DNA of 64,000 nt from Verrucomicrobiales bacterium (GTDB lineage: Bacteria > Verrucomicrobiota > Verrucomicrobiia > Verrucomicrobiales > Akkermansiaceae), in contig JBBSUD010000002.1 in assembly GCA_038235225.1 (NCBI GenBank), positions 16,270 through 80,269 of the forward strand. Reading direction: 5' to 3'. The position numbers and the translations under genes were made by a program. Below are positions 1-64,000 of the stretch, one piece after another. How positions within the stretch are numbered: the first letter of the stretch is position 1; every line of letters starts with the position of its first letter. The notes beneath the pieces were generated by a model. That model saw nothing but the letters and a program-made list of their open reading frames with translations, was not told the DNA's origin and did not search any database.

Positions 1-1
1 C

Positions 2-1000
2 AGCCGCGCGCGGAAGACCGCCGGCTCCGACATTCATCTGGGCGTTTCCATTGATCAAATCGCCGCGAAAGCCGCACAGGATCAGACGCGGCTGCCCTCG
101 CTGGAGCTATCCGCGGATGGCGTGCGCAAGGCCGGGCAGTGCGATTCCGGCTATTCCTGCGCCTATCAGTTCAATCTTTCCTGGCGCTCGGAGGACCAGC
201 CGATGACGCCGGAATCCAATCCCCGTGCGGTGTTCGAGCGGCTTTTCGGAGCCGGTAGCGCCAAGGAGCGCACGAAAAGCCTCGGCCAGCGCTACGCCAC
301 CAAGCAGTCGCTGCTGGATTTCATCAGCCACGACGCCAAGGCGCTCCAGCGGAACCTCGGCCGAAGCGATCGCCACAAGCTGGACGAATACCTCACCGGC
401 GTCCGCGAGATCGAACGGCAGGTGGAAAAGGCCGAGGCCATGGGCATTCCCGTCGATCCCGGCGTGCCCGCGCCCACCGATCATCCGGGTTCCTACAAGG
501 AACAGCTCGACCTGATGATGGACATGATGGTGCTCGCTTTTAAAACCGACTCGACCCGCGTCGCCACCTTCCTGATGGCCCACGATGGCAGCAACCGCAG
601 CTTCGCGGACATCGGCGTCTCGGACGGGCACCACAACATTTCCCACCACCAGAGTAAGAAGGAAAATCTGGAGAAATTGGCGAAGATCGACCTCTTCTAC
701 ACCCGCCAGCTCGCCTATTTCCTGGAGAAGCTGAAGAAGACCGAAGACGTGGACGGCAAGTCGCTCCTCCACAACTCGATGATCGTCTATGGCGGCTGCA
801 TCTCAGATGGGAACCGTCACAATCATGACGATTTGCCGATCATCGTCGCCGGAAACGCTGGGGGAGCCTTCGCCCCCGGCCGTCACGTCGATCTGGGCGA
901 AAAGGTGCCGCTGTCCAATCTCTACGTCCGCATGCTCAACGAGTTCGGAGTGAACGACCGCAAGTTCGCGGACTCCAGCGGCGTGCTCAGGAAGATCTAG
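2..1000 (+). CDS. DUF1552 domain-containing protein (5'-truncated by window edge)
   Basis: Open frame from position 2 (SRARKTAGSDIHLGVSIDQ...LPSLELS). Motifs GYSCAY..NLSW, DRHKLDEYL, HHNISHH, SMIVYG...DGNRHNH.DLP and LSNLY are typical of DUF1552 in PVC bacteria. Confidence 0.85.
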   Translation, partial: SRARKTAGSDIHLGVSIDQIAAKAAQDQTRLPSLELSADGVRKAGQCDSGYSCAYQFNLSWRSEDQPMTPESNPRAVFERLFGAGSAKERTKSLGQRYATKQSLLDFISHDAKALQRNLGRSDRHKLDEYLTGVREIERQVEKAEAMGIPVDPGVPAPTDHPGSYKEQLDLMMDMMVLAFKTDSTRVATFLMAHDGSNRSFADIGVSDGHHNISHHQSKKENLEKLAKIDLFYTRQLAYFLEKLKKTEDVDGKSLLHNSMIVYGGCISDGNRHNHDDLPIIVAGNAGGAFAPGRHVDLGEKVPLSNLYVRMLNEFGVNDRKFADSSGVLRKI

Positions 1001-1048
1001 GCCCACAAGCGATCAGACCATCACTTTGGTCGAATAGGTCATGGCAGT

Positions 1049-1079
1049 TGCCGCGAGGGGGGATGAGGATGTATATCCT
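1049..1079 (+). promoter_or_regulatory. Putative sigma70 promoter overlapped by palindrome AGGAT-GTAT-ATCCT
   Basis: TTGCCG at 1049-1054, 17-nt spacer, TATATC at 1072-1077. A perfect 5-4-5 inverted repeat at 1066-1079 lies about 30 nt upstream of ATG 1111. Confidence 0.3.
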
Positions 1080-1110
1080 TTGTAAATCCAAAGCACCTTC
1101 GCAGCCGATC

Positions 1111-4100
1111 ATGAAAACCCAGCTCCTTCCCGCCAGAGTCCGTTCGCGCGGCTTCGCGCTCGTCGTCACCCTCAGCTTGATGATCCTGCTGACGGTAATC
1201 GCCGTCGGCCTGCTGAGTCTCGCCTCGATCAGCCTCCGAGCCACTTCCGGAGCGGATGCCCGGCAGCGTGCGAAATCAAACGCCCGTCTGGCTCTCGTGC
1301 TAGCGATCGGCGCGCTGCAGAAGAACCTCGGCCCCGACCAGCGGATTTCCGCCCCGGCGTCACTGATTGACGTGAAAGCCTCCCCCGGCATGACCGGCGC
1401 TTGGGAATCCTGGGCACCGGATCCGCTGGGCGGGACCGATTACTCCCGCCGCCGGGCCGCCGGCGGTAGCACCGAAATCGCGGACGGCGAGTTCCTCGGT
1501 TGGCTGGCATCCGCCACGGATGGCGCGCTGGCGGCGGACCCCGCCGCGCCCCCCAAGCCACCCGCCGATGGGGTCGCCCTGCTTCCCGTCACCGCTGCCG
1601 CTGCCGCCGATGCCGGCAAGGTCGCCTCCGTCCGAATCCGCAGTGACGGGTCGCTCGCCTGGGCAGTGGTGGACGAGGGCGTGAAAGCGCGTTTCGACCT
1701 CCCTGTGGAAGCCAAGGCCCTCGATGGCTCCGCCGAGTCCCGCCTCCGCGCCGCCGGCCGGGATGCGGTGGAATCCATGGACGGACTCGCCGCGCTGCGT
1801 CTGGATGCCGCCCAAGCGGCGAGGACGATTTCCCTCGCCGGGGCCGAAATCGTCGCAAGCAGGGATTCCGTCCGGATTCACCGGGAAGACATCACGCCCT
1901 ATTCCTCCTCCGTGCTTTGCAATGTGGCCGCCGGCGGACTCAAGGCGGACCTCACCCGCGCATTCGAGGCGGAGGGGCTCCCCGCCGACCTCGCGGAGCG
2001 GCGCCTCTACTCTCAGACCTCGACCCCGTTTTCCGATGCGGACCCCTACATGAGCGGTCTGGCCGCGTACTACCGGCTCTACAAAATCATGCCGGACCGC
2101 ACGACCCCCGCGCGGACCTCCGTGCCGGACAATTTTTCCGCGTTCTCGGACAGTCGCGGGGGCCCCGTTGCCAACAAATCCATGCCGAAAGGCGCGTTGA
2201 TCCTGCCGGTGATCTCCAAGGTCCAGGTCGTGTTCTCGCTGATTTCCAGGGAGGCGCATGCCCACTGGTTCACCACCATCCCGAAGAACACGGGCGATCC
2301 GAACCGCAAATACATGGTCTATCTGATCTACACCCCCGTGATCACCGTCTCGAACCCCTACGACGTCCCGCTGGTTTTCAACGATTTGAAGGTCACTTTC
2401 CGGAATCTTCCCGTGTCCTTCCGCATGTTCCGCAACGGCATGGCGCAGACCAACAACCGCTTTCTGCTGGGCCAGACTCATACCTCCTCCCAGACGAATC
2501 CGGGCTTCGACGATCCCTTCACCGTCACCGTCGGAAATTCCCCGGGCAGGTCCGGTGGAGCGGTCACCCTCAAGCCGGGCGAGGCGCGCGTTTTCGGCGT
2601 CACCCATTCCGCGGAATCCACCTTCGGCAGCATGACAAATTTCCTGTGGCAGAACGACTTGGACAAAAGCGCCACTCTCAAAACGTCCGCGGGGCCGGGC
2701 TGGGATTTCCGCTCGGGCTTCATTGTGGACTGGCTGGCCCCGTCCGGCGCCGGACGCGCGGGGGATAATCATAACCTCGGCGTCTTCGGCGTCAGCGGCT
2801 CCGACACGGTGGATGTGGAATGCGCCCCGATGATGCCGTCGAATTCCGGCGGCCGGTTCAGCGTGGAAATCGAGGCCAACGTGGCCGGCAGCCGCCGCCC
2901 CACCCGCATCGGTTTCTACGATTACAAGTACGGTAACGAAAACCGGCTGCGGGAAATCTTCGAACAAGGGCGCAACCCCCTCCTCGGCCCGGTGACCTAC
3001 CCCTTCCGCCGCGAGCGACCTTGGAAGACGAGCGAGCTTTACCAGAGCGCTCCCGACACCACCAAAATCAAAGATTGGACGGGGCCGAAGCAATTCGCGG
3101 TCTTTACTGTTTCGGACCGCACCGCCCAGGATTCCCAGTATCCAGGCAAGCCCGGCCGCCAGTCGTCCTTCGTCCACAACGTCTTGGAAATGGACGCCAC
3201 CTCCACCCATCCCGGCAGGCTCCCGATGGAGGTATCGCTCCTGCCGATCCGCACGGAAGGCACCAATACTGTCGGCTCCATCGACGCGGACGGCTTCGAC
3301 CGCGCCTATTTCTATTCCGGGACGCGCCAGGTCACCGGCGCCGTGAGCGCGCCTACTTACCAAATGCCGGTTTCTCCGCTGGTGAACCTAGCCGATTTCC
3401 GCCACGCGAACCTCGCGGCCGGTGGATTCCTCCCACTCACCAGCTACACGGTCGGCGAATCGGCGGCACCCGCCATGATCGAGGCCGGCAAAGTCCGCAC
3501 GCCCAGCGGCTTCGGCTACGACGCGCTCGATCACGCCTGGCTCGCCAACAGCCGCCTCTGGGACGGCTACTATCTTTCCGCGCTCGTCACGGAGGACGCC
3601 ACGCGAGCATTCCTCGGCGGATCTCCGCTTCTCCACAACCCGCGCTACACGCCCTACGCCACTCCCGGCACCACGCGGGACGCCGCCGCCACCGCGCTCT
3701 TGGGCGATTCCGGCTGGAAATCCGCCTCCGCCCACCAGCTTTTGCGGGGCGGATTCAACGTCAATTCCACCTCCATCCCCGCGTGGAAGGCCGTGCTTTC
3801 CGCCCACACCGGCGCTCCCATCCCGGTGCTCAACCCTCTTGACCTCACCTCGAAATCCACCACCGCCGATCTGCTCCCGGTCCTTCGCACCGTCACCCCG
3901 ACCGCCGGCGATATCGACGCCATGCCGGGCAACGCAAACCGCTGGGGCGGCTTCCGCAACCTCTCCGCCGCGAGCGTGGACAAGCTGGCCACCGCCATCG
4001 TGGCGCAAATACGCAAGGAAGGCCCCTTCCTCTCGATGAGCGATTTCCTCAACCGCCGCCTCGTCTCCGAAAGCGATGAACAATCGTCCGGCGGCCCGCT

Positions 4101-4521
4101 TGAGCTGGCGATCGCCAAATCCGGCGTCAACGACATACCCGGCGGCGTCGTCAACCGCGCCGTCACCGCCGCGGACGCCGCCGCCATGGGCTTCGCGAAC
4201 AAGACCGCCGCCGCCGGCGATACCGAGGAAGGCAGCCGCGCCCGCATCACCCAAGGCGATTTGCTCTCGATGGTCGGTGCCAGCCTGACCGTGCGCTCGG
4301 ACACCTTCACCATCCGCGCTTATGGCGAGGCAAAAGACGTCTCCGGCAAGAACACACTCTCCCGCGCTTGGTGCGAGGCCGTCGTCCAGCGGCTGCCTGC
4401 TTGGGTCGATCCCGCCGATACGCCGGAAATCGAGCCCGCCGCCGCCAGCCCTGCGAACCGCCGCTTCGGCCGCCGCTTCGAAGTGATTTCCTTCCGCTGG
4501 CTCGCTCCGGGTGAGGTTTGA
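1111..4521 (+). CDS. Verru_Chthon cassette protein A-like / PilX-N-terminal large pilin-associated protein
   Basis: N-terminal type IV pilin-like leader RGFALVVTLSLMILLTVIAVGLLSL...ARSNARLAL..AIG.LQ..LGPDQRISA. C-terminal LTVRSDTFTIRAYGE...RAWCEAVVQR...GRRFEVISFRWL. Confidence 0.75.
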   Translation: MKTQLLPARVRSRGFALVVTLSLMILLTVIAVGLLSLASISLRATSGADARQRAKSNARLALVLAIGALQKNLGPDQRISAPASLIDVKASPGMTGAWESWAPDPLGGTDYSRRRAAGGSTEIADGEFLGWLASATDGALAADPAAPPKPPADGVALLPVTAAAAADAGKVASVRIRSDGSLAWAVVDEGVKARFDLPVEAKALDGSAESRLRAAGRDAVESMDGLAALRLDAAQAARTISLAGAEIVASRDSVRIHREDITPYSSSVLCNVAAGGLKADLTRAFEAEGLPADLAERRLYSQTSTPFSDADPYMSGLAAYYRLYKIMPDRTTPARTSVPDNFSAFSDSRGGPVANKSMPKGALILPVISKVQVVFSLISREAHAHWFTTIPKNTGDPNRKYMVYLIYTPVITVSNPYDVPLVFNDLKVTFRNLPVSFRMFRNGMAQTNNRFLLGQTHTSSQTNPGFDDPFTVTVGNSPGRSGGAVTLKPGEARVFGVTHSAESTFGSMTNFLWQNDLDKSATLKTSAGPGWDFRSGFIVDWLAPSGAGRAGDNHNLGVFGVSGSDTVDVECAPMMPSNSGGRFSVEIEANVAGSRRPTRIGFYDYKYGNENRLREIFEQGRNPLLGPVTYPFRRERPWKTSELYQSAPDTTKIKDWTGPKQFAVFTVSDRTAQDSQYPGKPGRQSSFVHNVLEMDATSTHPGRLPMEVSLLPIRTEGTNTVGSIDADGFDRAYFYSGTRQVTGAVSAPTYQMPVSPLVNLADFRHANLAAGGFLPLTSYTVGESAAPAMIEAGKVRTPSGFGYDALDHAWLANSRLWDGYYLSALVTEDATRAFLGGSPLLHNPRYTPYATPGTTRDAAATALLGDSGWKSASAHQLLRGGFNVNSTSIPAWKAVLSAHTGAPIPVLNPLDLTSKSTTADLLPVLRTVTPTAGDIDAMPGNANRWGGFRNLSAASVDKLATAIVAQIRKEGPFLSMSDFLNRRLVSESDEQSSGGPLELAIAKSGVNDIPGGVVNRAVTAADAAAMGFANKTAAAGDTEEGSRARITQGDLLSMVGASLTVRSDTFTIRAYGEAKDVSGKNTLSRAWCEAVVQRLPAWVDPADTPEIEPAAASPANRRFGRRFEVISFRWLAPGEV

Positions 4522-4553
4522 ATTCGCAGGGAAACCCGCTAGCTTCACCGCTC

Positions 4554-5252
4554 ATGATCCGACTCCTGCTCCTCGCCCTCGTCGCAACCGCCCTCCCGGC
4601 CCGGGCCGGGGAAGTCCGTACCGCCAAGCTCCGCGCACTCTGCTTCGAAGCCGTGGACGGCCTTTCCGACGTGCTCTACGTCGGTCCGGACGGGAAATCC
4701 ACCACTCCGCTCAAGCTCTGGACCACCTCGTTCAGCGATGAGATCGAAATCCGCATGGATGGCGGCGCCGTCCGCTTCGCCGTGCCTGACAAGGCGCCCG
4801 ATGGCACGGAAATCCTCCGCATCGTGGCCGAGGGGCAGGCGGTGGAGGGCGCGCGGCAGCTCGCTCTTTTCATCCCGCAGCAAGGGAAAATCCCTTACCG
4901 CCTCGTGATGATGGACGATTCCGAAAAAGGATTTCCCATGGGATCCATCGCCGCCATGAACTTGGCCCCCACGCCCGTCCGGCTCCGCATCGGCGAGCGG
5001 GACGTCCAGCTCAAACCCGGCGCACGCGGCTCGATCCCCCAGCCGGCCAAGGTGAACGACCGCAACCAAGCCAACGTTGAGATCTCCTTTCTGGACACCA
5101 AGGGCGCGTGGGTGCCGGTCAACAACACCCGCTGGCTCATCTCCCCGCTCAAGCGCAGCATCGCCATCGCGTTCCTCGACCGAAAGACGAACCAGCCGAC
5201 GGTGAACTCCTACGATGACACCCCGCCTTGGCGGTTGCCAAAGCTGCCGTAA
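4554..5252 (+). CDS. Hypothetical secreted protein, downstream partner of the Verru_Chthon-A-like gene
   Basis: Signal-peptide-like MIRLLLLALVATALPARA and a GC3-rich open frame. Confidence 0.7.
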   Translation: MIRLLLLALVATALPARAGEVRTAKLRALCFEAVDGLSDVLYVGPDGKSTTPLKLWTTSFSDEIEIRMDGGAVRFAVPDKAPDGTEILRIVAEGQAVEGARQLALFIPQQGKIPYRLVMMDDSEKGFPMGSIAAMNLAPTPVRLRIGERDVQLKPGARGSIPQPAKVNDRNQANVEISFLDTKGAWVPVNNTRWLISPLKRSIAIAFLDRKTNQPTVNSYDDTPPWRLPKLP

Positions 5253-5259
5253 CTCTTTC

Positions 5260-7431
5260 CTAGCGAGGCGTCGCCGCCGCCGAGCGGACGAGCCGCAGCT
5301 TGCCGTAGCTGAAGCGCCCGCCGAGCTGCTCAAAGACCGGCTTCAGCGCGATTTCCTCGTAGCCCTCCAGCGCCGCGAGGATTTCCCGCTCGTCTTCAGC
5401 GCTGTAGAGGCGCCGCACATCGATCGGCTCGCCGTTCTCGAGCGCGGCGGCGAGGTGGTTCTCGATCGTGCTGCTGACGCAGCCGCGCATCGCCGCGATT
5501 TCCTCAATGGATTTCCCCTGCTTCCACAGCGCCAGCGTGTCGATCGCCGAGGAATTCAACGCCGTCCCCTGCGCCGGCCGCGGTTTGGGAGTGGAAATCC
5601 CTTCGAAGGTTTGCCGGGGATTTTCCGCCAGCCACGCGCCGATTTCCCGCAGGAAATCCGCGCCGTAATCCTCCAGCTTCTTCTCGCCCACGCCGGAATT
5701 CGCCAGCAAAGCCGCATCGTCCTGCGGATAGCTCCGGCAGAGATGGCGCAACGTCACGTCGGAGAAAACGACGTAGGGCGGCACGGCGCGGGCGTCGGCC
5801 AGGGATTTCCGCAACACCCGCAGGCGCTCGAAAAGCCCGTTATCGCAAGGGATGTCCCCGGCGCGGACCGCCGTGGAGCGATCGCGCGGCTCTACCAGCG
5901 CGCGCGTCAGCATCACGGTTTCGCGGTTTTTCAAAACCGCCATCCCCTCGCGGCTGATGGCGGCGGTGGGGAATTTATCCCCGCTGGCCGCCAGAAATCC
6001 GGCGCGCAAAAGCTGCCTGCCAAGATCCACCCAGTACGCCCGCGCCCGGTCCTTGCCGATGCCGTAGGTACTTACCTTGTCGTGACCCCAGCGCAGGATT
6101 TTCTCGGATTGCCCGCCGGTGAGGACCTCGGAAACGTGATTCAACCCAACGTCGAATCCCCCCGCCTGGCGGATGCGGACGACGCAGCTCAGCAGCTTCT
6201 GGACGTCGAGCGTCGCGTCCCATTTCTCCCGCGGATTCAGGCAATGGTCGCATGCGCCGCAATTTTCCGCCGTCCAGTCCTCGCCGAAATATCCCATCAG
6301 CGCGACCCGGCGGCAGCGGTCGTCCTCGGCGTAATGCGTCATCTGGTCGAGCTGCCGGTGCGCCACTTGGCGGGCCTGCTCGTCCGGGATGTCGTCGAGA
6401 AATTTGAGTAATTTCATCACGTCGCCGCGGGAAAACAGCAGCAGACAATCGGCGGGCAGCCCGTCGCGCCCGGCCCGGCCGGTTTCCTGATAATAGCCCT
6501 CCAGATTTTTCGGCAAATCCGCGTGGATCACGAAGCGGACGTTGGGTTTGTTGATTCCCATGCCGAACGCGACGGTGGCGCAGACGATCTTCGCCTCGTC
6601 ACGCAGGAAGGCGTCCTGATTCGCCGCGCGCTCGTCGGCTTGCAGGCCGGCGTGGTAGCAGACGGCGGCAAACCCATTTCCGCGCAACGTGGCAGCCATC
6701 GCCTCCGTGCTTTTCCGGGACTGGCAGTAAACGATTCCGGACTCGCCCGGCCGCGCTTCGGCGAAATTGCACACCTGGGCGGCGGCGCCGGATTTGGCCA
6801 CGACCTGGTATTTCAAATTCGGCCGGTTGAAGCTGGCCAGGAAGATTTCCGGCTCCCGCAAATCGAGCTGGATGGCGATGTCCGCCCGCACCCGCTCCGT
6901 CGCCGTCGCCGTGAGCGCCAGCACCGGGATGCCAGGCAATGTCTCCCGCACCTCGCGCAAACGACGATACTCCGGGCGAAAATCGTGGCCCCATTCGCTG
7001 ATGCAGTGCGCCTCGTCCACCGCCAGCGCATCCACATTCCAATGCCGCAGACCATCGAGAAAATCCGGCAGCATCAGCCGCTCCGGCGCGACGAAAAGCA
7101 GGTCATACTCGCCCTTGCCGAGCCCGCGCGTCCGCTCGTAGGCCTCGGCAGGGTCGAGCGTGGAATTGAGAAAAGTCGCCGCCACGCCGCTTGCCCGGAG
7201 CTGGTCCACTTGGTCCTTCATCAGCGCGATCAGCGGCGAAACCACCACCGTCAGCCCTTTGCGAAGGAGCGCGGGAAGCTGATAGCACAGGCTTTTGCCC
7301 GCGCCGGTCGGCAGAATCGCCACCACATCGCGCCCCGCCAGAGAGACCTCCATGATTTCCCGCTGCAGCGGCCGAAAATCGTCGTAGCCGAAGGTTTGTT
7401 TGAGTTTTCGCGCCAGCCGGTCATCGCTCAT
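5260..7431 (-). CDS. recQ: ATP-dependent DNA helicase RecQ
   Basis: Motifs PTGAGKSLCYQLPA, VDEAHCISEWGHDFRPEY, ALTATAT and YYQETGRAGRDG, Zn motif CRR...CGACDHC, RQC, HRDC (VPPYVVFSD) and a C-terminal HTH. Confidence 0.97.
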   Translation of the reverse strand: MSDDRLARKLKQTFGYDDFRPLQREIMEVSLAGRDVVAILPTGAGKSLCYQLPALLRKGLTVVVSPLIALMKDQVDQLRASGVAATFLNSTLDPAEAYERTRGLGKGEYDLLFVAPERLMLPDFLDGLRHWNVDALAVDEAHCISEWGHDFRPEYRRLREVRETLPGIPVLALTATATERVRADIAIQLDLREPEIFLASFNRPNLKYQVVAKSGAAAQVCNFAEARPGESGIVYCQSRKSTEAMAATLRGNGFAAVCYHAGLQADERAANQDAFLRDEAKIVCATVAFGMGINKPNVRFVIHADLPKNLEGYYQETGRAGRDGLPADCLLLFSRGDVMKLLKFLDDIPDEQARQVAHRQLDQMTHYAEDDRCRRVALMGYFGEDWTAENCGACDHCLNPREKWDATLDVQKLLSCVVRIRQAGGFDVGLNHVSEVLTGGQSEKILRWGHDKVSTYGIGKDRARAYWVDLGRQLLRAGFLAASGDKFPTAAISREGMAVLKNRETVMLTRALVEPRDRSTAVRAGDIPCDNGLFERLRVLRKSLADARAVPPYVVFSDVTLRHLCRSYPQDDAALLANSGVGEKKLEDYGADFLREIGAWLAENPRQTFEGISTPKPRPAQGTALNSSAIDTLALWKQGKSIEEIAAMRGCVSSTIENHLAAALENGEPIDVRRLYSAEDEREILAALEGYEEIALKPVFEQLGGRFSYGKLRLVRSAAATPR

Positions 7432-7476
7432 GGCGCCGATTTCCCGCCATGCGCAGGGGCGGTTCAAGAGGGAAAA

Positions 7477-8664
7477 TTAGGAAGCCGCGTCCTCCGCTGG
7501 CGGAACGCCTCCGCCCGTGATCGCCTGCCTTTTCAGATTTCTCAGCGTGAACAAGCCCAAGCCCGGGGCTTCCCGTATTTCGCGTGCGCCATCCTTTCTC
7601 GTTTTGCCGAAATTCCCCCGCTGTTCCCGGAAAACCGCCTCCACAAACTCCCGGCCACCAATCGCCACGCCATCCACAAAGTAGCGCACCCGGCATCGCA
7701 GCAACTCTCCACGCGACAGCCCACCACGCTTTTGCCGCACCTCCGCCCGAGCCTCTGCGGTCACCCCGCGCCGCGTCTCCGTCACCACCCCGCGCTCGAA
7801 TAACCAGCTCCGGTATAACATTGCCACGGAGAGTCTTCCATCAACGTCGCCGGATTGGATGCTATCCCAGGAATCCGCCTCCCGCTCTGTCGCCAGGCAT
7901 AGGCCGCGCCGCGCCATTCCGGATCCCGCCAATGCCTCCGCATACCCGCACCAGCGGTAGTCCTTCGGATCCTCCACCAATCCCGCCCGCACCGCATTCA
8001 GGTCGATGTAGCATGCCATCGTCCGCAATGCCTCACCGTCCGCTACCAGCACGCTTTTGAAGCGCTCCATCCACAGCGTCCCTTTCCGGTCGTGCGTCCG
8101 GTTGAACCAACGGGAGAACCGCTCCTTCAACTCCTTAACGAACAACGGCAAATTGCAGAACCGCAGCTTGAAACGATTCAGCAGTTCGTCCGCTTCCTTC
8201 TCCATCCCCCTTGCCCGCAAATCCGCCAACTCCCCGCCAAGTCCCTGCAGGTATTCCGCCGAATAAAGAAATCCCAGCCGCTCGAACATCCGCTCCTCCC
8301 CCTCCGGTCCGTCGAATTGCACCAGAAATTTTTTCTGATCCGGCACCCGCACCAGCAGGTGGAAGTGATTCGCCATCACCGCGTGGGTGACGATTTCCAC
8401 TCCGGAGAATCCCTCCAGCAGCCGCACGATTCCGAGAAAAGCATCCTTTTCCACCGCCCCGAAAAGTTTTTCCCCGCCGGCGGTCTTGCTCATCACGTGG
8501 AAGGAATTCGCGTGTCCCGTCCCCCCCGTGATCCTCCGTCGCCCTCCACTTTTTCCCCGCGCGAACCCACCCATCGGCAGTCCGGTTTTCCGCCCTGCCA
8601 GCATCTCGGTTCCCCCACTCCTGTCTCCGGTCTCTGCTCCGCTCATCCGCACACCCTGCGCCAC
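7477..8664 (-). CDS. REP-associated tyrosine transposase (RAYT, Y1_Tnp HUH family); start may be 8574
   Basis: HUH motif VMANHFHLLV, upstream FHVMS, WMERFKS, catalytic YIDLNAVRAGLVEDP.DYRWCGY, and the C-terminal RVRYFVDGVAIG typical of verrucomicrobial RAYTs. Confidence 0.85.
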   Translation of the reverse strand: MAQGVRMSGAETGDRSGGTEMLAGRKTGLPMGGFARGKSGGRRRITGGTGHANSFHVMSKTAGGEKLFGAVEKDAFLGIVRLLEGFSGVEIVTHAVMANHFHLLVRVPDQKKFLVQFDGPEGEERMFERLGFLYSAEYLQGLGGELADLRARGMEKEADELLNRFKLRFCNLPLFVKELKERFSRWFNRTHDRKGTLWMERFKSVLVADGEALRTMACYIDLNAVRAGLVEDPKDYRWCGYAEALAGSGMARRGLCLATEREADSWDSIQSGDVDGRLSVAMLYRSWLFERGVVTETRRGVTAEARAEVRQKRGGLSRGELLRCRVRYFVDGVAIGGREFVEAVFREQRGNFGKTRKDGAREIREAPGLGLFTLRNLKRQAITGGGVPPAEDAAS

Positions 8665-8684
8665 CTTCAGAAAAGCACAACAAC

Positions 8685-8703
8685 AATGTGCCAGTCATAT
8701 TTA
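8685..8703. repeat. AT-rich imperfect hairpin AATGTG-CCAGT-CATATT upstream of RAYT
   Basis: 6-bp stem with one G:T pair, in an AT-rich patch 20 nt 5' of the RAYT ORF. Confidence 0.3.
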
Positions 8704-8786
8704 GTTTCGCACTTCCACGTTCACTCACGCCTGATCCTCCCACCGAGCGCTTGCGTGCCGCTGGTGGAATGATAAGGAGGCCGCGC

Positions 8787-9482
8787 ATGTCCGATTCCGA
8801 ACTCCCGACGGCCCGCGCGCGCGGTGGCTGCATGTCGAAGCTGCTCTTCCTCCTGCTGCTGTTGCTCGCCATAGGCTTGGGGACCGGGATTTTTTACGCG
8901 GCGCGGCCGCAGGACCTCTCCGATCTGGGCGGTTACGGTGGGGCGGTATCGCCACGGGAAAGAGATTTGGCGGAGGTTCTGAAGAGCTCGCTGGACCGCG
9001 GTTACAACGTCACGCTCACTGAAGCGGAGATCAATCAGTGGCTGGGACGGACGCTGGTATGCAAGCAGGGCGGACCGCTTGGTGATTTTGTAAAACTCAA
9101 GCGCGTGTGGGTGCGACTGGAGGACGGCCGGGCGGAGGTCATCATGGTGCGCTCCATTTTCGGCAAGCCCTTCACCGTTTCAATGTATCTGCAGGTGGAG
9201 AAATTCGAAGACGCTCGCGGCCTCATCACCGACGTGAAACCGGACGGCGGCCCGTATCACCCGGATTTCCCCAAACCTCCCAAAGGCGGGCGCTTCGGGC
9301 GGCTTGTGGTTCCGCAGGGTTTCCTGCACCTCATACTGCCGGCCTACAGGAAGCTCGCAGCGGCGTTTTCCGAGGAAACCGGCATGGCTTTCAGCGACAT
9401 GGCGCGCATCCGCATCGAGAGCGACCGCCTCGTTCTCGATCCCCGCGACAATTCCAGCGATACCGGTCTCGCACCGTTCTGA
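8787..9482 (+). CDS. Hypothetical membrane-anchored protein
   Basis: SD AAGGAGG at 8774-8780 precedes ATG 8787. N-terminal TM segment LLFLLLLLLAIGLGTGIFYA. Confidence 0.75.
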   Translation: MSDSELPTARARGGCMSKLLFLLLLLLAIGLGTGIFYAARPQDLSDLGGYGGAVSPRERDLAEVLKSSLDRGYNVTLTEAEINQWLGRTLVCKQGGPLGDFVKLKRVWVRLEDGRAEVIMVRSIFGKPFTVSMYLQVEKFEDARGLITDVKPDGGPYHPDFPKPPKGGRFGRLVVPQGFLHLILPAYRKLAAAFSEETGMAFSDMARIRIESDRLVLDPRDNSSDTGLAPF

Positions 9483-9488
9483 AAGTCC

Positions 9489-10937
9489 ATGATTCCGCCT
9501 CCACTCACGTTCGTTCTGCTGCTCTCCACCGCGGCGGTCGCGCAGGAAATCCCGCGGGCGATCCAGGTCGCCGAGCCACCGCTCTCCAAGGCGATCCGCG
9601 ATCCGAACGTCATCGTGAGCAATTCGGAACAGTTCCGTGTCTCGGGCGGCGTGGCTTCCGACCGGTCCGCCGTCGCGCTGCTAGCCGAGGAAGCGAAATC
9701 CGACCTGCTCAAGCTCACTGACGAGAAGGACGAATTCGTTCACGCGAACGTTCCCATCGACATCGTTCTCCACGGAAAGAACGGCGACCCCATGCCGCCG
9801 CGCATCGAGGCCATCGCCCTCACGTGGAGTGAGTTGGGCTACAAGGTCACGCTGGATCTCCACATGGGCCTCGGCGTCGAGCCGGAGCGGGTTCGCCGCG
9901 CGGCCACATCCGCGCTGCTTTACTACCGCACGCTCAAGGACTTGCCGAAAGGGGCAGACACGCCGTTTCTCGTGCCGCCATGGTTGGTGGACGGCCTTCG
10001 CGAGGCTACAGACTGGCGACTTGGGCGCAGCGATCGACGTCTTTACGAGGCATTGTTCAAATCCAGCGGACTCTTCAAGCTCGACGAGCTGTTCTCGATC
10101 AATCCCGCCGCCTGCGCGGAGCTGGACCCCGCCATGCGCGCCGCGTTCCGCGTTTCCTCCGGCTCGCTGGCCATGGCGCTGCTGGAGCAGCCGCAGGGGA
10201 AGGACGGATTCCGCTCGTTCCTTACCGAGGTAGCCGGGTTTCAGGGTGAGATGCCCGTCCTTCTCCGGAAGCACTTCCCGGGGCTGAACCTATCGGAAAA
10301 TTCGCTCGCGAAATGGTGGGCGCTTCAGTTCGCGAATATTGGCGGCCGCAATCCCGCGACCGACGTGATGAACGTCGCCGCCACGGAAATCGCTTTGAAT
10401 GAAGCGCTTCAGCTCGATTTCCGCACTCCGGAGGGCACCGTCGAGCGCAAGAATCTCTTCGCGTGGCCGGAAGCCGCCGCGCTCCCCGAAGCCGCCCGCG
10501 CTGCCGCCATTCAGCCTGCCGTTGAGGCGCTCGTCCGCATAAGCTGGCGTTGTTTTCCGACATACCGGCCGCTGGTTGCCGATTACAATGCGGCGCTTGC
10601 GGAAATTGGCGCGGGCCGTTCCGACGGCATCGCCGCGCAGCTGGAAGATCTCGCCAGCCGCCGCAACGTATTGGCTGCCAAGGCAGCCCGCGCCCGGGAT
10701 TATCTCGATTGGTTTGAAATCACCCGCGCCAGCGAGAGCAGTGGCGCCTTCGAGGACTTCATGCGCCTCAAGGAGCGGCTGAAGGAAAATCCCCGCCGCC
10801 GGGACGATCCGCTTTCTCAATATCTCGACCGCATGGATGCCGTTTTTGACCGTGGTTTCACCGATCTCGCGCCGGTCGCACCCCAGTCGGGCGAACTGGA
10901 TTTCAGCTCCCTGCCGCCGCTGCCGCTTCCCCAGTAG
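9489..10937 (+). CDS. Hypothetical secreted protein
   Basis: 482-aa ORF with a signal peptide, 6 nt after the previous stop, and typical codon usage. Confidence 0.75.
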
Positions 10938-11042
10938 CCGCCTGCCCGCTTGGATTTCCCGGCGCGGCATTCCGCATTTCGGCTTTCACCCGTTACGGGT
11001 TCGTGCCTTCCCTCCCGGCGACCACGCCCCGCCTTCCCGCCC

Positions 11043-12842
11043 ATGTCCACAGAGCTGACCCGCAATTTCTCCATCATCGCCCATATCGACCACGGGAAAA
11101 CCACGCTTTCCGACCGCCTCATGGGCGCGACCAACACTGTCGCCGAGCGCGACGAAAAGGCCCAGCTTCTCGACGCCATGGACTTGGAGCGGGAGAAGGG
11201 TATCACCATCAAATCACATCCCGTCGCCATGGAATACAAGGCGAGGGACGGGAAAACCTATAAGCTCAACCTTCTCGACACGCCCGGCCACGTCGATTTC
11301 TCCTACGAGGTCGCCCGCTCGCTCGCCGCCTGCGAGGGCGCCATTTTGATGGTTGATGCCGCGCAAGGTGTCGAAGCCCAGACCGTCGCGAACCTTCACC
11401 TCGCCCACGCGCAGAACCTCGTCATCATCCCGGTTCTTAACAAAATCGACCTGCCTGCCGCAGACGTGGCGAAATGCCGCAAGCAGCTCGAGGACATTCT
11501 GGCCATCCCCGGAGAGGACGCCATTCCCGCCTCCGCCAAGGCTGGCATCGGCATTGTGGAAATCCTGGAGGCCATCGTTCACCGCGTCCCCGCGCCCGTG
11601 GAAAATCCGGACAAGTTGCTGCGCTGCTCGGTGTTCGATTCGATTTACGATACTTACCGCGGCGTCGTCTCCTACGTCCGGGTCTTTTCCGGCAGCGTGA
11701 AAAAAGGCCAGCGCGTGAAACTCATGCACACCGGCAAGACCTACGAGGTTAAGGAAGTCGGAGTCTTCACTCCCAAAATGAGCGCCCGCGAAGTGCTCGT
11801 AGCGGGCGATGTCGGCTATGTCATCGCCAACATGAAATCCGCGGACGAGGCGAAAATCGGCGACACCATCACCGACAATGTTCATCCCTGCGCCGAGCCA
11901 CTGCCCGGCTACAAGGAAATCCAACCCATGGTTTTCTCCGGCATCTATCCGGTCGAATCGTCCGACTACGAGGCGCTCAAGGCCGGCATGGGCAAGCTCC
12001 AGATCAACGACGCCGCCTTCACCTTCAATTCCGAAAGCTCCACCGCCCTCGGCTTCGGTTTCCGCTGCGGGTTTCTCGGATTGCTGCATATGGAAATCAT
12101 CCAGGAACGCCTTCGACGGGAGTTCAACATGGATGTAATCTCCACTTACCCGTCCGTCATCTATCATGTGAAACTCACGGATGGAACCGAAGTCATCGTG
12201 GACAACCCGACCTTGTTTCCCGATACCCAGGTCATCCAGGAAATCGAGGAACCCATCGTGAATGTCTACATCATGGTCCCCGGCGAGTACATCGGCGACA
12301 TGATGCAACTCGTCCTGGAAAAGCGCGGAGATGTCACCAACACCGAAACCATCGATGACATGCGCGTCATGCTTTCCTGCGTCCTGCCGCTCTCCGAAAT
12401 CCTCGTCGATTTCAATGACAAGCTCAAATCCATGACCCGCGGATATGGGTCCATGGACTACGAGCACGCCGGCTACCGCCCCGCCAAGATGGTGAAAATG
12501 GACATGCTCATCGCCGGCGATCCCGTCGAGGCGTTCTCCACCATCGTCCACCGCGACAAGGCGGAAAGCTATGGCCGCGTCCTCGCCGGCAAGCTCAAGG
12601 ATGTTATCCCGAACCATTTGTTCGTGGTAGCCATCCAAGCCGCCGTCGGCGGCAAAATCGTCGCCCGCGAATCCATTTCCGCCATGCGCAAGAACGTCAC
12701 CGCCAAATGCTACGGCGGCGACATCACCCGCAAACGCAAGCTTTTGGAAAAGCAAAAGGAAGGCAAAAAGAAGATGAAGATGTTTGGCAAAGTGAACATC
12801 CCCCAGGACGCCTTCATCAAAGTGCTCAAGAGCGGGGATTGA
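11043..12842 (+). CDS. lepA: Translation elongation factor 4 (LepA)
   Basis: [55 protein letters not shown] and [22 protein letters not shown]. Confidence 0.99.
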
Positions 12843-12892
12843 GAAACCCGCCCGGTCCGCGGTTCCGATTTGCTCCGCCTGTTGCTTCGCAA

Positions 12893-12933
12893 TCCAAAGC
12901 GGTGTGGCGCGGCGCTTCCCACCGCACTCCAAG
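12893..12933 (+). repeat. REP-like palindrome TCCAAAGCGGTG...CACCGCACTCCAAG
   Basis: Stem GCGGTG/CACCGC with TCCAAA and ACTCCAA flanks, intergenic after lepA. It resembles a repeat family common in PVC genomes (antisense translation LECGGKRRATPLW). Confidence 0.65.
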
Positions 12934-13024
12934 GTGCGGCGCTTCGCTTCCCACCTCAATCACCCGGTCCGGGAATTCCTTGTCCGCTCCGCCCGTCGGC
13001 GCGGTGTATTACGGTGAGAACAAC

Positions 13025-14653
13025 ATGCCGGAGACCGACCACGCAGCCCTGATCCGATTCGCCACCCACCGGCGGGATGCCGATTTCCGGCTGCTTGCGG
13101 ATCGCTACTCCGGCCTGATCTATCAGACTGCCCTCCGTCGCACCGGCAGCCGCCAGCTTGCCGAGGAGGCGGGCCAGAACGTCCTCCGCGCTCTGGCGAA
13201 GAAGGCTCCGGGCTTGCCAAGCATCCCGATCGCCTCGCCGCGTGGCTCCACCGCGCGGCAATTTTCGAATCCGGCAAAGCCATGCGTTCCGAAATCTCCC
13301 ACCAGCGGAGGAAATCCCTCCAGCACCCGGATTCCATCCCATCCACCGCACCCGACGAAGCACCACTGTGGACCGAGATCCTCCCGCACCTCGACCTCGC
13401 GCTCGACCGTCTCCCGGACAGCGACCGCACGGTTCTTCTCCAGCATTACTACGAGCGGCTGCCGTTTCCCCGGATCGGCGAAATCCACTCCCGCCCGGCG
13501 GCGACCGTCCAAAAGCAATGCCGCCGCGCGCTGGAAAAAGTCGCCGGAATTCTCCGCGGAAAAGGACTCGTCGTGTGCGCCACCTCACTGGCAACCGGCT
13601 TCGGCGTGGAATGTGCGAAGGGCGCTCCCGCCGGATTCTCCGCATCCGCCGCCGCAGGCGCGCTGACCGCCGCCGCAGGCGCGCTGACCGCCGGCGCCTA
13701 TTCCACCACCCTCCTAACACTTTTTATGGCCACGAAATCCAAAGCATTCATCCCGCTCGCGCTGCTCCTCACGCTCACCCCGCTGGTCATCCAGCAGCTT
13801 GAAATCGCGCGTGCCTCCGCCCGCTTGGACTCTCTCGGCGGGTTCGCGGTATCACCCGCACGCCAACCCGCGCGGGCGGACCGCATCGTTTCGACCGAGC
13901 GTTCCGGGACCATCACCATCACCCTTCTCAGCCATGCATACGACGAAGCGAAACGTCGTGGCAGGTTGAAATGGATCGCCTTCGAAGACATGATCGCCGC
14001 GCTTGAGCCAGACGAGGCCGCTTGGGCGCCTTCGTAGCTTCCACCCTCGACGCCGCCTCGGAATACCGGCAGTTCTTCGCGGCCCTGCGCCGGACTCGGG
14101 AAAAAACCGGCGACTCTCCCGTGCTGGAGAAAATCCGCGCCGGGTATGTCGGCGCTCTATCCGATCCGCTGGCGGGACTTCCGTTTGAGGACGCGTCGGC
14201 GATTGTGGATTCCGAGTTCACTGCCGCGGAAAGATTGAGGTTTGCAGCTTCCGAGTGCCACCGGGCGGATCTGGATGGTTGGAAAAATGGGCGGATTGGT
14301 ATTTGAAGATCGGTTACGACGATTGGAAAAAGCGGGAGGTCACGCCGGGATCGCCTCCCGACCATCCCGCGGCCGCTGTGTTAGAAACCTGGGCCGAATC
14401 CGACTGGCAGGCTGCGGGAAAATGGCTGGGAAAAGTGCCAACCGGTCCGCTGCGCTCGGAGATGGTCCGGGATTATGCCGTGCGCATCGCCGCCCTGGAA
14501 CCTGCCAAGGCCGTTGCGTTTCTGGCGGAGATTCCCGAGGAGCGTGTACGGAGAGATCTGATCAAACGGATCGCCGAAAATCTGGACGGGGGAAATCCCG
14601 AAGCTGCGGCCGCGTTCCGCGCGGAGTTTCCGGCAACGGGCGGCGACCGTTGA
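13025..14653 (+). pseudogene. ECF sigma-70 factor with long C-terminal extension, broken by three -1 frameshifts
   Basis: Sigma region 2 (LADRYSGLIYQTALRRTG) in frame 2 to about 13215. It continues as HPDRLAAWLHRAA...region 4 (LDRLPDSDRTVLLQHYYE...TVQKQCRRAL) in frame 1 to about 14020, then frame 3 to about 14275, then frame 2 to the stop at 14653. Confidence 0.8.
13648..13689 (+). repeat. Exact 21-bp tandem duplication (GCCGCCGCAGGCGCGCTGACC x2; AAAGALT x2)
   Basis: Read directly from the sequence. Confidence 0.9.
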
Positions 14654-14701
14654 TCGCCGCTACGGCGCAGGCCGCGACACTGCTTTGAAATTGCGGAAGT
14701 C

Positions 14702-14856
14702 GTAGTGGCGGATCGCATCCGCCTGGCTCTGCAAGCAATATCAAGCGGCTTCGGATGGGTCGACAGACGAGCTTCGCAATGCGACGTGATGCGCCTCACG
14801 GGATTACTGGAAGAAGTTTGGATTGGCGGGGCATGGCGGATGCAATCCGCCGCCAC
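14702..14856. repeat. REPIN-like inverted REP doublet
   Basis: GTAG-T-GGCGGAT-CGC-ATCCGCC at 14702-14723 and, on the opposite strand, GTGG-C-GGCGGAT-TGC-ATCCGCC at 14856-14835. Intergenic between convergent genes. Confidence 0.65.
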
Positions 14857-14886
14857 GGGACCGATGATTGCCGTTGCGGCGGGGAC

Positions 14887-16365
14887 TCATTCACTTTCAT
14901 AACAGTCGGCCAGCCATTGGCTAAGGAGGCGGACGCCGAAGCCGGTGGCGAAGCTGGGTTCGCGCGGGTCGGCGCGGGTTTCCTTGGTGGCTACGCCGGC
15001 GATGTCGAGATGCGCCCATGGCACCTCGCCGACGAAGCGCTGGAGGAACTGCGCGGCGGTGATCGAGCCGGCCGCCCTACCGCCGATGTTCTTCATATCG
15101 GCATTCGGCGAATCCAGCATCTTGTCGTATTCCGGCGCGAGCGGCATGCGCCAAATCTTCTCCGTGGAGCTGGCGGATGCGGCGGCGAGGCCGTTTGCAA
15201 CGTCGTCGGAATTGGAGAAAAGCCCGGCATATTCGCTGCCGAGCGCGATGACGATCGCGCCGGTTAGCGTGGCGAGATTTACCATGGCGGCGGGTTGGAA
15301 TTGTTCTTTGGCATACCATAATGCGTCGGCCAGCACGAGGCGGCCTTCGGCATCGGTGTTCTGCACTTCGATGGTCTGGCCGGACATGGAAACGACAATA
15401 TCACCCGGATTTTGCGCGTCGCCGTCCGGCATGTTTTCCGCCAGACCGACGATGCCGATGACATTCACCTTCGCCTTGCGGGAGGCGGCGGCATGCATCG
15501 CGCCGACGACGGCCGCGGAGCCACCCATATCTCCCTTCATGTCCCACATGCCGGCGGCGGGTTTTATGGAAATGCCGCCGGAATCAAACGTTACTCCCTT
15601 GCCAATGAGACATACCGGCTTGTCGCCGGATTTGCCGCCATTCCATTTCATGACGACTAGCTGGGACTCGCGGCGGGAACCTTTTCCCACGCCGAGCAGC
15701 GCGTGCATGCCGAGCGCGGCCATTTCCTTTTCGCCGAGGATTTCGATTTCCAGTCCGAGGCTGGCTAGTTGCTGGATCCGCTCGGCATAGGCTTTGGGAA
15801 ATAGAACATTGGAAGGCTCGTTCACCAGGTCGCGGGCAAGGATTTGGCCATCGCCGACGGGGCCGTGGAAACCGGCATAGGTGACTGCGGCTTTGGCGGC
15901 ATCGTCCACGATTACGCGGAGTCCGGTGACGGTGGTTGCCTTGCGGACGGGGAGTTTGGTGCGGTATTTATCGAATCGATAGGCGGCGAGACGAGCGCCG
16001 AGGGCAGCGCGCGCGGCTTCCTCGGGATTGATGGAAATGCCGTCGAGATGCAACGAAAGCATGGCGGCACCGGTGCTTCGGAATGCCTGCATGGCCCGCG
16101 CGCCGAACAGCTCGGCATCGAAATCCGCGCGGCTGCCTTCGCCCGTGAAATGGATGCATTCCGCTTGCGAGCCGTGCGGCGCGTAGATGGAAACGGACGT
16201 CCCCTTCGCTCCGGAAAAGCGCGCGGCCTTGAGCGCCGCCTCGATTTGTCCGCAGGAATCGGCGCGATAGGCGGCGGCGGTTCCTGTGGTTGGAATTTCT
16301 CCGAATACCGGCACGACGGCGATGCCGGCGTCCGTCTTGGCTGCATTTTCAAATGTGATTTTCAT
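14887..16365 (-). CDS. pepA: Leucyl aminopeptidase (M17 family)
   Basis: GKGVTFDSGGISIK, MKGDMGGSA, AENMPDG, NTDAEGRLVLAD, ATLTGA and WAHLDIAG. Confidence 0.97.
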   Translation of the reverse strand: MKITFENAAKTDAGIAVVPVFGEIPTTGTAAAYRADSCGQIEAALKAARFSGAKGTSVSIYAPHGSQAECIHFTGEGSRADFDAELFGARAMQAFRSTGAAMLSLHLDGISINPEEAARAALGARLAAYRFDKYRTKLPVRKATTVTGLRVIVDDAAKAAVTYAGFHGPVGDGQILARDLVNEPSNVLFPKAYAERIQQLASLGLEIEILGEKEMAALGMHALLGVGKGSRRESQLVVMKWNGGKSGDKPVCLIGKGVTFDSGGISIKPAAGMWDMKGDMGGSAAVVGAMHAAASRKAKVNVIGIVGLAENMPDGDAQNPGDIVVSMSGQTIEVQNTDAEGRLVLADALWYAKEQFQPAAMVNLATLTGAIVIALGSEYAGLFSNSDDVANGLAAASASSTEKIWRMPLAPEYDKMLDSPNADMKNIGGRAAGSITAAQFLQRFVGEVPWAHLDIAGVATKETRADPREPSFATGFGVRLLSQWLADCYESE

Positions 16366-16537
16366 GGAATCGATGGGCATGTCTCCGGCTCGCGCGCGGG
16401 CGGGGAATGCTCGGCGGCGGCTTGGCGGGATTCAATGCCTATCCGGCGCGGCGGACGATCGGACCGGGGATTTTCTAACCGCCGGCCGAGGAGAAGGCTT
16501 GCGGCCGCCCCGTCGGGGAGGCGAAGCTCGTGCAGCC

Positions 16538-17008
16538 ATGCCGGAAACCCGCAAATCAACCCGCGCGCGCCGCACCATCGCGAACTCGCCGCCGCAGAGC
16601 GCCAAGAAGCAGGCGGAGGCGCTCAAAGCGACGCGCGAGCAGCATGCGGCGGAGGTGGCGCAGGATTATCTGGAGGCGATCGCAGTGCTGATCGAACAGA
16701 ACGGCGAGGCGCGCGTGGTGGACCTGGCCGGGCGGTTGGGGATTTCCCACGCCACGGTGATCCAGACGGTCGCGCGGCTGCGGAAAAAGGGGCTGGTCTT
16801 CAACGAGCCATACCGGTCGATTTTTCTAACGGACAAGGGCCGGGATATCGCGGAAGAGGCGCGCCACCGCCACGCGGTAACAGTGGCCACGCTGATCAAG
16901 CTGGGCGTGAGTCCGGCGACGGCGGAGGTGGATGCGGAGGGGATGGAGCACCACGTGAGCCGCGAGACGCTGGGGATTTTCGAAAAATTCGTGGGCGGCG
17001 CGGTCTAG
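16538..17008 (+). CDS. mntR: DtxR/MntR-family manganese-responsive transcriptional regulator
   Basis: DYLEAIAVL..EARVVDLAGRLGISHATV, PYRSIFLT.KGR.IAE.ARHRH and DAEGMEHHVS. Confidence 0.9.
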   Translation: MPETRKSTRARRTIANSPPQSAKKQAEALKATREQHAAEVAQDYLEAIAVLIEQNGEARVVDLAGRLGISHATVIQTVARLRKKGLVFNEPYRSIFLTDKGRDIAEEARHRHAVTVATLIKLGVSPATAEVDAEGMEHHVSRETLGIFEKFVGGAV

Positions 17009-17095
17009 CGGATTCGTTATCGGTGCGCGGGATGGCGGCGGGGTTTTGGGAAAATCCGCATTTGCATCGCGGCGATCTTGGGTAGCGTCCCGCGC

Positions 17096-17764
17096 ATGAC
17101 GACGCTGCGCCGATTTCTCGCTCCCGGATCCGTCTCGCTGAAGATTTGCGGAGTGACCACGCGCGCGGATGCGGAGCGCCTCGCGGAGCTGGATGTGGAC
17201 GCGCTGGGGGTGAATTTCTGGCCGCGCTCGAAGCGGTATCTGGCACCGGAGCAGGCGGAGTGGCTGCGGGAAATAGCGGGCAGGATTTTACGCATCGGCG
17301 TGTTCGTAAACGAGCCGCCGGCGCTGCCGCTGCGGCTGATGGAGGCGGGTCTGCTAGACGCCATCCAATTGCATGGCGACGAGGCGCCGGCGGATGCGGC
17401 GGTCTATCGGGACGCGGGCGTGCCATTCATCAAAGCGATCGGCGTGAGGACTCTGGCGGACCTGGCGCGGGCGGCGGAATACGGCGCGGCGGCCATCCTG
17501 CTGGACGCGCACGCGCCAGGCGTCTATGGCGGTACGGGCGCGGTTTTTGATTGGGACGTGGCGGCGGATTTCCGCAATGCCGCCGGCGCGCCACCCGTCA
17601 TTCTGGCCGGCGGCATCGTCCCGGAAAATGCCGCACGCGCTGCAGAAACCGTCCGGCCGGCGGCGCTGGACATCGCGTCCGGCGCGGAGATTTCCCCGGG
17701 CGTGAAAGATTTCGCGAAGACCGCCGCCTTTCTAACGATCCTCCGCCAGCCGGCCGCATGTTGA
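17096..17764 (+). CDS. trpF: Phosphoribosylanthranilate isomerase
   Basis: LKICGVT, LGVNFWPRSKRY, GVFVNE, IQLHGDE, LLDA, GGTG..FDW, ILAGGI.PEN and DIASGAEISPGVKD. Confidence 0.95.
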   Translation: MTTLRRFLAPGSVSLKICGVTTRADAERLAELDVDALGVNFWPRSKRYLAPEQAEWLREIAGRILRIGVFVNEPPALPLRLMEAGLLDAIQLHGDEAPADAAVYRDAGVPFIKAIGVRTLADLARAAEYGAAAILLDAHAPGVYGGTGAVFDWDVAADFRNAAGAPPVILAGGIVPENAARAAETVRPAALDIASGAEISPGVKDFAKTAAFLTILRQPAAC

Positions 17765-18591
17765 CCGATTCCCACTGCCATCTCGCCTCGCACAAGTTCC
17801 CGGCGGAGGAAATCCCGGCTCTGCTGGACCGCGCGCGGGAGGCTGGAGTCGGCAGGCTCATCACGCTGGCGACGTGCGCGGAGGACATCGCGGCGAATCT
17901 AACATTCTCCGAAAATCCGGCCGTCCACGCCTGTCTCGGCATCCATCCGTGCGATGTCCACCATGCCGCGGACGACGCGCCGGAACTACTGGCCGCCTAT
18001 CTAGCAGACCCGCGGGTTTGCGGCGTGGGCGAGACCGGCCTGGACTACTATCACCCGGCGCCGTACGGCTGGACCGAGGCCGCCTACCATGAGCGCCAGC
18101 GGGATTTCCTGCGCCGGCACTTCGCGGTGGCGCGCGACGCCGGGCTGAATGTGGTGATCCACACGCGGGACCGGGAGGGCGCGGCATCCCTCGAGGACGC
18201 GCTGGCCATCTACGGGGAATACAGTAACGGCGTGCGCGCGGTGTTCCACTGCTTCATCGGCCCGTGGGAGAACGCGGCGCGCGTGCTGGAGCTGGGAGGG
18301 CTGGTTTCCTTCGGCGGCGTGGCGACTTTCAAATCGGCGCGGGAGGTCCGCGAGACGGCGCTGCGCTGCCCGGCGGACCGCTTCATGGTGGAGACGGATT
18401 CGCCCTACCTCGCGCCGGAGCCGCACCGCGGAAAGCGCAACGAGCCGGCCTATGCCAGCGCCACCGCCGCGCGCTTGGCCGAGCTGCGCGGGGAATCGCT
18501 GGAGGAACTCGCTGCCCGGACGAGCGCCACCGCCGCCGGGTTTTTCCGCCTGCGGGGGGAAATGGATTTGAATAAAGAAATCGTTCCGTGA
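17758..18591 (+). CDS. tatD: TatD-family DNase/hydrolase
   Basis: DSHCHL, LGIHP, VGETGLDYY, VIHTRD, VFHCF and ETDSPYLAPEPHRGKRNEP. Confidence 0.93.
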   Translation: MLTDSHCHLASHKFPAEEIPALLDRAREAGVGRLITLATCAEDIAANLTFSENPAVHACLGIHPCDVHHAADDAPELLAAYLADPRVCGVGETGLDYYHPAPYGWTEAAYHERQRDFLRRHFAVARDAGLNVVIHTRDREGAASLEDALAIYGEYSNGVRAVFHCFIGPWENAARVLELGGLVSFGGVATFKSAREVRETALRCPADRFMVETDSPYLAPEPHRGKRNEPAYASATAARLAELRGESLEELAARTSATAAGFFRLRGEMDLNKEIVP

Positions 18592-18673
18592 CGTTCCATT
18601 CAGCGATCGGCGGCCCTGCCTCCGGCGCCTTGCCGACCTTGCAATCCCCTCACGCCAACCCCAGCCTCACTCC

Positions 18674-19090
18674 ATGAATTCGCTTCTCATCCCCGTCACC
18701 GCGCTGCTCGTCCTGGCCCTCGCGTCCTGCGCTAATAACAAGCCGGCCAATTACGACACCGCTGCGAATCCCTACGGCGTGGCCGACCCGGGCGTGAACG
18801 CACCGGTCGATCCCAACCCGATTTACGACACGCCGGCAGCCTACGAGGAAACCAGTTCCACGGCGGCGGCCACCACCCCGTCGATCAATCCGATCATGAA
18901 TCCCCCGGTTTCCACGCCGCGCGTGCCGTCGAACGGCGCCGCCACCATCCATACCGTGGTCAGCGGAGACACGCTCTCCGGCATCAGCGCGAAATACAAA
19001 GTGCCATCCGCACAAATCAAACAGGCCAATGGCATGACCAGCGACGTCGTCGTGCTCGGCCGCAAGATGGTCATCCCGCCCGCCCGCTGA
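18674..19090 (+). CDS. LysM peptidoglycan-binding lipoprotein
   Basis: Lipobox LALASC and C-terminal LysM HTVVSGDTLSGISAKY.V....IKQANG...LGRKMVIP. Confidence 0.9.
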   Translation: MNSLLIPVTALLVLALASCANNKPANYDTAANPYGVADPGVNAPVDPNPIYDTPAAYEETSSTAAATTPSINPIMNPPVSTPRVPSNGAATIHTVVSGDTLSGISAKYKVPSAQIKQANGMTSDVVVLGRKMVIPPAR

Positions 19091-19109
19091 ATCCGATCTT
19101 TTGCATCCA

Positions 19110-19143
19110 GCCGCCGGAGGTGTTATGCCTCCGGCGGTTTTCC
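19110..19143 (+). terminator. Rho-independent terminator after the LysM gene
   Basis: Stem CCGCCGGAGG/CCTCCGGCGG with a 7-nt loop, followed by TTTTT. Confidence 0.7.
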
Positions 19144-19153
19144 ATTTACCGCC

Positions 19154-20110
19154 ATGCGCATCATTCAGAAATCCCTCGCGCTGCTCCTGCTAACGGGCTC
19201 GCTCCTCGCACAAACTCCGGACAAAACCCCGAGCCCGAAGGAAATCGCCATCGACGGGTTGCTATCGGAACGCGGCGCGCCGTCGGCCATGGATGCAGCC
19301 ATCGCCAAGGCGAAAGCCGCCGGCGTCGGTCCGCAAGCCATCCTCGAGGCGCGCCTGTTATACCATGTTGACCGCCGGGAGGACGCGGCGCTGGCGGCGA
19401 TGCTGCCGGACTTTCTGGCGCGGGACGCGGATTTCAAAATCGCGGATTCCACCATCTTCAGCTCGCGCGAGGACTGGCTCGCCGCCGTCGAATACGTCCG
19501 CGCGATCGACGCTTTGGAAAAGGGCGACAAGGCCGCTTTCAAAAACCACATCACCGAGGCATTCTGGCTCAGCCCGCGGCAGGGCGCGGCTTTTGCCCCG
19601 CACATCGAGCGGCTGCGCCTGGACGACGCCATGAAATCCGTTAGGGTGGATTTCTCCAAGCCGTTCCGCAGCCTAACAGGCAGCGAACCCGTCGCCCTGC
19701 GGGAAATCCTGGGCAAAAAAAAAGCGCTCATCCTGCACTTCTGGTCGCCCGCCAGCATGGACTCGGCCGGCAGTCTGCCGGACTATGCCATCGCCGCCGC
19801 GGAGCTTGGCTCGAAGGGCGTTGCGATGGTTTCGCTGCTGCCCGCCGACGCGCCGGACGCGTTGCTGGAAGACGCGCGGAAAGCCTTGGCGCCGCTTGAA
19901 CCCAAGCCGCCCGGCGCCTGGCTCATCGACCGCGCCGAAGGTCCGCTTTTCCAGGAAATGAGGATCCGCTCCATGCCCGTCTTTGTGCTCGTTTCAAAGG
20001 AAGGCCGCGTGTTGTATAATGGCGACCCCGGCGATGACGCACTGTGGGAAGCGCTCGCCAGACTCGACCCCGCGCTCGTCCGCCCGGCCATGGAAAAGGA
20101 AGCGGACTGA
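19154..20110 (+). CDS. Secreted protein with C-terminal thioredoxin/TlpA-like fold lacking CxxC
   Basis: Signal peptide; LREILGKKKALILHFWSPAS...GVAMVSL...IRSMPVFVLVSKEGRVLYNG. Confidence 0.65.
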   Translation: MRIIQKSLALLLLTGSLLAQTPDKTPSPKEIAIDGLLSERGAPSAMDAAIAKAKAAGVGPQAILEARLLYHVDRREDAALAAMLPDFLARDADFKIADSTIFSSREDWLAAVEYVRAIDALEKGDKAAFKNHITEAFWLSPRQGAAFAPHIERLRLDDAMKSVRVDFSKPFRSLTGSEPVALREILGKKKALILHFWSPASMDSAGSLPDYAIAAAELGSKGVAMVSLLPADAPDALLEDARKALAPLEPKPPGAWLIDRAEGPLFQEMRIRSMPVFVLVSKEGRVLYNGDPGDDALWEALARLDPALVRPAMEKEAD

Positions 20111-20244
20111 GCTACTACGCCTTTGGTAGGTGCGGCGCGGGCGGCTGGGGAAAGTTTAACTTTTCCTGATATTCGATGCGTTTTCCCTTGACGCGGGGCG
20201 GACCTACTACTTATGTCGTCGCTAAGCGAAGCGATCCCCGCCAC

Positions 20245-20958
20245 ATGGCACGGCCCCTCCCCATTCCCTCGCATCCGTCCAACCTGGAACTCCAGGCGCT
20301 CACCGTCCTCTGGAACGAGGGACCATCTACGGTATCCGCAGTAGCGGATGGCCTGACCGATGGCCGGGACCGCGCCTACACCACCGTGCTCTCGGTGATG
20401 CAGAGCCTGGAGCGCAAGGGTCTGGTGGTGAAGGAACGCTCCGGCCGCGCGCATGTCTTCGAGGCGGCGATGCCGCGCGGGGAAATCGTCGGCCGCGCCA
20501 CGCGGTCCTTTCTAACAAACGCTTTTGGAGGACGCGCCGGTGAGGCAGTCCTCGCCATCCTCTCCAACGCCGAACTAACGCCGGAAGAGAAAACGAACAT
20601 CGAACGCGAACTCCAACGAACCAAAACTATGGCTGCAAAAAAAACAGCGAAGAAGGCCGCGGCCAAGACCGCCAAGAAAGCCGCGAAGCCGGCTGCCAAG
20701 AAAGCACCGGCCAAGAAGGCCGCCGCTAAAAAGGCAGCCAAGAGCGCGGCCAAATCCCCCGCCAAGAAGGCCGCCGTGAAGAAGGTGGCCAAGAAGGCGG
20801 TGAAGAAAACCGCCAAGAAGGCCGCTAAAAAAGCCGCGAAGAGCGCGGGCGCCGCCACCGCGGCCCCGAAGAAAACCGTCGCCAAAAAGGCCGCCGCCAA
20901 ATCCGCTCCGGCGAAGAAGGCGGCCAAAAAGACGGCGAAAAAAGCTGGCAAAAAATAA
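20245..20958 (+). CDS. BlaI/MecI/CopY-family regulator fused in frame to a Lys/Ala-rich histone H1-like tail
   Basis: ELQALTVLWNEGPSTV...RAYTTVLSVMQSLERKGLV..RSGRAHVF, then 109 aa of AKK/PAKK repeats starting at internal ATG 20629. Confidence 0.85.
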   Translation: MARPLPIPSHPSNLELQALTVLWNEGPSTVSAVADGLTDGRDRAYTTVLSVMQSLERKGLVVKERSGRAHVFEAAMPRGEIVGRATRSFLTNAFGGRAGEAVLAILSNAELTPEEKTNIERELQRTKTMAAKKTAKKAAAKTAKKAAKPAAKKAPAKKAAAKKAAKSAAKSPAKKAAVKKVAKKAVKKTAKKAAKKAAKSAGAATAAPKKTVAKKAAAKSAPAKKAAKKTAKKAGKK

Positions 20959-21012
20959 ACCCTCTCCCGGTCCTGCGGGCACATCGCCGCGGGCGGTTCC
21001 GGGGTTCAACAA

Positions 21013-21046
21013 GGGCGGGGAATCTCCGGATTCCCCGCCTTTTTTC
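21013..21046 (+). terminator. Rho-independent terminator
   Basis: 11-bp stem GGCGGGGAATC/GATTCCCCGCC with a TCCG loop, followed by T6. Confidence 0.85.
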
Positions 21047-21060
21047 GTCGGAAAAAGGGG

Positions 21061-21090
21061 TTGCATGGCGGCGCGGGACCGTCCTAGTTT
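21061..21090 (+). promoter_or_regulatory. Putative sigma70 promoter of tRNA-Val
   Basis: TTGCAT-N18-TAGTTT followed by a GC-rich discriminator. Confidence 0.45.
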
Positions 21091-21116
21091 CGCCCGCCCC
21101 GAGCGGGGCGCCGTTC

Positions 21117-21191
21117 GCGCGGTTAGCTCAGTGGTAGAGCACCTCCCTGACACGGAGGGGGTCACTGGTTCGAACCCAGTATCGCGCACCA
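21117..21191 (+). tRNA. tRNA-Val(GAC)
   Basis: Acceptor stem GCGCGGT/ATCGCGC, D-loop AGCTCAGTGGTAGAGC, anticodon arm CCTCC-CTGACAC-GGAGG, GGTTCGAAC, encoded CCA. Confidence 0.97.
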
Positions 21192-21219
21192 TCCTCCTTT
21201 CCCAAGTCCGCCGTCCGTT

Positions 21220-22071
21220 TTGACTTCCGCGCCTCCAGCCGGGCCGCCGGCCCTCGCCGAGCTCGAAGCCCTGATCCGCCTCCTTGATGACGAAACCCCG
21301 GAGGTGCGCGAAAGGGTCGCGGCACGCATGGCGCTCTGTGGCGGGGATTTGAGCGAATGGCTCGCCTCCCATTCGCGCCCTCTCAGCCTGCGGGAAAAGT
21401 TCATACTGGCGGAAATGCTGCGCCCTGCGCTGCGGGAAAATCTTTCGCGGGAATGGATCGCCCCCACTGGCGGGGCGGCTGCCTTGCAGGAGGATTGGGA
21501 ATCCTTCGAGGCGCTGCTGCGGCTTCTGTCGGATTTCCTGCACGATGGCATCACGCTGCGCCAGCCGCTGTCCGACGCGCTCGACCTGTTGGCGGAGGAG
21601 GCGGCGCAGGCCGGCATCCGCACCGCCCGCGCCCTCGGGGATTTTCTTTTCCCGGACCGGCTGGAGCCAAACGCCACAAGCTACTACGACCCTAGAAACT
21701 CGGACCTCGCGTGGTGCCTCGCGGCCGGCCGCTCGAATCCGCTGGGCCTTTGCCTCATCTTCATCCTCGTCGGCCGGCGGCTGGACCTGGAGGTGGAAGG
21801 CGTGAATTTCCCCGGCCATTTCATGTGCCGCATTTATGAAGACGGATGCCCGATCGTTGTCGATTGCTTCGATGGCGGGCAGCTTCACTACCAAGGCACG
21901 CTGCTGGAGAGTCCGGAACTCGACCGCCGCCGCAAGGCGATCCTGCGGGAAACGGCCGGCCCCGGCGAAATCCTCCTGCGCTTGCTGGGGAATTTACGCA
22001 AATCCCTGGCCGACGCCGGCCGGAAGGAAGACCAGCAGCTCGTCACCCGGCTGCTCAAGACGCTGGCCTGA
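21220..22071 (+). CDS. Transglutaminase-like / SirB1-family protein (start uncertain)
   Basis: YYDPRNSDLAWCL..GRSNPLGLCLIFILVGRRL...GVNFPGHF...VDCFDGG...ILLRLLGNL. Confidence 0.8.
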   Translation: MTSAPPAGPPALAELEALIRLLDDETPEVRERVAARMALCGGDLSEWLASHSRPLSLREKFILAEMLRPALRENLSREWIAPTGGAAALQEDWESFEALLRLLSDFLHDGITLRQPLSDALDLLAEEAAQAGIRTARALGDFLFPDRLEPNATSYYDPRNSDLAWCLAAGRSNPLGLCLIFILVGRRLDLEVEGVNFPGHFMCRIYEDGCPIVVDCFDGGQLHYQGTLLESPELDRRRKAILRETAGPGEILLRLLGNLRKSLADAGRKEDQQLVTRLLKTLA

Positions 22072-22165
22072 GCGCCGAGATTCCGGGTTGCGCGGCCCCC
22101 GCAGGCTGGCCAATCTTGCCCGGTAACCGGACGCCCGGACGCGCCCGGAAGATTTCCAAGCAATC

Positions 22166-22828
22166 ATGAATAACTCACCCGGCGAGCCGTCGCAATCCGC
22201 GCGGGAACCTGGCGGTTCCGTCAGCCCGGAATTCCCAACGGATGATCCGGATGACGATTTCCGGCTCGTTGCCCTCGCCCAACAAGGGGACATGAGCGCC
22301 TACGACGAGCTCGTGACCCGCCACCGGGGAAGAATTTTCGCCATGATCCGCAACATGATCCACCAGGAAGCCGACGCGTGGGACCTCGCCCAAGAGGTCT
22401 TCATCAAGGCATGGAAGGCGTTGCCGAAATTCGAGGCGAAGGCGCGCTTCTCGACGTGGATCTACCGGATCGCCCACAACTGCGTCTATGATTGGGCGCG
22501 CAAGCGGAAGCTGCGCAGCGCCGGCGAACTGAATGACGAGATTTTCCAACGGGAGCGCATTGATCCCGCTTCCTTCACCACCCCGTCCGGCGGCGAGTCG
22601 CCGGACGTGACGATGGCGCACGGCGAGTTGCGCGTAAAAATCGAAACCGCTCTCGGCAAGCTCTCCGCGGAGCACCGGGAGGTTGTCGTCCTCAAGGACG
22701 TGCAGGGCTTGTCCTACAAAGAAATCGCCGAGGCCATGTCCTGCAACCTCGGCACCGTGATGAGCCGCCTCTACTACGCGCGGCAAAAACTCCAAGCAAT
22801 GCTCAAAGATGAATACGAATCTCGATGA
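22166..22828 (+). CDS. ECF RNA polymerase sigma factor (RpoE/SigW-like)
   Basis: AYDELVTRHRGRIFA, DAWDLAQEVFIKAWKAL.KF...FSTWIYRIAHN and LSYKEIAE.M.C.LGTVMSRLYYAR. Confidence 0.93.
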   Translation: MNNSPGEPSQSAREPGGSVSPEFPTDDPDDDFRLVALAQQGDMSAYDELVTRHRGRIFAMIRNMIHQEADAWDLAQEVFIKAWKALPKFEAKARFSTWIYRIAHNCVYDWARKRKLRSAGELNDEIFQRERIDPASFTTPSGGESPDVTMAHGELRVKIETALGKLSAEHREVVVLKDVQGLSYKEIAEAMSCNLGTVMSRLYYARQKLQAMLKDEYESR

Positions 22829-23423
22829 AACCACCCTGGCCCTATGGCTGGAAGACGAACTGACCGGCCCTTCGCTAGCGGCAGCCGAGGCGTGGGCGGC
22901 CGGGCAGCCGGACCAGCTTGCCGCCCGCGCGGCCATACGCTCTTGGCGGGCCACCATTGCCGCCGCCATCCCGGCGTCCGAGGAGCCGCCTTATCCGGAT
23001 TTCTTCAACAGCCGCGTGCTGCAAGGCATTCGCGAGTCCGCGCCCGCCGCCGCGCCGGAGCCCGCCCGCCGGGCCGTGCCGTTTTGGAAATCCTGGTTCC
23101 TGCCCGCCGCCGCCTGCGCGGGCATGGCGTTGGCATTCTGGGCCGGCACCATATCCTCCCCCGCCCCGGCAAACGTCGCGAGGCAGACAAATCCGCCGCA
23201 GGCAGCCGCCGCCCCGGTCGTTTACACCCCGGAAAAGGGCGTGAAAGCCGAGTGGTTCGCCAGCTCGCCGGCATCCGCGACGGTCATCGTTCTCAATGGC
23301 GTCGCCGCCATTCCGGATTCCACGGATTTCACCGAAACCGCCTGGCTGCCAACGCCCGGCGAGGCGGATTCCACCGCCGCCCTGGACCGAGAATCCCCGG
23401 CCATCGAACGCCTCACGCCATGA
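22809..23423 (+). CDS. Putative membrane-bound anti-sigma factor
   Basis: Overlaps the ECF gene. N-terminal ASD-like LALWLEDEL and a single TM segment (WFLPAAACAGMALAFWAG). Confidence 0.65.
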   Translation: MNTNLDETTLALWLEDELTGPSLAAAEAWAAGQPDQLAARAAIRSWRATIAAAIPASEEPPYPDFFNSRVLQGIRESAPAAAPEPARRAVPFWKSWFLPAAACAGMALAFWAGTISSPAPANVARQTNPPQAAAAPVVYTPEKGVKAEWFASSPASATVIVLNGVAAIPDSTDFTETAWLPTPGEADSTAALDRESPAIERLTP

Positions 23424-23932
23424 CCATCGCCCGCCGCCGCTGGATCGGAGTGATATTTCTCGCCCTCTTTGCTGGTCCTACCGCCGCCCAGGACGATCCG
23501 GGGAAAACGGTCATCGGTCAGGTGCGCGTGGCGGTCTATTACGGGACCGACGGCGACGTGAAATCCGCCGGAGCGAAGGTCTCCCCGGTCGATGCCGCCA
23601 CCGCCACCCGCCTCCGTGGCGAGGCGCGCCTCCGCTTCAAAAGCTACGTTCTGCTGGGCCAGGACACCCAGCCGCTCCTGCGCAGCTACGAGAACTGGGT
23701 CCAGCCGCTGCACCCTTCTGACGAAGTGCTCGTCCGCTTCGAGGCCCGTGCCAAGCCTACCAAGGCGTTCACCCCGCTCGATCTGGAACTATGGCTCAGC
23801 CGCAAGAAAATCCTCAAGACCGATGCCCGGCTCGAAGGCGGCAGGCCGCTCTTCGTCCTCGGTCCGGAGTGGCGCGGTGGACGCCTCATCATCGCCGTAT
23901 CGCTTGCACCCAAGGCGAAACCCAAGTCATAG
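23420..23932 (+). CDS. Hypothetical exported protein
   Basis: ATGA overlap with the previous gene and a signal-like N-terminus. Confidence 0.7.
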   Translation: MTIARRRWIGVIFLALFAGPTAAQDDPGKTVIGQVRVAVYYGTDGDVKSAGAKVSPVDAATATRLRGEARLRFKSYVLLGQDTQPLLRSYENWVQPLHPSDEVLVRFEARAKPTKAFTPLDLELWLSRKKILKTDARLEGGRPLFVLGPEWRGGRLIIAVSLAPKAKPKS

Positions 23933-23939
23933 TCCCGCC

Positions 23940-24635
23940 ATGAAACACACGCTCGCGTTTTGGATGGCCCTCGCGATTTTCGCGCAGGCGGAGAAACTCA
24001 AATTCGACTCCCTGCTCAAGGAAATCTCCGCCAGCCCGGAAGCCAAAACGGTAGTCACCGATTTCAAATTCACCAACGCGAGCAACAAGCCCGTCACCAT
24101 CACGAAGAGCGATCCCGGCTGCTCGTGCCTCCACGTCCAAGTCCAAGGCGGCAAGCTCACCTACGCTCCCGGCGAGGATGGCCTCATCCGCACCACCTTC
24201 GATATGGGAAATTTCTCCGGCACCGTGGACAAGGTCGTGGCCGTCTGGCTGGACGACGACCCGCAGGACCATCCATCGCTGCGCCTCACCTCCCGCGTCC
24301 ACATCCCCGTGCTGGTCAATCTGGAACCGAAAACCGTCGCCTGGGAAATCGGTGCCAAACCATCGCCGCAAGTCATCGCAATCAAGATGATGGAGGGTCA
24401 GGAAATCCATGTGAAAGGCGTGTCCTCTTCCAATCCTGTTTTCGCCTGCACCCTCGCCACCGTCAAGGAAGGCAGCGAATACAAGCTCACCGTCATCCCC
24501 GCCGCCACGGACAAAGCCGGCATCGCGGTGATCCGCATCGAGACCGATGCGAAGTCGGCCAAGCACCGTCTCGCCCAGGCCTTCGGCGTCGTCCGCAAGA
24601 ACGCAGCCGGCGTCCAACAGGCCTCCTCCCGGTGA
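23940..24635 (+). CDS. DUF1573 domain-containing protein
   Basis: FKFTNASNKPVTI..SDPGCSCL......YAPGEDG.I...FD.G.FSG...K, plus a signal peptide. Confidence 0.85.
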   Translation: MKHTLAFWMALAIFAQAEKLKFDSLLKEISASPEAKTVVTDFKFTNASNKPVTITKSDPGCSCLHVQVQGGKLTYAPGEDGLIRTTFDMGNFSGTVDKVVAVWLDDDPQDHPSLRLTSRVHIPVLVNLEPKTVAWEIGAKPSPQVIAIKMMEGQEIHVKGVSSSNPVFACTLATVKEGSEYKLTVIPAATDKAGIAVIRIETDAKSAKHRLAQAFGVVRKNAAGVQQASSR

Positions 24636-25078
24636 TGCGCGCGCCCGCCCAACTCGCCGCCATCCTGGTGATTTCCGCCGCTGCGGCCGGGGGAACCTAC
24701 CTTGTGAAAGGTCCGCCGGCGCGCAAGCTCGCTTGCGATCCCACCACCCTCAAACCGGGTGAAATCTGTCTTTCCCAGATCCCCGCCGACGCCGTCGTGC
24801 TCTGGGTCGATGCCCGCCAGCGGAAGGAATGGGAAGCCAATGGCGTCCCCGGCTCCGCCCTCTGGAACCTCGATCCCGGCGAGGACATGCAGGCTTTCGA
24901 GGCGGATGTCGCCATGCAGATCATGCAAACGCCGCGCGTCATCGTCTATTGTGGCGATGAGAACTGCGGACTCAGCCACCAAGTTGCCCTGCGCATCGAA
25001 GCTCTTCAACTCGGTGCCGATGTCTCCGTCCTCCGCGGCGGCTGGCGTGTCCTGCACGAAGCCGGACGGACGAAATAG
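24635..25078 (+). CDS. Rhodanese-like domain protein
   Basis: LWVDARQRKEWEANGVPGS, IVYCGDENCGLSHQVA and VLRGGW. Confidence 0.85.
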   Translation: MRAPAQLAAILVISAAAAGGTYLVKGPPARKLACDPTTLKPGEICLSQIPADAVVLWVDARQRKEWEANGVPGSALWNLDPGEDMQAFEADVAMQIMQTPRVIVYCGDENCGLSHQVALRIEALQLGADVSVLRGGWRVLHEAGRTK

Positions 25079-25178
25079 GCTGCGATCAGCGCGAGCGAAT
25101 TGTTTCGGGTTTCTTAATCATTGACCTGTCCCCGCATCCGCGATAACCCAGCCAGCGAACGCGAATCCGCCCCGGCTC

Positions 25179-25667
25179 ATGAATTCCACCCGCACGCACG
25201 CCCGTCCGCCCGCCACCCGCGAATCGACCGCACGATGGTTGGAGCGTGAGGGATTTGTGGACGAGGAGGTTGTCGCCAACATCATCGCCGCCCCGCATTC
25301 CCGCCGTGCCTCCGGGCAGCCGGACGATCTCGCGCTTGCCGCGGACGATATGGATTTCGCCGGTTGGAACCTTCCCGCCTTCGTCCGCACCGGGCCCCCG
25401 GAAATCCTTGCGGAACCCACCGCCCCCGTGGCCGGCCGCCTCCCCGCTCCCCCCGTCCCGCCATGGCGGAGGGAAGCGCCCGTGCCAGCCGCCGGCCGCC
25501 GCTGGTGGCTCGCGGCACTGGCCGGCGTCATCGCCACATTGCTTGTGTCCGCGGTCGTCGTCGCCCTCGCGCTCGGTGCGAAGAATCCTTTTTCCCTGCC
25601 GCCCGCCGGCGACCGCCCTGCCCCGCCGCACGGCGCCGCCCCCCTGCCTCCCGCCCCAGGCGATTGA
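25179..25667 (+). CDS. Hypothetical Pro-rich membrane protein
   Basis: ORF with one C-terminal TM segment; weak support. Confidence 0.45.
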   Translation: MNSTRTHARPPATRESTARWLEREGFVDEEVVANIIAAPHSRRASGQPDDLALAADDMDFAGWNLPAFVRTGPPEILAEPTAPVAGRLPAPPVPPWRREAPVPAAGRRWWLAALAGVIATLLVSAVVVALALGAKNPFSLPPAGDRPAPPHGAAPLPPAPGD

Positions 25668-25701
25668 CGGCGGGCGCGCCACCCGGCCATTCTCGCCGCG
25701 C

Positions 25702-26562
25702 ATGTCACGCCCCGGATTGATCCTCAAGCTGAGCTGCACGGACCAGCCCGGCATCGTCGCGAAAGTCGCCACCTACGTCGCCGGCCACCGCGGCAATCTG
25801 GTTGAATTCGCCCAATTCTCCGACCGGCTCGGCGGCAAATTCTTCGCCCGCTTGGAAATTGAAACCGCCGACCTCGACGTCGATGTTCAGGATTTCATCG
25901 ATGGGTTCGGCACGCTCGGCCGCTCGCTCCGGGCGGATTGGCACTTCCGCCGACTGCCCTACCGCATGAAAACCGCGGTCCTCGTCACCAAGACCGACCA
26001 CTGCCTTCACGAAATTCTCTGGCGCGCCGAACTCGGCGAATTGCCCATCGAGATCACCTCCATCATCGGCAACCGCGAGAACTGCCGCGCCGCCGCCGCA
26101 CGCGCGGAAATCCCCTTCCACCAGATTGAAATGGATGGCGACCGCCGCCCAGCCGGCTTCGTCGAAATCCGCCGCCTCGTCGAGGAGCAGGACGTCGAAC
26201 TCATCGTCCTCGCCCGCTTCATGCAGATCGTCCCCGACGATTTCTGCACTGATTTCTCCGGCCGCATCATCAACATCCATCACAGCTTTCTGCCCGCCTT
26301 CATCGGCGCCAATCCTTACCAGCAGGCTTACGCCCGCGGCGTGAAACTCATCGGTGCTACCTGCCACTACGTCACCGCGGACCTCGATGCCGGCCCCATC
26401 ATCGAGCAGGAGGTGGAGCGCGTGCAGCATTTCCACACGCCCGCCGATCTCGCCCGCCTCGGACGCCATTGCGAGCGCGCCGCCCTGGCCCGCGGCATCC
26501 GCTTCCACGTCCACGACCGCACCATCATCGACGGCCGCCGCGCCATCGTCTTCCCGGATTGA
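25702..26562 (+). CDS. purU: Formyltetrahydrofolate deformylase
   Basis: ACT domain LSCTDQPGIVA, VLVTKTDHCL, VLARFMQI, INIHHSFLPAFIGANPYQQAYARGVKLIGATCHYVT and LDAGPIIEQ. Confidence 0.97.
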   Translation: MSRPGLILKLSCTDQPGIVAKVATYVAGHRGNLVEFAQFSDRLGGKFFARLEIETADLDVDVQDFIDGFGTLGRSLRADWHFRRLPYRMKTAVLVTKTDHCLHEILWRAELGELPIEITSIIGNRENCRAAAARAEIPFHQIEMDGDRRPAGFVEIRRLVEEQDVELIVLARFMQIVPDDFCTDFSGRIINIHHSFLPAFIGANPYQQAYARGVKLIGATCHYVTADLDAGPIIEQEVERVQHFHTPADLARLGRHCERAALARGIRFHVHDRTIIDGRRAIVFPD

Positions 26563-26622
26563 ACGGGAAACTGGAGGCTTTACAAACCACCGGAGCCTGC
26601 CCATTTTCCCGCCCCGTTCCAA

Positions 26623-26712
26623 GGAGAGGTGGTCGAGTGGTCTATGGCACCTGATTCGAAATCAGACGTGGGGTAATACTCACCGTGGGTTCAAATCCCA
26701 CCCTCTCCGCCA
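26623..26712 (+). tRNA. tRNA-Ser(CGA)
   Basis: GGAGAGG/CCTCTCC acceptor stem, CGAGTGG D-arm, anticodon loop TTCGAAA, long variable arm, GGTTCAAATCC, encoded CCA; 90 nt. Confidence 0.95.
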
Positions 26713-27102
26713 AGAAACCCGATTCCACAAGGATTCCAGCGCTCCATGGCTAACGGATTCAGGGTTTCCGCGAATCTCTCGCAGCGCCCAAAGTGCGATG
26801 AAATGCGCGAAAATGCCTATTCTATTGCACCGTCCGTTGCACGGTGGAGTTCCGCTGCTGACGGTCCCACTGGTTGCTCGGTGACCGGGTCCGAATCGGG
26901 CTCGAAGGTCGATCATCGCACGGGGCGGGAGTTGCCGTGCAACACGCCGATGCGCGGTTGGATATTCGGACGATCTTTCCCGGTCCAAAAATTGCAAGGA
27001 GGGCCGGAACGCCATCGATGCCCCATGCGTCTCCCACGAAGGTTGTTGGGCGGAGAAATGGGGGGTGCGTTAACCATAGAACGCACCGTTGTTTTAGTAC
27101 TA

Positions 27103-28130
27103 TCAGGCCGGCTTGCCGAGTAGGCGGGTGGTCCGTCTCACTCCGAAGCGGCAGGCCGCTTGTTTCCACACGAGTCGGATTTCGTAGGTGTTGCCAGCGG
27201 CCAACTGCGAACTCGCGAAGTTCAACTGTTGCCAGCCGACTCTCTCCGCAGCCGCTTGATCACAGCAATCATCGACGACTTGCTGCCACAGCTTCCAGAC
27301 AGCGACGTGAGAAATGCCGAGTTCCCCCCCGATGCCGCGTTGTAACTTGTCACTCAACTTCAGTCGGGTGACGACAGCTCGTCGGAAAATGGTTCGGGTG
27401 TGCTGCACCATACGCTGACTGCGGAGAGGTTGGGGGCGACGGTTCTTTATCCAGCGGGGGCCATCGGATCCGCCCAAGAACCGGATCATCACGTCCATGG
27501 AGACGCTGTTATTCCGCGTTCCCTCGATCTTGGCGGGATCAAACTCGGCTTCGGCGATCTTCGGTAGCACTGCGGCCAAACCTTCTCCCCGGACGAGCCG
27601 CGCCAATTGCTGAAACGATCCCGCGCGGACGACCACCCGAGGACTCCACCCTTTCGCCGCGAGAAGCTCCGCGTAGGTCCGGGAGAACTGTCCGCCTGGC
27701 ATCAGCTCTCCACAGGGGTGTTTGGAGAAGAGGCTATCGATTCCCATATCGCCTTTCCAAGCCAGCATGGGCGCGGACATTGAGTAGCCGATTTTCCCGA
27801 GCGGATGGCATTTCATCCCGGCGGGAGCGGGGTCTTGACGGATGATCGCAAAATCCAACCTGCCGTCGGCGACGCAACGCGCTGCATCAAGGGTGCGGGA
27901 TTGCCCCAACTCCAGGACTACCTCGCCGAGAGCGCTTCGGCTCCCAGCCAGCTTTGGCAAGACGAGCCAGTCCACCACACTCGCGGATGCACCGATGCGC
28001 ACTTTCATCGGTCGCCCGGACATAGATTCCCGGAAATCATCCAACTCCGAGAAGTGTCGGCGGATAGTCCCGGCGAGCTGATGCCCTTCACCCGTGATCT
28101 CGGTGGTTTGGGGCGGTGCTGGTATCGGCT
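27103..28130 (-). pseudogene. LysR-family regulator relic: N-terminal HTH lost, C-terminus fused in frame to an unrelated HTH-like fragment
   Basis: Linker/effector domain ITGEGHQLA...VRIGASASVVDWLVLPKL...GRLDFAIIR...SFQQLARLVRGEGLAAVLP, with an in-frame TGA just upstream of the linker. Confidence 0.7.
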
Positions 28131-28413
28131 GCGATCATCTGATCCCGAACATTGGCAATCAGTGGCAGGGAGTTCGCGCCAATTACCCCGGGGGCGAAAT
28201 TGAACATGAGAATCGCTGCCACCCAAGCCGCCAGCCTTCCTTGCACGCACCAAGGATCCCCATCAGGATTTGAGGGAAATCGCGTTGAGCTCGGGCGCAT
28301 ATCGACGAGCGAACCCGCCTCGCCCGGGGATGTTCCGGCAGGGGCGTGATGCTCAACTTCGATTTCCACCGGCACTTTCTGATCCCCAAGACTTCCATTC
28401 CGGCTTCTAGATA

Positions 28414-30303
28414 GAGCCTGTCCCAGGAGCGGTGCTTTTTTATGATCGACGCAATAGGCGTTCAATCGAACACTTTCCGGATTCCGAATCGGTGAAAAGT
28501 TTGGCGAAAGTGGGGCTGGATTCGCTCATTTACGGGATTTTTCGCGTTTTCAGGTCCGGTGAGGACGCAGTGATCCCGGATCGACGGTGGCGATCCCGCT
28601 TCTGATGGCCCTGCGCTCCGCTATCAGCCCGCTCGCTCCATAGCCGCCCGCACCTTCTCTTCCTGTTCCGCTTTTCGCTTTTTCTCAGCCTCGGCCATGC
28701 GGGCTGCCACCCACAGGTTATGCGTGAGGACGGCCCAGCCGACGGCGACCTCCCGATGCTCGAAGCCTTTGGCTAACAGGGGACGACCGAGGAAACCATT
28801 CTTGAAAATGGCGATCCTTGCCTCGGTGCCGGCCCGGCGCTTGAGCCCCTCGCGGAAGCCTTTCTCGTTGACGAGCTTGTCGGAGAGTTCCTTCGGGTCG
28901 CGCGGACACAGGCCGTTGCCGATGCCTCGTTTTTCTAACATCGTCGTATTAACTTTACTGGCAAGACCGCGATCTCCCCAAACCTTGGCGATGGCGTGTT
29001 GTTGCTCGCCCACGAGCCGCTCAATGGCGGGCTTGATCAGCTTGGAGTCGCACGGGGTGTCTTGGTATAACTGGTAGTCGACGATGATGCCGTCGCCGTT
29101 TTCACCGAGCCAGAGTTTGTTTCCGAATTCGACTTTTGCACCAGCTTTGCCGCGTTGGATGACATTGATAGAGCTGTCATATAAACTCAGAATCTTGTCT
29201 TCATTGGCAACACTGCGACCACCAATGATGCGTTCGTGAGCTTGGTGGATGGCGGCAGGAAGTTGCTCCAACACGCTCTCAATGCGATGAACAATCTGTT
29301 GGGCTTGGCCTTCGCTCAGGTCGCTTTCCTCGCGGCGTGTCTTGAGTGCGTGGAGATGAGCCTTTGCGTGTTTGGCGATGGTATTGACGAAGGATTTCAT
29401 TTCGCGCAGCACTTTCTTGCGCTGTTTCTTGCCATCCTTCGCGTGAAATTTGGCGGTCATTTTCATGCACAACGTGTTCATTGTGCTGAGAAATGCGAGC
29501 GGTTCCTGAGGCATGCGGTTCTTGAGTCCATGCTGGCGGATGACAAGGGTGGCCTTCATCAAGGTGCGGGTGGCATCCCGCAATATCACCCAGTCCACGG
29601 GGAAATGAATGTCGGCCTTGAGGCAGGTGCTGTCGAAATAGATATTATCGAATCTGATAGGTTCTGCAAGTCCCAATGCTGCGGCAGGCGTCATTCCGGT
29701 GCTGTAATCCAGCACTTCTGATGCTAACAGCGCGGTGAGTTTCCCGTTGATCACCCGCACGGTTTGCTCGCTGGCCCAATGGCCGAAGCGGTCGCTGCTG
29801 CTCTTGGCGAACACCTTGACGCAATCGACCTCGCCGACATGCAGGAACCATTGAAGCAGCGAGCTGTCGGCGAGACGGGCGCAGAAGTCGCGGTGGTCGA
29901 GCCCCGTGAGTTGACGGGCGATGTTAGAGCGGAGTGCCAGGACGGTGCGAGAAGCGAAACGGTCGAGCTGTTTGGCACCGATGGCGTGGATATCGATCTG
30001 GCGCTCGGCGAGGACGAGGTTGAGGAATTCCTGCTCAAGGCCGGAGGAGCGGAGAATCGCGTCGATACGCTCGAACCGGGCGCGTTGCTCGCGGTAGTCC
30101 AAAGGACCGTAAACGCAAGGAAGTGCTGGACGAAGGGCGGGCTGGTAAGAGAAGGTGGTCACGGTTCGGGGCTGGATTTAGTCTGCTAACCAAATCATAG
30201 ACCCTGAATTTGGGGCATGGGAGCCTTTTTTGGCTCCCATGCCTTAATTTTTTGCCCGGCAAAGTGCTGTGCAACAAGGGGTTGTGGGGTTTGGGACAGG
30301 CTC
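28414..30303 (-). mobile_element. Intact 1890-bp insertion sequence (ISNCY family, probably ISDol1-like)
   Basis: 12-bp TIR GAGCCTGTCCCA (28414-28425) / TGGGACAGGCTC (30292-30303), 6-bp TSD TAGATA (28408-28413 and 30304-30309), and a single 512-aa DDE transposase. Confidence 0.9.
28624..30162 (-). CDS. DDE transposase
   Basis: YFDSTCLKADIHFPVDW, KILSLYD.S...I..GKAGAKVEFG, WGDRGLAS and RRAGTEARI.IFKN. Confidence 0.9.
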   Translation of the reverse strand: MTTFSYQPALRPALPCVYGPLDYREQRARFERIDAILRSSGLEQEFLNLVLAERQIDIHAIGAKQLDRFASRTVLALRSNIARQLTGLDHRDFCARLADSSLLQWFLHVGEVDCVKVFAKSSSDRFGHWASEQTVRVINGKLTALLASEVLDYSTGMTPAAALGLAEPIRFDNIYFDSTCLKADIHFPVDWVILRDATRTLMKATLVIRQHGLKNRMPQEPLAFLSTMNTLCMKMTAKFHAKDGKKQRKKVLREMKSFVNTIAKHAKAHLHALKTRREESDLSEGQAQQIVHRIESVLEQLPAAIHQAHERIIGGRSVANEDKILSLYDSSINVIQRGKAGAKVEFGNKLWLGENGDGIIVDYQLYQDTPCDSKLIKPAIERLVGEQQHAIAKVWGDRGLASKVNTTMLEKRGIGNGLCPRDPKELSDKLVNEKGFREGLKRRAGTEARIAIFKNGFLGRPLLAKGFEHREVAVGWAVLTHNLWVAARMAEAEKKRKAEQEEKVRAAMERAG

Positions 30304-30340
30304 TAGATATTGTTAGCCTGCCGACCCGGCTTCGGCTTCA

Positions 30341-31861
30341 TCACCGCTGCCATGCGATGATTTTTTTCATGATGGATGCGATGAATGGCGTGAGGCGGGC
30401 CTTGTTATAGAGATCCCCGGTTTTACGGATCGCCTCGGCTTGGGTGGGGTAGGGATGGATGCAGTTCGCGATTTTCCCGAGGCCGATGCCTTGGGTCATG
30501 GCAATGGAAATGGACGCAATCATATCCCCCGCGTTGGCGGCGACGATGGTGGCGCCGAGGATCTCGTCGCTGCCTTTCCTGACATGGATGCGGACGAATC
30601 CCTCGGTTTCGCCTTCGAGGATCGCTCGGTCCACACCGGACATCGGCTGGGTGAAGGTATCAACTTCGATGTCTTGTTCTCTGGCTTCTGCAGAGTTCAG
30701 CCCGATGCGTGCAAGCTCCGGCGAGGTATAAGTACACCATGGAATGACGAGGTCGCTATGTTTGACGCGACCGAAAAACAACGCATTGCGGACCACGGCG
30801 CGGGCCATGAAATCGGCGGCATGGGTGAATTGATAGGGAGAGCAGATATCGCCTGCGGCGAAGATGCGTTTGTGGGTGGTGCGGAAACGGTCGTCGATGG
30901 TCACGCCCTTTTTCGTGTGCTCCACACCGGCTTTTTCGAGATCGAGTCCTTCCACATTGGGTGCGCGGCCGGTCGCCACCAGGAGTTGATCCACGGTGAT
31001 GTCATAGCTGTCGTCTCCAGATTCCACGCGCATGCGGATGCCGCCATTGCCGCCGGGTGATAGTTTCAGTTTCCTGCCCGAGCCGAGGATTTTCACAGCA
31101 TCTCGGACAAGGTGCTTCTCGATAATTGCCGCGGCATCCGGCTCTTCCTTGTCGAGTATGCCGGATGAGGATTTGACGAGATAGGCTTCGGAACCGAGAC
31201 GCGCGAAAGCCTGCGCCATTTCGCAGCCGATAGGTCCCGCACCGATGACGCCGATGCGCTTCGGGCGTTCCGTTAGCGAGAAGATCGTTTCGTTGGTATG
31301 ATAGGAAACCGTGTCGAGTCCCTCGATCGGCGGCGCGGAAGCGCGTGCGCCGGTGCAGATGACAGCTTTGGAAAAATGCAGCTTCGCTCCGGCGACTTCG
31401 ATATGGGAGGAATCGATAAACTTTCCTTGGCCCAAGAATACGTAGATGCCGAGCGAGGTGTAGCGCTTCACCGAATCGTGGGGTGAAATGTCGCTGCGGA
31501 GCTTTCTCATGCGTTGCATGACTTTTGCGAAATCCACCTCGGTCCCTAGCGGCACGTTCACGCCGAAGCCCCCGGCATCTCGCACGGCGGCGGCGGCGCG
31601 GGCCGAGCTGATGATCGCCTTCGATGGCACGCAGCCGACATTCAGGCAGTCGCCACCCATGAACTGGCGCTCGATCAACGCGACCTTCGCCCCCAGCCCC
31701 GCCGCGGCGGATGCGGTGACAAGCCCGGCGGTGCCAGCACCTATGACGACGAGATCGTATTTCCCGGAAGGCACCGGGTTCGTCCAATCGGCGGGATGAA
31801 CGTTGGCCACGAGCTTCGCATTATACTCGTCATCGGGCTCCATACGGTGGGGCGTGCTCAT
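30341..31861 (-). CDS. MerA/LpdA-like FAD-dependent pyridine nucleotide-disulfide oxidoreductase (no C-terminal Cys-Cys)
   Basis: VIGAGTAG, GGDCLNVGCVPSK, GAGPIGCEMAQ, ATGRAPN, IFAAGD and IHPYPTQAE. Confidence 0.9.
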   Translation of the reverse strand: MSTPHRMEPDDEYNAKLVANVHPADWTNPVPSGKYDLVVIGAGTAGLVTASAAAGLGAKVALIERQFMGGDCLNVGCVPSKAIISSARAAAAVRDAGGFGVNVPLGTEVDFAKVMQRMRKLRSDISPHDSVKRYTSLGIYVFLGQGKFIDSSHIEVAGAKLHFSKAVICTGARASAPPIEGLDTVSYHTNETIFSLTERPKRIGVIGAGPIGCEMAQAFARLGSEAYLVKSSSGILDKEEPDAAAIIEKHLVRDAVKILGSGRKLKLSPGGNGGIRMRVESGDDSYDITVDQLLVATGRAPNVEGLDLEKAGVEHTKKGVTIDDRFRTTHKRIFAAGDICSPYQFTHAADFMARAVVRNALFFGRVKHSDLVIPWCTYTSPELARIGLNSAEAREQDIEVDTFTQPMSGVDRAILEGETEGFVRIHVRKGSDEILGATIVAANAGDMIASISIAMTQGIGLGKIANCIHPYPTQAEAIRKTGDLYNKARLTPFIASIMKKIIAWQR

Positions 31862-32469
31862 GTTTCCGTTATGTTCGGTCCTTCGGAATCATCAATTTTT
31901 CCCGACAGCGCGCGCTTGGCGATTTTGGTGATCCAGACGGTTACGATGATGGTGGCGACCAACCCGATTCCATAAAACACCTTCTGTGAGGTCGTCGTTT
32001 CGCTGGCGGCAACTTTAGCGATCGAGCCGAGATAAACATAAAGAATAGTCACCGGAAGCATGCCGATCCACGATGCACCGACGGCCTGCCAAAAGCCGAT
32101 CTTCGTGAGGCCGAGCGCGTAGTTGAGAAATGTGAATGGGAAAACGGGCGATAGCCTTAGCAGCATAATCATCTTCCAGCCTTCGCGACCGACCGCTTCG
32201 TCGATTGCCTTGAATTTCGGCTTATCCTTTAGTTTTTTATCGATCCAATTCCGCAGTGCGAACCGACCTAGCAGGAAGCTCACCGCGGCGGCGAGAGTTG
32301 AGGCGACGGAAACGAGCAGGGTTCCCTCTACCAGTCCGAAAATCGCCCCGGCGGAGAGTGTCAGGATACTGCCCGGCACGAATGCGACGGTTGCGCCCAC
32401 GTAAAGTAGGACAAAAAGCACGGGCGCCCAGATGCCTTGGGCCTGGACCCAATCGAGGATGTGTTGCAT
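31858..32469 (-). CDS. TVP38/TMEM64 (DedA/VTT) family membrane protein
   Basis: VPGSILTLSAGAIFG...LLRLSPVFPFTFLNYALGLTKI...IGMLP.TILYVYLG. Confidence 0.92.
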   Translation of the reverse strand: MQHILDWVQAQGIWAPVLFVLLYVGATVAFVPGSILTLSAGAIFGLVEGTLLVSVASTLAAAVSFLLGRFALRNWIDKKLKDKPKFKAIDEAVGREGWKMIMLLRLSPVFPFTFLNYALGLTKIGFWQAVGASWIGMLPVTILYVYLGSIAKVAASETTTSQKVFYGIGLVATIIVTVWITKIAKRALSGKIDDSEGPNITET

Positions 32470-32475
32470 GCGGAG

Positions 32476-33777
32476 TTATAGGTAAGTTATGGATCGAACC
32501 CGCGCGATCCACCGGGGCGGGACGCTCAGGAAATAGGCAGCAAGCATCAATTGATGTCGAAGGAATGTGCGCACGATGCCGCCCGTTTCCCAGCGCCGCG
32601 GCGATGTCAAAGCTGCCTGCGGCGCCGTCCGGACCGGGCCAAGCCGCTTGAGCCGGCGGACCAGATGGAGGTCCTCCATCGCCGGCCAATCGGGAAATCC
32701 TCCGAGGTGGCGGAAGATGCTCCGGCGGATGAACAACCCTTGGTCGCCATAAGGCATACCTAGCAGATCGCAGCGCAGATGCACGAGTGACTCGATCAAG
32801 GGCGCGGCAGCGAGATCTCCCGCAAGCTGGAATCGGAATGCGCCTGCGCTCGTCCCGGGCTTCTGCAATATCCGGCCCACTACTTCACCATAGTCTAGCG
32901 GCGGCAAAGTATCCGCATGGAGAAACAACAGGAACTCGCCCGTCGCCATGGCGGCGGCCACATTCATTTGCGTGGACCGCCCTTTCGGAGTTTCGATCAC
33001 GCGGACGCCCGCTTTTCCGGCTATCGCTTTGGTTTGGTCCGTGCTGCCTCCGTCCGCGATGATGATTTCGTGCGGCGGCGATTCCAAGAGCCGCTCGAGA
33101 AGTATGGAAATCCAAGTAGCCTCATTCAGTGTGGGAATGATGACAGAGAGCGAATTTCCCACGGTGAGCGCGGCATTTGCAGCCGGGAGATCGTCCGGCG
33201 TGTCCACATCCGGGCGGGCGTCCAAAAGAGCGACATGCGCTCCGCACGCGGCGGCGGCAGCCAGCGATTGATTTAGAACCTGCGGTCCGCCCCATTCGAT
33301 GTTAGTGAAAATTCCGGGACACGGTTTATTCAGACCGACGAGATAATAGCCGCCATCCGCCGCGGGGCCGAAAACCAGATCCGCGCGTTCCAGCGCTTGG
33401 AATGCCTTCGCGAGAAGCGGCTCGTCGATCGACGGGCAGTCGGTTCCGGTGATGACCACGCGGCGGGCGCCATCGGCAAACGCCTGCTCCACTGCGGCGT
33501 GCAATCGGGCTCCCAAATCGCCATTTCCCTGCACCCGGCAATCGATATCTCCCAACCATATCTTTCCTTCGACGGCGGTCCCGCCTTCCAAGCGAATCTG
33601 CAAGCGGGTGCCGGGATGCATCATCGCGTAAGAAGAGGCCCGACCTATGGCATGCCGTGCGAGGCGGTCGTGGAAATCCGCAGCACCAATCGTGCCCAGC
33701 GCGGGGATCAATCGTGTCTTGTTCCGGCCTTCACAGGGAAGGCGCGTCATCACGATGATGGTGTCTTGCCGCTTCAC
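32476..33777 (-). CDS. Fused arsenosugar-cluster transferases: TIGR04282 (DUF2064) plus TIGR04283 (GT2)
   Basis: N-half GRNKTRL...QGNGDLGARL...TGTDCP...GPAADGGYYLVGL...DVDTPDDL. C-half SVIIPTLNE..DGGSTD..GRSTQMN..LFLHADT..PYGDQGLFIRR..MED..SPRRWE. The GTG start at 33777 overlaps the DUF547 stop. Confidence 0.88.
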   Translation of the reverse strand: MKRQDTIIVMTRLPCEGRNKTRLIPALGTIGAADFHDRLARHAIGRASSYAMMHPGTRLQIRLEGGTAVEGKIWLGDIDCRVQGNGDLGARLHAAVEQAFADGARRVVITGTDCPSIDEPLLAKAFQALERADLVFGPAADGGYYLVGLNKPCPGIFTNIEWGGPQVLNQSLAAAAACGAHVALLDARPDVDTPDDLPAANAALTVGNSLSVIIPTLNEATWISILLERLLESPPHEIIIADGGSTDQTKAIAGKAGVRVIETPKGRSTQMNVAAAMATGEFLLFLHADTLPPLDYGEVVGRILQKPGTSAGAFRFQLAGDLAAAPLIESLVHLRCDLLGMPYGDQGLFIRRSIFRHLGGFPDWPAMEDLHLVRRLKRLGPVRTAPQAALTSPRRWETGGIVRTFLRHQLMLAAYFLSVPPRWIARVRSITYL

Positions 33778-34565
33778 TGTTTGTTGAGATCCCAATTGTA
33801 GTCGGTATATTTGATGCCGAGTCCGCCGCGGAGGATGACTTTGCCTTGTTCATCGTTGAAAAGCGGTGCCACGAATTTTTCGACAGAGCCGGACTTGCCG
33901 GTAAAGTCCTGTTTGAACCACTTGAAGATCGGCGAGAGATAGAGCACTCCGCTTTTAGCATCGACTCGGTTCTTCGAGCTATCGCCCAAGAAAATCCTGC
34001 CTTGCTCATTGAGTTGAGGATCGAGCTTGGAGGCTTGGTAGGCTTCCGCACGCAGGGACGGACAACCGATCGATGCACAATTAATGGCGAAGTGGATGCG
34101 CGGGTCATTGAACTTCGGTCGGAGCAGATCGTTCTCGATATAGTCGAGGGTTTGCTTCTTTCCGAACAGCCGGACGACGGGTTGCTTCCATGGCCCGCTG
34201 AAAAGGCCGCCGATGTCTTTGATGCTGTCCACCGGATAGTGATCGATTACGAGCTTGAGAGTCGCGGCGTTATAGAGATTGATGAGATATGCCATCCGCT
34301 CATCGCGGGGCCAGCCGTTGAAGCTGGATTCGGACACGGCAGCAAGCGAATCCAGATAAACATCGAGCGGTTTTGGATTCCTTTTCAATCCTGCGTAATC
34401 GACCTTCTTGCCTTTCACATGCGCCCCGAGAATCAAAGTTAAGGCGGAGTGCGATCGGTCGAAATCCTGGCGGGTGTTGGCAATGGTTTGGAGCTCCTGT
34501 GCCTGCGATACCACGGTGAGTATGGGGAACAAAGCGAGAGCGGTGGCGAATGTGAGATTTTTCAT
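33774..34565 (-). CDS. DUF547 domain secreted protein
   Basis: Signal peptide; AYLINLYNA.T, LDYIENDLLRP, DPRIHFAINCASIGCP and YLSPIFKWFKQDF. Confidence 0.9.
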   Translation of the reverse strand: MKNLTFATALALFPILTVVSQAQELQTIANTRQDFDRSHSALTLILGAHVKGKKVDYAGLKRNPKPLDVYLDSLAAVSESSFNGWPRDERMAYLINLYNAATLKLVIDHYPVDSIKDIGGLFSGPWKQPVVRLFGKKQTLDYIENDLLRPKFNDPRIHFAINCASIGCPSLRAEAYQASKLDPQLNEQGRIFLGDSSKNRVDAKSGVLYLSPIFKWFKQDFTGKSGSVEKFVAPLFNDEQGKVILRGGLGIKYTDYNWDLNKQ

Positions 34566-34571
34566 GATGAT

Positions 34572-35531
34572 TCAGGCATTAGCTGTTTCCAGCGCGCCGC
34601 TGCAACTGCTGCCGTGGCCGGCGGTGCAGCCGAAGCAATGATTTGCGGTGAGGATCGGGAGGTCCGCCATCGAGTCCGGAGTGATGTCCCAGAGATAAAG
34701 TTTTTGGTCATTGCGCTTTTGTTGCATGCGGAGCATTTGGTTGAAATCGCAGTCGAAGACCTCGCCCTCGTAACCGATATTGATGGTGGACCGGCACATA
34801 AGTCCCCCGACCGTGGCGGGGTTGAAACTATTCGCCAGCAATTCCATATAGTAATCCCACTGTCCGTGCTCGCGGAGGTCCACCGCGAAGCGGGCGATCG
34901 GGAGATTCGTGATCGCAAAGAGGCGGGTGAAAACGATGCCGTAGCGTTTCTTTAGCTCGTCCTTGTAGTCCGCTTCAAGTTCTGCTTGGTCGGGCGGCAG
35001 CTTCGCGCCGATGGGATTGTAAACGAGGGTCAGCGGGAGGCGGGTGCCATAGCCAGCGGCATTGAGTTTCTTCAGCGCGGAAATGCTCTTTTGGAAAACT
35101 CCGTTGCCGCGCTGGGAATCGACATTGTCTTCCAGATAGCAGGGCAGGGATGCGACAACTTCCACTTCATGCCGGGCGAGAAACTCCGGCAGATAGGCAT
35201 GGCTTTTCGTCTCGATGATCGTGAGATTGTTTCGGTCGATGACATGCGAACCGACCGAGCGGGCCGTCTCAACGAAATACCTGAAATGCTCGCTGATTTC
35301 AGGCGCGCCGCCGGTGATGTCCACGGTCGCGGGCCGATGTTCCACAATCCAGGCGCCGACTTTGCGGGCAGTTTCCCGATCCATCATCTCGGTGCGGGTC
35401 GGGCCGGCATCGACGTGGCAGTGGGTGCAGGTCTGGTTGCATTTGCGACCGACATTGATCTGCAGCGTCTCGAAGCGGCCGCGATCCAGCGGAACTTTGT
35501 TTTGGTGGAGAAGTGTCTGGAAGTTATTCAT
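34572..35531 (-). CDS. arsS: Arsenosugar biosynthesis radical SAM protein ArsS (TIGR04167-type)
   Basis: TLQINVGRKCNQTCTHCHVDAGP (CxxxCxxC), DITGGAPE, ASLPCY, LVYNP, GLMCR, DCDFNQML and HCFGCTAGHGSSC. Confidence 0.92.
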   Translation of the reverse strand: MNNFQTLLHQNKVPLDRGRFETLQINVGRKCNQTCTHCHVDAGPTRTEMMDRETARKVGAWIVEHRPATVDITGGAPEISEHFRYFVETARSVGSHVIDRNNLTIIETKSHAYLPEFLARHEVEVVASLPCYLEDNVDSQRGNGVFQKSISALKKLNAAGYGTRLPLTLVYNPIGAKLPPDQAELEADYKDELKKRYGIVFTRLFAITNLPIARFAVDLREHGQWDYYMELLANSFNPATVGGLMCRSTINIGYEGEVFDCDFNQMLRMQQKRNDQKLYLWDITPDSMADLPILTANHCFGCTAGHGSSCSGALETANA

Positions 35532-35581
35532 GAGAGAAGTGAATCGGTGACCGCTTTGGATGTGAGGATCGGGCGGCGTTT

Positions 35582-36409
35582 CTATTCGGATATGTTTTTC
35601 CGGAGCGGCGGGATGCGGGTGAATGCTTTTGCAGATGGCGGATCCTCATCGAGTTTCGAGAAGACGCGCTGGCAGGAATCGCTCTCGAAGAAGGCGTCGC
35701 AGCAGGCGGATTCGAGGATTTCTCCGTGGCCGTTGTCCGTGCAGAGGCAGGCGATCCAGTCGGTCAGGCGGCGGGCTTGGTCGAGATTGTGGGTGACGAG
35801 GATGACGCTGCGGGTGGCTCGCATACTCAGAATCCCCGCCTCCACGGCTTCCGCAGCGCGCGGATCGAGGGCGCTCGTCGGTTCGTCCATGAGCACGATT
35901 TCCGGATCGACGGCCAAGGTGCGGGCAAGACATAGCTGCTGCTGCTGGCCGATGGACAGACGGCGCGCGGGTTCCGTTAGCCGGTCCTTCACCTCATCCC
36001 AGAGAGCGGCTTCGCGGAGCGATTTTTCGATAAGCTCGCCGCGGTCGCGTTTGTTTAGTCGGCGGAGCCGACGGGCACCGAAGATGACGTTATCTGCGAT
36101 GCTGGCGGGAAACACGGCGGGCTGTTGGAATATCATGCCGATGCGCTCGCGGAGGGCGTCGGGATCGACGGCGCGGTCCAGGATTTCGCAGCCATGGAAG
36201 CGGATGCTGCCGGTGACCCGGAAGCCGGGCTGCAGCTCCAGCAGTCGGTTGATGGATCGCAGCAAAGTGCTCTTGCCCGCGCCGGACGGGCCGAGGATGC
36301 CGAGCACTTGTCCGGCTTCGAGCGTTAGATTGACCGACCCGATGATGGCGCGGCCGCCCACGGAGACGCCGAGGTTGCGGATTTCCAGGATGGGGGATCG
36401 ATCAGACAT
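35582..36409 (-). CDS. pstB: PstB-like ABC transporter ATPase with Cys-rich C-terminus
   Basis: GPSGAGKSTLLRSINRL, IGMIFQQP, LREAALWDEVKDRL, LSIGQQQ.LCLAR, MDEPTSALDP and VTHN. Confidence 0.85.
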   Translation of the reverse strand: MSDRSPILEIRNLGVSVGGRAIIGSVNLTLEAGQVLGILGPSGAGKSTLLRSINRLLELQPGFRVTGSIRFHGCEILDRAVDPDALRERIGMIFQQPAVFPASIADNVIFGARRLRRLNKRDRGELIEKSLREAALWDEVKDRLTEPARRLSIGQQQQLCLARTLAVDPEIVLMDEPTSALDPRAAEAVEAGILSMRATRSVILVTHNLDQARRLTDWIACLCTDNGHGEILESACCDAFFESDSCQRVFSKLDEDPPSAKAFTRIPPLRKNISE

Positions 36410-37256
36410 GGTTGGCGGCATCGTGGAATTTCCTGCGGAAGGGTATAGCTAACAGACTTGCCAGGGTAACCAAGGAAACAAGCACCAGCGCGGTGCCCCA
36501 GAGATTGGTCCGGCTGCTTTCCTGAAACGAATCCTGGGCGAGGATGAATATGTGATAGGGAAGCGCGAGTATGGGTTGTTCCTTGATGCCGATGGGGATG
36601 GTGGCGCCGGAAAAGATGGTGGCGACGAAAAGGATCGGCGCCGTTTCCCCGGCGGCTCTGGCGAGGCCGAGCAAGGTGCCGCTAACGAGCGAGGAAGCGC
36701 AGTGTGGCATGATGATACTTCGGACGATCCGTCCGCGGCGCAATCCCAATGCGAACGCGCTATCGAGATACCGCGGCTCGATCGCGCCGATCCGCTGGGC
36801 GGCCGCTATGGCGATGGTGGGAACGATCATGATGCCTAGCAGGATGCCGCCCGCGAGCCAGGATTTCCCCCAGTCGAAGATGCGGGTGAAGACTAGCAGA
36901 CCGAGGATACCGAAGATGATGGAAGGTATCGCATTGAATAACTGAAGCACGAACCCTAACAGGCGCTGGCGGCGGGATCCGAGTGGCAGGAGAAATGAAT
37001 GGACCAATGCAAGTGAGATGGCGATGGGCAGCGCGACCGCCGCGGCGGTGGAGATGAGGATGATGGTGCCCACGATCTGCCAGAGAATGCCGCCGCTCGC
37101 ACCGGCTTCCGAGGTGGCGGTGGAAATGAAGTTCCAATCCACCACGTCCCGGCCTTTCCAAATGAGGACTGCCGCTACCGTGAGGGAAAACAACAACACC
37201 ACCGATGCGGCGGCAGCGGTGAGGATCGACGTCAATGATGCTAACGATTTTCTCAT
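36402..37256 (-). CDS. pstA: PstA-like ABC permease
   Basis: IPSIIFGILGLLVF, LAGGILLGIMIVPTI, LGLARAAGETAPILF and LPYHIFILA. Confidence 0.88.
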   Translation of the reverse strand: MRKSLASLTSILTAAAASVVLLFSLTVAAVLIWKGRDVVDWNFISTATSEAGASGGILWQIVGTIILISTAAAVALPIAISLALVHSFLLPLGSRRQRLLGFVLQLFNAIPSIIFGILGLLVFTRIFDWGKSWLAGGILLGIMIVPTIAIAAAQRIGAIEPRYLDSAFALGLRRGRIVRSIIMPHCASSLVSGTLLGLARAAGETAPILFVATIFSGATIPIGIKEQPILALPYHIFILAQDSFQESSRTNLWGTALVLVSLVTLASLLAIPFRRKFHDAANHV

Positions 37257-38167
37257 GAGGAAATTCTCCCGATGCGGCGCAGCAGGGTGCCGGTGGCGTC
37301 GAAAAGCGCGGATAGAACAAGTAGAATCAGTCCGAGAGAAAGCATGGCTCCCCAATGCAGCGGCGTGCCGAGCGCAATGTGGGTTTCGGGTCCGCCGAGC
37401 TTGCTGGTAAGTGTTTGGCCGGGCTCGATGAGCGGCCGGAGGCTGAAGAGTTTTTCGGGAAACTGATTGTCCAATCGGCCCACCACGAGGAAGACGGCGA
37501 TCGTTTCACCTAGAGCGCGGCCGGTGCCTAACAAGGCAGCGCCGGTGATGCCGGGCCATGCCTGGGGAAGCACCACATGTATTACTGTTTCCGCACGGCT
37601 CAGCGCCAGACCGCGGGCGGCGATGCGCTGCTCCTGCGGGACTCCGCGGAGTGCGTCTTCGGAGAATGTGGTGACGGTTGGGAGTATCATCACCGCGAGC
37701 AGGACGCCGGCGGTTAGAAGCATGTCGCCACTGAGTATATCGAATGCGATTAGCCGCTCGGCCATCCACTCGCGCAGGAAAATGACACCGAAAAGGCCGT
37801 AAACAACCGATGGCACGGCAGCCAAAAACTCGACGGCGGTCTTCACCGGCAACCGCAGCCGGGGAGTGAGAAATTCGGATATGAAAACCGCTGCCGCGAT
37901 GCCGACCGGTGCGGCGAGGACGAGGGCGATCACCGCGACGACGAGACTGCCATAGATCATGCCCGCGGCACCGAAGATGTTGTCCCGATAGAACCACTCG
38001 CGTCCTTTGACCAGCTCGCTACCGATCTTGGAAATCGCGGGCCACGCCTGCTGGATCCAGAGAGCGAGAACCGCGAGCAGGCCGAGGAAAAATCCGCTGG
38101 AAATCGTCCATACGCCGACAGTGACGGCATCGGGCCGCCGCCTCGCTGTCAGCTCGTGAGCGCTCAT
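37253..38167 (-). CDS. pstC: PstC-like ABC permease
   Basis: MIYGSLVVA..APVGIAAAVFISE, VEFLAAVPSVVYGLFG, AVMILPT, GRALGETIAV and TLTSKL. Confidence 0.88.
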   Translation of the reverse strand: MSAHELTARRRPDAVTVGVWTISSGFFLGLLAVLALWIQQAWPAISKIGSELVKGREWFYRDNIFGAAGMIYGSLVVAVIALVLAAPVGIAAAVFISEFLTPRLRLPVKTAVEFLAAVPSVVYGLFGVIFLREWMAERLIAFDILSGDMLLTAGVLLAVMILPTVTTFSEDALRGVPQEQRIAARGLALSRAETVIHVVLPQAWPGITGAALLGTGRALGETIAVFLVVGRLDNQFPEKLFSLRPLIEPGQTLTSKLGGPETHIALGTPLHWGAMLSLGLILLVLSALFDATGTLLRRIGRISS

Positions 38168-39021
38168 TGTTTCTTAAGATCCGCTAGAGAAAGATAGCCG
38201 TGCTTGTGAACCAGCTTCTGACCTTCCGGGCCTAGCAGGAAATCGATCAGTGCCTTGGCATGACCGGCTGGCTCGCCATTGGTGATGACCCATAGCGAAC
38301 GGCTCAGCGGATAGTCACCCGCGAAGATATGTGCTGCGGTCGGTTCTACGATTTTGTCGTCATCAAGTTCCACGGATAGGGCGAAAACCTTGATTCCATC
38401 GACCCACGCGGCGGACAGTTGGGAAAGCGCGCCGCGGCTGCCGGCCACCTTGTTGCGCGCTTCCTCATTCGCTCCGACTTCTGGGTGCGCGACGGACGGC
38501 GCTTTGTCGGCCTTGCCGTAGAGCCAGTTCGCGAAGACCTCCCAAGTGCCGCGTCCCGGCTCCTTGTTGAAAAATGCGATCCTGCGGTCGGGGCCGCCGA
38601 TCTGCTTCCAGTTGGTTACTTTTTTCTCGTAGATCCGTTGCATGGTTTTGCGGGAAATCGATTTCACCCCGCCATCCCAGACATCTTTGGAAACGATCAT
38701 TGCCACCGCGTCCTCGCCGATTTTCACCGGTGTGAAAACGATGTTCGGATACTTCATATGGTCGGCTTCATTGAGCGGGCGGGATGACATGGCCATATCC
38801 ACCCGGCCGTCGCCGAGTGCGGAAATCCCGCCGGAACTGCCGCCTTGGGTATCCACTTGGATGGTGATGTTCTTTTCCTTTTTAAGGATTTCCGCAGCTT
38901 CGGAAACCACGGGATTCACCGTGGTCGATCCATTGACGCGAACGATGTCTTGTGCGGAGACAAACGTACTCGCTGTGGCGAAAGCGAATGCGAGTAAAGG
39001 GAGGGATTGCATGAATTTCAT
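38164..39021 (-). CDS. pstS: PstS-like periplasmic oxyanion-binding protein
   Basis: Signal peptide; GSTTV, GGSSGGI, MSSRPL, IGEDAVA, IYEKKVTNWKQIGGPD and DYPLSRSLW. Confidence 0.85.
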   Translation of the reverse strand: MKFMQSLPLLAFAFATASTFVSAQDIVRVNGSTTVNPVVSEAAEILKKEKNITIQVDTQGGSSGGISALGDGRVDMAMSSRPLNEADHMKYPNIVFTPVKIGEDAVAMIVSKDVWDGGVKSISRKTMQRIYEKKVTNWKQIGGPDRRIAFFNKEPGRGTWEVFANWLYGKADKAPSVAHPEVGANEEARNKVAGSRGALSQLSAAWVDGIKVFALSVELDDDKIVEPTAAHIFAGDYPLSRSLWVITNGEPAGHAKALIDFLLGPEGQKLVHKHGYLSLADLKKQ

Positions 39022-39040
39022 CAGTTGAATCGAGTTGATC

Positions 39041-40204
39041 TCAGCAGCAGCCGCCGGCGTCGCAGCAGTTCGATGCGGCGGTGGTGACATGATAATCGCG
39101 GCCCTTGGTTTCCTGCGGGTGGCGGACAGCGGTGCGGTTGCAATCGAAGGGCGCCGCGTCTGCCAGCGGTATGTCTGTTAGCGGATCGATGAAAGAGAAG
39201 TAGCCGGAATACGGCGCTTTTTTGTATAAGTTGTATGTCTTGTCGCAGACCGCATAGCGCTTGCCGCGCTCCATGGCGTGGCCGTCGTCAACGAGGACTT
39301 TCAGGAAAGGGCCGTTGTAAATGACCGCCTGATTCCGCTCGAAGCACGGACCTTGTTTTCCTTTCCACGCTTGGATCGTGACTGAGCGGAACTCGATCCC
39401 TTCGACCGTTTGCCATGGCGTTTCGTCGCGCTTCAGGATTTCGATTCCATGAAATCCCGCATCTGCAAACGCTTTGAGAAACCCTTCCTCGGTATAGGCG
39501 CCGCTGATGCAGCCGCTCCAGAGATGGGGATCGTCCTGGAGATGGCTCGGGATTTCCTCGTCGGATACGATGTCGGAAATCACCGCCCGGCCGCCAACTT
39601 TCAGGACGCGGAAGATCTCCTCGAAAAGCTGACGCTTCAGGTGGTTCTCCACGAGATTGAGCACGCAGTTAGAGACTACGGCGTCGATGCTGTCGCTGGC
39701 GACGAGCGGGTGCTTCACGCGGAGATCGGCGGCGAGCGCGTCGGCCGCGAGATAGGAATTCGCGCTGGAAATCGGATTCCGGGCGAGTTCGCGGTCGAGA
39801 ATTTCCAAGTCGAGCGCGAGATCTTGGATGCGGCCCTTGCGGAACTCGACATTCGCGTGGCCGATATTTTCCGCGACGATCGGCGCATTCCGGCGGGCGA
39901 CTTCCAGCATGTCGTCGGTCATGTCCACGCCGATGACGCGGCCGGTCGGGCCGACGACCTGGGACGCGATGAAGCAGATTTTCCCGGTCCCCGAGCCGAG
40001 ATCGAGCACGGTCTCGCCGGGATGCAGGTGCTTCGACGGGTCGCCGCAGCCGTAGTCCTTTTCGATGACCTCGGCCGGAATGGCCTTGAGAAACTGCGGA
40101 TCGTAATCGACCGGGCAGCACAAAGCGGCCTCGGGGGCGTGGGCGGCGGCGGCGTAGCGATCGCGGGTGGCGGCTTCGGACGAGGTGCTGGCTGGGGCGA
40201 TCAT
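39041..40204 (-). CDS. arsM: Arsenite S-adenosylmethionine methyltransferase (ArsM)
   Basis: LCCP, YGCGDP, VLDLGSGTG, VIGVDMT, VSNCVLNL and WSGCISGA, i.e. the four conserved ArsM Cys positions. Ends in CCDAGGCC. Confidence 0.9.
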   Translation of the reverse strand: MIAPASTSSEAATRDRYAAAAHAPEAALCCPVDYDPQFLKAIPAEVIEKDYGCGDPSKHLHPGETVLDLGSGTGKICFIASQVVGPTGRVIGVDMTDDMLEVARRNAPIVAENIGHANVEFRKGRIQDLALDLEILDRELARNPISSANSYLAADALAADLRVKHPLVASDSIDAVVSNCVLNLVENHLKRQLFEEIFRVLKVGGRAVISDIVSDEEIPSHLQDDPHLWSGCISGAYTEEGFLKAFADAGFHGIEILKRDETPWQTVEGIEFRSVTIQAWKGKQGPCFERNQAVIYNGPFLKVLVDDGHAMERGKRYAVCDKTYNLYKKAPYSGYFSFIDPLTDIPLADAAPFDCNRTAVRHPQETKGRDYHVTTAASNCCDAGGCC

Positions 40205-40466
40205 GGTTGTGGGAAAATCTGGCCGGGATGCTGGCTTGGGCATCGGTTCGCTTGGGATAACGAAATCTCCAGATATAACGGATTTGCGTGCGCAAAAATC
40301 GGATTGCTCGCTGGAGGATCGCCATGCGTCCCGGTCGGCAGGAAATCTGAGAGCACGCGAACGCCCGCTCTATTCCTCGAAGATCCGGTTTGCCGCTTGT
40401 CGGCGGGATTTGTCCGGAGACTCCGCCGGGCGTGGACACGCGGATACCGGTGTGGAATCGTGGAAG

Positions 40467-41570
40467 ATGCCTGACACGAAAAGCCGGATCGATCTCGGCT
40501 GGGTCATCTGCCAAGGCGACCGCGATCCGGGCAATCAGACGCGCGAGATGGTCACGCGGACCTCCGCGGTTTTTCTGGAGGAAATGAACCGCGAATTTTC
40601 CCGCTACGACTGGCGCGGGAAGGTCACCTGGCGGCGAACGCCGGGGCGCGGCGGGCAGGCCGATCCGCTGGAGCTGCTTGAGATCGGCGTCCGGGAGAAG
40701 GTGAGGAATGGCTGGGACTTCGCGATGGTCGCCACCGGCGCGGAACTGCTTGGCAGGCGCTTGGTCGAGCTGGAGGCAGCGCCCTCGTCCGCGCTCGAAT
40801 GCGGCGTTTTCTCGGTCTGGAGACCCGGCGACGAGGAAATGGCGGACGCGCGGGTCTTGGAAATCCTCCGCTACCTGCTCGGCAGCATGCTCGGACTCGA
40901 GCGTGGCGTGAACGACGGCCCTTTCACCGAATCCGAGCGGGAGCTGGTTCGCGGCCGGCTGGAAGACATCGGCGACGAGCGGCTGGAGGAGAGGCGGAAC
41001 AATTGGAATGTCATCGATTTCTACCTGCGAACCTTGCTGGCCGACGCCCGCGGCCTCTTCGGCGACGTGCTGGGCTATCATCCGTGGTGGCAGCCCTTCC
41101 GCTTCGGCCGGCTTACCGCTGCGGCGTTCGTCACCTCGCTGCTGTCTTTCTTGGGCGCGGAAGTATGGGAACTCGGCGTGGGCGCCTCGCCGGCGCTGCT
41201 CGCGGCCGGCGCGTTTTTCTCCGTCCTCGGTGCGATGTGGTATCTCTACCGCGGGCAAAACCTGGCCGAACTGACCGGCGGCATCGCCCTCAACGAGCAG
41301 GTCGCCCGTAGCAAACTGGTGATGATTTTCTGTCTCTGGATTGGCATGGCCTCGCTGTGGCTATTGCTTTTCGCGAGCTGCTGGTGCCTCGCAGGCATCC
41401 TTCCGCGCGAGGTCGTCCAAGGCTGGGCCGGCGAGACTCTCGACCTATTCGCCCGCGCCCGCTTCGCCGCTTTTGTCTCGACGCTCGGCACCCTCGCCGG
41501 CGCTCTCGGGGGAAATCTGGAGGACGAAGGCAGCTTCAAGGCGCACTTCTTTTTCGATGACGAAGTCTAG
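40467..41570 (+). CDS. Hypothetical membrane protein (about 4 C-terminal TM segments)
   Basis: 367-aa ORF with typical codon usage and hydrophobic C-terminal helices. Confidence 0.7.
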   Translation: MPDTKSRIDLGWVICQGDRDPGNQTREMVTRTSAVFLEEMNREFSRYDWRGKVTWRRTPGRGGQADPLELLEIGVREKVRNGWDFAMVATGAELLGRRLVELEAAPSSALECGVFSVWRPGDEEMADARVLEILRYLLGSMLGLERGVNDGPFTESERELVRGRLEDIGDERLEERRNNWNVIDFYLRTLLADARGLFGDVLGYHPWWQPFRFGRLTAAAFVTSLLSFLGAEVWELGVGASPALLAAGAFFSVLGAMWYLYRGQNLAELTGGIALNEQVARSKLVMIFCLWIGMASLWLLLFASCWCLAGILPREVVQGWAGETLDLFARARFAAFVSTLGTLAGALGGNLEDEGSFKAHFFFDDEV

Positions 41571-41810
41571 CAAGCCGTCCGGGCGGGGGTCGGGCATCAA
41601 TCCACCGGGAGCCAGCCTCCCTCGAAATTCCGTGCAATCCTGGTTTTTCCGGCCTTCGAAAGGCATCGACGGAAATGTCCGCGGAGGCTCGAATCGCCCT
41701 TTCTATCGAGCTGTTCGCTCGGGTAGATTGCCGCGGCCGCAGCCCCCCGCCGCCATGATACCGACCGGCGCGCGGCCGGACGGCTCCCGTAAGTTTTCAT
41801 TTTCCGGTTC

Positions 41811-43040
41811 ATGAGTTCCTTCCACGATCAGCTTTATTCCGAGATCGATGCCGCCCGGAAACTGGTTGCTGGATTTGCCAGCCGTCACGGACGGAAACCG
41901 GCTGGCACGCCTCAAGTGCCTGGCGAACCGAACCGCCAGGCCCAAGAGGAATCGGCATCGGCTGAAATCGCGGCGCTCGCGGCGGAAGAGGAACTCTTCA
42001 CGATCCAAGCCCGGGAGCGGGCGGAAAACCGCGCGAAGGCCCGGGCGGAAAAGAACGCCGGGGCCGGCGGAGCGCAAAATGCCAGCGCGGTCCCGGGACC
42101 GGCGGGGTCGCGCTGGAAAGCGGCGGCCATCTTGAAAGGCCTGGCGAAACTCCGTATCAAAGAGCGGTCCGCCGCCGAGGATTTGATTCGCCAGGCGCAC
42201 GAGGTCGGCAACGACGACCTGCTGCATGCCGCGGATTACCGCCCGGAGCAAGCCGCCGCCCCGGTCCGGGGGATGTGGGTCCCTTCACTCGGAGCGGCCC
42301 AAGTCTGGTACTTCACGTCCCAAGGAACGCGCTGCGGGCCGGTGAGCTTCACGGAGCTCCGGAAGATGGCCTCCAGCCGGGTGCTGGACCCGCGGATCGA
42401 CATGGTCTGGAAAGAGGGAATGGAAGGATGGAAACAGGCGGGCCTCCTCGACGGCCTGTTCGAGCGGAGGAGTATTCCAGCCGATTCCCCGGCCAGGCGT
42501 GGGGGGAGAAAACTCAGGACGTTCGCCGCATTGCCGACGGACCTTACCGCCGCGCTGGCTTCGAAGTACCTGAGCTGGCCCGGTGCCGGTCGCGGGCTTC
42601 TTTGGTTCGGCCTGCTGCTGTTCCCGCCGCTGTGGAGCCAGCTACTTGGGTGGGGCGGTCCCGCCTTGGTCGCCGCATTGGGCAGCTCGGCGGTAGCCAA
42701 GCTCCTGCCGATCGCAGCCTTTGTGCCTGCCGCGGTCTTGATTTATCTGGTCCTCATGCGGCTCGTAAATTTGGGGATGAGCCGCTGGTGGGCGGTGATG
42801 CTGGCGATTCCCGTAGTGAACTTGTGGGTCGGGTTCCGCTGCCTGATCTGCCCGTCCGGCTATGGCTATCACCGCAAAATGGACCGGACCGGAATCGTGA
42901 TCGTCCTTGCGATCGTGATCATGGCACCGGGGGTTTGGTTTCTCCACCGGAAGCACCCGAATCTGCTCTCTCCCGCGCGCCTCCGGACCACTCTGCATCG
43001 CCTGATCGAACGAGAAAGATCGGCGACTCCCGACCGGTGA
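41811..43040 (+). CDS. GYF_2 (DUF4339) plus DUF805-like membrane protein
   Basis: WYFTSQGTRCGPVSFTEL...MVWKEGMEGWKQAG (GYF_2) and MRLVNLGMSRWW..LAIPVVNLWV..CLICP.GY. Confidence 0.75.
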   Translation: MSSFHDQLYSEIDAARKLVAGFASRHGRKPAGTPQVPGEPNRQAQEESASAEIAALAAEEELFTIQARERAENRAKARAEKNAGAGGAQNASAVPGPAGSRWKAAAILKGLAKLRIKERSAAEDLIRQAHEVGNDDLLHAADYRPEQAAAPVRGMWVPSLGAAQVWYFTSQGTRCGPVSFTELRKMASSRVLDPRIDMVWKEGMEGWKQAGLLDGLFERRSIPADSPARRGGRKLRTFAALPTDLTAALASKYLSWPGAGRGLLWFGLLLFPPLWSQLLGWGGPALVAALGSSAVAKLLPIAAFVPAAVLIYLVLMRLVNLGMSRWWAVMLAIPVVNLWVGFRCLICPSGYGYHRKMDRTGIVIVLAIVIMAPGVWFLHRKHPNLLSPARLRTTLHRLIERERSATPDR

Positions 43041-43091
43041 GGCGGACGAATCGAGGGGGCCAGCCGCTCCCGATGGGGGCAATCGGCCGGT

Positions 43092-43523
43092 TCAGCGGGC
43101 CTCCGAAGCAGGCCCGCCGCCCTGCATTTTCGCGATGGCGGCGGCGATCCCTTCCTCGCGGCCAGCCTCCGTGCGGATGAAGATTTCCTGCAATCCCTTG
43201 GCCGACTGCGTCACGCCTTTCAGCCCGCCCGGCACCTTGCGCTGGATCCTCACGGCACCGGTCGCGCAATCCGTGCCGAGCGATTTCCCCCCGTACGAGC
43301 GCCCGATTATCACCGCCGCCACGCCGTCCAGAGCCTCGATGCCGCGCATGGTGCGGTGGCATTCCTTCGAGGTGGTCCGGTGGCGTCCGCGGGAAGGCAT
43401 GGCGGCGTGCAGATTTCGGCCGAGGTCGGCCGCCGTCCACTCCTTAACGCCGGTTTCGTGCAATTCGCCCTTGAAAGGGATGGCGGCAGCGGCGGGAAAT
43501 CCTTGGGAATCCAAGCAAGGCAT
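43092..43523 (-). CDS. Putative DUF2103-like small protein
   Basis: GRHRT...AVIIGRSYG...VRIQRKVPGGLKGVTQSAKGLQEIFIRT resembles DUF2103; start uncertain. Confidence 0.45.
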   Translation of the reverse strand: MPCLDSQGFPAAAAIPFKGELHETGVKEWTAADLGRNLHAAMPSRGRHRTTSKECHRTMRGIEALDGVAAVIIGRSYGGKSLGTDCATGAVRIQRKVPGGLKGVTQSAKGLQEIFIRTEAGREEGIAAAIAKMQGGGPASEAR

Positions 43524-43579
43524 TGGAAAAATAGGTGGTTTGCCGAGGCAGGCACGGCATTTGCGAAAGATCGCGGACC

Positions 43580-44359
43580 ATGAAACTCAAGCGCACACTC
43601 ATCCTTCCCGCCCTATTCCTCCTCCCATCGATCGGCATGGCGGACATCACCGCACCCCGGCCCGCGCCGGATATCTCCCCGCCGATCGTCGAAACCACCG
43701 TCACGGAAACGAACCGTCCGGCTGTGGTGGAAACCACCGTCACGGAGACGAATCGCCCGCCCGTCGTCGAAACCACGATCACGGAAACGAACGGTAATCC
43801 TAATGCCGCTATCGCCGCCGCGCGGCTCGATGCGGCGCTTGCCCGCCAGCAGCTAGGAACCGCGCCGCGCGCATTGCCACCCGGCGTCCAGCCCGGCGAC
43901 GTGGTCCAAACGACCGAGACGACGACGACCGTCGAAACGCCCGGTCAGCCGGACCGCGTCTATAACTCCCAGCGCAATGTCGTCATCACCGGCGGCCGCG
44001 AGCTTTCTTACCTCACGGTGCCGGTTCTGTTCGTCGAGGGCACCGCCGATTTGCTCGATGCGGCCTCCCGCATCGCGCTGGAAGACACCGCCGCCGCGAT
44101 CAAGGAAATCGTCGTAAAAGATCCGACCGCACTCTTCGACGTGGAGGGTCACACCAGCACCGATGGCTCGGACGAAATGAATATGCGCTTGTCCGCGGAC
44201 CGCGCCCGCCGCGTCTATGACGAGCTGACAACCCGCTACGGCGTGCCGGTTGCCGCGCTCAGCGCCCACGGCTATGGCGAGAATTACCCCAATTTCCCCG
44301 ACGGAACCGAGTCCCAGATGGTTCTCGATCGCCGCGTCTTGGTCGTTCGCGCCAAGTGA
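43580..44359 (+). CDS. OmpA-family protein with Thr-rich tandem repeats
   Basis: Signal peptide; VLFVEGTADL, VEGHTSTDGSDEMNMRLSADRA, AHGYGE and DRRV. Confidence 0.88.
   Translation: MKLKRTLILPALFLLPSIGMADITAPRPAPDISPPIVETTVTETNRPAVVETTVTETNRPPVVETTITETNGNPNAAIAAARLDAALARQQLGTAPRALPPGVQPGDVVQTTETTTTVETPGQPDRVYNSQRNVVITGGRELSYLTVPVLFVEGTADLLDAASRIALEDTAAAIKEIVVKDPTALFDVEGHTSTDGSDEMNMRLSADRARRVYDELTTRYGVPVAALSAHGYGENYPNFPDGTESQMVLDRRVLVVRAK
43682..43792 (+). repeat. Three imperfect 39-bp tandem repeats (P.VVETTVTETNR)
   Basis: PPIVETTVTETNR / PAVVETTVTETNR / PPVVETTITETN. Confidence 0.85.
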
Positions 44360-44364
44360 GCTTG

Positions 44365-44399
44365 GTAGTGAGTGCCGCGCCGCGGACTTGCGGCGCGGC
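44365..44399 (+). repeat. GTAG-preceded perfect 10-bp hairpin (REP-like or terminator)
   Basis: GTAG at 44365 and stem GCCGCGCCGC/GCGGCGCGGC with a GGACTT loop, just after the OmpA stop; no T-tract. Confidence 0.4.
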
Positions 44400-44486
44400 C
44401 TGAGATTGGTAGGAATCCGGCTCTTCCTGGCTCTGGATTCCCCAGCGGGTCCGCCGCTCCGGTAGTGGGAAGGTGGATTTCGACTT

Positions 44487-45707
44487 ATGAAATGGTCCTC
44501 TTTCGCAATCTGGTCCGCTCTCGCCGGCGTCGGCGTCGCTCAGGACGATTGGGAGCAGCGGCCATTTCGCTACTCGGAGACAATCCCCGCCGACCCCGGC
44601 GCCAAGCTGGGCGAGGGACTGGAGGGAAAATCGCCGCTCGAGCGGGTGCGCACGGTGTTGGAGCGGCTGGATATTCCCGAATCCTCCCAGATCCTCGTCT
44701 TCTCGAAAACCAGCAAGCAGAATGACTTGATCGGTCCGGCCAATCCGCGAGCGCTCTACTTTTCAGAGAATGCCTATGCCGCTTTCGTCCCCGGCGGGCA
44801 GATGGAAATCGTCACCCCGGACGCGTCGCTCGGACCTATTTTCCGGACGATTCATTTATACGACGCGGCTCCGGTGGCGGTTCGCGAAACCGGCGAGTGC
44901 CTCGTCTGCCACGGCACCGCCCGTACCGCCGGCGTTCCCGGTGTCTTGATGCGCTCGATTTTCCCGGATGACTCCGGGCTGCCGCTCCTCGCGCACGGCG
45001 GCTTCGCGGTGGACAGCACCACGCCGATTTCCCAGCGCTGGGGGGGCTTCTACGTCACCGGCACCAGCTCGCTGCCGCATTTGGGAAATCGCTTCTACCG
45101 GGCGGACGAGAGCCCACCGGATTTCACCTCCCCGCTGAACTTGAAATCCCTTGTCGGCCGGGTCGATACCTCCAAATACCCGCGCGCCACCAGCGACATT
45201 GTGGCCTTGCTGGTGCTTGAGCATCAATGCCAGGTGAACAACCTCATCACCGCCGCCGCCTATCGATACCGCCGCGCCACGTGGTTGGCCAAGACGCTCG
45301 ATCCGGCTGCGGATCCCGACCGCGGCACCGCCGGCCGCATCGCCGATGACCAAGCGGAGGAGCTCGTGGCGGCGCTGCTTTTCAAAGATGCCGCCCCGCT
45401 CGGAGACGGCGTCGAAGGCGACCGATCGTTCCAAGACGATTTCGAAAAGCGCTTCCCCAAAACGGCAGCCGGACGCTCGCTCGGCCGCTTCCAACTCGGC
45501 GGCAAGCTCTTCAAATACCGCTGCTCCTACATGATTTACTCTCACGCCTTCGAGGCCCTGCCGCCGCGCGTGAAATCCGCCACCATCGCCCGCCTGCGTG
45601 AAATCCTCGAAGGCCCGCAGAAAATATCCGGCTACGATTACTTGGGGAAATCCGAAAAGCGCCGCATCGTGGAAATTCTCAAGGAAACCTGGCCACCTTA
45701 TCGTTGA
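44487..45707 (+). CDS. Hypothetical secreted protein with one CxxCH (possible c-type heme) motif
   Basis: Signal peptide; CLVCHG, FSKTSKQ..I.P.NPRALYF and RWGGFYVTG. Confidence 0.75.
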   Translation: MKWSSFAIWSALAGVGVAQDDWEQRPFRYSETIPADPGAKLGEGLEGKSPLERVRTVLERLDIPESSQILVFSKTSKQNDLIGPANPRALYFSENAYAAFVPGGQMEIVTPDASLGPIFRTIHLYDAAPVAVRETGECLVCHGTARTAGVPGVLMRSIFPDDSGLPLLAHGGFAVDSTTPISQRWGGFYVTGTSSLPHLGNRFYRADESPPDFTSPLNLKSLVGRVDTSKYPRATSDIVALLVLEHQCQVNNLITAAAYRYRRATWLAKTLDPAADPDRGTAGRIADDQAEELVAALLFKDAAPLGDGVEGDRSFQDDFEKRFPKTAAGRSLGRFQLGGKLFKYRCSYMIYSHAFEALPPRVKSATIARLREILEGPQKISGYDYLGKSEKRRIVEILKETWPPYR

Positions 45708-45825
45708 ACCTCAACGAGTGGTGGCGTCCCGCTGCCAAGGTCACGCGCAGCCTGCGTCTTCTGGATTTCGAAAATTTTCCAGAGCGGTTTGAGGGGCTTG
45801 GCGAATGCAATCCGCCGCGACGGGC

Positions 45826-48258
45826 TTACTCCGTGTGAATCAGCAGGCGCCCCGGCCGGGCTAACAGGATGCCCTCCTCTTTTTCTCCCAAGTCGAGGCT
45901 GTCCAACACGTTGGTGCGGTGGCGCACGAAGCCGGATTGCTCCGAGGTGGTCGCAAAACTGGGAAATTCCGTATGATACGGATCGTCGCCGATCAGCGTC
46001 GGCTCTTTCGGCCGGACCGGCACCGCATCGAGCGCGGGCAGGTCGAAAAGCCCGCCGCCAGGACCAGTCCCCTCCCCGTACGCGCCGGAGTGGATCGGAC
46101 AATAAGCCAGCGGCTGGGTGCCCTTGCGGAAATACTCGGCCACCGCGGTCGAGCGCGATTTCACCGTCCCCGAACTCACATCCTCAACGTGTTCTTGGCA
46201 GAACTGTGTCGCGAGCTGGCCGGATTTCGTGCATACCGTTTCCTTAACGACGTCTTCCGGCGGCGCGAGCTGGCCCTCGCCAAAGTAGGGCGTGGCGGCA
46301 TTCATCACGGCCTGCCAGACCGGCATCGCAATGTCCCGGCTGAATGCGCCGGGATAAATCGGGCCCCCATTTCCCGAGAGGAATCCGGTCCAGACCCCGC
46401 AGGTCACGCGCTTGTTATAGCCGATGAACCACGTGTCCGAGAAATCGCTGGTCGTGCCGCCTTTGCCAGCGCCGCTGAAATCATTTCCAGCCACCAGACC
46501 GTCCAGCGCGCCCTTCGAGCTGCCCCGGTAGAGCGAACCCGCCAACATGCTGTGGATCTGCCAGGCCGTCGCATCGTCCACGACGGTGTGGCGCGGCGCG
46601 CGCGTCCGTTCGCGCCGGTAGATCACCCGGCCGGCGGCATTTTCCACGCGGTCGAGGTAGTGCAGGGTTTCCGGCCCGGATTGGCCGCCGAGTGCGAACG
46701 TCTCCATGCCGCGAACCGCCTGCTTCATCGTAACTTCCTCAAATCCAACCGCCAGCCGCGGTAGCAGCTCCGCATTCCCCATCGGCAGCCCGAATGCCAC
46801 CGCGGTGTCCACCACCCGCTTCAGCCCGGTCTGCGTCGCCAGCCTCACCGTCGCTGCGATCTTGGATTGCTCCAATGCCTCCCGCATCGTGATTTTCCCC
46901 TCATAGGTCGGCGAGGTCACCTCCATGCCCCATTCGCCCAAAATTCCCTCACGCCCGCCGATCATCACCGCGCGGTTGTCCATAGGCTCGTCCTCCACCA
47001 GCGAAGCCGGCGTCATGCCGCCCACCAGCGCCGCAGTGTAAATATAGGGGAAAAACGCCGTCCCCAGCGACCGTCGCCCGGACTCGATGAAATCGTATTG
47101 CACCTGCGAATAGTCGCGCCCGCCGACGTGGGCCAGCACCTCGCCATTTTCGTGATCCACCATCAGCACGGCGCCCTGCAGGTATTCCGCGGGCTTCCCG
47201 CCGGCGCGGTTGAACTCCGCGTGCTTCGGGTGCGCGTAGTCCGGCCGCGCCTCCGCCGATGTCAGGGATTTCTCCAAGGCCTCCTCCGCCGCCGCCTGCG
47301 CTTCCGCCAGAATCGTCGTGTGAATCTTGAACGCGCCCGGCCCCCAGCCATCCTCCCCGAGCGCCTCGCCCACTTCCTCCGCCACCCGTTCATACAAGTG
47401 CGAGGTGCCGCGCCGCAGCGGATCCGGATGCAGCGAGAGCGGCAGCGCCCGCAGCCGCGCGACCTCGGACATTTTGAGAAATCCCTCCTCGCGCATCCGG
47501 TTTAGCACGTAGTTCCGGCCCGCCAGATTCGCTTCCGGATTGTTCAGCGGCGAGCGGCCGTTCGGGTTCTTGATCAGCGTCACCAGCGAGGCGCACTCAC
47601 CCGCCGTCAGCTCCATCGGCTCCTTGCCGAAGTAGCCCAGCGAGGCCGAACGGATGCCGTAAAACCCGCTGCCGAAGTAGATCCGGTTCAGGTAGAAATC
47701 CAGGATTTGCTGCTTCGTGTAGCGGTCCTCGATGCGCCACGCCAGGAACGCTTCCACGAGTTTGCGCTGGATCGTCGTTTCCTTCCGCTTCACCGCCTCC
47801 GACTTCAGGTTGTAGGCGTTTCGCGCGAGCTGCTGCGTGATTGTGCTCGCCCCCTGGCTGCTTCCGCGGAAGTTGAAAATCCCCGCCCGGATCACGCCCA
47901 CGTAGTCGATGCCGTGGTGGGTGAGGAACCGCGAATCCTCGCCCGCGCGCAACGCTTGGATGAAGACTTCCGGCACCTTCTTGATCGGGATCACGCTGCG
48001 GTTCTGGACGAAAATCCGGCCGATTTCCTTGCCGTTCCGGTCCAGGATGATACTCGGCTGCTCCAGATCGTTGATGCGCTCCAAATCGTATTCCGTCGTC
48101 GCACGCAGCCGGTATTCCCGCGTGTACCGCTCCAGAAATACGAAGCCGATCGCGCCGGCGAACAGGCCGACCAGAATCAGCCCGATCCAGAACCCTTTGC
48201 GCTTGAAGAACCAATTTCGGGAAGGCTTCTTCCGATTCGTTTTTTGAGTAGTCGCCAT
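45826..48258 (-). CDS. Class A penicillin-binding protein (transglycosylase plus transpeptidase-like)
   Basis: N-terminal TM; EDSRF..HHGID, GASTITQQLARN, RKLVEA, YLNRIYFG, and KGGTT...DTWFIGY. Confidence 0.92.
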   Translation of the reverse strand: MATTQKTNRKKPSRNWFFKRKGFWIGLILVGLFAGAIGFVFLERYTREYRLRATTEYDLERINDLEQPSIILDRNGKEIGRIFVQNRSVIPIKKVPEVFIQALRAGEDSRFLTHHGIDYVGVIRAGIFNFRGSSQGASTITQQLARNAYNLKSEAVKRKETTIQRKLVEAFLAWRIEDRYTKQQILDFYLNRIYFGSGFYGIRSASLGYFGKEPMELTAGECASLVTLIKNPNGRSPLNNPEANLAGRNYVLNRMREEGFLKMSEVARLRALPLSLHPDPLRRGTSHLYERVAEEVGEALGEDGWGPGAFKIHTTILAEAQAAAEEALEKSLTSAEARPDYAHPKHAEFNRAGGKPAEYLQGAVLMVDHENGEVLAHVGGRDYSQVQYDFIESGRRSLGTAFFPYIYTAALVGGMTPASLVEDEPMDNRAVMIGGREGILGEWGMEVTSPTYEGKITMREALEQSKIAATVRLATQTGLKRVVDTAVAFGLPMGNAELLPRLAVGFEEVTMKQAVRGMETFALGGQSGPETLHYLDRVENAAGRVIYRRERTRAPRHTVVDDATAWQIHSMLAGSLYRGSSKGALDGLVAGNDFSGAGKGGTTSDFSDTWFIGYNKRVTCGVWTGFLSGNGGPIYPGAFSRDIAMPVWQAVMNAATPYFGEGQLAPPEDVVKETVCTKSGQLATQFCQEHVEDVSSGTVKSRSTAVAEYFRKGTQPLAYCPIHSGAYGEGTGPGGGLFDLPALDAVPVRPKEPTLIGDDPYHTEFPSFATTSEQSGFVRHRTNVLDSLDLGEKEEGILLARPGRLLIHTE

Positions 48259-48281
48259 GCCAGATCCGGATTCGCCACCCA

Positions 48282-48335
48282 CTGACCGCGAGGCGACGCG
48301 GCAGCTAGGCTACCCCGCCGCCCTCCCGCCCGCAA
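48282..48335. promoter_or_regulatory. Putative bidirectional promoter with overlapping -10 hexamers
   Basis: Minus strand: TTGCGG (48335-30)-N17-TAGCCT (48312-07). Plus strand: CTGACC (48282-87)-N18-TAGGCT (48306-11). Confidence 0.4.
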
Positions 48336-48343
48336 CCCCTTCG

Positions 48344-49465
48344 TTGGCGGCCTCGATCCGGGAGGAAATCCGCCGCAACGGACCGCTGGCCTTCCCGGAT
48401 TTCATGGCCGCCGCCCTCTACGATCCCAGCCGCGGCTACTACGCCCGCGGCACCCGCCAAGTCGGCCGGGAAGGCGATTTCTACACCAGCGTAAGCGCCG
48501 GCCCGCTCTTTGGCGTCCTCCTCGCCCGCCGTTTTCTCCAAGAATGGACCACTCTCGGGAATCCCGGCAAATGGCGCATCCTCGAATGCGGCGCCCACGA
48601 TGGCACCCTTGCCCACGACATCCTTGGGGAAATCGCCCGGCAAAATTCCGCCGCCTTCGCCGCGCTGGAATACGCGATTCCCGAGCCGCTGCCCTCTCTC
48701 CGCGACGCCCAGCGCCGGACTCTCGCCGATTTCCCCGGGACATTCGTTTCGATCGCGAATCCCGCCGAACTCACCGCGCTTCCCGGCATCGTCTTCGGTA
48801 ACGAACTGCTCGATGCCCTCCCGTTCCATCTCATCGAGCGCCGTGACGGCCGCTGGCTGGAACGCCGCGTCGCCCTCGCTGCCAACGATTCCCTCGCCTG
48901 GACTCTGGCGGAAATCACCGACCCAGCCCTCCAGTCCAAGCTCCCCGGAAATCTTCCCGAAGGCTACCTCGCCGAAGTCCGCACCAATTTCCCCGCCTTC
49001 CTCGAACCCCTCGTCCGCACCCTCACCACCGGCCTCCTCCTCTGGGCCGATTACGGATTTGCCAGGCCCGAACTCTACGATCCCGCCCGCCGGGACGGCA
49101 CCCTGCGCACCTTTTCCCGCCACCGCGCCTCCGCCGACCCGCTCGATCGCCCGGGCGAAATCGACATTACCGCCCACGTCGATTTCACCGCCGCCGCCGA
49201 AGCCGCCATCGCGCTCGGCTGCGTCCCCACCGGATTCCGCGGCCAAGGCCCGTGGCTCACGGAAATCGCCCGCGACTGGTTGCTCGCCCAAGAGGGAAAT
49301 CCCGATCCCGCCCTCATCCGCAACTTCCAGACCCTCACCCACCCCGCCCACCTCGGCGGGAATTTTCACATCCTCGAGTTGTCTTGGAACCACCCCGCCG
49401 AACTTTCCGAAGACGTCCGCCACCGCCTCGCATTGCAGGCTTGCCCCCCGCCGCCGAACCTCTAG
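48344..49465 (+). CDS. SAM-dependent methyltransferase, MidA/NDUFAF7 family (alternative start 48257)
   Basis: FPDFMAAALYDP..GYY, GDFYTSV, LECGAHDGTLA, GNELLDALP, DYG, and DITAHVDF. Confidence 0.9.
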   Translation: MAASIREEIRRNGPLAFPDFMAAALYDPSRGYYARGTRQVGREGDFYTSVSAGPLFGVLLARRFLQEWTTLGNPGKWRILECGAHDGTLAHDILGEIARQNSAAFAALEYAIPEPLPSLRDAQRRTLADFPGTFVSIANPAELTALPGIVFGNELLDALPFHLIERRDGRWLERRVALAANDSLAWTLAEITDPALQSKLPGNLPEGYLAEVRTNFPAFLEPLVRTLTTGLLLWADYGFARPELYDPARRDGTLRTFSRHRASADPLDRPGEIDITAHVDFTAAAEAAIALGCVPTGFRGQGPWLTEIARDWLLAQEGNPDPALIRNFQTLTHPAHLGGNFHILELSWNHPAELSEDVRHRLALQACPPPPNL

Positions 49466-49479
49466 ACTCGCTCCCGAAA

Positions 49480-49561
49480 GCCGGGATGGCGGAATTGGTA
49501 GACGCGCTTGATTTAGGATCAAGTGGATTCATCTGTGCAGGTTCGAGTCCTGTTCCCGGTA
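49480..49561 (+). tRNA. tRNA-Leu(TAG), CCA not encoded
   Basis: GCCGGGA/TCCCGGT acceptor stem, GGCGGAATTGGTAGACGCG, anticodon arm CTTGA-TTTAGGA-TCAAG, variable arm and GGTTCGAGTCC. Confidence 0.95.
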
Positions 49562-49631
49562 CTTTCTTAACTCCGTTCGACCGGCGCGGTGCTGCATTCG
49601 CTTCGACCGGAGCACCACTTCCCATTGCCGT

Positions 49632-50561
49632 TCAGCCGGCCCTCAGTCCGCCTGGAAGCGTGCGGGTGGCGTCACGATAGGCGGACGGGCGCATGCCCAC
49701 CAATTTCATGAAGATGTTGGAAAAGGTGGAGCGATACTCATAACCGATCTCTTCACAAATGGTATCAATCTTGAGGTCGGTCGAGCGGAGCAGTTCCTCC
49801 GCGCGCCTCATCCGCAGCAGCGAAAGATGCATCATCGGGCTGCGGCCGAAAGTTTTGAGACATAGCCTGCGGAAATGCTCCGCGCACATCATCGCGGTTA
49901 CCGCCATTTCCTCCACACTCCAGTCCCGGCGCAAATCCGCGGAGATCTTGCGCCAGGCCGTTAGGATCCGCTCGTCCGCCTGCCGGGGCTGGGCGAAAAT
50001 CCGGACATATCCATGAATCAGCTCGACCCAATGAAGGAGCAGCGCGGGGTTGGCGTCCGTAATCGCCTCGGCATGCAAACCGCGGATCGCCTGGAGCAGC
50101 GGCGCCCCATCGAAGCTGACGGGATGCCCGGATAAATCCGGAAATCCGGAACGGTCTGCATAGCAAATATAAATCCCGGCCCAGCCATGCTCCGATGGTG
50201 TGCGAATGTGGACCGGAGAAGCGAGCAGACAGGCGCTGCGGGGCTCGAAGCGTTTCCATCCGTCCGCCATGCGGAGACGCGTCCGGCGGTTGAAGCACAA
50301 CATCATCGCCTGCCCGGATTTCCCGATCGTAACCCCATCGACCGCGGAATTCCCGGCGATGATTCCCACATGAACGATACCTTTCGAAGCGAGCTCGCCG
50401 ACTACGGTTACCTCGGTTGTATCATCTCCCGCTGCCGACGGAGAAACCGCCAGTACCAAATCGTCCGAGGCGGGCGGCCGATCGATATCTCCCGGGAAAC
50501 AATCATCCGGCTCTGCAAGCATCACGGTGTCGTGAGCATGGGAATTTGAATCGTAAAACAT
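49632..50561 (-). CDS. AraC-family transcriptional regulator
   Basis: WSVEEMA..AMMCAEHFRRLC..FGRSP...LRMRRAEELL..TDLKID.I..IGYE..STFS..F.K.VGMRPSAYR. Confidence 0.9.
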   Translation of the reverse strand: MFYDSNSHAHDTVMLAEPDDCFPGDIDRPPASDDLVLAVSPSAAGDDTTEVTVVGELASKGIVHVGIIAGNSAVDGVTIGKSGQAMMLCFNRRTRLRMADGWKRFEPRSACLLASPVHIRTPSEHGWAGIYICYADRSGFPDLSGHPVSFDGAPLLQAIRGLHAEAITDANPALLLHWVELIHGYVRIFAQPRQADERILTAWRKISADLRRDWSVEEMAVTAMMCAEHFRRLCLKTFGRSPMMHLSLLRMRRAEELLRSTDLKIDTICEEIGYEYRSTFSNIFMKLVGMRPSAYRDATRTLPGGLRAG

Positions 50562-50572
50562 GGTGGTCGGTG

Positions 50573-52522
50573 TTATGGGTTTGGCGGGATCGAACGCTCC
50601 CATTCCTTGAGGGCGTTCTGGTATTCTTGAATTGCGCTGGGGGGCAGGATGTTGCTGCTGCGGGAAATCTCATCTCTCACCCGTTGTGCTAGAAATTCGG
50701 CTTGTTCGGGTCGTGGCTGGAGGGGCTTGCTCGCATCGTCGAACCAAACCGGCGCTGTGTGAGCGAACCGGAAGCGGCCGTCTTCCCGGGGTTCCCAGAC
50801 GCGCAGAGCGATCCACGTGGTGCCATCGAGGGGAATTTCACGATCAATCGTCGCCTCCTGTGAATTCACATCGATTGTCTCGTAAATCGCACCATTCACG
50901 ATAATCTCGATCTTGCCGAGAGAACGTTCTCCCTTCGCCCACGCATGCAGATAGGCATTGTGGCCATCACGCCGGATTTCCGAAATACACATCGGTCCGG
51001 TCGTGACAAAACTCCTCCCGCTCTTCAGCCCTGCCAGCCAGTTTTCATAAGTGAAACCATCCGGGCAGTGAACATAAACACGACTGTAGCCCAAGGGCAC
51101 GGGATGCACGCCGCTTGCGGTGCCAGCGGACGGACGCAAACGCTGGCCGCAATTGAGCAATGCCCAGTAGGTTTGATGGGTGTATTCAATCCAATCCCGT
51201 TCATTGCCCTGCCTCGTGGCGCCCGGCAGCATCCATTCCGGAGCCGGGGTGCTCCATTGGGTGAGGGCGAAAGGAACCCGCCACACATGATTGTTGGAAA
51301 GCTCGAACAAGTTCACATTCATCACCGGCGGCAGCGCCATCGCCCAGGGCCAATCCGGCTTGTCCATGTCCAGCAGGGCACCCTGCCTCCGTGCTTCCTC
51401 CGCGACGGGCTCTAACGGAGGTGCGTTCAGCTTGAATGGCGTTTTGTGCCCGAGAGCAAAGACCGCGCCGAACGTGTGCGTGGGACCGCCGATCCCGAAA
51501 ATTTCCCACTCGGTATTGCATGGCCAGATCACATGATTCGTATCGACGGAAATCAGCGTGGCCGCTCGGTCCGGGTTCGCCCCCTTGTCATAATGAAAGG
51601 GAACCTCGGTCCCATCGAGACACCAATAAGTTAGCGGGAATGCAACATTGAGGTCTTCCGCCAGCATGACATTCGGCAGCTCGGCGAGCTTCCGGTGAAC
51701 GTGGGTTTCGCCGCTGAACCAGCCTTCCGAGGCCATATTCACCCAACGCTTTAGTGGCAGTTCGAGATCGAGCGGCTCGCCCGTCACCGTGATTTCGCGA
51801 ACGAGCGGAATCCACTCCTTGCCGCGCTCGACAGTGATTATATAGCGGCCCGGCGGGAGATCGGCCTGCCATGGGTGGGAATCCAATGTCGCATGGTTTT
51901 CCACGCTGAGAGGGTTTTTCAAATTCCGTTTCTCGTAGCGGACCGCCGACCCGCCCTCGCTGGTTGGGAAAAACCAGTCACCGTCCGCGTTACGGATTTC
52001 CATGCGGGCTGGCATCGGCGATTTGGTTTCCGCGTCTAGGATCCGGCCGCGAATGCGCGTCAGCTCTTGGCCGGCCGCAATTTTGAAATTGAGCAGAACG
52101 TCGCTGCGGAACCCGAGATCCTGAGTGCCTTGGCCAGCGTTCACATTAAGAACGGCGGAACGGATGCCGCGCTCTCCGGTCATTAGGCGCAGCTTCCGGG
52201 TCTCGTGGGATTTGCCTGTCAACAGCCCGGGCGGCAGCATTTCGAGGTGTAACCAACGTTCGCGCGATTGGTCTGCGGTAGCCGCTGAAATGACATTCGC
52301 GCTTTCAATCCGCAGTGCGGAAGTGATACCCGCGGAGTTATCGATCACGATTTCAAAGTCGCGCCACTCGCCTTGCACCAGTTCCTGCGTTGCGCCGCCT
52401 TCCGCTGCTTTCACCCGCGATTCGGGCGAAATGGTTACCACGACCAACGGCGCCGCGCCCGCGTGCCCGAAAACCATGGCGGCCAGCAGCGGGAACAAAA
52501 ACCGTGGAAATATCGAGGACAT
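50573..52522 (-). CDS. CehA/McbA-family (PHP-like) metallohydrolase, secreted
   Basis: Signal peptide; GWFSGETHVHR, FELSNNH, SAGTASGVHPVPLGYSRVYV, SFVTTGP and AHTAPVW. Confidence 0.8.
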   Translation of the reverse strand: MSSIFPRFLFPLLAAMVFGHAGAAPLVVVTISPESRVKAAEGGATQELVQGEWRDFEIVIDNSAGITSALRIESANVISAATADQSRERWLHLEMLPPGLLTGKSHETRKLRLMTGERGIRSAVLNVNAGQGTQDLGFRSDVLLNFKIAAGQELTRIRGRILDAETKSPMPARMEIRNADGDWFFPTSEGGSAVRYEKRNLKNPLSVENHATLDSHPWQADLPPGRYIITVERGKEWIPLVREITVTGEPLDLELPLKRWVNMASEGWFSGETHVHRKLAELPNVMLAEDLNVAFPLTYWCLDGTEVPFHYDKGANPDRAATLISVDTNHVIWPCNTEWEIFGIGGPTHTFGAVFALGHKTPFKLNAPPLEPVAEEARRQGALLDMDKPDWPWAMALPPVMNVNLFELSNNHVWRVPFALTQWSTPAPEWMLPGATRQGNERDWIEYTHQTYWALLNCGQRLRPSAGTASGVHPVPLGYSRVYVHCPDGFTYENWLAGLKSGRSFVTTGPMCISEIRRDGHNAYLHAWAKGERSLGKIEIIVNGAIYETIDVNSQEATIDREIPLDGTTWIALRVWEPREDGRFRFAHTAPVWFDDASKPLQPRPEQAEFLAQRVRDEISRSSNILPPSAIQEYQNALKEWERSIPPNP

Positions 52523-52675
52523 GACGGGCAGGAAATCGAGCGGCGGCAGATGCCCGGTTTGGCGGGGCAATCTGACGTTCTCGACTTCCTCATGCTGCGG
52601 CGGACGCGAAAAATCGTCCAGACGTCCAATGGGATGGGTTTTCGCCCATCGCCGCCGCGCGGATCCGGGGCGTTT

Positions 52676-55279
52676 TCAGTCACCTGCCGCTTCCGCCATG
52701 ATATGCCGGTAGGTCGTCCGGGCGTGATCGTAGGCCGCCTTCGCATCCGCCATCTCGGCCGGAGCGTAGCTGGGACTCTTCTGCTTCCAGCATTGTTCCA
52801 CGGCGGCGAGGCACCATGCGGCGCTTTGCTTGCTGGCACGGATGGGTTTGCCATCCACAATGACCTTGATCGGGTTCGTGTGGGCGCTGGGAAATTGCCG
52901 GATCGCCACCCAACTGCTGCGGTTGATCTCTGGCTTGGGGAAAACCACTCGGGTCAACGTCCCATCGGACGGCACCATCCGACTGGCGACTGGCAGACCG
53001 TTCACAATCAACTCAACTTCTTGCGTTGCCACGCTGGGATTCCTCAATGCCGCGTTGACCGCGAACGATCCATCCGGCAGTTGTTCGAAATCCATCAGAT
53101 GGCCGGTGCCGTCACTCACATAACTTCTCCCCGCGCGCAGGGCCTCCACCCAATCGTCATAGTTTAACTTCTCCGGCAGTTTCACATAAACGCGGCCGAT
53201 GCCGACACGTTCGCCGCTCATGCAGGGAAAATCCGTTTCGCCGCTGGCGACGATGTCCATTCCGCAGTTCAGCGTGTGATACCAAAGGTTCAACTCCTGC
53301 TTGCGCGGCGTATTCATGGTGGCGTAAAAATCGATGGCATTCACTTCCTCGCCATTCTCGCCGGGAACCTTGTGGGTGACATCGACGATGTATCCCATCG
53401 CTCCAATACCGTCAAAGGCCGGAATGTCATAATTTGGCAGGCCGTTGGGTCCATCCGTCCCCGACGTGCGACCGACGCTGGTCATGAGTCCGCCGGCGCT
53501 GTGGGCAGTGCCAGTGACCGCACCTTGGCTCTTCGCCCAACGCAAGGTGTTTAAGCCAAGAGTGGGCCAATGCGTGTCCGATTCCCCGCCGGGAGGGATT
53601 TGTTTCTTCAATTTGAGAAGGTTGAGGTGCCCGGAAAATTGGGAACCGAAACCACTAACCTCGACATCGTAGCGGAGAAGATAGGGGTAACGGCTCACGT
53701 CGTCCGGTTTACCGGAAAAGAACTGCTTCTGGAAATCAAAGCACGGTCCCCAAGTGAGGCAGCAGCCGACCTTTACGTCCTCGCCCATGATATGGCGCAG
53801 CATGTCTTGAGGCATCACACCTTGGGTCGGGTTATCATAATGGAGGCAGCCCGCCGCGTGGATGTGATGGTCGCCACTCCAGTAGCCGAGCTTCTGGGTA
53901 TCGATCCAACGTTTCACCTGATAGCTAAACACAACTGGCTCATGCCCCACAACAAGGGTCTTCGTTTCAGGAATGCTTTCCGGCCCGTGGGAGCATTTCA
54001 CCGAATACGTCCCCGGCGAGAGGTCGAGGACCTCACCGGATTCGCGATAGATCTGGCTTTGAAAAAAGAAATCCGGGGTAAGCCGCTTTGACTGTGCCGG
54101 ATAGACCCGCCCCTTCTCGTCTCGGATTTCAAATGCAGCCATGCAAGACGAACCGTCCGCATCCTTCACATCGAAGGTCACCGGGGTGCTAGGAAGAATT
54201 TTGAAAGTCAGCGACACCGGCGACCAATCCGCGCTTTCGCCTTTCGCATATTCCAAATCCATCCAGTCGATCCGAATGTTTCCCGGTGCCATTCCCGGAT
54301 CGAGTCGAAGACCGGCGATTTCGCCGTCGCTCTCGAACTCGACTTCGTAAAGTTGCGCCGCGCCCGATTGCATCTGGAAAGCTACCTGGCGCACCGCGTC
54401 CGGAGCTGGCTGGTCCGGCGACATCCAATACAACTGGCCCATGCCGCCGGCGTCGGATTGGGCGAAAAACCGCAGAACCATCCGTCCGCCGCGGGCCGAT
54501 ACCGGAGCGGAGAAAAAGGGATCCTCGCCGGTGGAGGTGAAGTGCAGTGAACTGTCCTTCGCCTCGACAGTCCCGCAATTCGGCTTTTCCCAACCGCCAG
54601 TGTCTTTTGCAAATCGCCATTCGCGGATGATGCCCGACGTCGCTCCAGGAAGCCCGCCGATGTTGAACTCGATTTCACCCTTCTTCTCACCCTCGCCGAT
54701 CGCTGAAAGCTGGATCACCCGATATTCTAACTCCAACCCGCTAAGTTCCCCTGCCATCGGCCTGCCGTCGAAAACAGATAGATCCATCCACCGCCCAGGG
54801 ACTTCGTCCAGTGGGGCGCGCGGGAGCGGGCGGGCGGCGGGACTGCCAATTCGCAGCCGCGAAGCGACACCCGCTTTGTTGATTACCTTTACCAGAACCG
54901 TGCGCCATCCGTTTTCCTCCAGTTCGATGCCGTTGAGGGCTGGAGTTGCTATGCACTTGCCGTCCGCACCGATCTCGAATGCCGCGATGCATTGTGGGTC
55001 CAGCAGTTCCTGCACCTGGCGCGTGATCGTGGCATCTTCCTTGAGTTCGCCCAATTTCCCGAGAGCGGCCACAGTCTCCGGGGACAGCGGCGTGCCGATG
55101 CTTGCGAGTGCTTCCGCCAGTCGCTGGCATTGCAGCAACAAAGGTTGCGCATCCACCCGCTCCACCATGGGAATTTCGAGCGGATGAACCCCGGTGCCAT
55201 CGTGTGAATGGCCGGGATGCGCTGCTACAGAACTCGCCCACAGCACGCCGGCGAGTGCTAGCAAAAGAATTGTCTTCAT
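52676..55279 (-). CDS. CehA/McbA-family (PHP-like) metallohydrolase, secreted
   Basis: Signal plus AHPGHSH; YWSGDHHIHAAGC, EVSGFGS..SGHL, LWYHTLNCG..ASGETDFPC, GRVYV, GRSYVSDG and SAHTNP. Confidence 0.82.
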   Translation of the reverse strand: MKTILLLALAGVLWASSVAAHPGHSHDGTGVHPLEIPMVERVDAQPLLLQCQRLAEALASIGTPLSPETVAALGKLGELKEDATITRQVQELLDPQCIAAFEIGADGKCIATPALNGIELEENGWRTVLVKVINKAGVASRLRIGSPAARPLPRAPLDEVPGRWMDLSVFDGRPMAGELSGLELEYRVIQLSAIGEGEKKGEIEFNIGGLPGATSGIIREWRFAKDTGGWEKPNCGTVEAKDSSLHFTSTGEDPFFSAPVSARGGRMVLRFFAQSDAGGMGQLYWMSPDQPAPDAVRQVAFQMQSGAAQLYEVEFESDGEIAGLRLDPGMAPGNIRIDWMDLEYAKGESADWSPVSLTFKILPSTPVTFDVKDADGSSCMAAFEIRDEKGRVYPAQSKRLTPDFFFQSQIYRESGEVLDLSPGTYSVKCSHGPESIPETKTLVVGHEPVVFSYQVKRWIDTQKLGYWSGDHHIHAAGCLHYDNPTQGVMPQDMLRHIMGEDVKVGCCLTWGPCFDFQKQFFSGKPDDVSRYPYLLRYDVEVSGFGSQFSGHLNLLKLKKQIPPGGESDTHWPTLGLNTLRWAKSQGAVTGTAHSAGGLMTSVGRTSGTDGPNGLPNYDIPAFDGIGAMGYIVDVTHKVPGENGEEVNAIDFYATMNTPRKQELNLWYHTLNCGMDIVASGETDFPCMSGERVGIGRVYVKLPEKLNYDDWVEALRAGRSYVSDGTGHLMDFEQLPDGSFAVNAALRNPSVATQEVELIVNGLPVASRMVPSDGTLTRVVFPKPEINRSSWVAIRQFPSAHTNPIKVIVDGKPIRASKQSAAWCLAAVEQCWKQKSPSYAPAEMADAKAAYDHARTTYRHIMAEAAGD

Positions 55280-55287
55280 GAAGAGCT

Positions 55288-56280
55288 CTAGGGTTTCGTG
55301 ACGATACCGAGTCCTTGCGACAGTTTCGTCTTTGAAGACTGCGACGGAGGCGGCACCACCACGTCCGCTTCATTCACTCCGTAGATTTCGGCGACGTTCC
55401 AATCCTTCGAAAGTTCCTTGAACATCGGAGCACGCCGTTGCCGGAATTCCCGCGCATGGACGCGGGAGTTTCGGAGTTGTTCCATGTTGAGATCGGCAAC
55501 GATGTAGCCTTCTTTCGCTTCGGTGAGCTGCTGTTTCACCCCCTGCGGCCACTCGGCAATCATCGTCCCGGTGCCCACCGCTTTGTTCGATGTGACCATG
55601 TGGACATAGTTCTGATGCACGTTGGCCCGGACGATGTAGTCCTCCACCGTCCCTTGACGGGCATTCGGCCAGACAATGATTTCCGCGCCCTTGAGGCTGA
55701 GCAGTCGGAACATTTCAGGGAAATAGCCATCATAACAGGTGAGCACGCCTACCTTGCCGAAGTCGAGATCGAAGACCGGGCAATCCTCCCCTGGAGTCAT
55801 CATCCACTCCGGATCGTCCGCCACCGGAGGCCACGAATACGGCGCGCCTCCCACGGCTTGATAGGCTTTGAAATATCGTCCAACAATTTCCCCCTCACGA
55901 TCAAAAATCAACGTGGAGTTTCCATAGTTGCCCTGGTCGTCGGTCACCTCGAAGCAACCAACCATGACATACAAATGATTGCGCTTGGCGGCGGCGGCGA
56001 TTGCGTCGGTCTGCGGGCTGGGCACTCGGAACATCCCTAGATAAAGTTCGGGAAACACCACCAGGTCTGCCTTATCCTTTCCGGCCCGGTCGATGTAGGG
56101 AACGATGGCGGTGGCGGGATCTGTGGCGGCGGTTGGCGGCACCCTCCATTGCCAAGGACCGGTGATTTGCACGGCGGCCACGCGGACGCTCTTGTGCGCA
56201 AGCTGACCTGCGGTGATCCGCGGGACTTCCTGCGCGGCAGCTAAACAGAAAGAGAACAGGAGAACTGACAGCGATTTCAT
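55288..56280 (-). CDS. Carbon-nitrogen hydrolase (nitrilase superfamily) with signal peptide
   Basis: Catalytic E-K-C: VFPELY, YFK and TCYDGYFPE; GAEIIVWP; N-terminal MKSLSVLLFSFCLAAA. Confidence 0.9.
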   Translation of the reverse strand: MKSLSVLLFSFCLAAAQEVPRITAGQLAHKSVRVAAVQITGPWQWRVPPTAATDPATAIVPYIDRAGKDKADLVVFPELYLGMFRVPSPQTDAIAAAAKRNHLYVMVGCFEVTDDQGNYGNSTLIFDREGEIVGRYFKAYQAVGGAPYSWPPVADDPEWMMTPGEDCPVFDLDFGKVGVLTCYDGYFPEMFRLLSLKGAEIIVWPNARQGTVEDYIVRANVHQNYVHMVTSNKAVGTGTMIAEWPQGVKQQLTEAKEGYIVADLNMEQLRNSRVHAREFRQRRAPMFKELSKDWNVAEIYGVNEADVVVPPPSQSSKTKLSQGLGIVTKP

Positions 56281-58187
56281 GGTTTTAGAACGATTCCTTG
56301 GTTGTCTATCATGGTAGGCTTGGACGCCGCCGTTCCGGCTTCTACGTCAAGTTCTCGGACTTGCTCGTTGCCCTCGAAGCGATTGCCTTCCAGCACGATG
56401 TTTCGTCCCGAATTGAATGCAAATGATGCGAGGTCAGGCTGATAGGGCTCGGCGAAATCGGTCATGCGGATCCGGTTGTTACGGATGATTAGTCCGTCAA
56501 TCGCCTGACCTTCGACAATTTTCCCATGATAGGTCTCGATGAGATTGTCCTCGAACACGATACCTCCGTGATAGAGCGCGTCCGGGAACCGTTTCGCATC
56601 GACTTCCGCAGACATCCGTAGGACCGGCCCGGCGTTGTTGCGGAAGGTGTTTCCGCGAATCACGGCGTCGCGCGTGGGACCGGATTCCCACCAGAAGCCG
56701 TTGTCGCCTTCCATCTGGATGCCGGCCATCGAGGAGTGCTCGAAGGTGTTGCCCTCAACCAGCACCTTGCCCGAGGTGGCGATCAGCATGGTTCGCGCGC
56801 GATTGTTGCGGACAACGCTGTTGCGAAAGGTTAGGTCGGCCTGCCAAGAGAGATTGTAGAGTCCGGAGCCATCTCGCACGCCTCCTTCCGGCAAATGGTC
56901 GAGCGTCACCTCGAAACGGTCGGAATTCAGCTCGCGAGTGGAGACCACTTTGGCATCGGCATAACCTTGGAGATCGGCGCTGGTCACAAATCGGACGACG
57001 TCACCGGCATCCATGACCACCAGTCCACGTTGCTGGCTGTGGACCCGCTGGCAGACGAGCGTGTTGTTTGCCGTTGTTTTCTCGATCCTGACGAAACAGC
57101 CGTGAACATTGGTGGCATCGTCCAACATGTTTTCGAACAGACAGTCCTCGATGAGAATTCTGCCTTGGCAACCGTTGAAATGGGTGGCATCCGCGGTGGT
57201 CGTCACGTAGCGGTCCTTCCCTTCCGGCAGCGTCACCTTGAACCGCCGCAATGTGAAATCCTCAGAGCGCTGGGCGATCAGCCCCATGCCGCCAGCGTGG
57301 TGGATGGCCACATCCTCGAGCGCGACATTGGAGCAACCGGAAATCCGGATTGCCGGCGAGGTCCGGTTCGGGTCTTTCATTCCGCTCACCACCAGCACCA
57401 TGCCGGGATCGGGCATGACCTTGACGGCGTCGAAAATGCGAATCAGGTGCGGCCCCAACTCGGCGACGCGCGGATCCGGTTCCAGTCCCAGCAGGTGCTC
57501 GCCGGGCACCGGGTGGCGGGTGCCTCCCTGGAACCACATGTTCCATTGCAGGTTGTGCTCCCACGCGATCGTCGCCGTGACAGGTGGTGCCCATTCCTTC
57601 CAAGTATTTGCTGATGGACTCGGTTTCTCGCGGAAAATCAGCCGCTCCCCGCGCATCTCGTAACACACTTCGGGATGCAGCTTGAGATCGAAGGCTTTCA
57701 GATCCGGATGCACCGCTTCCACCGTCCCTTGCAGACTGAAGGGCCGCGCCCAGTCGATGCTGAAACCTTTCAGCGTTAGATTCTTCGTATTCTCGGCGCT
57801 GATCGGCACCAGCGACCCGTGACAAACGAAATGCGCGCCTTCCGCCGCCAGCGTGAAGCCGTCGAAGCCATCGATGGGAAAAATCACCCGCTTGATGCCG
57901 GAGTCATTGTTGGCCACCGCCAGATTCTGCTCGAAAGCGTAATCCGGGAATAGTTGCCATTCGCCGGCGGGGATTGTCAGGCCCTCGGATTTTTGTTCCC
58001 GGCAGGCTTCCATCGCCCGCCTTAGGGCCGGAGTCGCATCCGCGCCGGCTTTCAAATCGCCGAGGCCGAAATCCGCGGCATTCAACATTTCCCCGGCGGC
58101 CGCGGATTGGATCATCCAGATGCCCGTGAGAAAAACGATGTGTGCCGCGCGATCGCAGGTCAGCCGTTTGGATTTGCAATTCATCAT
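56277..58187 (-). CDS. GH110 alpha-1,3-galactosidase-like parallel beta-helix protein
   Basis: DFG..DAT.ALRRA, NND...KR, GMGLIAQRSE, TADATHF..C.G.I.IE.C.FENM.DD.TNVHG and NRAR..L..T.GKVL.EGN.F. Confidence 0.8.
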   Translation of the reverse strand: MMNCKSKRLTCDRAAHIVFLTGIWMIQSAAAGEMLNAADFGLGDLKAGADATPALRRAMEACREQKSEGLTIPAGEWQLFPDYAFEQNLAVANNDSGIKRVIFPIDGFDGFTLAAEGAHFVCHGSLVPISAENTKNLTLKGFSIDWARPFSLQGTVEAVHPDLKAFDLKLHPEVCYEMRGERLIFREKPSPSANTWKEWAPPVTATIAWEHNLQWNMWFQGGTRHPVPGEHLLGLEPDPRVAELGPHLIRIFDAVKVMPDPGMVLVVSGMKDPNRTSPAIRISGCSNVALEDVAIHHAGGMGLIAQRSEDFTLRRFKVTLPEGKDRYVTTTADATHFNGCQGRILIEDCLFENMLDDATNVHGCFVRIEKTTANNTLVCQRVHSQQRGLVVMDAGDVVRFVTSADLQGYADAKVVSTRELNSDRFEVTLDHLPEGGVRDGSGLYNLSWQADLTFRNSVVRNNRARTMLIATSGKVLVEGNTFEHSSMAGIQMEGDNGFWWESGPTRDAVIRGNTFRNNAGPVLRMSAEVDAKRFPDALYHGGIVFEDNLIETYHGKIVEGQAIDGLIIRNNRIRMTDFAEPYQPDLASFAFNSGRNIVLEGNRFEGNEQVRELDVEAGTAASKPTMIDNQGIVLKP

Positions 58188-58263
58188 GGATGGGTCGGGC
58201 GAATCAAAGCTTGGGTGGAACCGATTTTGCAAAGGGTAACTTTCCTCCGGGTCCCGGCTGACG

Positions 58264-58310
58264 AATCTCGAACAATCCTCCGCAGCTCTCGGAAATCTCG
58301 CGCAATCTTC
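58264..58310. promoter_or_regulatory. Tandem 17-bp direct repeat with 30-bp period in a divergent promoter region
   Basis: AATCTCGAACAATCCTC (58264) and AATCTCGCGCAATCTTC (58294); 14/17 identical. Confidence 0.5.
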
Positions 58311-58445
58311 AGTCTGTCAGCAAGTTGGCGATTCCAGCGACAACCCAATCATCCGTTGGGATGGGTCCGTGCGGTGCTCCCACGCTACCAAATGGTGGAT
58401 GCTCATTATAGCCGCCAGCGCGGGCATCCGCCACAGTTGCATGGT

Positions 58446-59396
58446 ATGCAATCCATCAAAACGCTTCTTCCCGCGGTCGCCTCGCTGCCTGTGTTCCTAA
58501 TTTCGCAAGGACAGGCCGCGTTGATTTTCCAGGACACCTACAACACCACCGCGGACTCGCTCGACAGCAGGTTCGAGCGCGGTGCGCCTTCCCCGCGCCA
58601 GACGTTTGGCGCGAACTCGAACGTCCCCGCCGGCACCCAGACTTCCGGCATCGGCGTTCTGACGCCGACCTACACTCCGAACCAGGCTGGCGACTATCAC
58701 GACCAAATCAGAAACGGCCAGCTTGTGCTGACCGGCGATGCGGCCGTGCCAATCAACGCGACAAATACCCAAGGCATCGCCACCTTGTCGCCGTTCTATA
58801 ACTTCAACAACCTCGACACACTCGGAAATGCCGTCGCCACGCGGGTTTCCTTCACCCTTGATGTCTTCAGCAACTCGCCGGGAGCCGGCACCGATTCCTA
58901 TTCGCAAGCTTCATTTACGGTCGGGTCGCTTGGCAGCAATGGCTTCAACGGTCGGGCGGAATCCGGCACCGCCGCCGCCGGCTTCAGCGTGCGGTTTGTG
59001 GAAGACCGCTTCGGCGCGGGCCAGTTCGGGAGCTTCATTCAGTTCTATGACGGAGCGAATTTGCTACAGAACGTGATCGCCAATCCTGCAGGATTCGGCG
59101 CGATGACTGTGGAACTCTTCATCACCGATCCCGTCGATGGCAATCCATGGGATGGCGTGGGCGGCGGAACCACGATCAACGTCAGCGTCAACGGCACCGC
59201 GGTGGGCGCTCCCTTCACCAAGTTGGGAACCGGCTACACCGAAAATTTCATGACGATGGAAGGCAGCGCCAACACCGTCGGGTTTCTGGCGGCCGAGCAT
59301 AGCTTCGACAACCTTCAGGTATTTTCGGTCCCCGAGCCAACCGCCGCGTTGCTTGGCAGCATTGGCCTGCTGGGCCTGCTACGCCGCCGCCGCTGA
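58446..59396 (+). CDS. PEP-CTERM sorting domain protein
   Basis: Signal peptide and C-terminal VPEPTAALLGSIGLLGLLRRRR. Confidence 0.93.
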   Translation: MQSIKTLLPAVASLPVFLISQGQAALIFQDTYNTTADSLDSRFERGAPSPRQTFGANSNVPAGTQTSGIGVLTPTYTPNQAGDYHDQIRNGQLVLTGDAAVPINATNTQGIATLSPFYNFNNLDTLGNAVATRVSFTLDVFSNSPGAGTDSYSQASFTVGSLGSNGFNGRAESGTAAAGFSVRFVEDRFGAGQFGSFIQFYDGANLLQNVIANPAGFGAMTVELFITDPVDGNPWDGVGGGTTINVSVNGTAVGAPFTKLGTGYTENFMTMEGSANTVGFLAAEHSFDNLQVFSVPEPTAALLGSIGLLGLLRRRR

Positions 59397-59427
59397 TCGC
59401 CGGAAAACCAAACCCATAGAGCCGACC

Positions 59428-61314
59428 ATGAAATCCAAATTCCATCTCGCCTGCTTCTCGTTCACCTGTCTTGCCACCGCATCCGCCGTCCCCATCCAAT
59501 GGATCGGTGAAGCGGGCGGAGACTTTTTCGACCCATTCAACTGGTCCGACGAAATCGGCCCGGATCCCGACGGCGATCCGGCGACCGCCTACGAGGGCGA
59601 TATCTTGTTCTCGAACAGCAGCGCGACCGCCGCGCAGAATCTTCTGCTCGGCACGGGATTCAACATGACGGTGACGAACAGCACTTTGGATTTCACCGGC
59701 TTCACAATCCAAGGGGTTCAGAACGCCGCTACGGATGCATCAATCCAGCTTAATAAAACCACTCTGACGGTAAACTCGGTGGCGAACGACGTGATGCTCA
59801 ACCTCACGAACCGCAGCGAGCTGAGACTCTTCGGAGTGAACAATTCGATCAACGGCAACAACACCCCGACCAATAACACGCGGGTATTGCTGGGGGACGG
59901 TTCCAAGATCACCCACATCAATGGGAACAACGGTAACGCCGGCACCGGAGCAACCGTCGGCCAGCGGATTTTCCGCGCTGCCAGCGGCATTTCCTTTGAA
60001 AGCGATTTCGCGTCCCCGCCCCTGACGGAGTTCATTATCAGCGGCGACAGCACGCCATTCACAGCGCCAAACGGCGGCAGCTCCACGATCACCGCGGTCG
60101 ATCCGGCACCGTCCGTACCCGTGCCGGAAATCATCATCGGCTATCGGCTGGTGCCGCCGGAACAGAACCAGCCGGTGTGGTATCCGACCTACCGGACGGC
60201 GACTGATTGGCAGATTAATTTGGACATTCCACAGATCGCCCGCTTCGGGTTCGCCGGCATCACGGACGCATATCTAGCCGACCTCAATGGCGACGGCTTG
60301 AGCGACAAGGTTATGCGCCAGACCGCCAACAACGGCGGCACGAATCCCTCCCAAGTCATCGCTTCCTATACGACCGCGCCGCCCGACGGATTTGCCACGA
60401 GCACCAATTTCAATCCGCCCGCCGGGGATCTCCAAGTTCCGTTTCTGCTGCTGAGCGCGGCGGATACGAAACTCATCTTCGGAGATCTGGATAAAGACAA
60501 GATCGACGATTCCGGAGTGACGGTGGATGGCAGCAAGGTTGGCGGCGCCGCCGGGCAACTAACTTGGGGAATGTATAAATCGGCCGGAATCGCTGGCATT
60601 TCCAAAGACCAGGGCGCCAATGCGAATTTCACCGGCTGGAACGTTTTCGGCGACCTCGCTCTGGGTGATTTGGGTTATCTGGGAGATTTCAATGGAGACG
60701 GCGTCGCGGACCGGATGATTTATCGCGTCTCGACGCGGCAGGTATTCATCGACTTGAGCGTAGCCGGCAATTTCGGCGATGGAATGGCCGACTACAGCCC
60801 GATTCCCTTGGGCGTCGCCGGGGACGCCATTTATGTCTCGGACATCAACGGCGACGGTAAGGACGATCTGGTCGTCGCCCGCGATACCAGCCAATCGCCG
60901 CCGCCCAACAACACTCCGGGCCTGCAAACTCTTTACGGCTACTACAATGATGGTAGCGGCTTCAGCGCGCTGGTGGAATCAGCGCCGGACATCACCGATT
61001 TGTGGGGCGCGGGCGAGGGGCTGTTGTTCGGAAACATCGTCCCGCTGCCGGAGAATACGGCAGGTTTCAAAATCACGCAGATCGGTTCCGCCGGCCCGGA
61101 AATGGCATTCTCCGGCACGTTCCAGGCAATCCGCGCCGGCACCTATCGAGTTGAAGCTAGCCTGAATCTGCAATCTCCTTGGCAAGTCATGGAAACCTTG
61201 TCCATCGCCTCCCCTGGTCCCGCATCCTTCTCGATTTCCGATTCGCAATTGGATACCGCGTTCGGTCCCGCCACCCGGGCGAAGGTGTTCGTCCGGATCT
61301 CGCTGCTTCCATGA
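59428..61314 (+). CDS. Secreted FG-GAP/VCBS-repeat protein
   Basis: Repeats ADLNGDGLSD, GDLDKDKIDD, GDFNGDGVAD and SDINGDGKDDLVV, plus a signal peptide. Confidence 0.85.
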   Translation: MKSKFHLACFSFTCLATASAVPIQWIGEAGGDFFDPFNWSDEIGPDPDGDPATAYEGDILFSNSSATAAQNLLLGTGFNMTVTNSTLDFTGFTIQGVQNAATDASIQLNKTTLTVNSVANDVMLNLTNRSELRLFGVNNSINGNNTPTNNTRVLLGDGSKITHINGNNGNAGTGATVGQRIFRAASGISFESDFASPPLTEFIISGDSTPFTAPNGGSSTITAVDPAPSVPVPEIIIGYRLVPPEQNQPVWYPTYRTATDWQINLDIPQIARFGFAGITDAYLADLNGDGLSDKVMRQTANNGGTNPSQVIASYTTAPPDGFATSTNFNPPAGDLQVPFLLLSAADTKLIFGDLDKDKIDDSGVTVDGSKVGGAAGQLTWGMYKSAGIAGISKDQGANANFTGWNVFGDLALGDLGYLGDFNGDGVADRMIYRVSTRQVFIDLSVAGNFGDGMADYSPIPLGVAGDAIYVSDINGDGKDDLVVARDTSQSPPPNNTPGLQTLYGYYNDGSGFSALVESAPDITDLWGAGEGLLFGNIVPLPENTAGFKITQIGSAGPEMAFSGTFQAIRAGTYRVEASLNLQSPWQVMETLSIASPGPASFSISDSQLDTAFGPATRAKVFVRISLLP

Positions 61315-62990
61315 GTTTTCGGAAATCGCGCCTGTTTGCAGCTCTGATCCTCGGTCTGCTACCGATGGCGCAAGCCACGGTGGCGGGCGAACCGCCGAAG
61401 ATCTGGCTGAATCATTTCCAACTCGGCATGCTGGCCACGGCGGCCGATGCGGATTGGCCGGAAACCCGGAGCGGGCTGGATACCGCATTTTTCGCGATCA
61501 ACACGCTATGGCCGATGAAGCGGCCGATGCGGCTCAGCATCGCTCCCGCAAAAGCCGCCGCCGCCGCAGCGAAGCTGCACCGGGAGGGCATCCACATCGG
61601 CGTGGAATGCGGCTATTTCGACCACTCGGAAACGCTGAGGACGCTTGAAGATCCGGCATCGGATGTGATCGCCTCCGCCTCGCCCGCTGTCATTTCCGCA
61701 GGCGTCGGCGAGCGCACGGCCCGGGTTGAAATCGCCAAGATGCGTTCGTGGTGGCAAGCCGGACAGACGCCGGACTATCTGGTGCTCGACGACCCGATAC
61801 GCCGTCTAACGGTGCCGGGCCAGGACAGTCCCGGCCAGATCTTGCAAGGCATGCCGGACTACGAATCGGCGTCGCGTGAGGTCACCGCCTACATGCGCGT
61901 GATGCGGGCGAAATTTCCCGCCGTGAAATTCGTGGTCATCCTGAATTTCCCCAACTGGGGATGGAAGGGCGCGCCGGCGTTCTCCGTGGCGCCGGGCCGC
62001 ATGACCCCGATGAACTGGGGCGACGCGCATGCCGCGATGGAAATCCTGTTCTCGACCCTCGCGAGAAACGACCTGCGCATCGATGCCATCCAAGGAGATT
62101 TCCCGTGGCGCTATTTCGCCGAACCGCCGTCCGATGCCATCGCCGCGACCGTGGACTGGCCGGGACGCATCCTCGAACTGGAGCACTACGCCCGCGACAA
62201 GGGGGTGCGCTTCCAACTGACGGCCAATTCCGAGGCGGGCTACACTTCGGCTAAGGCCTTCGCCGACGATTCGCTGAAATACCTCGACGCCTATCTGGCA
62301 GTTGGCGGCAAGCCGGACCGCTTCGTCGTGCAGTCGTGGTATCCCCACCCGCAGGAACTTCTTCCCGAAAGCACGCCCTACACTGGCACCTGGCTGGCCG
62401 CGCGATTCGTCCGCCGCCTGCGCGAAATCCAAGCCGGCACACCCGTCGCCGCGGGTCCGCGGGTGCCCCGGCCGTTCGACCGGTCCGAGCCGGAAGCCTT
62501 GCTGCAATTGCTCCAGATACTCGCGCCGGATGAGTGGAAATCGCTCGCGCCGGCGATTTTCTCAAACTGGCTAGACCGCCAGGAGGACCCTCCGGCATCC
62601 CTCGCCAGCGGGGAATTGCTCGCCCTGCGCGCCGCGGTGGCGAAGGCCGCCGATGGCAAACCAAAAGCGACCATCGTCCTGCGCAACCGCTCGGCGGACG
62701 TCGCGACGGGCCTCCCGCCGCTGCCGCTGAAGCCGGGTCCCGGCCAAATTTGCATCGTGGAAGTGATCGGCGCGGCATCGGAATCCACGCTCGCGTCGGC
62801 GTGGATGGAAGGCTCGAAAAGCGATCCCACGCCGCTCGTTTGGATTTCACCCGGCGGCTCCCGGCTGCTGGCGGTGGCGCTGGATTTATCGTCCGCGAAG
62901 AATGGCGTCGTGATTTTGTGCGTTGGCAAGCCGGGCGGATTTTATCGAAAAGTGGCGGTGATGGTGAAACCGGCGGACGCTCTGCCATGA
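61311..62990 (+). CDS. Hypothetical secreted protein (possible TIM-barrel glycoside hydrolase-like)
   Basis: Signal peptide, ATGA overlaps on both sides, and YLVLDDP / [10 protein letters not shown] motifs. Confidence 0.65.
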
Positions 62991-64000
62991 ATTTCCTCCT
63001 GCCCGCCTTCCTTGCAGCGGTGGCTTTCAGCGGTCCGGCGCGCGCGGGGGAATCACCGGCTACGGACGTCCGGCCTAACATCCTGATCGCCGTGGCGGAC
63101 GACTGGTCCGCCGGCCACTCCGGCGCGGAAGGTTGCCGGTGGGTGAGCACGCCCGCCTTCGACCGCGTCGCCCGGGACGGCATTCTTTTCAAGCGCGCCT
63201 ACACGCCGGATGCGAAGTGCTCGCCCTCCCGCGCGGCGATGCTGACGGGGCGAAACCCGTGGCAGCTCGGCGCGGCGGCGAATCACAACTGCATCTTCCC
63301 CCCGGAGTTCGGGACCTACCCGGAAGCACTGGGGAAAGGCGGATATTTCGTAGGCATGACTGGGAAAGGCTGGGCTCCCGGCATCGCACTCGATGCCGCC
63401 GGCCGGCCGCGGCTCATGACGGGCGCTCCGTTTGGTAAACACACCTTGAAGCCGCCCACCACCGGCATTCTCCCGAACGACTACGCGGCGAATTTCGCGG
63501 ATTTCATCAAAGCCGCGCCCCCCGGCCGACCGTGGTGCTTCTGGTATGGATCCTTCGAGCCCCACCGGGATTATGAGGCCGGTTCCGGGCAGACCGGAGG
63601 CGGCAGGAAAACGACGGATATCGACCGCGTTCCGGGTTGCTGGCCGGACAACGAAATCGTGCGGGGCGACATGCTCGACTACGGATTCGAGGTCGAACAT
63701 TTCGACCGCCACCTCGGACGCATGCTCGACCTGCTGGCGAAATCCGGGCAACTGGCGAACACGCTGGTGATCGTTACTTCCGATAACGGCATGCCATTTC
63801 CCGCCGCCAAAGGGCAGACCTACGAACACGCGAACCATATCCCGCTCGCGGCAAGCTGGCCCCGCGGGATTGCGAAATCCGGCAGAAAAGTGGACGCGCT
63901 CGTCAGCCTGATCGATCTCGCACCGACCATTCTCGAGCTGGCCGGACTGAAGCCCGGTGATTGCGAAATGGCTCCCGTCACCGGCCGCAGCCTTACCGAT
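62987..64000 (+). CDS. Sulfatase (3'-truncated by window edge)
   Basis: [23 protein letters not shown], formylglycine motif [27 protein letters not shown] and LIDLAPT. Confidence 0.95.

What the first reader, a model, noticed from the sequence alone, without database searches (positions are those of the whole stretch)
20245..20958. BlaI winged-helix regulator fused to a histone-H1-like tail with its own internal start
Seen: a complete 128-aa BlaI domain continues without a stop into ATG 20629 (A-rich context CAACGAACCAAAACT-ATG). That ATG begins a 109-aa MAAKKTAKKAAAK... PAKK-repeat polypeptide, followed by a strong terminator. No BlaR1/M56 sensor gene is adjacent. Known: such Lys/Ala tails mark nucleoid proteins (chlamydial Hc1/Hc2, mycobacterial HupB, AlgP). 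Inference: one locus makes both a sequence-specific DNA-compacting repressor and a free histone-like protein, a possible way to target nucleoid condensation in PVC bacteria.
Basis: partly seen in the sequence, partly recalled or inferred. Interest (0 to 1): 0.65.

Follow-up and report, generated by a model that had tools for sequence, protein, structure and literature searches.

The report
Repressor gene with nested histone-like protein
A soil/water Verrucomicrobiales bacterium and more than a hundred relatives carry one gene joining a BlaI-type DNA-binding repressor to a lysine/alanine histone-H1-like tail, and a strictly conserved internal start codon preceded by a conserved RNA element suggests the tail is also made alone as a small nucleoid protein, its level held in check by the repressor half.

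Summary
ORF 20245-20958 encodes 237 aa: a BlaI/MecI/CopY winged-helix repressor (Pfam PF03965, E 7e-23; model matches MecI/BlaI, TM 0.70-0.78) running without a stop into a 109-aa tail (K 38%, A 39%) that starts at ATG 20629. A strong terminator follows. The genome has no BlaR1/M56 gene.

The fusion is not an error. It occurs in about 118 orthologous loci across three families of the order. The junction codon is ATG in about 113, GTG in two, TTG in two and lost in one. One genome has the two halves as separate ATGA-overlapping genes.

Around the internal ATG, third-codon-position identity rises from 0.46 to 0.78 (p 2e-10). This matches two conserved sense-strand hairpins and a 38-nt unpaired A/C-rich tract. 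Verrucomicrobiales lack Shine-Dalgarno sequences, so this looks like a genuine internal initiation region.

A conserved TTGACG promoter carries TAC...GTA palindromes of BlaI/CopY type, and I found no credible promoter-located site of this kind elsewhere in the genome. That points to autoregulation.

Best reading (about 0.6): one autoregulated mRNA yields a repressor-tail fusion and a free H1-like protein. I classify it as a new variant of a known kind.

The parts
20115..20129 (+). Distal operator candidate, CTAC-N7-GTAG palindrome (CTACGCCTTTGGTAG), about 130 nt before the main ATG
   Evidence: A palindrome of the same form lies at about -126 to -134 in 29 of 79 orthologous upstream regions. 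Others carry TACGAT-N4-ATCGTA instead. It is one of only 10 such sites in the genome.
20188..20193 (+). -35 hexamer TTGACG of the conserved promoter (family consensus AACTTGACGG)
   Evidence: The hexamer sits 51-59 nt before the main ATG across the 79 orthologous upstream regions. It is also present in the distant families (L015-L019).
20205..20220 (+). Proximal operator candidate TACTAC-TTAT-GTCGTC (family consensus aCTACTAGTTtyaTCGT), overlapping the expected -10 and transcription-start region
   Evidence: It is conserved in position and sequence in the genus. Perfect palindromes sit at the same place in distant families, for example TACGAT-ACGA-ATCGTA in L017 and TTACTA-N6-TAGTAG in L015 and L018. 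The half-site resembles the TACA/TGTA boxes of BlaI, MecI and CopY (PMC7253601).
20245..20958 (+). Full-length ORF, 237 aa: BlaI-type repressor plus Lys/Ala tail (stop TAA at 20956-20958)
   Evidence: Orthologues of 180-305 aa with the same architecture appear. The start at 20245 agrees with the orthologue N-termini M[AS][RK]P[ST]HPSNLELQ.
20278..20616 (+). BlaI/MecI/CopY (Penicillinase_R) domain: winged helix-turn-helix plus dimerisation helices (aa 12-124)
   Evidence: Pfam PF03965, E 6.8e-23. PDB sequence hits are 2g9w, 1sd6, 1okr and 1sd4. Fold match to MecI/BlaI has TM 0.70-0.78.
20528..20553 (+). Hairpin HP1 inside the coding sequence, 76-101 nt before the internal ATG (consensus GGAGGA-CGCCTC-GGT-GAGGCG-C-TCCTC; the inner stem is weaker in the window's own copy)
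   Evidence: It is predicted in every one of 50 sequence variants (-12.8 to -22.8 kcal/mol). 98.3% of cells are paired in 76 sequences, the changes are GC to GU, and the loop varies freely.
20561..20590 (+). Hairpin HP2 inside the coding sequence, 39-68 nt before the internal ATG (consensus TCTCC-GCCGGC...GCCGG-AAGAGA; the inner stem is degraded in the window's own copy)
   Evidence: 98.5% of cells are paired. One pair covaries at two synonymous third positions: C-G in 41, U-A in 23, U-G in 6 and broken in 4.
20591..20628 (+). Unpaired A/C-rich tract (AAACGAACATCGAACGCGAACTCCAACGAACCAAAACT), the proposed Shine-Dalgarno-less ribosome landing site
   Evidence: Codons here are nearly invariant at synonymous sites in 79 species: GAA GAG AAA .. 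GAA CGC GAA CTC CAA CGA. A is 43-50% against 19% background. Equivalent A/C-rich tracts precede the ATG in distant families and in the split variant.
20629..20958 (+). Nested in-frame ORF: proposed free 109-aa histone-H1-like protein starting at internal ATG 20629
   Evidence: The junction codon is ATG in about 113 of 118 orthologous loci, GTG in 2, TTG in 2 and lost in 1. The first six codons use AAA for Lys in 88% of cases against 44% later. G053 encodes the tail as a separate ATGA-coupled gene.
21011..21048 (+). Intrinsic terminator (14-bp G+C stem, loop UCCG, U6)
   Evidence: -50.9 kcal/mol for the folded 95-nt stretch (20956-21050, which also holds a second upstream stem-loop), z -4.5, and 0 of 200 shuffles fold as well.

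Best explanation
This is a monocistronic, self-repressed gene that probably yields two proteins from one mRNA.

1. **Transcription.** A conserved sigma-70-type promoter (-35 TTGACG) carries two TAC...GTA palindromes of BlaI/MecI/CopY type. One overlaps the -10 and start region. A dimer of the winged-helix domain would bind them and shut off its own transcription. This step is inferred from motif conservation and family knowledge.
2. **First product.** Ribosomes starting at ATG 20245 make the 237-aa repressor. Its disordered, polycationic Lys/Ala tail adds non-specific DNA affinity. The sequence shows this directly, because there is no stop.
3. **Second product.** Ribosomes also start at the in-frame ATG 20629. 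Two conserved hairpins hold the upstream coding RNA folded, which leaves a 38-nt A/C-rich single-stranded tract as the landing site. This lineage does not use Shine-Dalgarno pairing. The product is a free 109-aa histone-H1-like protein, the only such protein encoded in the genome, and it coats or compacts DNA non-specifically. This step is inferred from comparative evidence.
4. **Feedback.** Both products come from one repressible mRNA. The sequence-specific half therefore gives feedback control to a nucleoid protein that has no specificity of its own. No BlaR1 sensor exists, and the BlaR1 cleavage site Asn-Phe is Ala-Ile here. The classical proteolytic induction of BlaI does not apply.
For: **Fusion real and old.**
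- 504 protein hits, mostly 205-266 aa.
- 329 loci in reference genomes.
- Orthologues in six genera of the family and in two other families at 41-53% identity.

**Internal start.**
- The junction codon is ATG in about 113 of 118 loci. This includes families whose linkers are unalignable..QQNQTT-M-AVKKK..KNHTGS-M-AKKK..KPKPTTT-M-AAKKK.
- The only substitutions are GTG and TTG, apart from one loss. M and V toggle within one clade.
- Third-position identity is 0.78 in codons -36..+7 against 0.46 upstream, at similar amino-acid identity (0.88 against 0.82). Mann-Whitney p is 1.9e-10, across genomes whose GC3 ranges from 0.34 to 0.90.
- There are two sense-strand hairpins with 98% pairing, GC/GU changes and one covarying pair.
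- The unstructured A-rich context is in the top 0.5% for A content and the top 1.7% for weak folding among internal ATGs.
- A is at -6 in 79 of 79 sequences and at -3 in 68 of 79. At the annotated start the figures are 33 and 3.
- The AAA/GCA codon ramp is confined to the first six codons.
- A split ATGA-coupled version exists in G053.

**Shine-Dalgarno not expected.** The genome shows no such signal. Verrucomicrobiales are reported to lack these sequences globally (PMC10798248).

**Autoregulation.**
- Promoter and operators are conserved.
- The motif is otherwise at or below chance and inside genes.
- This is the only PF03965 gene, there is no M56 gene, and the Asn-Phe site is replaced.

**Only H1-like coding segment in the genome:**
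Against: - There is no protein-level or ribosome-level evidence. No reads could be examined.
- A conserved Met with nearby RNA structure could serve another purpose, such as mRNA stability, a processing site or translational pausing before the polycationic tail.
- Covariation rests on a single pair. The sequences are related, so the shuffle control overstates significance.
- The window's own copies of both hairpins are weaker than the genus consensus.
- One orthologue (L102) has lost the start codon and keeps the fusion, so the free tail is not indispensable.
- The split variant is known from a single metagenome-assembled genome (MAG) and could be a one-base assembly error.
- The operator assignment is by motif only. 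My regex search for further sites was crude and could miss diverged regulon members.
- The noisy start-site set of this genome does not itself show an A at -3 preference.
Confidence: 0.6

Rival explanations
1. There is a single product only. The gene makes just the 237-aa repressor with a polycationic DNA-clamping tail, as in CarD of Anaeromyxobacter or DdbA of Streptomyces. The junction Met is a relic of an old gene fusion or a structural residue. The conserved RNA element serves mRNA stability, processing, or pausing of the ribosome so that the winged-helix domain folds and dimerises before the tail emerges.
For: - The open frame is continuous in more than 110 loci.
- H1-like tails fused to regulators work as one polypeptide elsewhere (PMC2919716; PMC3643593).
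- L102 keeps the fusion without a start codon.
- No expression data are available.
Against: - A relic Met should not stay invariant at 41-53% domain identity while the linkers around it become unalignable.
- It should not be replaced only by GTG or TTG.
- The A-rich, unstructured context, the start-type codon ramp after the ATG and the two-gene variant are all specific predictions of a start site.
- A pausing role would not need an ATG.
Confidence: 0.28
2. There are two products, but by a different route. An internal promoter or an RNase cut at the hairpins produces a separate short mRNA for the tail. The hairpins then act as a 5' stabiliser, and the ATG is the start of that second transcript rather than an internal entry site on the full-length mRNA.
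For: - Two stable hairpins lie just 5' of an unstructured leader and the ATG.
- The constraint extends about 110 nt upstream, which is longer than a minimal initiation region.
Against: - No -35/-10 pair with proper spacing is visible in the conserved stretch by my inspection of the alignment. The TTRACG inside HP2 has no matching -10.
- No transcript data are available.
- This rival differs from the best explanation only in the RNA species that is translated.
Confidence: 0.1
3. Artefact or recoding. Either the fusion is an assembly or strain-specific read-through error, or the A8 run just after the ATG (GCAAAAAAAACAG) is a programmed slippage site that separates the two parts.
For: - In the window the heptamer A_AAA_AAA is in the right phase for a -1 shift.
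- One relative (G053) has the halves in different frames.
Against: - The uninterrupted frame is present in more than 110 independent assemblies.
- The A-run is not conserved: L003, L004, L005 and L007 read AAAGAAA.
- By my hand translation of the sequence, both shifted frames stay open for more than 25 codons, so a shift would give no clean short product.
Confidence: 0.02

Closest known systems
BlaI / MecI (Staphylococcus, Bacillus) and Rv1846c BlaI (M. tuberculosis), Pfam PF03965
   Same: - Same domain by sequence and by fold.
- Dimerisation helices are present.
- Two palindromic TAC..GTA-type operators lie in its own promoter, a distal and a proximal one, as described for BlaI and CopY (PMC7253601).
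   Different: - There is no BlaR1/MecR1 sensor-protease anywhere in the genome.
- The scissile Asn-Phe is Ala-Ile.
- No beta-lactamase or PBP2a target is nearby.
- It carries a 109-aa Lys/Ala tail and a nested start, which the classical proteins lack.
CopY / CopR copper repressors (TIGR02698)
   Same: Same superfamily. The NCBIfam model gives the best hit, E 1.6e-11. The operator logic is related.
   Different: The score of 44.6 bits is far below the equivalog cut-off of 122. The C-terminal Cys-x-Cys metal site is absent, and a Lys/Ala tail sits in its place. No cop genes are nearby.
Regulators with fused histone-H1-like domains: CarD of Anaeromyxobacter dehalogenans (PMC2919716, citing Garcia-Heras 2009) and DdbA of Streptomyces (PMC3643593)
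   Same: A specific transcription-related domain is joined to a Lys/Ala/Pro-rich, H1-like, non-specific DNA-binding region. For DdbA, the H1-like domain binds and condenses DNA in vitro.
   Different: The partner domains differ: an RNA-polymerase-binding CarD or DksA domain there, an operator-binding winged helix here. I know of no report for those proteins of a nested start that also releases the H1-like part alone.
Stand-alone bacterial H1-like proteins: chlamydial Hc1/Hc2, Pseudomonas AlgP, Burkholderia/Bordetella H1-like proteins
   Same: The composition and expected behaviour of the proposed 109-aa product are similar. Some orthologues are flagged with Pfam PF07382 (HC2) in the precomputed annotation.
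   Different: The likeness is compositional. The window's tail does not reach any family threshold, and a homology search with the tail alone found nothing. Here the protein is nested in a repressor gene.
In-frame internal initiation giving two isoforms in bacteria (IF2 alpha/beta, ClpB, CheA; genome-wide in bioRxiv 10.1101/520783)
   Same: One gene gives two in-frame products from an upstream and an internal start.
   Different: By my own knowledge, the known E. coli cases use Shine-Dalgarno-type internal sites. Here the lineage lacks these sequences (PMC10798248), and the site is two hairpins plus an A/C-rich tract. The short product is a different kind of protein, a nucleoid protein, and not a truncated version of the same activity.

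Membership tests
BlaI/MecI/CopY repressor family (Pfam PF03965) | Sequence match to the Penicillinase_R profile above the curated threshold | tested here: met
   E 6.8e-23, 81.6 bits against a cut-off of 22.6, profile positions 2-114 of 115.
BlaI/MecI/CopY repressor family (Pfam PF03965) | Winged helix-turn-helix followed by helical dimerisation domain (fold) | tested here: met
   The model has H13-25, H30-36, H45-57, wing E61-74 and then three helices, with pLDDT 90-94 over residues 11-80. The top 13 PDB matches are MecI, BlaI and Rv1846c, with TM 0.60-0.78.
BlaI/MecI/CopY repressor family (Pfam PF03965) | Palindromic TAC(A)...(T)GTA operators in the regulated promoter | tested here: inconclusive
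   Conserved TAC[TG]A-N-T[CA]GTA palindromes overlap the promoter in three families. Binding was not tested.
Signal-responsive BlaI-BlaR1 / MecI-MecR1 system | Partner M56 sensor-protease (BlaR1/MecR1), usually adjacent | tested here: not met
   No PF05569 match was found in the whole 98%-complete genome. A canonical tail-less BlaI followed by a BlaR1-like (by inspection) membrane ORF exists as a paralogue in another family (L121).
Signal-responsive BlaI-BlaR1 / MecI-MecR1 system | Asn-Phe scissile bond in the dimerisation domain | tested here: not met
   The pair N-F in the stretch ..lvlNF.. of BlaI and MecI aligns to A-I in the stretch ..avlAI... That the Asn101-Phe102 bond is the cleavage site is taken from my own knowledge of the family.
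CopY/TcrY copper repressor (TIGR02698) | Equivalog score and C-terminal CxC metal site | tested here: not met
   44.6 bits against a cut-off of 121.95. There is no Cys in the C-terminal part.
Histone-H1-like / Hc2 / AlgP-type nucleoid proteins | Lys/Ala(/Pro)-rich low-complexity, strongly basic, disordered region | tested here: met
   Tails of 79 orthologues: K 43%, A 37%, V 7%, P 7%, D+E 0.04%, no aromatics, median length 126 aa. pLDDT is below 50.
Histone-H1-like / Hc2 / AlgP-type nucleoid proteins | Homology to a curated family model | tested here: not met
   NF038053 scores 18.5 bits against a cut-off of 80. There is no Pfam HC2 hit for the window's protein. The tail-only search found nothing.
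Histone-H1-like / Hc2 / AlgP-type nucleoid proteins | Non-specific DNA binding and compaction | not testable with these tools
   This needs EMSA, AFM or in-vivo nucleoid imaging.
Genes with in-frame internal translation starts (two isoforms) | Conserved start codon with an initiation-competent context inside the ORF | tested here: met
Genes with in-frame internal translation starts (two isoforms) | Detected second product or initiating ribosomes at the site | not testable with these tools
No proteomic resource was on hand.

The most novel reading that the evidence does not exclude
The locus is a self-contained dosage-control module for a bacterial linker-histone-like protein. The H1-like protein has no sequence specificity, so it cannot sense its own gene. 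It is therefore nested inside, and co-expressed at a fixed ratio with, a sequence-specific repressor that carries the same tail and shuts off the shared promoter.

The two hairpins plus the single-stranded A/C-rich tract would form a previously undescribed type of internal ribosome entry element for a lineage that lacks Shine-Dalgarno sequences. They may also be a site where the polycationic product represses its own translation, as T4 gene 32 protein does on its unstructured leader.
Probability: 0.25. Interest if true: 0.8.

Novelty: new variant of a known kind. Interest (0 to 1): 0.6.

Why it matters
- **Nucleoid proteins in this group.** How abundant, non-specific nucleoid proteins are kept at the right level is poorly understood outside model bacteria. 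I know of no published work on the nucleoid proteins of free-living Verrucomicrobiales, a group noted for condensed nucleoids. If the reading is right, this family gives a simple, testable design: a specific repressor and a non-specific histone-like protein made from one self-repressed mRNA.
- **Translation initiation without Shine-Dalgarno pairing.** The site is a conserved, comparatively well-defined internal start in an order that lacks these sequences. That makes it a natural model for how such ribosomes choose start sites.
- **Annotation.** Databases list these proteins only as 'BlaI/MecI/CopY family transcriptional regulator'. This wrongly suggests a link to beta-lactam or copper sensing, and it hides the probable second product.

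Tried and rejected
1. **Programmed slippage at the A8 run after the ATG.** Rejected. The run is not conserved, and by my hand translation both shifted frames stay open.
2. **Assembly error as the cause of the fusion.** Rejected by more than 110 independent assemblies.
3. **Shine-Dalgarno site for the internal start.** None is present. This is uninformative, because the genome and the order (PMC10798248) do not use them.
4. **Internal sigma-70 promoter in the conserved stretch.** By my inspection, I found no -35/-10 pair with workable spacing. It is not excluded.
5. **Homology search with the tail alone.** 8,000 candidates were scored and none was significant.
6. **Known RNA family for the internal element.** Rfam gave only a sub-threshold chance hit at the terminator.
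7. **Regulon search in the genome with operator patterns.** Hits were at or below shuffle expectation and almost all lay inside coding sequence. No credible second target emerged.
8. **Independent confirmation of the split G053 variant.** An exact-pattern scan of metagenome contigs found nothing. The related-locus scan found only a 35% relative. The protein search showed that its closest relatives, at 57-72% identity, are all fused. The split therefore rests on one MAG.
10. **Literature searches for a described BlaI-H1 fusion or a verrucomicrobial H1-like protein.** Nothing relevant was found.
Full report
**1. The observation**

- Window 20245-20958 (+) is a single open frame of 237 codons ending in TAA.
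- Residues 12-124 match the Penicillinase_R profile PF03965 at E 6.8e-23.
- By sequence the nearest solved structures are Rv1846c (M. tuberculosis BlaI, 2g9w), MecI and BlaI.
- An AlphaFold model built on 13 orthologues has a confident winged helix-turn-helix (pLDDT 90-94), three further helices and a disordered tail. Its best PDB matches are MecI and BlaI chains, with TM 0.70-0.78 and rmsd about 3.1-3.8 A.
- The frame continues through ...ELQRTKT into ATG 20629. It then encodes 109 residues of MAAKKTAKKAAAK... with 38% Lys and 39% Ala.
- A 14-bp G+C hairpin with a U-run follows at 21011-21048, then tRNA-Val(GAC).
- The genome (5.85 Mb, 98% complete) has this single PF03965 gene and no M56 (BlaR1) gene at all.

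**2. The fusion is conserved, not an error**

- A search with the N-terminal 130 residues returned 504 proteins. The best 120 share 69-77% identity and nearly all are 205-266 aa with a Lys/Ala tail. Sources name them Luteolibacter, Haloferula, Akkermansiaceae and Verrucomicrobiales.
- Whole-genome searches found an uninterrupted fused frame in almost every species of the window's genus. It is also in five more genera of the family, and in two other families of the order at 41-53% domain identity.
- One genus of the family, with 2-3 Mb genomes, lacks the gene altogether.
- 329 loci were found in the reference-genome collection.
- Canonical tail-less BlaI genes, followed by an ORF that looks BlaR1-like by inspection, also occur in the order as paralogues (L121). 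The fused form is thus a separate orthologous group.

**3. The junction codon behaves like a start codon**

- I examined about 118 orthologous loci. The codon just before the tail is ATG in about 113 of them (with hand correction of detection misses).
- This holds in families whose linkers differ in length and cannot be aligned. Examples are ..IERELQRHKT-M-AAKK..RATQQNQTT-M-AVKKK..TKTKNHTGS-M-AKKK..EPKPKPTTT-M-AAKKK and ..NNKTETTT-M-AAKKK.
- The exceptions are:
  - GTG in two species of one genus;
  - TTG in two species of another genus;
  - one loss (AAA AAG).
- Within the GTG clade, the closest metagenomic relatives read ..NTK-M-LAAKK where the two genomes read ..NTK-V-LAAKK. This is an ATG/GTG toggle.
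- One genome (G053) encodes the two parts as separate genes. The repressor ends ...KPKENA-TGA, and the tail ORF (MKLKAAKKSAKK..., 52 aa) begins at the ATG of the same ATGA, the classical coupling overlap.
- That variant rests on a single MAG, and all its closest relatives are fused. It is either a derived fission or a one-base error. Either way, the A-rich tract and the ATG are kept.

**4. A nucleotide-level element surrounds the internal ATG**

I compared 79 non-identical genus-level genes from genomes whose GC3 ranges from 0.34 to 0.90.

| Measure | Codons -118..-37 | Codons -36..+7 | Source |
|---|---|---|---|
| Relative synonymous-codon entropy, mean | 0.75 | 0.29 | |
| Third-position identity | 0.46 | 0.78 | |
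| Amino-acid identity | 0.82 | 0.88 | |

- The entropy difference gives Mann-Whitney p 1.9e-10.
- Many codons in the constrained stretch are invariant.
- The constrained stretch contains two hairpins:
  - HP1 is at -101..-76.
  - HP2 is at -68..-39.
  - 98.4% of sequence-by-pair cells are paired, against about 50% when the partners are slid.
  - The variation is almost entirely G-C to G-U, which is compatible only with the sense RNA.
  - HP1's loop varies freely, even non-synonymously.
  - One HP2 pair covaries between two synonymous third positions: C-G in 41 sequences, U-A in 23.
- After the hairpins comes about 38 nt of A/C-rich sequence predicted to be unpaired, and then the ATG.
- Distant families and the split variant share the layout: G+C-rich hairpins, then CAAAACCAAAC-like tracts, then ATG.
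- Caveat: one covarying pair among related sequences is weak by itself, and the window's own hairpins have weaker inner stems.

**5. The context fits what is known of initiation in this lineage**

- I found no Shine-Dalgarno signal before 2,460 likely gene starts of this genome.
- McNutt et al. report that Verrucomicrobiales, like Bacteroidia, globally lack these sequences (PMC10798248).
- In Shine-Dalgarno-less Flavobacterium, initiation is favoured by low structure and by adenines at -3, -6, -12 and -13 (PMC6847099).
- The internal site has A at -6 in 79 of 79 sequences and A at -3 in 68 of 79. At the annotated start the figures are 33 and 3. The internal site is also richer in A (0.45 against 0.30) and less structured.
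- In the window, its A content and weak folding put it in the extreme 0.5% and 1.7% of 21,827 internal in-frame ATGs.
- The first six codons after the ATG use AAA for Lys in 88% of cases and GCA/GCT for Ala in 80%. In the rest of the tail the figures are 44% and 40%. This is a typical 5'-end codon ramp.
- My noisy start set does not itself show an A at -3 preference in this genome. The Kozak-like argument is therefore borrowed from other lineages.

**6. Promoter and operators**

- All orthologues share AACTTGACGG, a -35 element, about 55 nt before the first ATG.
- After about 10 nt comes aCTACTAGTTtyaTCGT. In the window this is TACTACTTATGTCGTC at 20205-20220, where a -10 and the transcription start should lie.
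- Most orthologues have a second palindrome about 130 nt upstream, either CTAC-N7-GTAG or TACGAT-N4-ATCGTA. In the window it is at 20115-20129.
- Distant families have perfect palindromes at the same place, for example TACGAT-ACGA-ATCGTA and TTACTA-N6-TAGTAG.
- The half-sites resemble the TACA/TGTA boxes of BlaI, MecI and CopY, which also come as a distal and a proximal operator (PMC7253601).
- Elsewhere in this genome such palindromes occur no more often than chance and almost always inside coding sequence.
- The Asn-Phe bond that BlaR1 cuts in BlaI and MecI aligns to Ala-Ile here. The identity of that cleavage site is from my own knowledge of the family.
- I infer a signal-independent autorepressor. 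This is inference, and no binding was tested.

**7. Synthesis**

The most economical reading is a self-repressed, strongly promoted, monocistronic gene with two products.

- The long product is a repressor with a polycationic tail.
- The short product starts at 20629. It would be the only histone-H1-like protein the genome can make, alongside two HU/IHF-family genes.

Co-encoding gives a non-specific nucleoid protein a specific feedback loop.

- Shown:
  - the architecture;
  - the conservation;
  - the start-codon-like evolution of the junction codon;
  - the synonymous constraint;
  - the RNA pairing pattern;
  - the promoter and operator motifs;
  - the absence of BlaR1.
- Inferred:
  - that ribosomes start at 20629;
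  - that the tail binds or compacts DNA;
  - that the winged helix binds the palindromes;
  - that feedback control is the purpose.

I put about 0.6 on the two-product model as a whole. I put about 0.9 on the gene being a conserved, BlaR1-independent BlaI-type regulator with an H1-like tail.

**8. Comparison with what is known**

- H1-like regions fused to transcription proteins are established. Examples are CarD of Anaeromyxobacter (PMC2919716) and DdbA of Streptomyces, whose H1-like domain binds and condenses DNA (PMC3643593).
- Earlier unverified notes of this scan list the same tail on DksA, CarD, adenylate kinase and a TrpC-like barrel. Two of those notes suspect internal starts.
- First readers flagged this same BlaI fusion in two other genomes, and neither was followed up.
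- In-frame internal starts are also a known phenomenon (bioRxiv 10.1101/520783).
- What I found no description of is:
  - the pairing of a BlaI-type operator-binding domain with an H1-like tail;
  - the nested start in an order that lacks Shine-Dalgarno sequences;
  - the hairpin-plus-tract element.

I therefore classify it as a new variant of a known kind, of moderate to good interest.

**9. Limits**

- The tail cannot be placed in any family by homology.
- The operator search was pattern-based.
- Genus and family names are inferred from record titles of relatives. They do not come from the window's own record.

Noticed in passing
window 21117-21191: tRNA-Val(GAC) lies on the same strand just after the terminator. 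The same tRNA is within 500 nt downstream in 43 of 73 orthologous loci, so the pairing is conserved synteny.
   Followed up: partly
window 20140-20187, and the same place in L003-L101: An A/T-rich stretch with an inverted repeat (consensus TAAACTTTTCTTAAAAGTTT) lies 10-40 nt upstream of the -35 in most orthologues. It could be an UP element or a site for a second regulator.
   Followed up: no
own genome C84:21010-22878 (-) and C124:9250-11553 (+), outside the window: Two other long ORFs carry Lys/Ala-rich segments. I read them by eye as Rho and the primary sigma factor and did not scan them. The same kind of polycationic region is therefore attached to other nucleic-acid machinery in this genome.
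   Followed up: no
own genome, whole: CTAC-N7-GTAG occurs 20 times, counting both strands, against about 136 in mononucleotide shuffles. This is probably general TA/CTAG avoidance in a 62% G+C genome.
   Followed up: no
L121 (G158:C351:6700-9000): A canonical tail-less BlaI gene (130 aa, 39% identity) is followed directly by a membrane ORF that looks like a BlaR1 N-terminus by eye. Classical sensor-repressor pairs coexist in the order with the fused type.
   Followed up: no
L114 (G110:C18) and L102 (G261:C6): One orthologue has an in-frame TGA inside the winged helix, so it is a pseudogene or an error. Another has lost the junction ATG (AAA AAG) and keeps a long tail.
   Followed up: partly
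window 22166-23423: An ECF sigma factor (Sigma70_r2/r4, Sigma70_ECF) is followed by an overlapping 204-aa ORF with no Pfam match, which is probably its anti-sigma factor. A transglutaminase-like protein lies at 21220-22071.
   Followed up: no
window 20650-20848: The tail is encoded by degenerate 12-nt (AAGAAGGCCGCC) and 51-nt tandem repeats. Tail length varies from 27 to 149 aa among genus-level orthologues. This suggests growth and shrinkage by repeat slippage.
   Followed up: partly

What the first reader, a model, noticed from the sequence alone, without database searches (positions are those of the whole stretch)
30341..40204. Ten-gene organoarsenic (arsenosugar) biosynthesis operon with its own dedicated ABC transporter
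Seen: arsM - pstS - pstC - pstA - pstB - arsS - DUF547 - TIGR04282/04283 fusion - TVP38/DedA - MerA-like reductase, all on the minus strand. Junctions are ATGA/GTGA overlaps or gaps of 6-50 nt. There is no phoU, arsR, arsC or acr3/arsB and no obvious Pho box. Known: ArsM methylates As(III), and radical-SAM ArsS adds adenosyl to dimethylarsenite as the first committed arsenosugar step (characterised in Synechocystis); TIGR04282/04283 are ArsS-associated transferases. Inference: a self-contained pathway (import of an arsenic oxyanion, reduction, methylation, adenosylation, glycosyl/lipid transfer, membrane handling). It would scavenge arsenic for biosynthesis rather than detoxify it. A Pst-type importer embedded between arsM and arsS, in a verrucomicrobium, is not something I know to be described.
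Basis: partly seen in the sequence, partly recalled or inferred. Interest (0 to 1): 0.9.

Follow-up and report, generated by a model that had tools for sequence, protein, structure and literature searches.

The report
Arsenic-linked phosphate-type importer inside arsenosugar operon
A soil/water bacterium carries one ten-gene operon that joins arsenic-methylating and arsenosugar-making enzymes to an unusual relative of the phosphate importer, which in several phyla sits almost only beside arsenic genes, so it may bring arsenic in on purpose or admit phosphate while excluding arsenate.

Summary
Ten co-oriented minus-strand genes (30341-40204) are joined by gaps of 6-50 nt or overlaps of 4-8 nt and end at a strong hairpin.

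The "dedicated transporter of the arsenosugar pathway" reading is only partly right.
- The pst genes belong to a distinct clade, split from canonical PstS by a 100/100 branch.
- In this clade the phosphate-binding loop R-x-x-x-S-G-T is invariantly K-E-P-G-R-G-T. Its PstB has LS(V/I)GQ and usually a five-cysteine C-terminal cluster.
- No phoU accompanies the clade in any of 98 loci.
- Of 61 loci with enough flank, 45 (74%) carry ArsR, ArsM or ArsS within 4 kb.
- Seven of 12 genomes with the clade also have ArsS, against about 5% of the phylum.
- The reverse does not hold: none of 18 other ArsS loci in the phylum has this transporter.
- The same clade supplies the arsenate-induced ABC transporter of the Streptomyces bisenarsan gene cluster.
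- This genome also has a canonical porin-pstSCABB-phoU operon with Pho-box-like repeats, and a separate arsR-acr3-arsC operon.

I read the operon as two modules fused: arsM plus importer, and arsS with its partner genes. The substrate is unresolved:
- arsenate or a related arsenical, about 0.45;
- arsenate-excluding phosphate uptake, about 0.3.

The parts
39041..40204 (-). arsM: As(III) S-adenosylmethionine methyltransferase, long type with a Cys-rich C-terminus
   Evidence: Methyltransf_31/25/11 domains. The best NCBIfam match is NF040538 at 331 bits, below its cut-off of 500; NF008823 scores 206 against 263. Conserved Cys: C29/30, C53, C180, C232. Orthologues of 65-83% identity lie next to pst paralogues or arsS in other genomes.
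38164..39021 (-). pstS paralogue: periplasmic binding protein of the arsenic-linked clade
   Evidence: PBP_like_2 domain. TIGR02136 scores 175, below its cut-off of 206.6. Only 30% identical to the genome's own canonical PstS. Separated from canonical PstS by a 100/100 branch.
38545..38565 (-). codons for K-E-P-G-R-G-T, which replaces the phosphate-binding loop R-x-x-x-S-G-T
   Evidence: Alignment with PDB 4gd5. Invariant in 21 of 21 clade members examined, while 11 of 11 correctly extracted canonical PstS have R-x-x-x-S-G-T.
37253..38167 (-). pstC-type permease
   Evidence: TIGR02138 scores 219.5, above its cut-off of 196.45. ATGA overlap with pstS.
36402..37256 (-). pstA-type permease
   Evidence: TIGR00974 scores 152.9, below its cut-off of 193.45. 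ATGA overlap with pstC.
35582..36409 (-). pstB-type ATPase with LSIGQ signature (35945-35959) and a C-terminal five-Cys cluster (35672-35749)
   Evidence: TIGR00972 scores 259, below its cut-off of 343. LS(V/I)GQ occurs in 47 of 48 clade PstB, against LSGGQ in both canonical PstB of this genome. The pattern ACxC..ESACCD..C occurs in 23 of 48, and at least 4 Cys in 27 of 48.
34572..35531 (-). arsS: radical SAM enzyme that adenosylates dimethylarsenite
   Evidence: TIGR04167 scores 426.8 against a cut-off of 300, with DUF3641. CNQTCTHC at residue 31. Family function as described in PMC13598754.
33774..34565 (-). DUF547 protein with signal peptide
   Evidence: PF04784 at 86 bits. Recurs next to arsS in 7 of 18 other loci of the phylum.
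32476..33777 (-). fusion of TIGR04282 (DUF2064, nucleotidyltransferase-like) and TIGR04283 (GT2)
   Evidence: Scores of 185.9 against 134 and 232.1 against 182. Fused in the same way in L032.
31858..32469 (-). VTT/DedA (TVP38) membrane protein
   Evidence: PF09335 at 107.6 bits. Found next to arsS in L026 and L032, and fused to the reductase in L013.
30341..31861 (-). FAD pyridine-nucleotide-disulfide oxidoreductase (not MerA)
   Evidence: NF004991 scores 766 against a cut-off of 620; TIGR02053 scores 367, below 454. Redox CLNVGC at residue 72 and no C-terminal Cys pair.
30210..30247 (.). 16-bp GC-rich hairpin closing the operon
40205..40520 (-). upstream region of arsM with no recognised regulator site
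   Evidence: No TTGTGACA-type repeats. No Rfam match. No k-mer of 10 or more shared with the arsR promoter region on C77.

Best explanation
The operon is a fusion of two arsenic modules.

Module 1 is arsM plus a Pst-like ABC importer. The importer belongs to a separate, arsenic-linked clade with these features: binding loop K-E-P-G-R-G-T, ATPase signature LS(V/I)GQ, usually a five-Cys C-terminal cluster on the ATPase, and no phoU.

Module 2 is arsS with DUF547, the TIGR04282/04283 transferases, a DedA/VTT membrane protein and an FAD disulfide reductase. This is the recurring ArsS-centred arsenosugar set.

Proposed mechanism:
1. The importer carries an arsenic oxyanion, most likely arsenate, from the periplasm into the cell.
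2. ArsC, encoded elsewhere in the genome, reduces it.
3. ArsM methylates As(III) to dimethylarsenite.
4. ArsS adds 5'-deoxyadenosyl.
5. The transferases and membrane proteins finish and place the product.
6. The Cys cluster on PstB may bind As(III) and throttle import.

Shown here: the gene identities, the operon structure, the distinctness of the clade, its association with arsenic genes, and the separate canonical Pst, PhoU and ars systems.

Inferred: the transported substrate, the direction of benefit (feedstock rather than protection), the role of the Cys cluster, and every step after ArsS.
For: - Gene identities and tight coupling.
- The clade is separated from canonical PstS by a 100/100 branch.
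- K-E-P-G-R-G-T is invariant in the clade, against R-x-x-x-S-G-T in 11 of 11 canonical PstS.
- The window's PstS scores 175.3 bits on TIGR02136. In the 12 other carrier genomes the paralogues score about 149-180 bits and their co-resident canonical PstS 191-287 bits, against the 206.6 cut-off.
- None of 98 loci has a PhoU homologue.
- 45 of 61 loci have ArsR, ArsM or ArsS within 4 kb.
- The adjacent ArsR proteins form one subfamily with three conserved Cys.
- Genome-level co-occurrence: ArsS in 7 of 12 paralogue genomes against 18 of 400 (p=8e-7). This ArsM type is in 7 of 12 against 7 of 400 (p=7e-9). In three of these genomes arsM-arsS lies unlinked to the pst genes.
- The same clade (44-47% identity, motif kept) is the SBP/permease/ATPase set next to the EPSP-synthase and iPGM homologues of the Streptomyces bisenarsan cluster. 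There, arsenate is the proposed substrate of the first enzymatic steps, and the SBP gene was induced by 500 uM arsenate with 3 uM phosphate (PMC4943196, PMC12159101).
- The importer therefore sits inside two chemically unrelated organoarsenical pathways.
- This genome has its own canonical porin-pstSCABB-phoU operon with Pho-box-like repeats that are absent here, and its own arsR-acr3-arsC operon.
Against: - No binding or transport data exist for any member that I could read.
- 26 of 61 loci are ArsR plus pst with no adjacent arsenic-consuming enzyme. As(III)-induced arsenate import would then be a positive feedback loop with no sink.
- PstC still passes the PstC equivalog cut-off.
- Arsenic-island pst1 operons offer a ready precedent for protective phosphate uptake (PMC3834237).
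- 18 of 18 other ArsS loci in the phylum do without the importer, so arsenosugar synthesis does not need it.
- The operon has no arsenate reductase.
- 80 of the surveyed loci were retrieved through the NKEPGRGT and PEVG[AGS]NEE patterns. The survey therefore describes the motif-defined clade and does not test the motif.
Confidence: 0.45

Rival explanations
1. The paralogue is an arsenic-induced phosphate importer that excludes arsenate. When As(III) appears in the cytoplasm, the cell switches on a phosphate uptake route that arsenate cannot compete for or enter through. It is co-expressed with the enzymes that dispose of arsenic already inside.
For: - Precedent: aio arsenic islands carry a second pst1 operon, pstS1 and phoU are ArsR-regulated, and pst1 has been proposed as a more specific phosphate uptake system (PMC3834237).
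- A three-Cys ArsR subfamily lies directly upstream in 26 of 61 loci, often with no arsenic-consuming enzyme nearby. This makes sense for a protective importer and poor sense for an arsenic importer.
- All four components find Pst families as their best matches, and PstC is over its cut-off.
- The Streptomyces homologue is induced at high arsenate with low phosphate (PMC4943196).
Against: - The phosphate-contacting Arg and Ser of the R-x-x-x-S-G-T loop are both replaced, invariantly. From memory, the known highly discriminating phosphate binders keep the canonical pocket (Elias 2012).
- There is no phoU in 98 loci.
- Proteobacterial-type PstS in the plasmid collection are at most 33% identical, so the known pst1 sets are probably not this clade.
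- Genome-level enrichment is with the rare ArsM/ArsS pair rather than with general resistance genes.
Confidence: 0.3
2. The importer carries some other anion that matters during arsenic metabolism. Candidates are an organoarsonate (methylarsonate, 2-hydroxyethylarsonate), thioarsenate, antimonate, or sulfate/thiosulfate for thiol supply.
For: - The rebuilt pocket gains an Arg and extra Gly (GGSSGG), which suggests a different or larger ligand.
- Periplasmic tandem rhodaneses, and a PTP-like HCX5R protein with a CxxCH motif, recur divergently beside ArsR-pst loci.
- S. lividans takes up added 2-hydroxyethylarsonate and turns it into bisenarsan (PMC12159101).
- The ABC transporters of that cluster (SLI_1100/1101) were first annotated as phosphonate transporters (PMC4943196).
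Against: No direct evidence points to any one of these. ArsM and ArsS need inorganic or methylated As(III), which arsenate would supply most simply. Sulfate and thiosulfate have their own well-known binding-protein families.
Confidence: 0.15
3. It is an ordinary second phosphate transporter that happens to lie between arsM and arsS, with no functional tie.
For: Public annotation calls every member a 'phosphate ABC transporter substrate-binding protein'. Bacteria often have several Pst sets.
Against: - The 4- and 8-nt overlaps and short gaps place it inside one transcription unit.
- The arrangement recurs in Verrucomicrobiota, Planctomycetota, a 'Deltaproteobacteria' MAG and Actinomycetota.
- 74% of loci have arsenic neighbours, and genome-level enrichment has p<1e-6.
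Confidence: 0.05

Closest known systems
Canonical PstSCAB-PhoU high-affinity phosphate importer (E. coli type and TIGR02136 type, e.g. PDB 4gd5)
   Same: It has the same four-component type I ABC importer layout and fold families. PstC passes the equivalog cut-off. The GSTT and GSS motifs of the binder are kept.
   Different: The binder loop is K-E-P-G-R-G-T instead of R-x-x-x-S-G-T. PstS, PstA and PstB all fall below their family cut-offs. The signature is LS(V/I)GQ, and PstB carries a five-Cys cluster. There is no phoU and no Pho-box-like repeats. It coexists with a canonical set in 10 of 12 genomes checked and in the window's own genome.
pst1 operons of arsenite-oxidase (aio) arsenic islands, with ArsR-regulated pstS1 (Agrobacterium tumefaciens 5A, Herminiimonas arsenicoxydans; PMC3834237)
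   Same: It is a second Pst set placed among arsenic genes. It is additional to a distant housekeeping pst operon, and ArsR-family control is likely.
   Different: Those sets come with phoU and aio genes and, as far as I could test, have canonical-type PstS: at most 33% identity to the window's PstS in the plasmid collection. Here the partners are arsM, arsS or a distinct three-Cys ArsR.
ABC transporter SLI_1099-1101 (binding protein, fused permease, ATPase) of the Streptomyces lividans/coelicolor arseno-organic (bisenarsan) gene cluster (PMC4943196; PMC12159101)
   Same: It belongs to the same clade: 44-47% identity, K-E-P-G-R-G-T kept, and it groups with the paralogues on the 100/100 split. 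It is flanked by ArsR genes, lies inside an organoarsenical biosynthetic cluster, and has arsenate-induced transcription reported.
   Different: The permeases are fused into one 603-aa protein. The host pathway makes the C-As bond with EPSP-synthase and phosphoglycerate-mutase homologues, not SAM enzymes. A 2025 paper on the transporter genes of that cluster (Chem Pharm Bull 73:698) was not available to me.
ArsM-ArsS arsenosugar pathway of Synechocystis sp. PCC 6803
   Same: It has ArsM with the four catalytic Cys, and ArsS over the TIGR04167 cut-off with CX3CX2C. ArsS adenosylates DMAs(III) to DDMAA (PMC13598754).
   Different: No importer is known in the cyanobacterial system. Here the two enzymes are separated by four transporter genes and followed by five further genes of untested function.
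AioX/ArrX periplasmic arsenic-oxyanion binding proteins (recalled from memory, not tested)
   Same: They are periplasmic binding proteins, related to phosphorus-oxyanion binders, that recognise arsenite or arsenate.
   Different: They belong to the PhnD (phosphonate-binder) family and act as sensors for two-component systems, not as transport components.

Membership tests
PstS phosphate-binding protein (TIGR02136 / TIGR00975) | Score at or above the curated family cut-off | tested here: not met
   TIGR02136 scores 175.3 against 206.6, and TIGR00975 scores 39 against 205. In the 12 carrier genomes searched, the clade members score 149-180 bits and the co-resident canonical PstS score 191-287 bits.
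PstS phosphate-binding protein (TIGR02136 / TIGR00975) | Phosphate-contacting loop R-x-x-x-S-G-T (E. coli R135, S139, G140, T141) | tested here: not met
   The loop is K-E-P-G-R-G-T at residues 153-159, so Arg becomes Lys and Ser becomes Arg.
PstS phosphate-binding protein (TIGR02136 / TIGR00975) | Binds orthophosphate with sub-micromolar affinity | not testable with these tools
   Needs the purified protein.
PstCAB-PhoU transport and signalling unit | PstC, PstA and PstB at equivalog level | tested here: inconclusive
   PstC scores 219.5, above 196.45. PstA scores 152.9, below 193.45. PstB scores 259.1, below 343.2, and has LSIGQ in place of LSGGQ.
PstCAB-PhoU transport and signalling unit | phoU linked and Pho-type control | tested here: not met
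   No PhoU homologue in 98 loci. The TTGTGACA-type repeats found before the canonical operon are absent here.
Arsenic-linked Pst paralogue clade (includes Streptomyces SLI_1099-1101) | Groups with K-E-P-G-R-G-T binders apart from canonical PstS | tested here: met
   100/100 split with a branch length of 2.29. 44% identity to the bisenarsan-cluster binder.
Arsenic-linked Pst paralogue clade (includes Streptomyces SLI_1099-1101) | Arsenic genes as neighbours | tested here: met
   arsM lies directly upstream and arsS directly downstream. Across the clade the figure is 45 of 61 loci.
ArsS (TIGR04167) | Score over cut-off, CX3CX2C motif and DUF3641 C-terminal domain | tested here: met
   426.8 against 300; CNQTCTHC; PF12345 at 176 bits.
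ArsS (TIGR04167) | Adenosylation of dimethylarsenite | not testable with these tools
   Biochemical assay needed. The family function is taken from PMC13598754.
ArsM As(III) methyltransferase | SAM-binding fold plus four conserved Cys (CmArsM C44, C72, C174, C224) | tested here: met
   C29/30, C53, C180 and C232 in the expected motifs. Methyltransf_31 domain.
ArsM As(III) methyltransferase | Score over a curated ArsM model cut-off | tested here: not met
   NF040538 scores 331 against 500, NF008823 scores 206 against 263, and NF038099 scores 134 against 400. It is a subtype that none of these models covers.
TIGR04282 / TIGR04283 ArsS-associated transferases | Scores over both cut-offs | tested here: met
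   185.9 against 134 and 232.1 against 182.
MerA mercuric reductase | Equivalog score and C-terminal Cys pair | tested here: not met
   TIGR02053 scores 366.6 against 454.45. The tail is ...IIAWQR, without Cys.
aio-type arsenic-island pst1 | Linked aioBA and phoU, with a canonical-type PstS | tested here: not met
   No phoU. None of the 10 operon genes or the flanking ORFs scanned shows a molybdopterin oxidase. Sequence relation to pst1 was tested only indirectly.

The most novel reading that the evidence does not exclude
The clade is a dedicated high-affinity arsenic importer, taking arsenate or an arsonate, and is gated by cytoplasmic As(III) through the PstB cysteine cluster. Bacteria from at least four phyla would then acquire arsenic on purpose as feedstock for organoarsenicals such as arsenosugars or arsenolipids, methylarsenicals and bisenarsan. 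It would be the first transporter known to have evolved to bring arsenic in.
Probability: 0.4. Interest if true: 0.85.

Novelty: new variant of a known kind. Interest (0 to 1): 0.68.

Why it matters
To my knowledge, every known route of arsenic entry into cells is accidental: phosphate transporters for arsenate and aquaglyceroporins for arsenite. If this family evolved to import arsenic, arsenic would be a wanted substrate for some bacteria. That would explain how organoarsenicals are made at nanomolar environmental arsenic.

If the family is instead a phosphate importer that shuts arsenate out, its rebuilt pocket is a second, independent solution to phosphate/arsenate discrimination.

Either result is directly testable with one purified protein. 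The clade also gives a clean genomic marker (NKEPGRGT) for arsenic-handling loci that are at present annotated only as 'phosphate ABC transporter'.

Tried and rejected
- **Rfam scan of the window.** Only three tRNAs were found, and no riboswitch or leader in the locus.
- **Shared operator search.** I compared the arsM upstream region with the arsR promoter region on C77. Only one 9-mer is shared, which is uninformative.
- **Footprinting of arsM upstream regions across orthologous loci.** No conserved element was visible by eye. Two close relatives have an ECF sigma/anti-sigma pair upstream, which the window lacks.
- **Flanking ORFs.** 28624-30162, 40167-41570, 41341-41814 and 39669-41258 have no Pfam match. 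They give no regulator and no reductase.
- **Neighbour clusters 'unk271', c15 and c17.** I rejected these as antisense artefacts of high-GC genes after reading their sequences.
- **Two tree rows.** canon_G404a and canon_G410 were wrongly extracted ORFs. They explain why the group test reported 2 changes instead of 1.
- **Literature.** No paper held links DUF547 or TIGR04283 to ArsS. JACS 2023 (bisenarsan) and Chem Pharm Bull 2025 (bisenarsan transporter genes) are not held.
- **Structure prediction.** I did not run it, because the tools return no coordinates and so could not resolve the pocket.

Full report
**1. What is there**

The minus strand between 30341 and 40204 carries ten genes. Pfam and NCBIfam identify them in this order:

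| Gene | Evidence |
|---|---|
| ArsM-type methyltransferase | methyltransferase domains; best NCBIfam match below cut-off |
| PstS-like binder | TIGR02136 175 bits, below the cut-off of 206.6 |
| PstC | over its cut-off |
| PstA | below its cut-off |
| PstB | below its cut-off |
| ArsS | TIGR04167 427 bits against a cut-off of 300 |
| DUF547 protein | signal peptide present |
| TIGR04282/TIGR04283 fusion | both halves over their cut-offs |
| VTT/DedA membrane protein | PF09335 |
| FAD disulfide reductase | NF004991, over its cut-off |

- With the most plausible start codons, the junctions are +19, -4, -4, -8, +50, +6, -4, +6 and -4 nt.
- A 16-bp hairpin at 30210-30247 follows the last stop codon.
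- ArsM has the four catalytic cysteines, ArsS has CX3CX2C, and the reductase has its CLNVGC redox pair.
- The reductase lacks MerA's C-terminal cysteines and scores below the MerA cut-off.

**2. The genome has ordinary systems elsewhere**

- A canonical porin-pstS-pstC-pstA-pstB-pstB-phoU operon is split over the ends of contigs C242, C277 and C19.
- Its upstream region holds several TTGTGACA/TGTCACA repeats that look like Pho boxes.
- No such repeats occur before arsM or inside the locus.
- Contig C77 carries arsR (with the CVC site), an unknown gene, acr3 and arsC.
- The window's operon is thus neither the cell's phosphate system nor its basic arsenic resistance.
- It lies in a stretch of lower GC (0.57-0.61, against 0.64-0.66 in the flanks).
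- A same-genus genome lacks both arsS and the PstS paralogue.

**3. The pst genes belong to a distinct clade**

- The window's PstS is 30% identical to the genome's own canonical PstS. It is 48-83% identical to about 1,800 database proteins.
- Aligned with a solved PstS (4gd5), the phosphate loop R-E-D-G-S-G-T reads K-E-P-G-R-G-T.
- This motif, with GGSSGG and PEVGxNEExRNKV, is invariant in all 21 members examined. All 11 correctly extracted canonical PstS from the same genomes keep R-x-x-x-S-G-T.
- A maximum-likelihood tree splits the canonical proteins from the paralogues by a 100/100 branch of length 2.29. One mis-extracted row aside, the split is clean.
- The partner PstB has LS(V/I)GQ instead of LSGGQ in 47 of 48 cases.
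- It carries the pattern ACxC..ESACCD..C in 23 of 48 cases, and at least four Cys in 27 of 48. Both canonical PstB of this genome lack the pattern.
- No PhoU homologue occurs in any of 98 loci.

**4. What the clade keeps company with**

I gathered 98 loci:
- 10 from reference genomes;
- 5 by exact look-up;
- 1 from the phylum scan;
- 80 from metagenomes (retrieved through the patterns NKEPGRGT and PEVG[AGS]NEE, so they describe the clade and do not test the motif);
- plus the window itself and one further locus.

Unbiased clustering of neighbours within 4 kb, followed by Pfam annotation, gave these counts for the 61 loci with at least 1.3 kb of upstream flank:

| Neighbour | Loci (of 61) |
|---|---|
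| ArsR-family gene | 26 |
| ArsM | 20 |
| ArsS | 9 |
| At least one of the three | 45 (74%) |

- The ArsR proteins form one subfamily with an N-terminal Cys and a C-terminal GCC(T/S)FRFD, three cysteines in all, as in other As(III)-sensing ArsR types.
- Further recurrent neighbours are TIGR04282-type DUF2064, a metallophosphoesterase, a periplasmic tandem rhodanese, and a periplasmic PTP-like protein with HCX5R and a CxxCH motif.

**5. The link to ArsS is one-sided**

- ArsS occurs in 19 of 401 sampled genomes of the phylum.
- Around the 18 other ArsS genes, the pst paralogue is never within 10 kb.
- Only 2 of the 401 genomes have the paralogue at all.
- One complete genome (L032) has arsM, the TIGR04282/3 fusion, arsS, DUF547, VTT and the reductase in the same order as the window, but without pst. 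The ArsS set is therefore an independent module.
- Among 12 genomes that do carry the paralogue:
  - 7 have ArsS, against 18 of 400 (p=8e-7);
  - 7 have this ArsM type, against 7 of 400 (p=7e-9);
  - in three of them arsM-arsS lies on a different contig from pst.
- Ten of the 12 also have a better-scoring canonical PstS.
- In short, the paralogue tends to come with the ArsM/ArsS pathway, but the pathway does not need the paralogue.

**6. A link to known biology**

- The only plasmid-borne member is in a Streptomyces arsenic island: arsO, acr3, arsR, arsC, trxB, trxA and arsR, then the binder, a fused permease and the ATPase, then iPGM and EPSP-synthase homologues.
- A chromosomal member from the S. 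coelicolor/lividans group sits in this order: TPP enzyme, ArsR, MFS transporter, GATase, molybdopterin oxidoreductase, EPSP synthase, iPGM, a small ORF, binder, permease, ATPase, ArsR, ArsR.
- That order matches the published SLI_1091-1103 arrangement of the arseno-organic (bisenarsan) cluster.
- In that cluster the binder gene SLI_1099 was induced by 500 uM arsenate with 3 uM phosphate. The ABC transporter genes SLI_1100 and SLI_1101 had been annotated as phosphonate transporters (PMC4943196; PMC12159101).
- ArsR-family regulators bind in that cluster and target transporter genes (bioRxiv 10.64898/2026.06.06.730586).
- The binder is 44% identical to the window's PstS and keeps K-E-P-G-R-G-T.
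- The same transporter clade is therefore embedded in two chemically unrelated organoarsenical pathways.
- Separately, second pst sets in aio arsenic islands, under ArsR control, are long known (PMC3834237). As far as the plasmid search shows, those are not this clade.

**7. How it most likely works**

The operon is a fusion of an arsM-plus-importer module with an ArsS arsenosugar module. Two readings of the importer compete.

*Arsenic import (0.45)*
- The canonical phosphate contacts are replaced, and the replacement is invariant.
- There is no phoU or Pho signal.
- The transporter is placed inside two different arsenic-consuming pathways, as precursor importers of gene clusters usually are.
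- It is enriched with the rare ArsM/ArsS pair.
- The Cys cluster on the ATPase could give As(III) feedback, as regulatory domains do in the methionine and molybdate importers.

*Arsenate-excluding phosphate import (0.3)*
- There is the arsenic-island precedent.
- Many loci are ArsR plus pst alone, where As(III)-induced arsenic import would feed on itself.
- PstC is still of equivalog grade.

*Other substrates (0.15).* A different ligand, such as an arsonate, thioarsenate, antimonate or thiosulfate, cannot be excluded.

*Steps after ArsS.* DDMAA to arsenosugar by the DUF2064/GT2 fusion, and membrane handling by DedA, DUF547 and the reductase, are inferred from recurrent linkage only.

**8. Novelty and standing**

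- The locus is a new variant of known kinds: arsenic-island Pst sets, ArsM/ArsS clusters and the bisenarsan-cluster transporter.
- I found no description in the held literature of the clade's defining features, namely the rebuilt loop, the altered ATPase with its Cys cluster, the dedicated three-Cys ArsR, and the cross-phylum arsenic association.
- Two earlier notes of this scan reached a similar picture from other genomes. I arrived at it independently and extended it with the reverse survey, the genome-level statistics and the Streptomyces link.
- The 2025 paper on the bisenarsan transporter genes could not be read and may already hold part of the answer.

Noticed in passing
L049:2246-3151 (-), L091:6857-7768 (-), L067:7113-8066 (-): Beside ArsR-pst paralogue loci lies a protein of about 302 aa. 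It has a signal peptide, a PTP-type HCX5R loop (VHCHHGMHRG) and a C-terminal CGACH haem-c attachment motif. An oxyanion-binding phosphatase or arsenate-reductase fold joined to a cytochrome c motif in the periplasm is unusual.
   Followed up: partly
L104:8481-9401 (-), L114:353-1279 (-), L084:13552-14481 (-), L037:10435-11424 (+): A periplasmic tandem-rhodanese protein of about 307 aa, with a signal peptide and the active-site loop CYCGTSREGS, is encoded divergently from the ArsR-pst paralogue unit in 11 loci.
   Followed up: partly
35 loci, e.g. L071:1994-2296 (+), L017:9660-9929 (+): The ArsR next to the paralogue is a subfamily of its own. It has an N-terminal Cys plus a C-terminal LD(L/F)GCC(T/S)FRFD, and it lacks the classical CVC site that the genome's own C77 ArsR has.
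   Followed up: partly
window 35672-35749 and 35945-35959 (-): The PstB of the clade has a conserved five-Cys pattern (ACxC..ESACCD..C) and LS(V/I)GQ in place of LSGGQ. Both features are absent from the two canonical PstB of the same genome.
   Followed up: yes
L044, L057, L070, L108, L115 (upstream of arsM): A subset of loci has the order metallophosphoesterase (motif CNCGYTDPRDN), DUF2064, arsM, pstSCAB, arsS. This may be a fuller version of the pathway with an extra hydrolase.
   Followed up: no
window 26623-40300: The operon lies in a stretch of lower GC (0.57-0.61, against 0.64-0.66 in the flanks) that begins near a tRNA gene at 26623-26709. A same-genus genome lacks arsS and the PstS paralogue. 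This suggests a horizontally acquired island.
   Followed up: partly
genome contigs C242:2840-4473, C277:2-2394, C19:2-3623: The canonical phosphate operon is split over three contig ends. It has an OprP-like porin, an unusually long PstC (more than 520 aa), two tandem pstB genes and phoU. It is preceded by TTGTGACA/TGTCACA repeats that look like Pho boxes.
   Followed up: partly
genome contig C77:8690-11070: A conventional arsenic resistance operon: arsR (ALCVCEL site), an unknown ORF of about 195 aa, acr3 and an LMW-PTP-type arsC.
   Followed up: partly
L016:14539-15888 (+): In a Luteolibacter genome with the arsM-pstSCAB-arsS arrangement, the gene right after arsS encodes a 449-aa TIR-domain protein instead of the DUF547/transferase set.
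   Followed up: no
L014:9180-9974 (+): In the closest metagenomic relative, an AhpC/TSA-redoxin gene sits between arsM and pstS. It is a possible thiol-reductant supplier that the window lacks.
   Followed up: no
window 28624-30162 (-): A 512-aa ORF just downstream of the operon's hairpin has no Pfam match. The hairpin's T-run is on the plus strand, so the real gene here may be on the other strand.
   Followed up: no

What the first reader, a model, noticed from the sequence alone, without database searches (positions are those of the whole stretch)
30341..32469. MerA-like flavoprotein plus DedA/TVP38 pair as candidate As(V) reductase and arsenolipid flippase
Seen: redox-active CLNVGC and an HPYPT motif, but no C-terminal Cys-Cys and no NmerA domain; the gene is ATGA-coupled to TVP38. 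Known: true MerA needs the C-terminal CC, ArsM and ArsS need trivalent substrates, and DedA-family proteins act as lipid scramblases/transporters. Inference: the reductase regenerates As(III)/DMA(III) in place of the missing ArsC, and TVP38 moves a lipid-linked arsenosugar.
Basis: inference. Interest (0 to 1): 0.55.

Follow-up and report, generated by a model that had tools for sequence, protein, structure and literature searches.

The report
Membrane reductase pair in arsenosugar operon
A mercury-reductase-like flavoenzyme and its DedA-type membrane partner end an arsenic-sugar operon, and across genomes this uncharacterised pair follows the cluster's sugar-transfer genes rather than the arsenic enzyme ArsS, so an arsenic-reducing role is possible but unproven.

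Summary
A 203-aa VTT/DedA gene overlaps by ATGA a 506-aa class I flavoprotein with CLNVGC and HPYPT, no C-terminal Cys pair and no NmerA.

The pair ends a low-GC, IS-flanked operon: ArsM, PstSCAB-like, ArsS, DUF547, fused TIGR04282/TIGR04283, VTT, flavoprotein.

The flavoprotein belongs to the uncharacterised subfamily NF004991. It is neither a true MerA nor the E3 enzyme.

- Co-occurrence with arsS exceeds chance (odds ratios 5-17 in two phyla).
- That link disappears once TIGR04282 is accounted for. Among Planctomycetota, 35 of 36 flavoprotein genomes have TIGR04282. Within TIGR04282 genomes, flavoprotein and ArsS are independent (OR 0.92).
- Many genomes have flavoprotein plus glycosyltransferase but no ArsS.
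- VTT follows the flavoprotein: adjacent in 50 of 76 loci, often fused, and absent from 20 ArsS loci of genomes without the flavoprotein.
- ArsC is not missing: an Acr3-ArsC pair lies on another contig.

Best reading: a membrane-held NAD(P)H reductase module that is an optional accessory of the glycosyltransferase/DUF547 core. Its substrate is unknown; here it may be an arsenical.

The scan has met this module before on other DNA. I found no paper on the arsenic link.

The parts
30341..31861 (-). Flavoprotein (P0001, 506 aa): class I pyridine-nucleotide disulfide oxidoreductase of subfamily NF004991
   Evidence: PF07992 186 bits and PF02852 101 bits. NF004991 766 bits, above the 620 cut-off. 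MerA TIGR02053 366.6, below 454. LipDH TIGR01350 341.9, below 408.8. AF2 model pLDDT 91.9.
31631..31648 (-). Redox-active CLNVGC (C72, C77), preceded by the family-specific Asp71 (GGDC)
   Evidence: Translation. C72 and C77 are in at least 90% and D71 in all of 32 aligned relatives. Among 101 representatives: 86/93, 88/95 and 85/93.
30443..30457 (-). HPYPT (H469-T473). Tyr471 occupies the position of the acid-base His of LipDH, as in MerA (PYLT)
   Evidence: Alignments to 5x1y and 1zk7 (MerA) and to 2eq6 and 1ebd (LipDH). Y471, P472 and T473 are invariant in A2. Y is present in 139 of 151 representatives.
30344..30415 (-). Family-specific C-terminal tail (residues 483-506; consensus D-x-Y-N-R-T-R-L-T-P followed by a basic helix ending W-R-R). 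It stands where MerA has its Cys-Cys tail
   Evidence: Conservation tables. The AF2 model gives helices 476-489 and 492-505. No CC occurs in any of 45 tails printed.
31763..31861 (-). Family-specific N-terminal extension (residues 1-33; consensus P-x-D-x-H/Y-N-x-x-L-x-x-x-V-H-P-x-D-W-x-N-P). It stands where MerA has NmerA and forms the linker in fused VTT::flavoprotein forms
   Evidence: Helix 12-21 has pLDDT about 95. NF004991 profile positions 4-508 are matched.
31858..32469 (-). VTT/DedA (TVP38-type) membrane protein (P0002, 203 aa, no cysteine). It lacks the N-terminal transmembrane helix that all 29 aligned relatives have
   Evidence: PF09335 107.6 bits at residues 31-149. Alignment A1. 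UptA model only 19.6 bits against a 250 cut-off.
31858..31861 (-). ATGA overlap: VTT stop codon and flavoprotein start codon
   Evidence: Sequence.
32476..33795 (-). Fused TIGR04282 (DUF2064, CofC-like) and TIGR04283 (GT2) protein. Across genomes this is the gene the flavoprotein follows most closely
   Evidence: TIGR04282 185.9 bits and TIGR04283 232.1 bits. Co-occurrence.
33774..34565 (-). DUF547 protein (P0272) with a signal peptide and an invariant C-x4-C-P
   Evidence: PF04784 86 bits. Alignment A3. AF2 pLDDT 91.
34572..35531 (-). ArsS radical SAM enzyme
   Evidence: TIGR04167 426.8 bits, above the 300 cut-off.
35582..39090 (-). PstS/PstC/PstA/PstB-like ABC transporter genes
39041..40243 (-). 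ArsM-like As(III) SAM methyltransferase, the first gene of the operon
   Evidence: NF040538 331 bits and NF008823 206 bits, both below their cut-offs.
28624..30162 (-). ISNCY/IS5-type transposase directly downstream of the operon
   Evidence: NF033593 188.9 bits, below its cut-off. The operon has G+C 0.57-0.61 against 0.64-0.66 in the flanks.
30210..30247 (.). 16-bp G+C-rich hairpin between the flavoprotein stop codon and the transposase gene
   Evidence: A T-run follows only on the + strand, so its role as terminator of the operon is not shown.

Best explanation
The two genes form a translationally coupled membrane reductase module at the 3' end of a horizontally acquired ten-gene operon: ArsM, PstSCAB-like, ArsS, DUF547, TIGR04282::TIGR04283, VTT, flavoprotein.

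Shown:
- The flavoprotein is a class I FAD/NAD(P)H dithiol oxidoreductase of the uncharacterised subfamily NF004991.
- Like MerA, it has Tyr in place of the catalytic His of disulfide reductases.
- It lacks MerA's Cys-Cys tail and NmerA. In their place it has a conserved N-terminal helix and a conserved basic C-terminal helix.
- Its usual neighbour is a DedA/VTT protein, often fused in front of it. In other lineages a DEP membrane-targeting domain takes that place.
- Across genomes the flavoprotein is almost confined to genomes carrying TIGR04282. Given TIGR04282, it is independent of ArsS.

Inferred:
- The enzyme sits at the cytoplasmic face of the membrane, held by or working with the DedA protein.
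- It passes two electrons from NAD(P)H through FAD and C72/C77 to a soft electrophile rather than to an ordinary disulfide.
- It is an optional accessory of the glycosyltransferase/DUF547 core pathway.
- In this operon the substrate would most plausibly be a pentavalent (arsinoyl/oxo) arsenical intermediate or its thiol adduct, delivered or removed by the DedA protein. Its identity is unknown.
For: Family and active site:
- NF004991 scores 766 bits.
- Y471 aligns to the MerA Tyr and to the LipDH His.
- C72, C77, D71, Y471-P-T and the N- and C-terminal extensions are conserved.
- The AF2 model is confident and places a final helix at 492-505.

Partner:
- VTT lies directly upstream on the same strand in 50 of 76 loci from several phyla.
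- Fused VTT::flavoprotein proteins exist: P0028, P0124, P0127. Open frames of 714-819 aa occur in many Planctomycetota.
- Fusion to PF07992+PF02852 is the commonest fusion of COG0398 DedA proteins (PMC10127716).
- DEP::flavoprotein fusions exist, one in a eukaryotic assembly.
- VTT is absent from 20 ArsS loci of genomes without the flavoprotein.

Context:
- The only recurrent functional neighbours in 80 loci are VTT, DUF547, ArsM, ArsS and DUF2064+GT2.
- TIGR04282 is present in 73 of 80 flavoprotein genomes, against ArsS in 41 of 80.
- Planctomycetota: 35 of 36 flavoprotein genomes have TIGR04282 (OR 82). Conditional on TIGR04282, the odds ratio with ArsS is 0.92.
- Verrucomicrobiota: TIGR04282 in 15 of 16 flavoprotein genomes against 2 of 39 arbitrary genomes.
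- Close relatives lie in extended clusters with PNP_UDP_1, FA_hydroxylase and LCAT-like genes.
Against: - No member of the subfamily was shown here to be characterised, and no assay exists for any arsenical.
- In most of the 80 flavoprotein loci no arsenic or glycosyltransferase gene lies within reach (only 15 of 80 have one), even though TIGR04282 is present elsewhere in the genome. Linkage is therefore mostly at genome level.
- Some contexts point to other metals: ChrA/ChrB with an RND pump, and an MbnB/HvfC-type cluster.
- The co-occurrence tests are not corrected for phylogeny. Many genomes are incomplete MAGs.
- The window's VTT lacks the first transmembrane helix of its relatives and might be impaired.
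- Membrane location is inferred from fusions only.
Confidence: 0.55

Rival explanations
1. The flavoprotein reduces As(V), MAs(V) or DMAs(V) to supply trivalent substrates to ArsM and ArsS in place of ArsC. The VTT protein flips a lipid-linked arsenosugar.
For: - ArsS uses DMAs(III) (PMC13598754).
- The pair lies in ArsM/ArsS operons in several phyla, and raw co-occurrence with ArsS is above chance.
- The GT2 half resembles polyprenyl-phosphate glycosyltransferases such as AglJ and PpgS, by weak hits.
- Some DedA proteins flip undecaprenyl phosphate (PMC10127716).
- Lipid-enzyme genes (LCAT-like, FA_hydroxylase) lie in related clusters.
Against: - Given TIGR04282, the flavoprotein is independent of ArsS (OR 0.92).
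- 12 of 36 flavoprotein-bearing Planctomycetota and 9 of 15 Verrucomicrobiota genomes have the glycosyltransferase but no ArsS.
- 74 of 118 ArsS genomes lack the flavoprotein.
- The genome has Acr3-ArsC elsewhere.
- VTT never accompanies ArsS without the flavoprotein (0 of 20).
Confidence: 0.15
2. A broad metal(loid) detoxifying reductase acting on Hg(II), U(VI), Cr(VI) or Se/Te oxyanions, like the MerA-like Slr1849 of Synechocystis. Its place in arsenic clusters would be one of several stress contexts.
For: - MerA is the closest solved relative (5x1y, E 9e-80), and the protein has the MerA-type Tyr.
- Slr1849 is reported to reduce Hg(II) and uranyl (PMC4307280, PMC6741143).
- A 79%-identical homologue lies beside ChrB/ChrA, an RND pump and an MFS gene. 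Another lies beside an MbnB/HvfC/DoxX cluster.
- The conserved basic tail could bind oxyanions (inference).
Against: - It has no Cys-Cys tail and no equivalent of MerA Tyr194.
- It scores below the MerA cut-off.
- I did not test whether Slr1849 belongs to NF004991.
- The near-obligate genome-level tie to TIGR04282 is not expected of a general detoxifying enzyme.
- Metal genes are not recurrent neighbours in the 80 loci.
Confidence: 0.15
3. A thiol-redox supply line. The flavoprotein reduces a small disulfide or thiol carrier. The DedA protein moves it across the membrane to keep the exported DUF547 protein (invariant C-x4-C-P) reduced.
For: - DUF547 is a frequent neighbour (21 of 80 loci), is exported, and has two invariant cysteines.
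- Plant class IV glutaredoxins join GRX, DEP and DUF547 in one protein (PMC13621322). DEP::flavoprotein fusions exist. The same three functions therefore recur together.
Against: - The acid-base His used by the disulfide reductases aligned here (LipDH) is replaced by Tyr.
- The VTT protein has no cysteine.
- DUF547 also accompanies ArsS without the flavoprotein (8 of 20 loci).
- No carrier molecule is known.
Confidence: 0.1
4. An ordinary housekeeping dihydrolipoamide dehydrogenase (as JGI names homologues) or a genuine mercuric reductase (as NCBI names homologues).
For: Database names of homologues. Overall similarity to both families.
Against: - It scores below both curated cut-offs.
- It lacks the catalytic His of LipDH and the Cys-Cys tail of MerA.
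- The genome has a true LipDH on contig C50 (TIGR01350, 506 bits).
- No mer genes lie nearby.
Confidence: 0.03

Closest known systems
Mercuric reductase MerA (Tn501 core 1zk7; Lysinibacillus 5x1y)
   Same: Class I FAD/NAD(P)H fold. Redox-active C-x4-C. Tyr in the P-Y-x-T motif where disulfide reductases have the acid-base His. Best-scoring solved relative (E 9e-80).
   Different: No C-terminal Cys-Cys, no NmerA, no Tyr194 equivalent. Asp instead of Thr before the first Cys. Own N-terminal helix and basic C-terminal helix. Below the TIGR02053 cut-off. Partner is a DedA protein, not MerT/MerP.
COG0398 DedA proteins fused to PF07992+PF02852 (noted by Todor et al. 2023, PMC10127716)
   Same: The same pairing of domains. 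Here they are two ATGA-coupled genes, and close homologues are fused (P0028, 77% identity).
   Different: The paper records the fusion and relates it to aerobic metabolism. It gives no function and no link to arsenic or to TIGR04282/TIGR04283.
Slr1849, the MerA-like enzyme of Synechocystis PCC 6803
   Same: A MerA-like flavoprotein outside a mer operon. Reported to reduce Hg(II) and U(VI) with NADPH (PMC4307280).
   Different: Whether it belongs to NF004991 was not tested here. It is regulated by a MerR-type protein, and no DedA or arsenic context is reported in the papers I could read.
ArsM/ArsS arsenosugar pathway with TIGR04282/TIGR04283 (NCBIfam 'arsenosugar biosynthesis' set)
   Same: The window has the whole set in one operon.
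   Different: The VTT-flavoprotein pair is not part of the described pathway. It follows TIGR04282 rather than ArsS.
ArsC arsenate reductases (glutaredoxin type and LMWP/thioredoxin type)
   Same: Would share only the proposed reaction.
   Different: Unrelated folds and mechanism. A candidate LMWP-type ArsC is encoded elsewhere in this genome, next to ACR3.

Membership tests
Class I pyridine-nucleotide disulfide oxidoreductases | FAD/NAD(P)H domain (PF07992, PF00070) plus dimerisation domain (PF02852) and a redox-active C-x4-C in the FAD domain | tested here: met
   186, 66 and 101 bits. C72 and C77.
NF004991 (PRK06370.1-3, 'FAD-containing oxidoreductase') | Full-length match above the curated cut-off | tested here: met
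   766 bits against 620, profile positions 4-508 of 509. Only one such gene in the genome.
MerA (TIGR02053) | Score above the curated cut-off | tested here: not met
   366.6 against 454.45.
MerA (TIGR02053) | C-terminal Cys-Cys pair that hands Hg(II) to the active site | tested here: not met
   The protein ends ...KKIIAWQR. No CC in the tails of 45 relatives printed.
MerA (TIGR02053) | Tyr in place of the acid-base His (Tn501 Tyr535) | tested here: met
   Y471 aligns to the Y of PYLT in 5x1y and 1zk7.
MerA (TIGR02053) | Second active-site Tyr (Tn501 Tyr194; numbering from my own knowledge) | tested here: not met
   That column aligns to Val or Ser in P0001. In the family it is mostly Ala or Val.
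Dihydrolipoamide dehydrogenase (TIGR01350) | Score above the cut-off, and the His of the H-P-T-x-x-E dyad | tested here: not met
   341.9 against 408.8. The His is replaced by Tyr. A true LipDH lies on contig C50.
DedA / VTT (PF09335) | VTT domain above the gathering score | tested here: met
   107.6 against 33.9. The conserved R-L-x-P...P-F...N...G-x-T motifs are present.
DedA subfamily COG0398 | Assignment to the subfamily whose members fuse to PF07992+PF02852 | not tested
   Inferred from fused homologues and PMC10127716. No COG model was available.
Undecaprenyl-phosphate flippase UptA (NF052604) | Score above the cut-off | tested here: not met
   19.6 against 250.
Arsenosugar-type gene cluster | ArsS (TIGR04167), TIGR04282 and TIGR04283 together, with ArsM | tested here: met
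   426.8, 185.9 and 232.1 bits, all above their cut-offs. ArsM-like at 331 bits, below its cut-off.
Arsenate reductase ArsC | ArsC/Spx fold (PF03960) or LMWP fold with catalytic Cys | tested here: not met
   No such hit for P0001 or P0002. A candidate ArsC lies elsewhere in the genome.

The most novel reading that the evidence does not exclude
The VTT-flavoprotein pair, working with exported DUF547 and the TIGR04282/TIGR04283 enzymes, is a membrane redox-and-transport step of a lipid- or carrier-linked sugar pathway. ArsS supplies only one of that pathway's inputs. In arsenic-fed cells the flavoprotein would reduce the As(V) arsinoyl centre (or DMAs(V)/MAs(V)). It would then be the first identified bacterial reductase for pentavalent organoarsenicals, and it would give the first function to COG0398 DedA proteins.
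Probability: 0.15. Interest if true: 0.8.

Novelty: new variant of a known kind. Interest (0 to 1): 0.5.

Why it matters
Three points are open.
- To my knowledge (not checked in the literature here), no bacterial enzyme that reduces pentavalent methylated arsenicals has been identified.
- The steps after ArsS in arsenosugar and arsenolipid synthesis have not been worked out biochemically.
- COG0398 DedA proteins have no established function, although their fusion to this type of reductase has been noted.

This operon, and the finding that the reductase pair follows the TIGR04282/TIGR04283 genes rather than ArsS, tell experimenters which genes to delete together. They also warn that the name 'arsenosugar glycosyltransferase' may be too narrow: about a third of TIGR04282 genomes sampled have no ArsS.

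Tried and rejected
1. Three-cysteine As(III) site (C72, C77 plus C467 next to the HPYPT motif). C467 is Val, Thr or Ala in most relatives. Rejected.
2. Complex prediction of flavoprotein plus VTT with alignments. No verdict: score 0.00 against a mark of 0.32. This is not evidence either way.
3. Fold of DUF547. The model is confident (pLDDT 91), but Foldseek against the PDB gives nothing below E 0.6, and the wide VIA search has a best Z of 5.0. No assignment.
4. Amphipathic membrane helix at the C-terminus. The hydrophobic moment is 0.44, and several internal segments score higher. I describe it only as a conserved basic helix.
5. Literature. No paper joins arsenosugar with DUF547, or with 'gene cluster' plus 'mercuric reductase'. 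The primary Slr1849 paper (PMC3754753) is not held.
6. Regulator. No ArsR or other Pfam family was found in ORFs upstream of ArsM.
7. Electron donor to ArsS. Disfavoured, because the ArsS reaction is redox-neutral (PMC13598754) and class I disulfide reductases are not known radical-SAM reductants (my own knowledge).
8. Housekeeping E3 or true MerA. Rejected.
Full report
**Observation.**
- On the minus strand, ORF 31858-32469 encodes a 203-aa protein with a single VTT/DedA domain (PF09335, 107.6 bits).
- ORF 30341-31861 encodes a 506-aa class I pyridine-nucleotide disulfide oxidoreductase (PF07992, PF00070, PF02852).
- The VTT stop codon overlaps the flavoprotein start codon in ATGA.
- The flavoprotein carries GGDCLNVGCVPSK (C72, C77) and CIHPYPTQAE (residues 467-476). 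It ends in ...KKIIAWQR without cysteines and has no HMA/NmerA domain.

**Surroundings.**
- The pair closes a co-directional string of genes: ArsM-like methyltransferase, PstS/C/A/B-like transporter, ArsS (TIGR04167, 427 bits), DUF547, and one protein fusing TIGR04282 with TIGR04283.
- The string has 0.57-0.61 G+C against 0.64-0.66 on both sides.
- An ISNCY/IS5-type transposase gene follows it.
- Neither the flavoprotein subfamily nor ArsS was found in 31 other genomes of the same family. The operon was probably acquired horizontally.
- The genome also has ACR3 followed by an LMWP-type arsenate reductase gene on another contig. ArsC is therefore missing from the operon only.
- A bona fide dihydrolipoamide dehydrogenase lies on contig C50.

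**What the flavoprotein is.**
- It scores 766 bits on NF004991, an NCBI subfamily named only 'FAD-containing oxidoreductase' (cut-off 620). It stays below the cut-offs of MerA (367 against 454) and LipDH (342 against 409).
- The best solved relative is a MerA (5x1y, E 9e-80).
- In the alignments, Tyr471 stands where LipDH has its acid-base His and where MerA has Tyr. The column of MerA's second Tyr holds Val or Ser. The Cys-Cys tail is absent.
- Across 150 representatives at 50% identity, several features are conserved: C72, C77, Asp71 and Y471-P-T; an N-terminal extension (P-x-D-x-H/Y-N...V-H-P-x-D-W-x-N-P); and a C-terminal tail (D-x-Y-N-R-T-R-L-T-P followed by a basic helix).
- C467 is not conserved, so a three-cysteine arsenite site is excluded.
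- An AlphaFold model is confident (pLDDT 91.9). It makes the N-terminal helix 12-21 and a last helix 492-505.
- That the missing His argues against an ordinary disulfide substrate, and that the basic tail might bind an anionic substrate, are both inferences.

**The partner.**
- I fetched 80 loci encoding homologues of 59-77% identity. They come from Planctomycetota, Verrucomicrobiota, Desulfobacterota, Myxococcota and Proteobacteria.
- A VTT gene lies directly upstream on the same strand in 50 of the 76 loci with enough upstream DNA.
- Fused VTT::flavoprotein proteins are common. A published survey lists this as the commonest fusion of COG0398 DedA proteins, without a function (PMC10127716).
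- Other homologues carry an N-terminal DEP domain instead. One of these is in a eukaryotic assembly. DEP domains have been proposed to target proteins to distinct membrane sites (PMC13621322).
- In 20 ArsS loci taken from genomes without the flavoprotein, ArsM (11), DUF547 (8) and TIGR04282 (7) recur, but VTT never does.
- VTT therefore belongs to the reductase, not to ArsS.
- The window's VTT lacks the first transmembrane helix that all 29 aligned relatives have.

**Association with arsenic genes.**
- Clustering all neighbours of the 80 loci gave only these recurrent functional families: VTT (43 loci), DUF547 (17), ArsM (9), ArsS (9) and DUF2064+GT2 (8).
- In 401 Verrucomicrobiota genomes, the flavoprotein is in 16, ArsS in 19 and both in 6 (0.76 expected). 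The two genes are adjacent in 3.
- In 401 Planctomycetota genomes, the counts are 73, 118 and 44 (21.5 expected; OR 5.2). At least 14 genomes have the two within 10 kb.

**The decisive twist.**
- TIGR04282 is present in 73 of the 80 flavoprotein genomes. ArsS is present in only 41.
- I took a subsample of 160 Planctomycetota genomes. The flavoprotein occurs in 36, ArsS in 53 and TIGR04282 in 72.
- 35 of the 36 flavoprotein genomes and 48 of the 53 ArsS genomes have TIGR04282.
- Within the 72 TIGR04282 genomes, flavoprotein and ArsS coincide 23 times against 23.3 expected (OR 0.92).
- In Verrucomicrobiota, TIGR04282 is in 14 of 15 other flavoprotein genomes, in 13 of 13 genomes with ArsS only, and in 2 of 39 arbitrary genomes. 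In several ArsS-free genomes it lies next to the flavoprotein gene.
- The reductase pair and ArsS are therefore two separate, optional additions to a core formed by the TIGR04282/TIGR04283 genes, often with DUF547.
- This argues against a dedicated role in feeding trivalent arsenic to ArsS. The ArsS reaction is moreover redox-neutral once DMAs(III) is available (PMC13598754).
- Caveats: the tests are not corrected for phylogeny, many genomes are MAGs, and sub-threshold TIGR04282 hits were counted. Using only hits above the cut-off still gives OR 11.

**Other contexts.**
- The closest homologue (80% identity) lies in ArsS-DUF547-x-VTT-LCAT-like-flavoprotein.
- A fused homologue lies in a larger cluster. 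It holds a Pst-like transporter, FA_hydroxylase, a PNP_UDP_1 nucleosidase-type gene, DUF547, DUF2064+GT2 and a hydrolase.
- A 79%-identical homologue stands alone beside ChrB/ChrA and an RND pump. Another lies beside an MbnB/HvfC/DoxX set.
- A general metal(loid) role therefore stays possible. The MerA-like Slr1849 of Synechocystis reduces Hg(II) and uranyl (PMC4307280). Whether it belongs to NF004991 was not tested.

**Verdict.**
- The pair is real. It is a conserved membrane-linked reductase module of unknown substrate.
- It is neither MerA nor LipDH.
- An arsenical substrate is plausible in this operon but not shown. A role as ArsC substitute is unlikely.
- The scan has reported the same module on other DNA several times.
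- I found no paper on the arsenic link.

Noticed in passing
window 33774-34565 (-), P0272: The DUF547 protein has a Sec-type signal peptide and invariant motifs: I-N-x-Y-N-A, P-R-I-H-F, C-x4-C-P and D-Y-D-W-x-L-N. A confident AF2 model (pLDDT 91) has no clear match in the PDB. Plant class IV glutaredoxins fuse GRX, DEP and DUF547, and DEP::flavoprotein fusions exist. A thiol-redox part, a membrane-targeting part and DUF547 therefore recur together across kingdoms.
   Followed up: partly
window 32476-33795 (-) and genomes G441-G840: TIGR04282 acts as the hub of the gene set. About a third of TIGR04282-positive Planctomycetota sampled (24 of 72) have no ArsS, so the name 'arsenosugar biosynthesis glycosyltransferase' may be too narrow.
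   Followed up: partly
window 31858-32469 (-): The window's VTT protein starts 6 nt after the glycosyltransferase stop codon. It lacks the N-terminal transmembrane helix present in all 29 aligned relatives. It may have been truncated when the pair joined the operon.
   Followed up: partly
window 28000-40300: The whole operon has low G+C (0.57-0.61 against 0.64-0.66 in the flanks) and ends at an ISNCY/IS5-type transposase gene (28624-30162). A strong 16-bp hairpin lies at 30210-30247. Neither ArsS nor the flavoprotein was found in 31 genomes of the same family.
   Followed up: partly
own genome, contig C77 (L090:430-1935): A canonical ACR3 arsenite efflux gene is followed by an LMWP-type arsenate reductase gene. 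It lies apart from the organoarsenic operon.
   Followed up: yes
L113:8001-10016 (GCA_000142905.1) and L112:2836-4824: DEP::flavoprotein fusions of this subfamily occur in a eukaryotic assembly, whose neighbours include a TIM-GAPDH fusion and DHFR-TS. They also occur on a metagenomic contig next to SelR/MsrB.
   Followed up: no
L114:8586-9983 and L115:1405-2985: Related clusters contain an LCAT-like acyltransferase/phospholipase gene between VTT and the flavoprotein. They also contain FA_hydroxylase and a PNP_UDP_1 nucleosidase-type gene. The last is a candidate for removing adenine from the ArsS product.
   Followed up: no
G410 (C1 about 527-532 kb and C6 about 318-322 kb); G809 (C3 and C40): Two Planctomycetota genomes each carry two separate ArsS-flavoprotein clusters. 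G410 has three flavoprotein paralogues.
   Followed up: no
window about 31180-31200 (-), residues 226-234 of P0001: At the end of the second strand of the NAD(P)H-binding fold the family consensus has Glu (L-x-E). P0001 has Lys-Ser-Ser (LVKSSS), which may mean a preference for NADPH.
   Followed up: no
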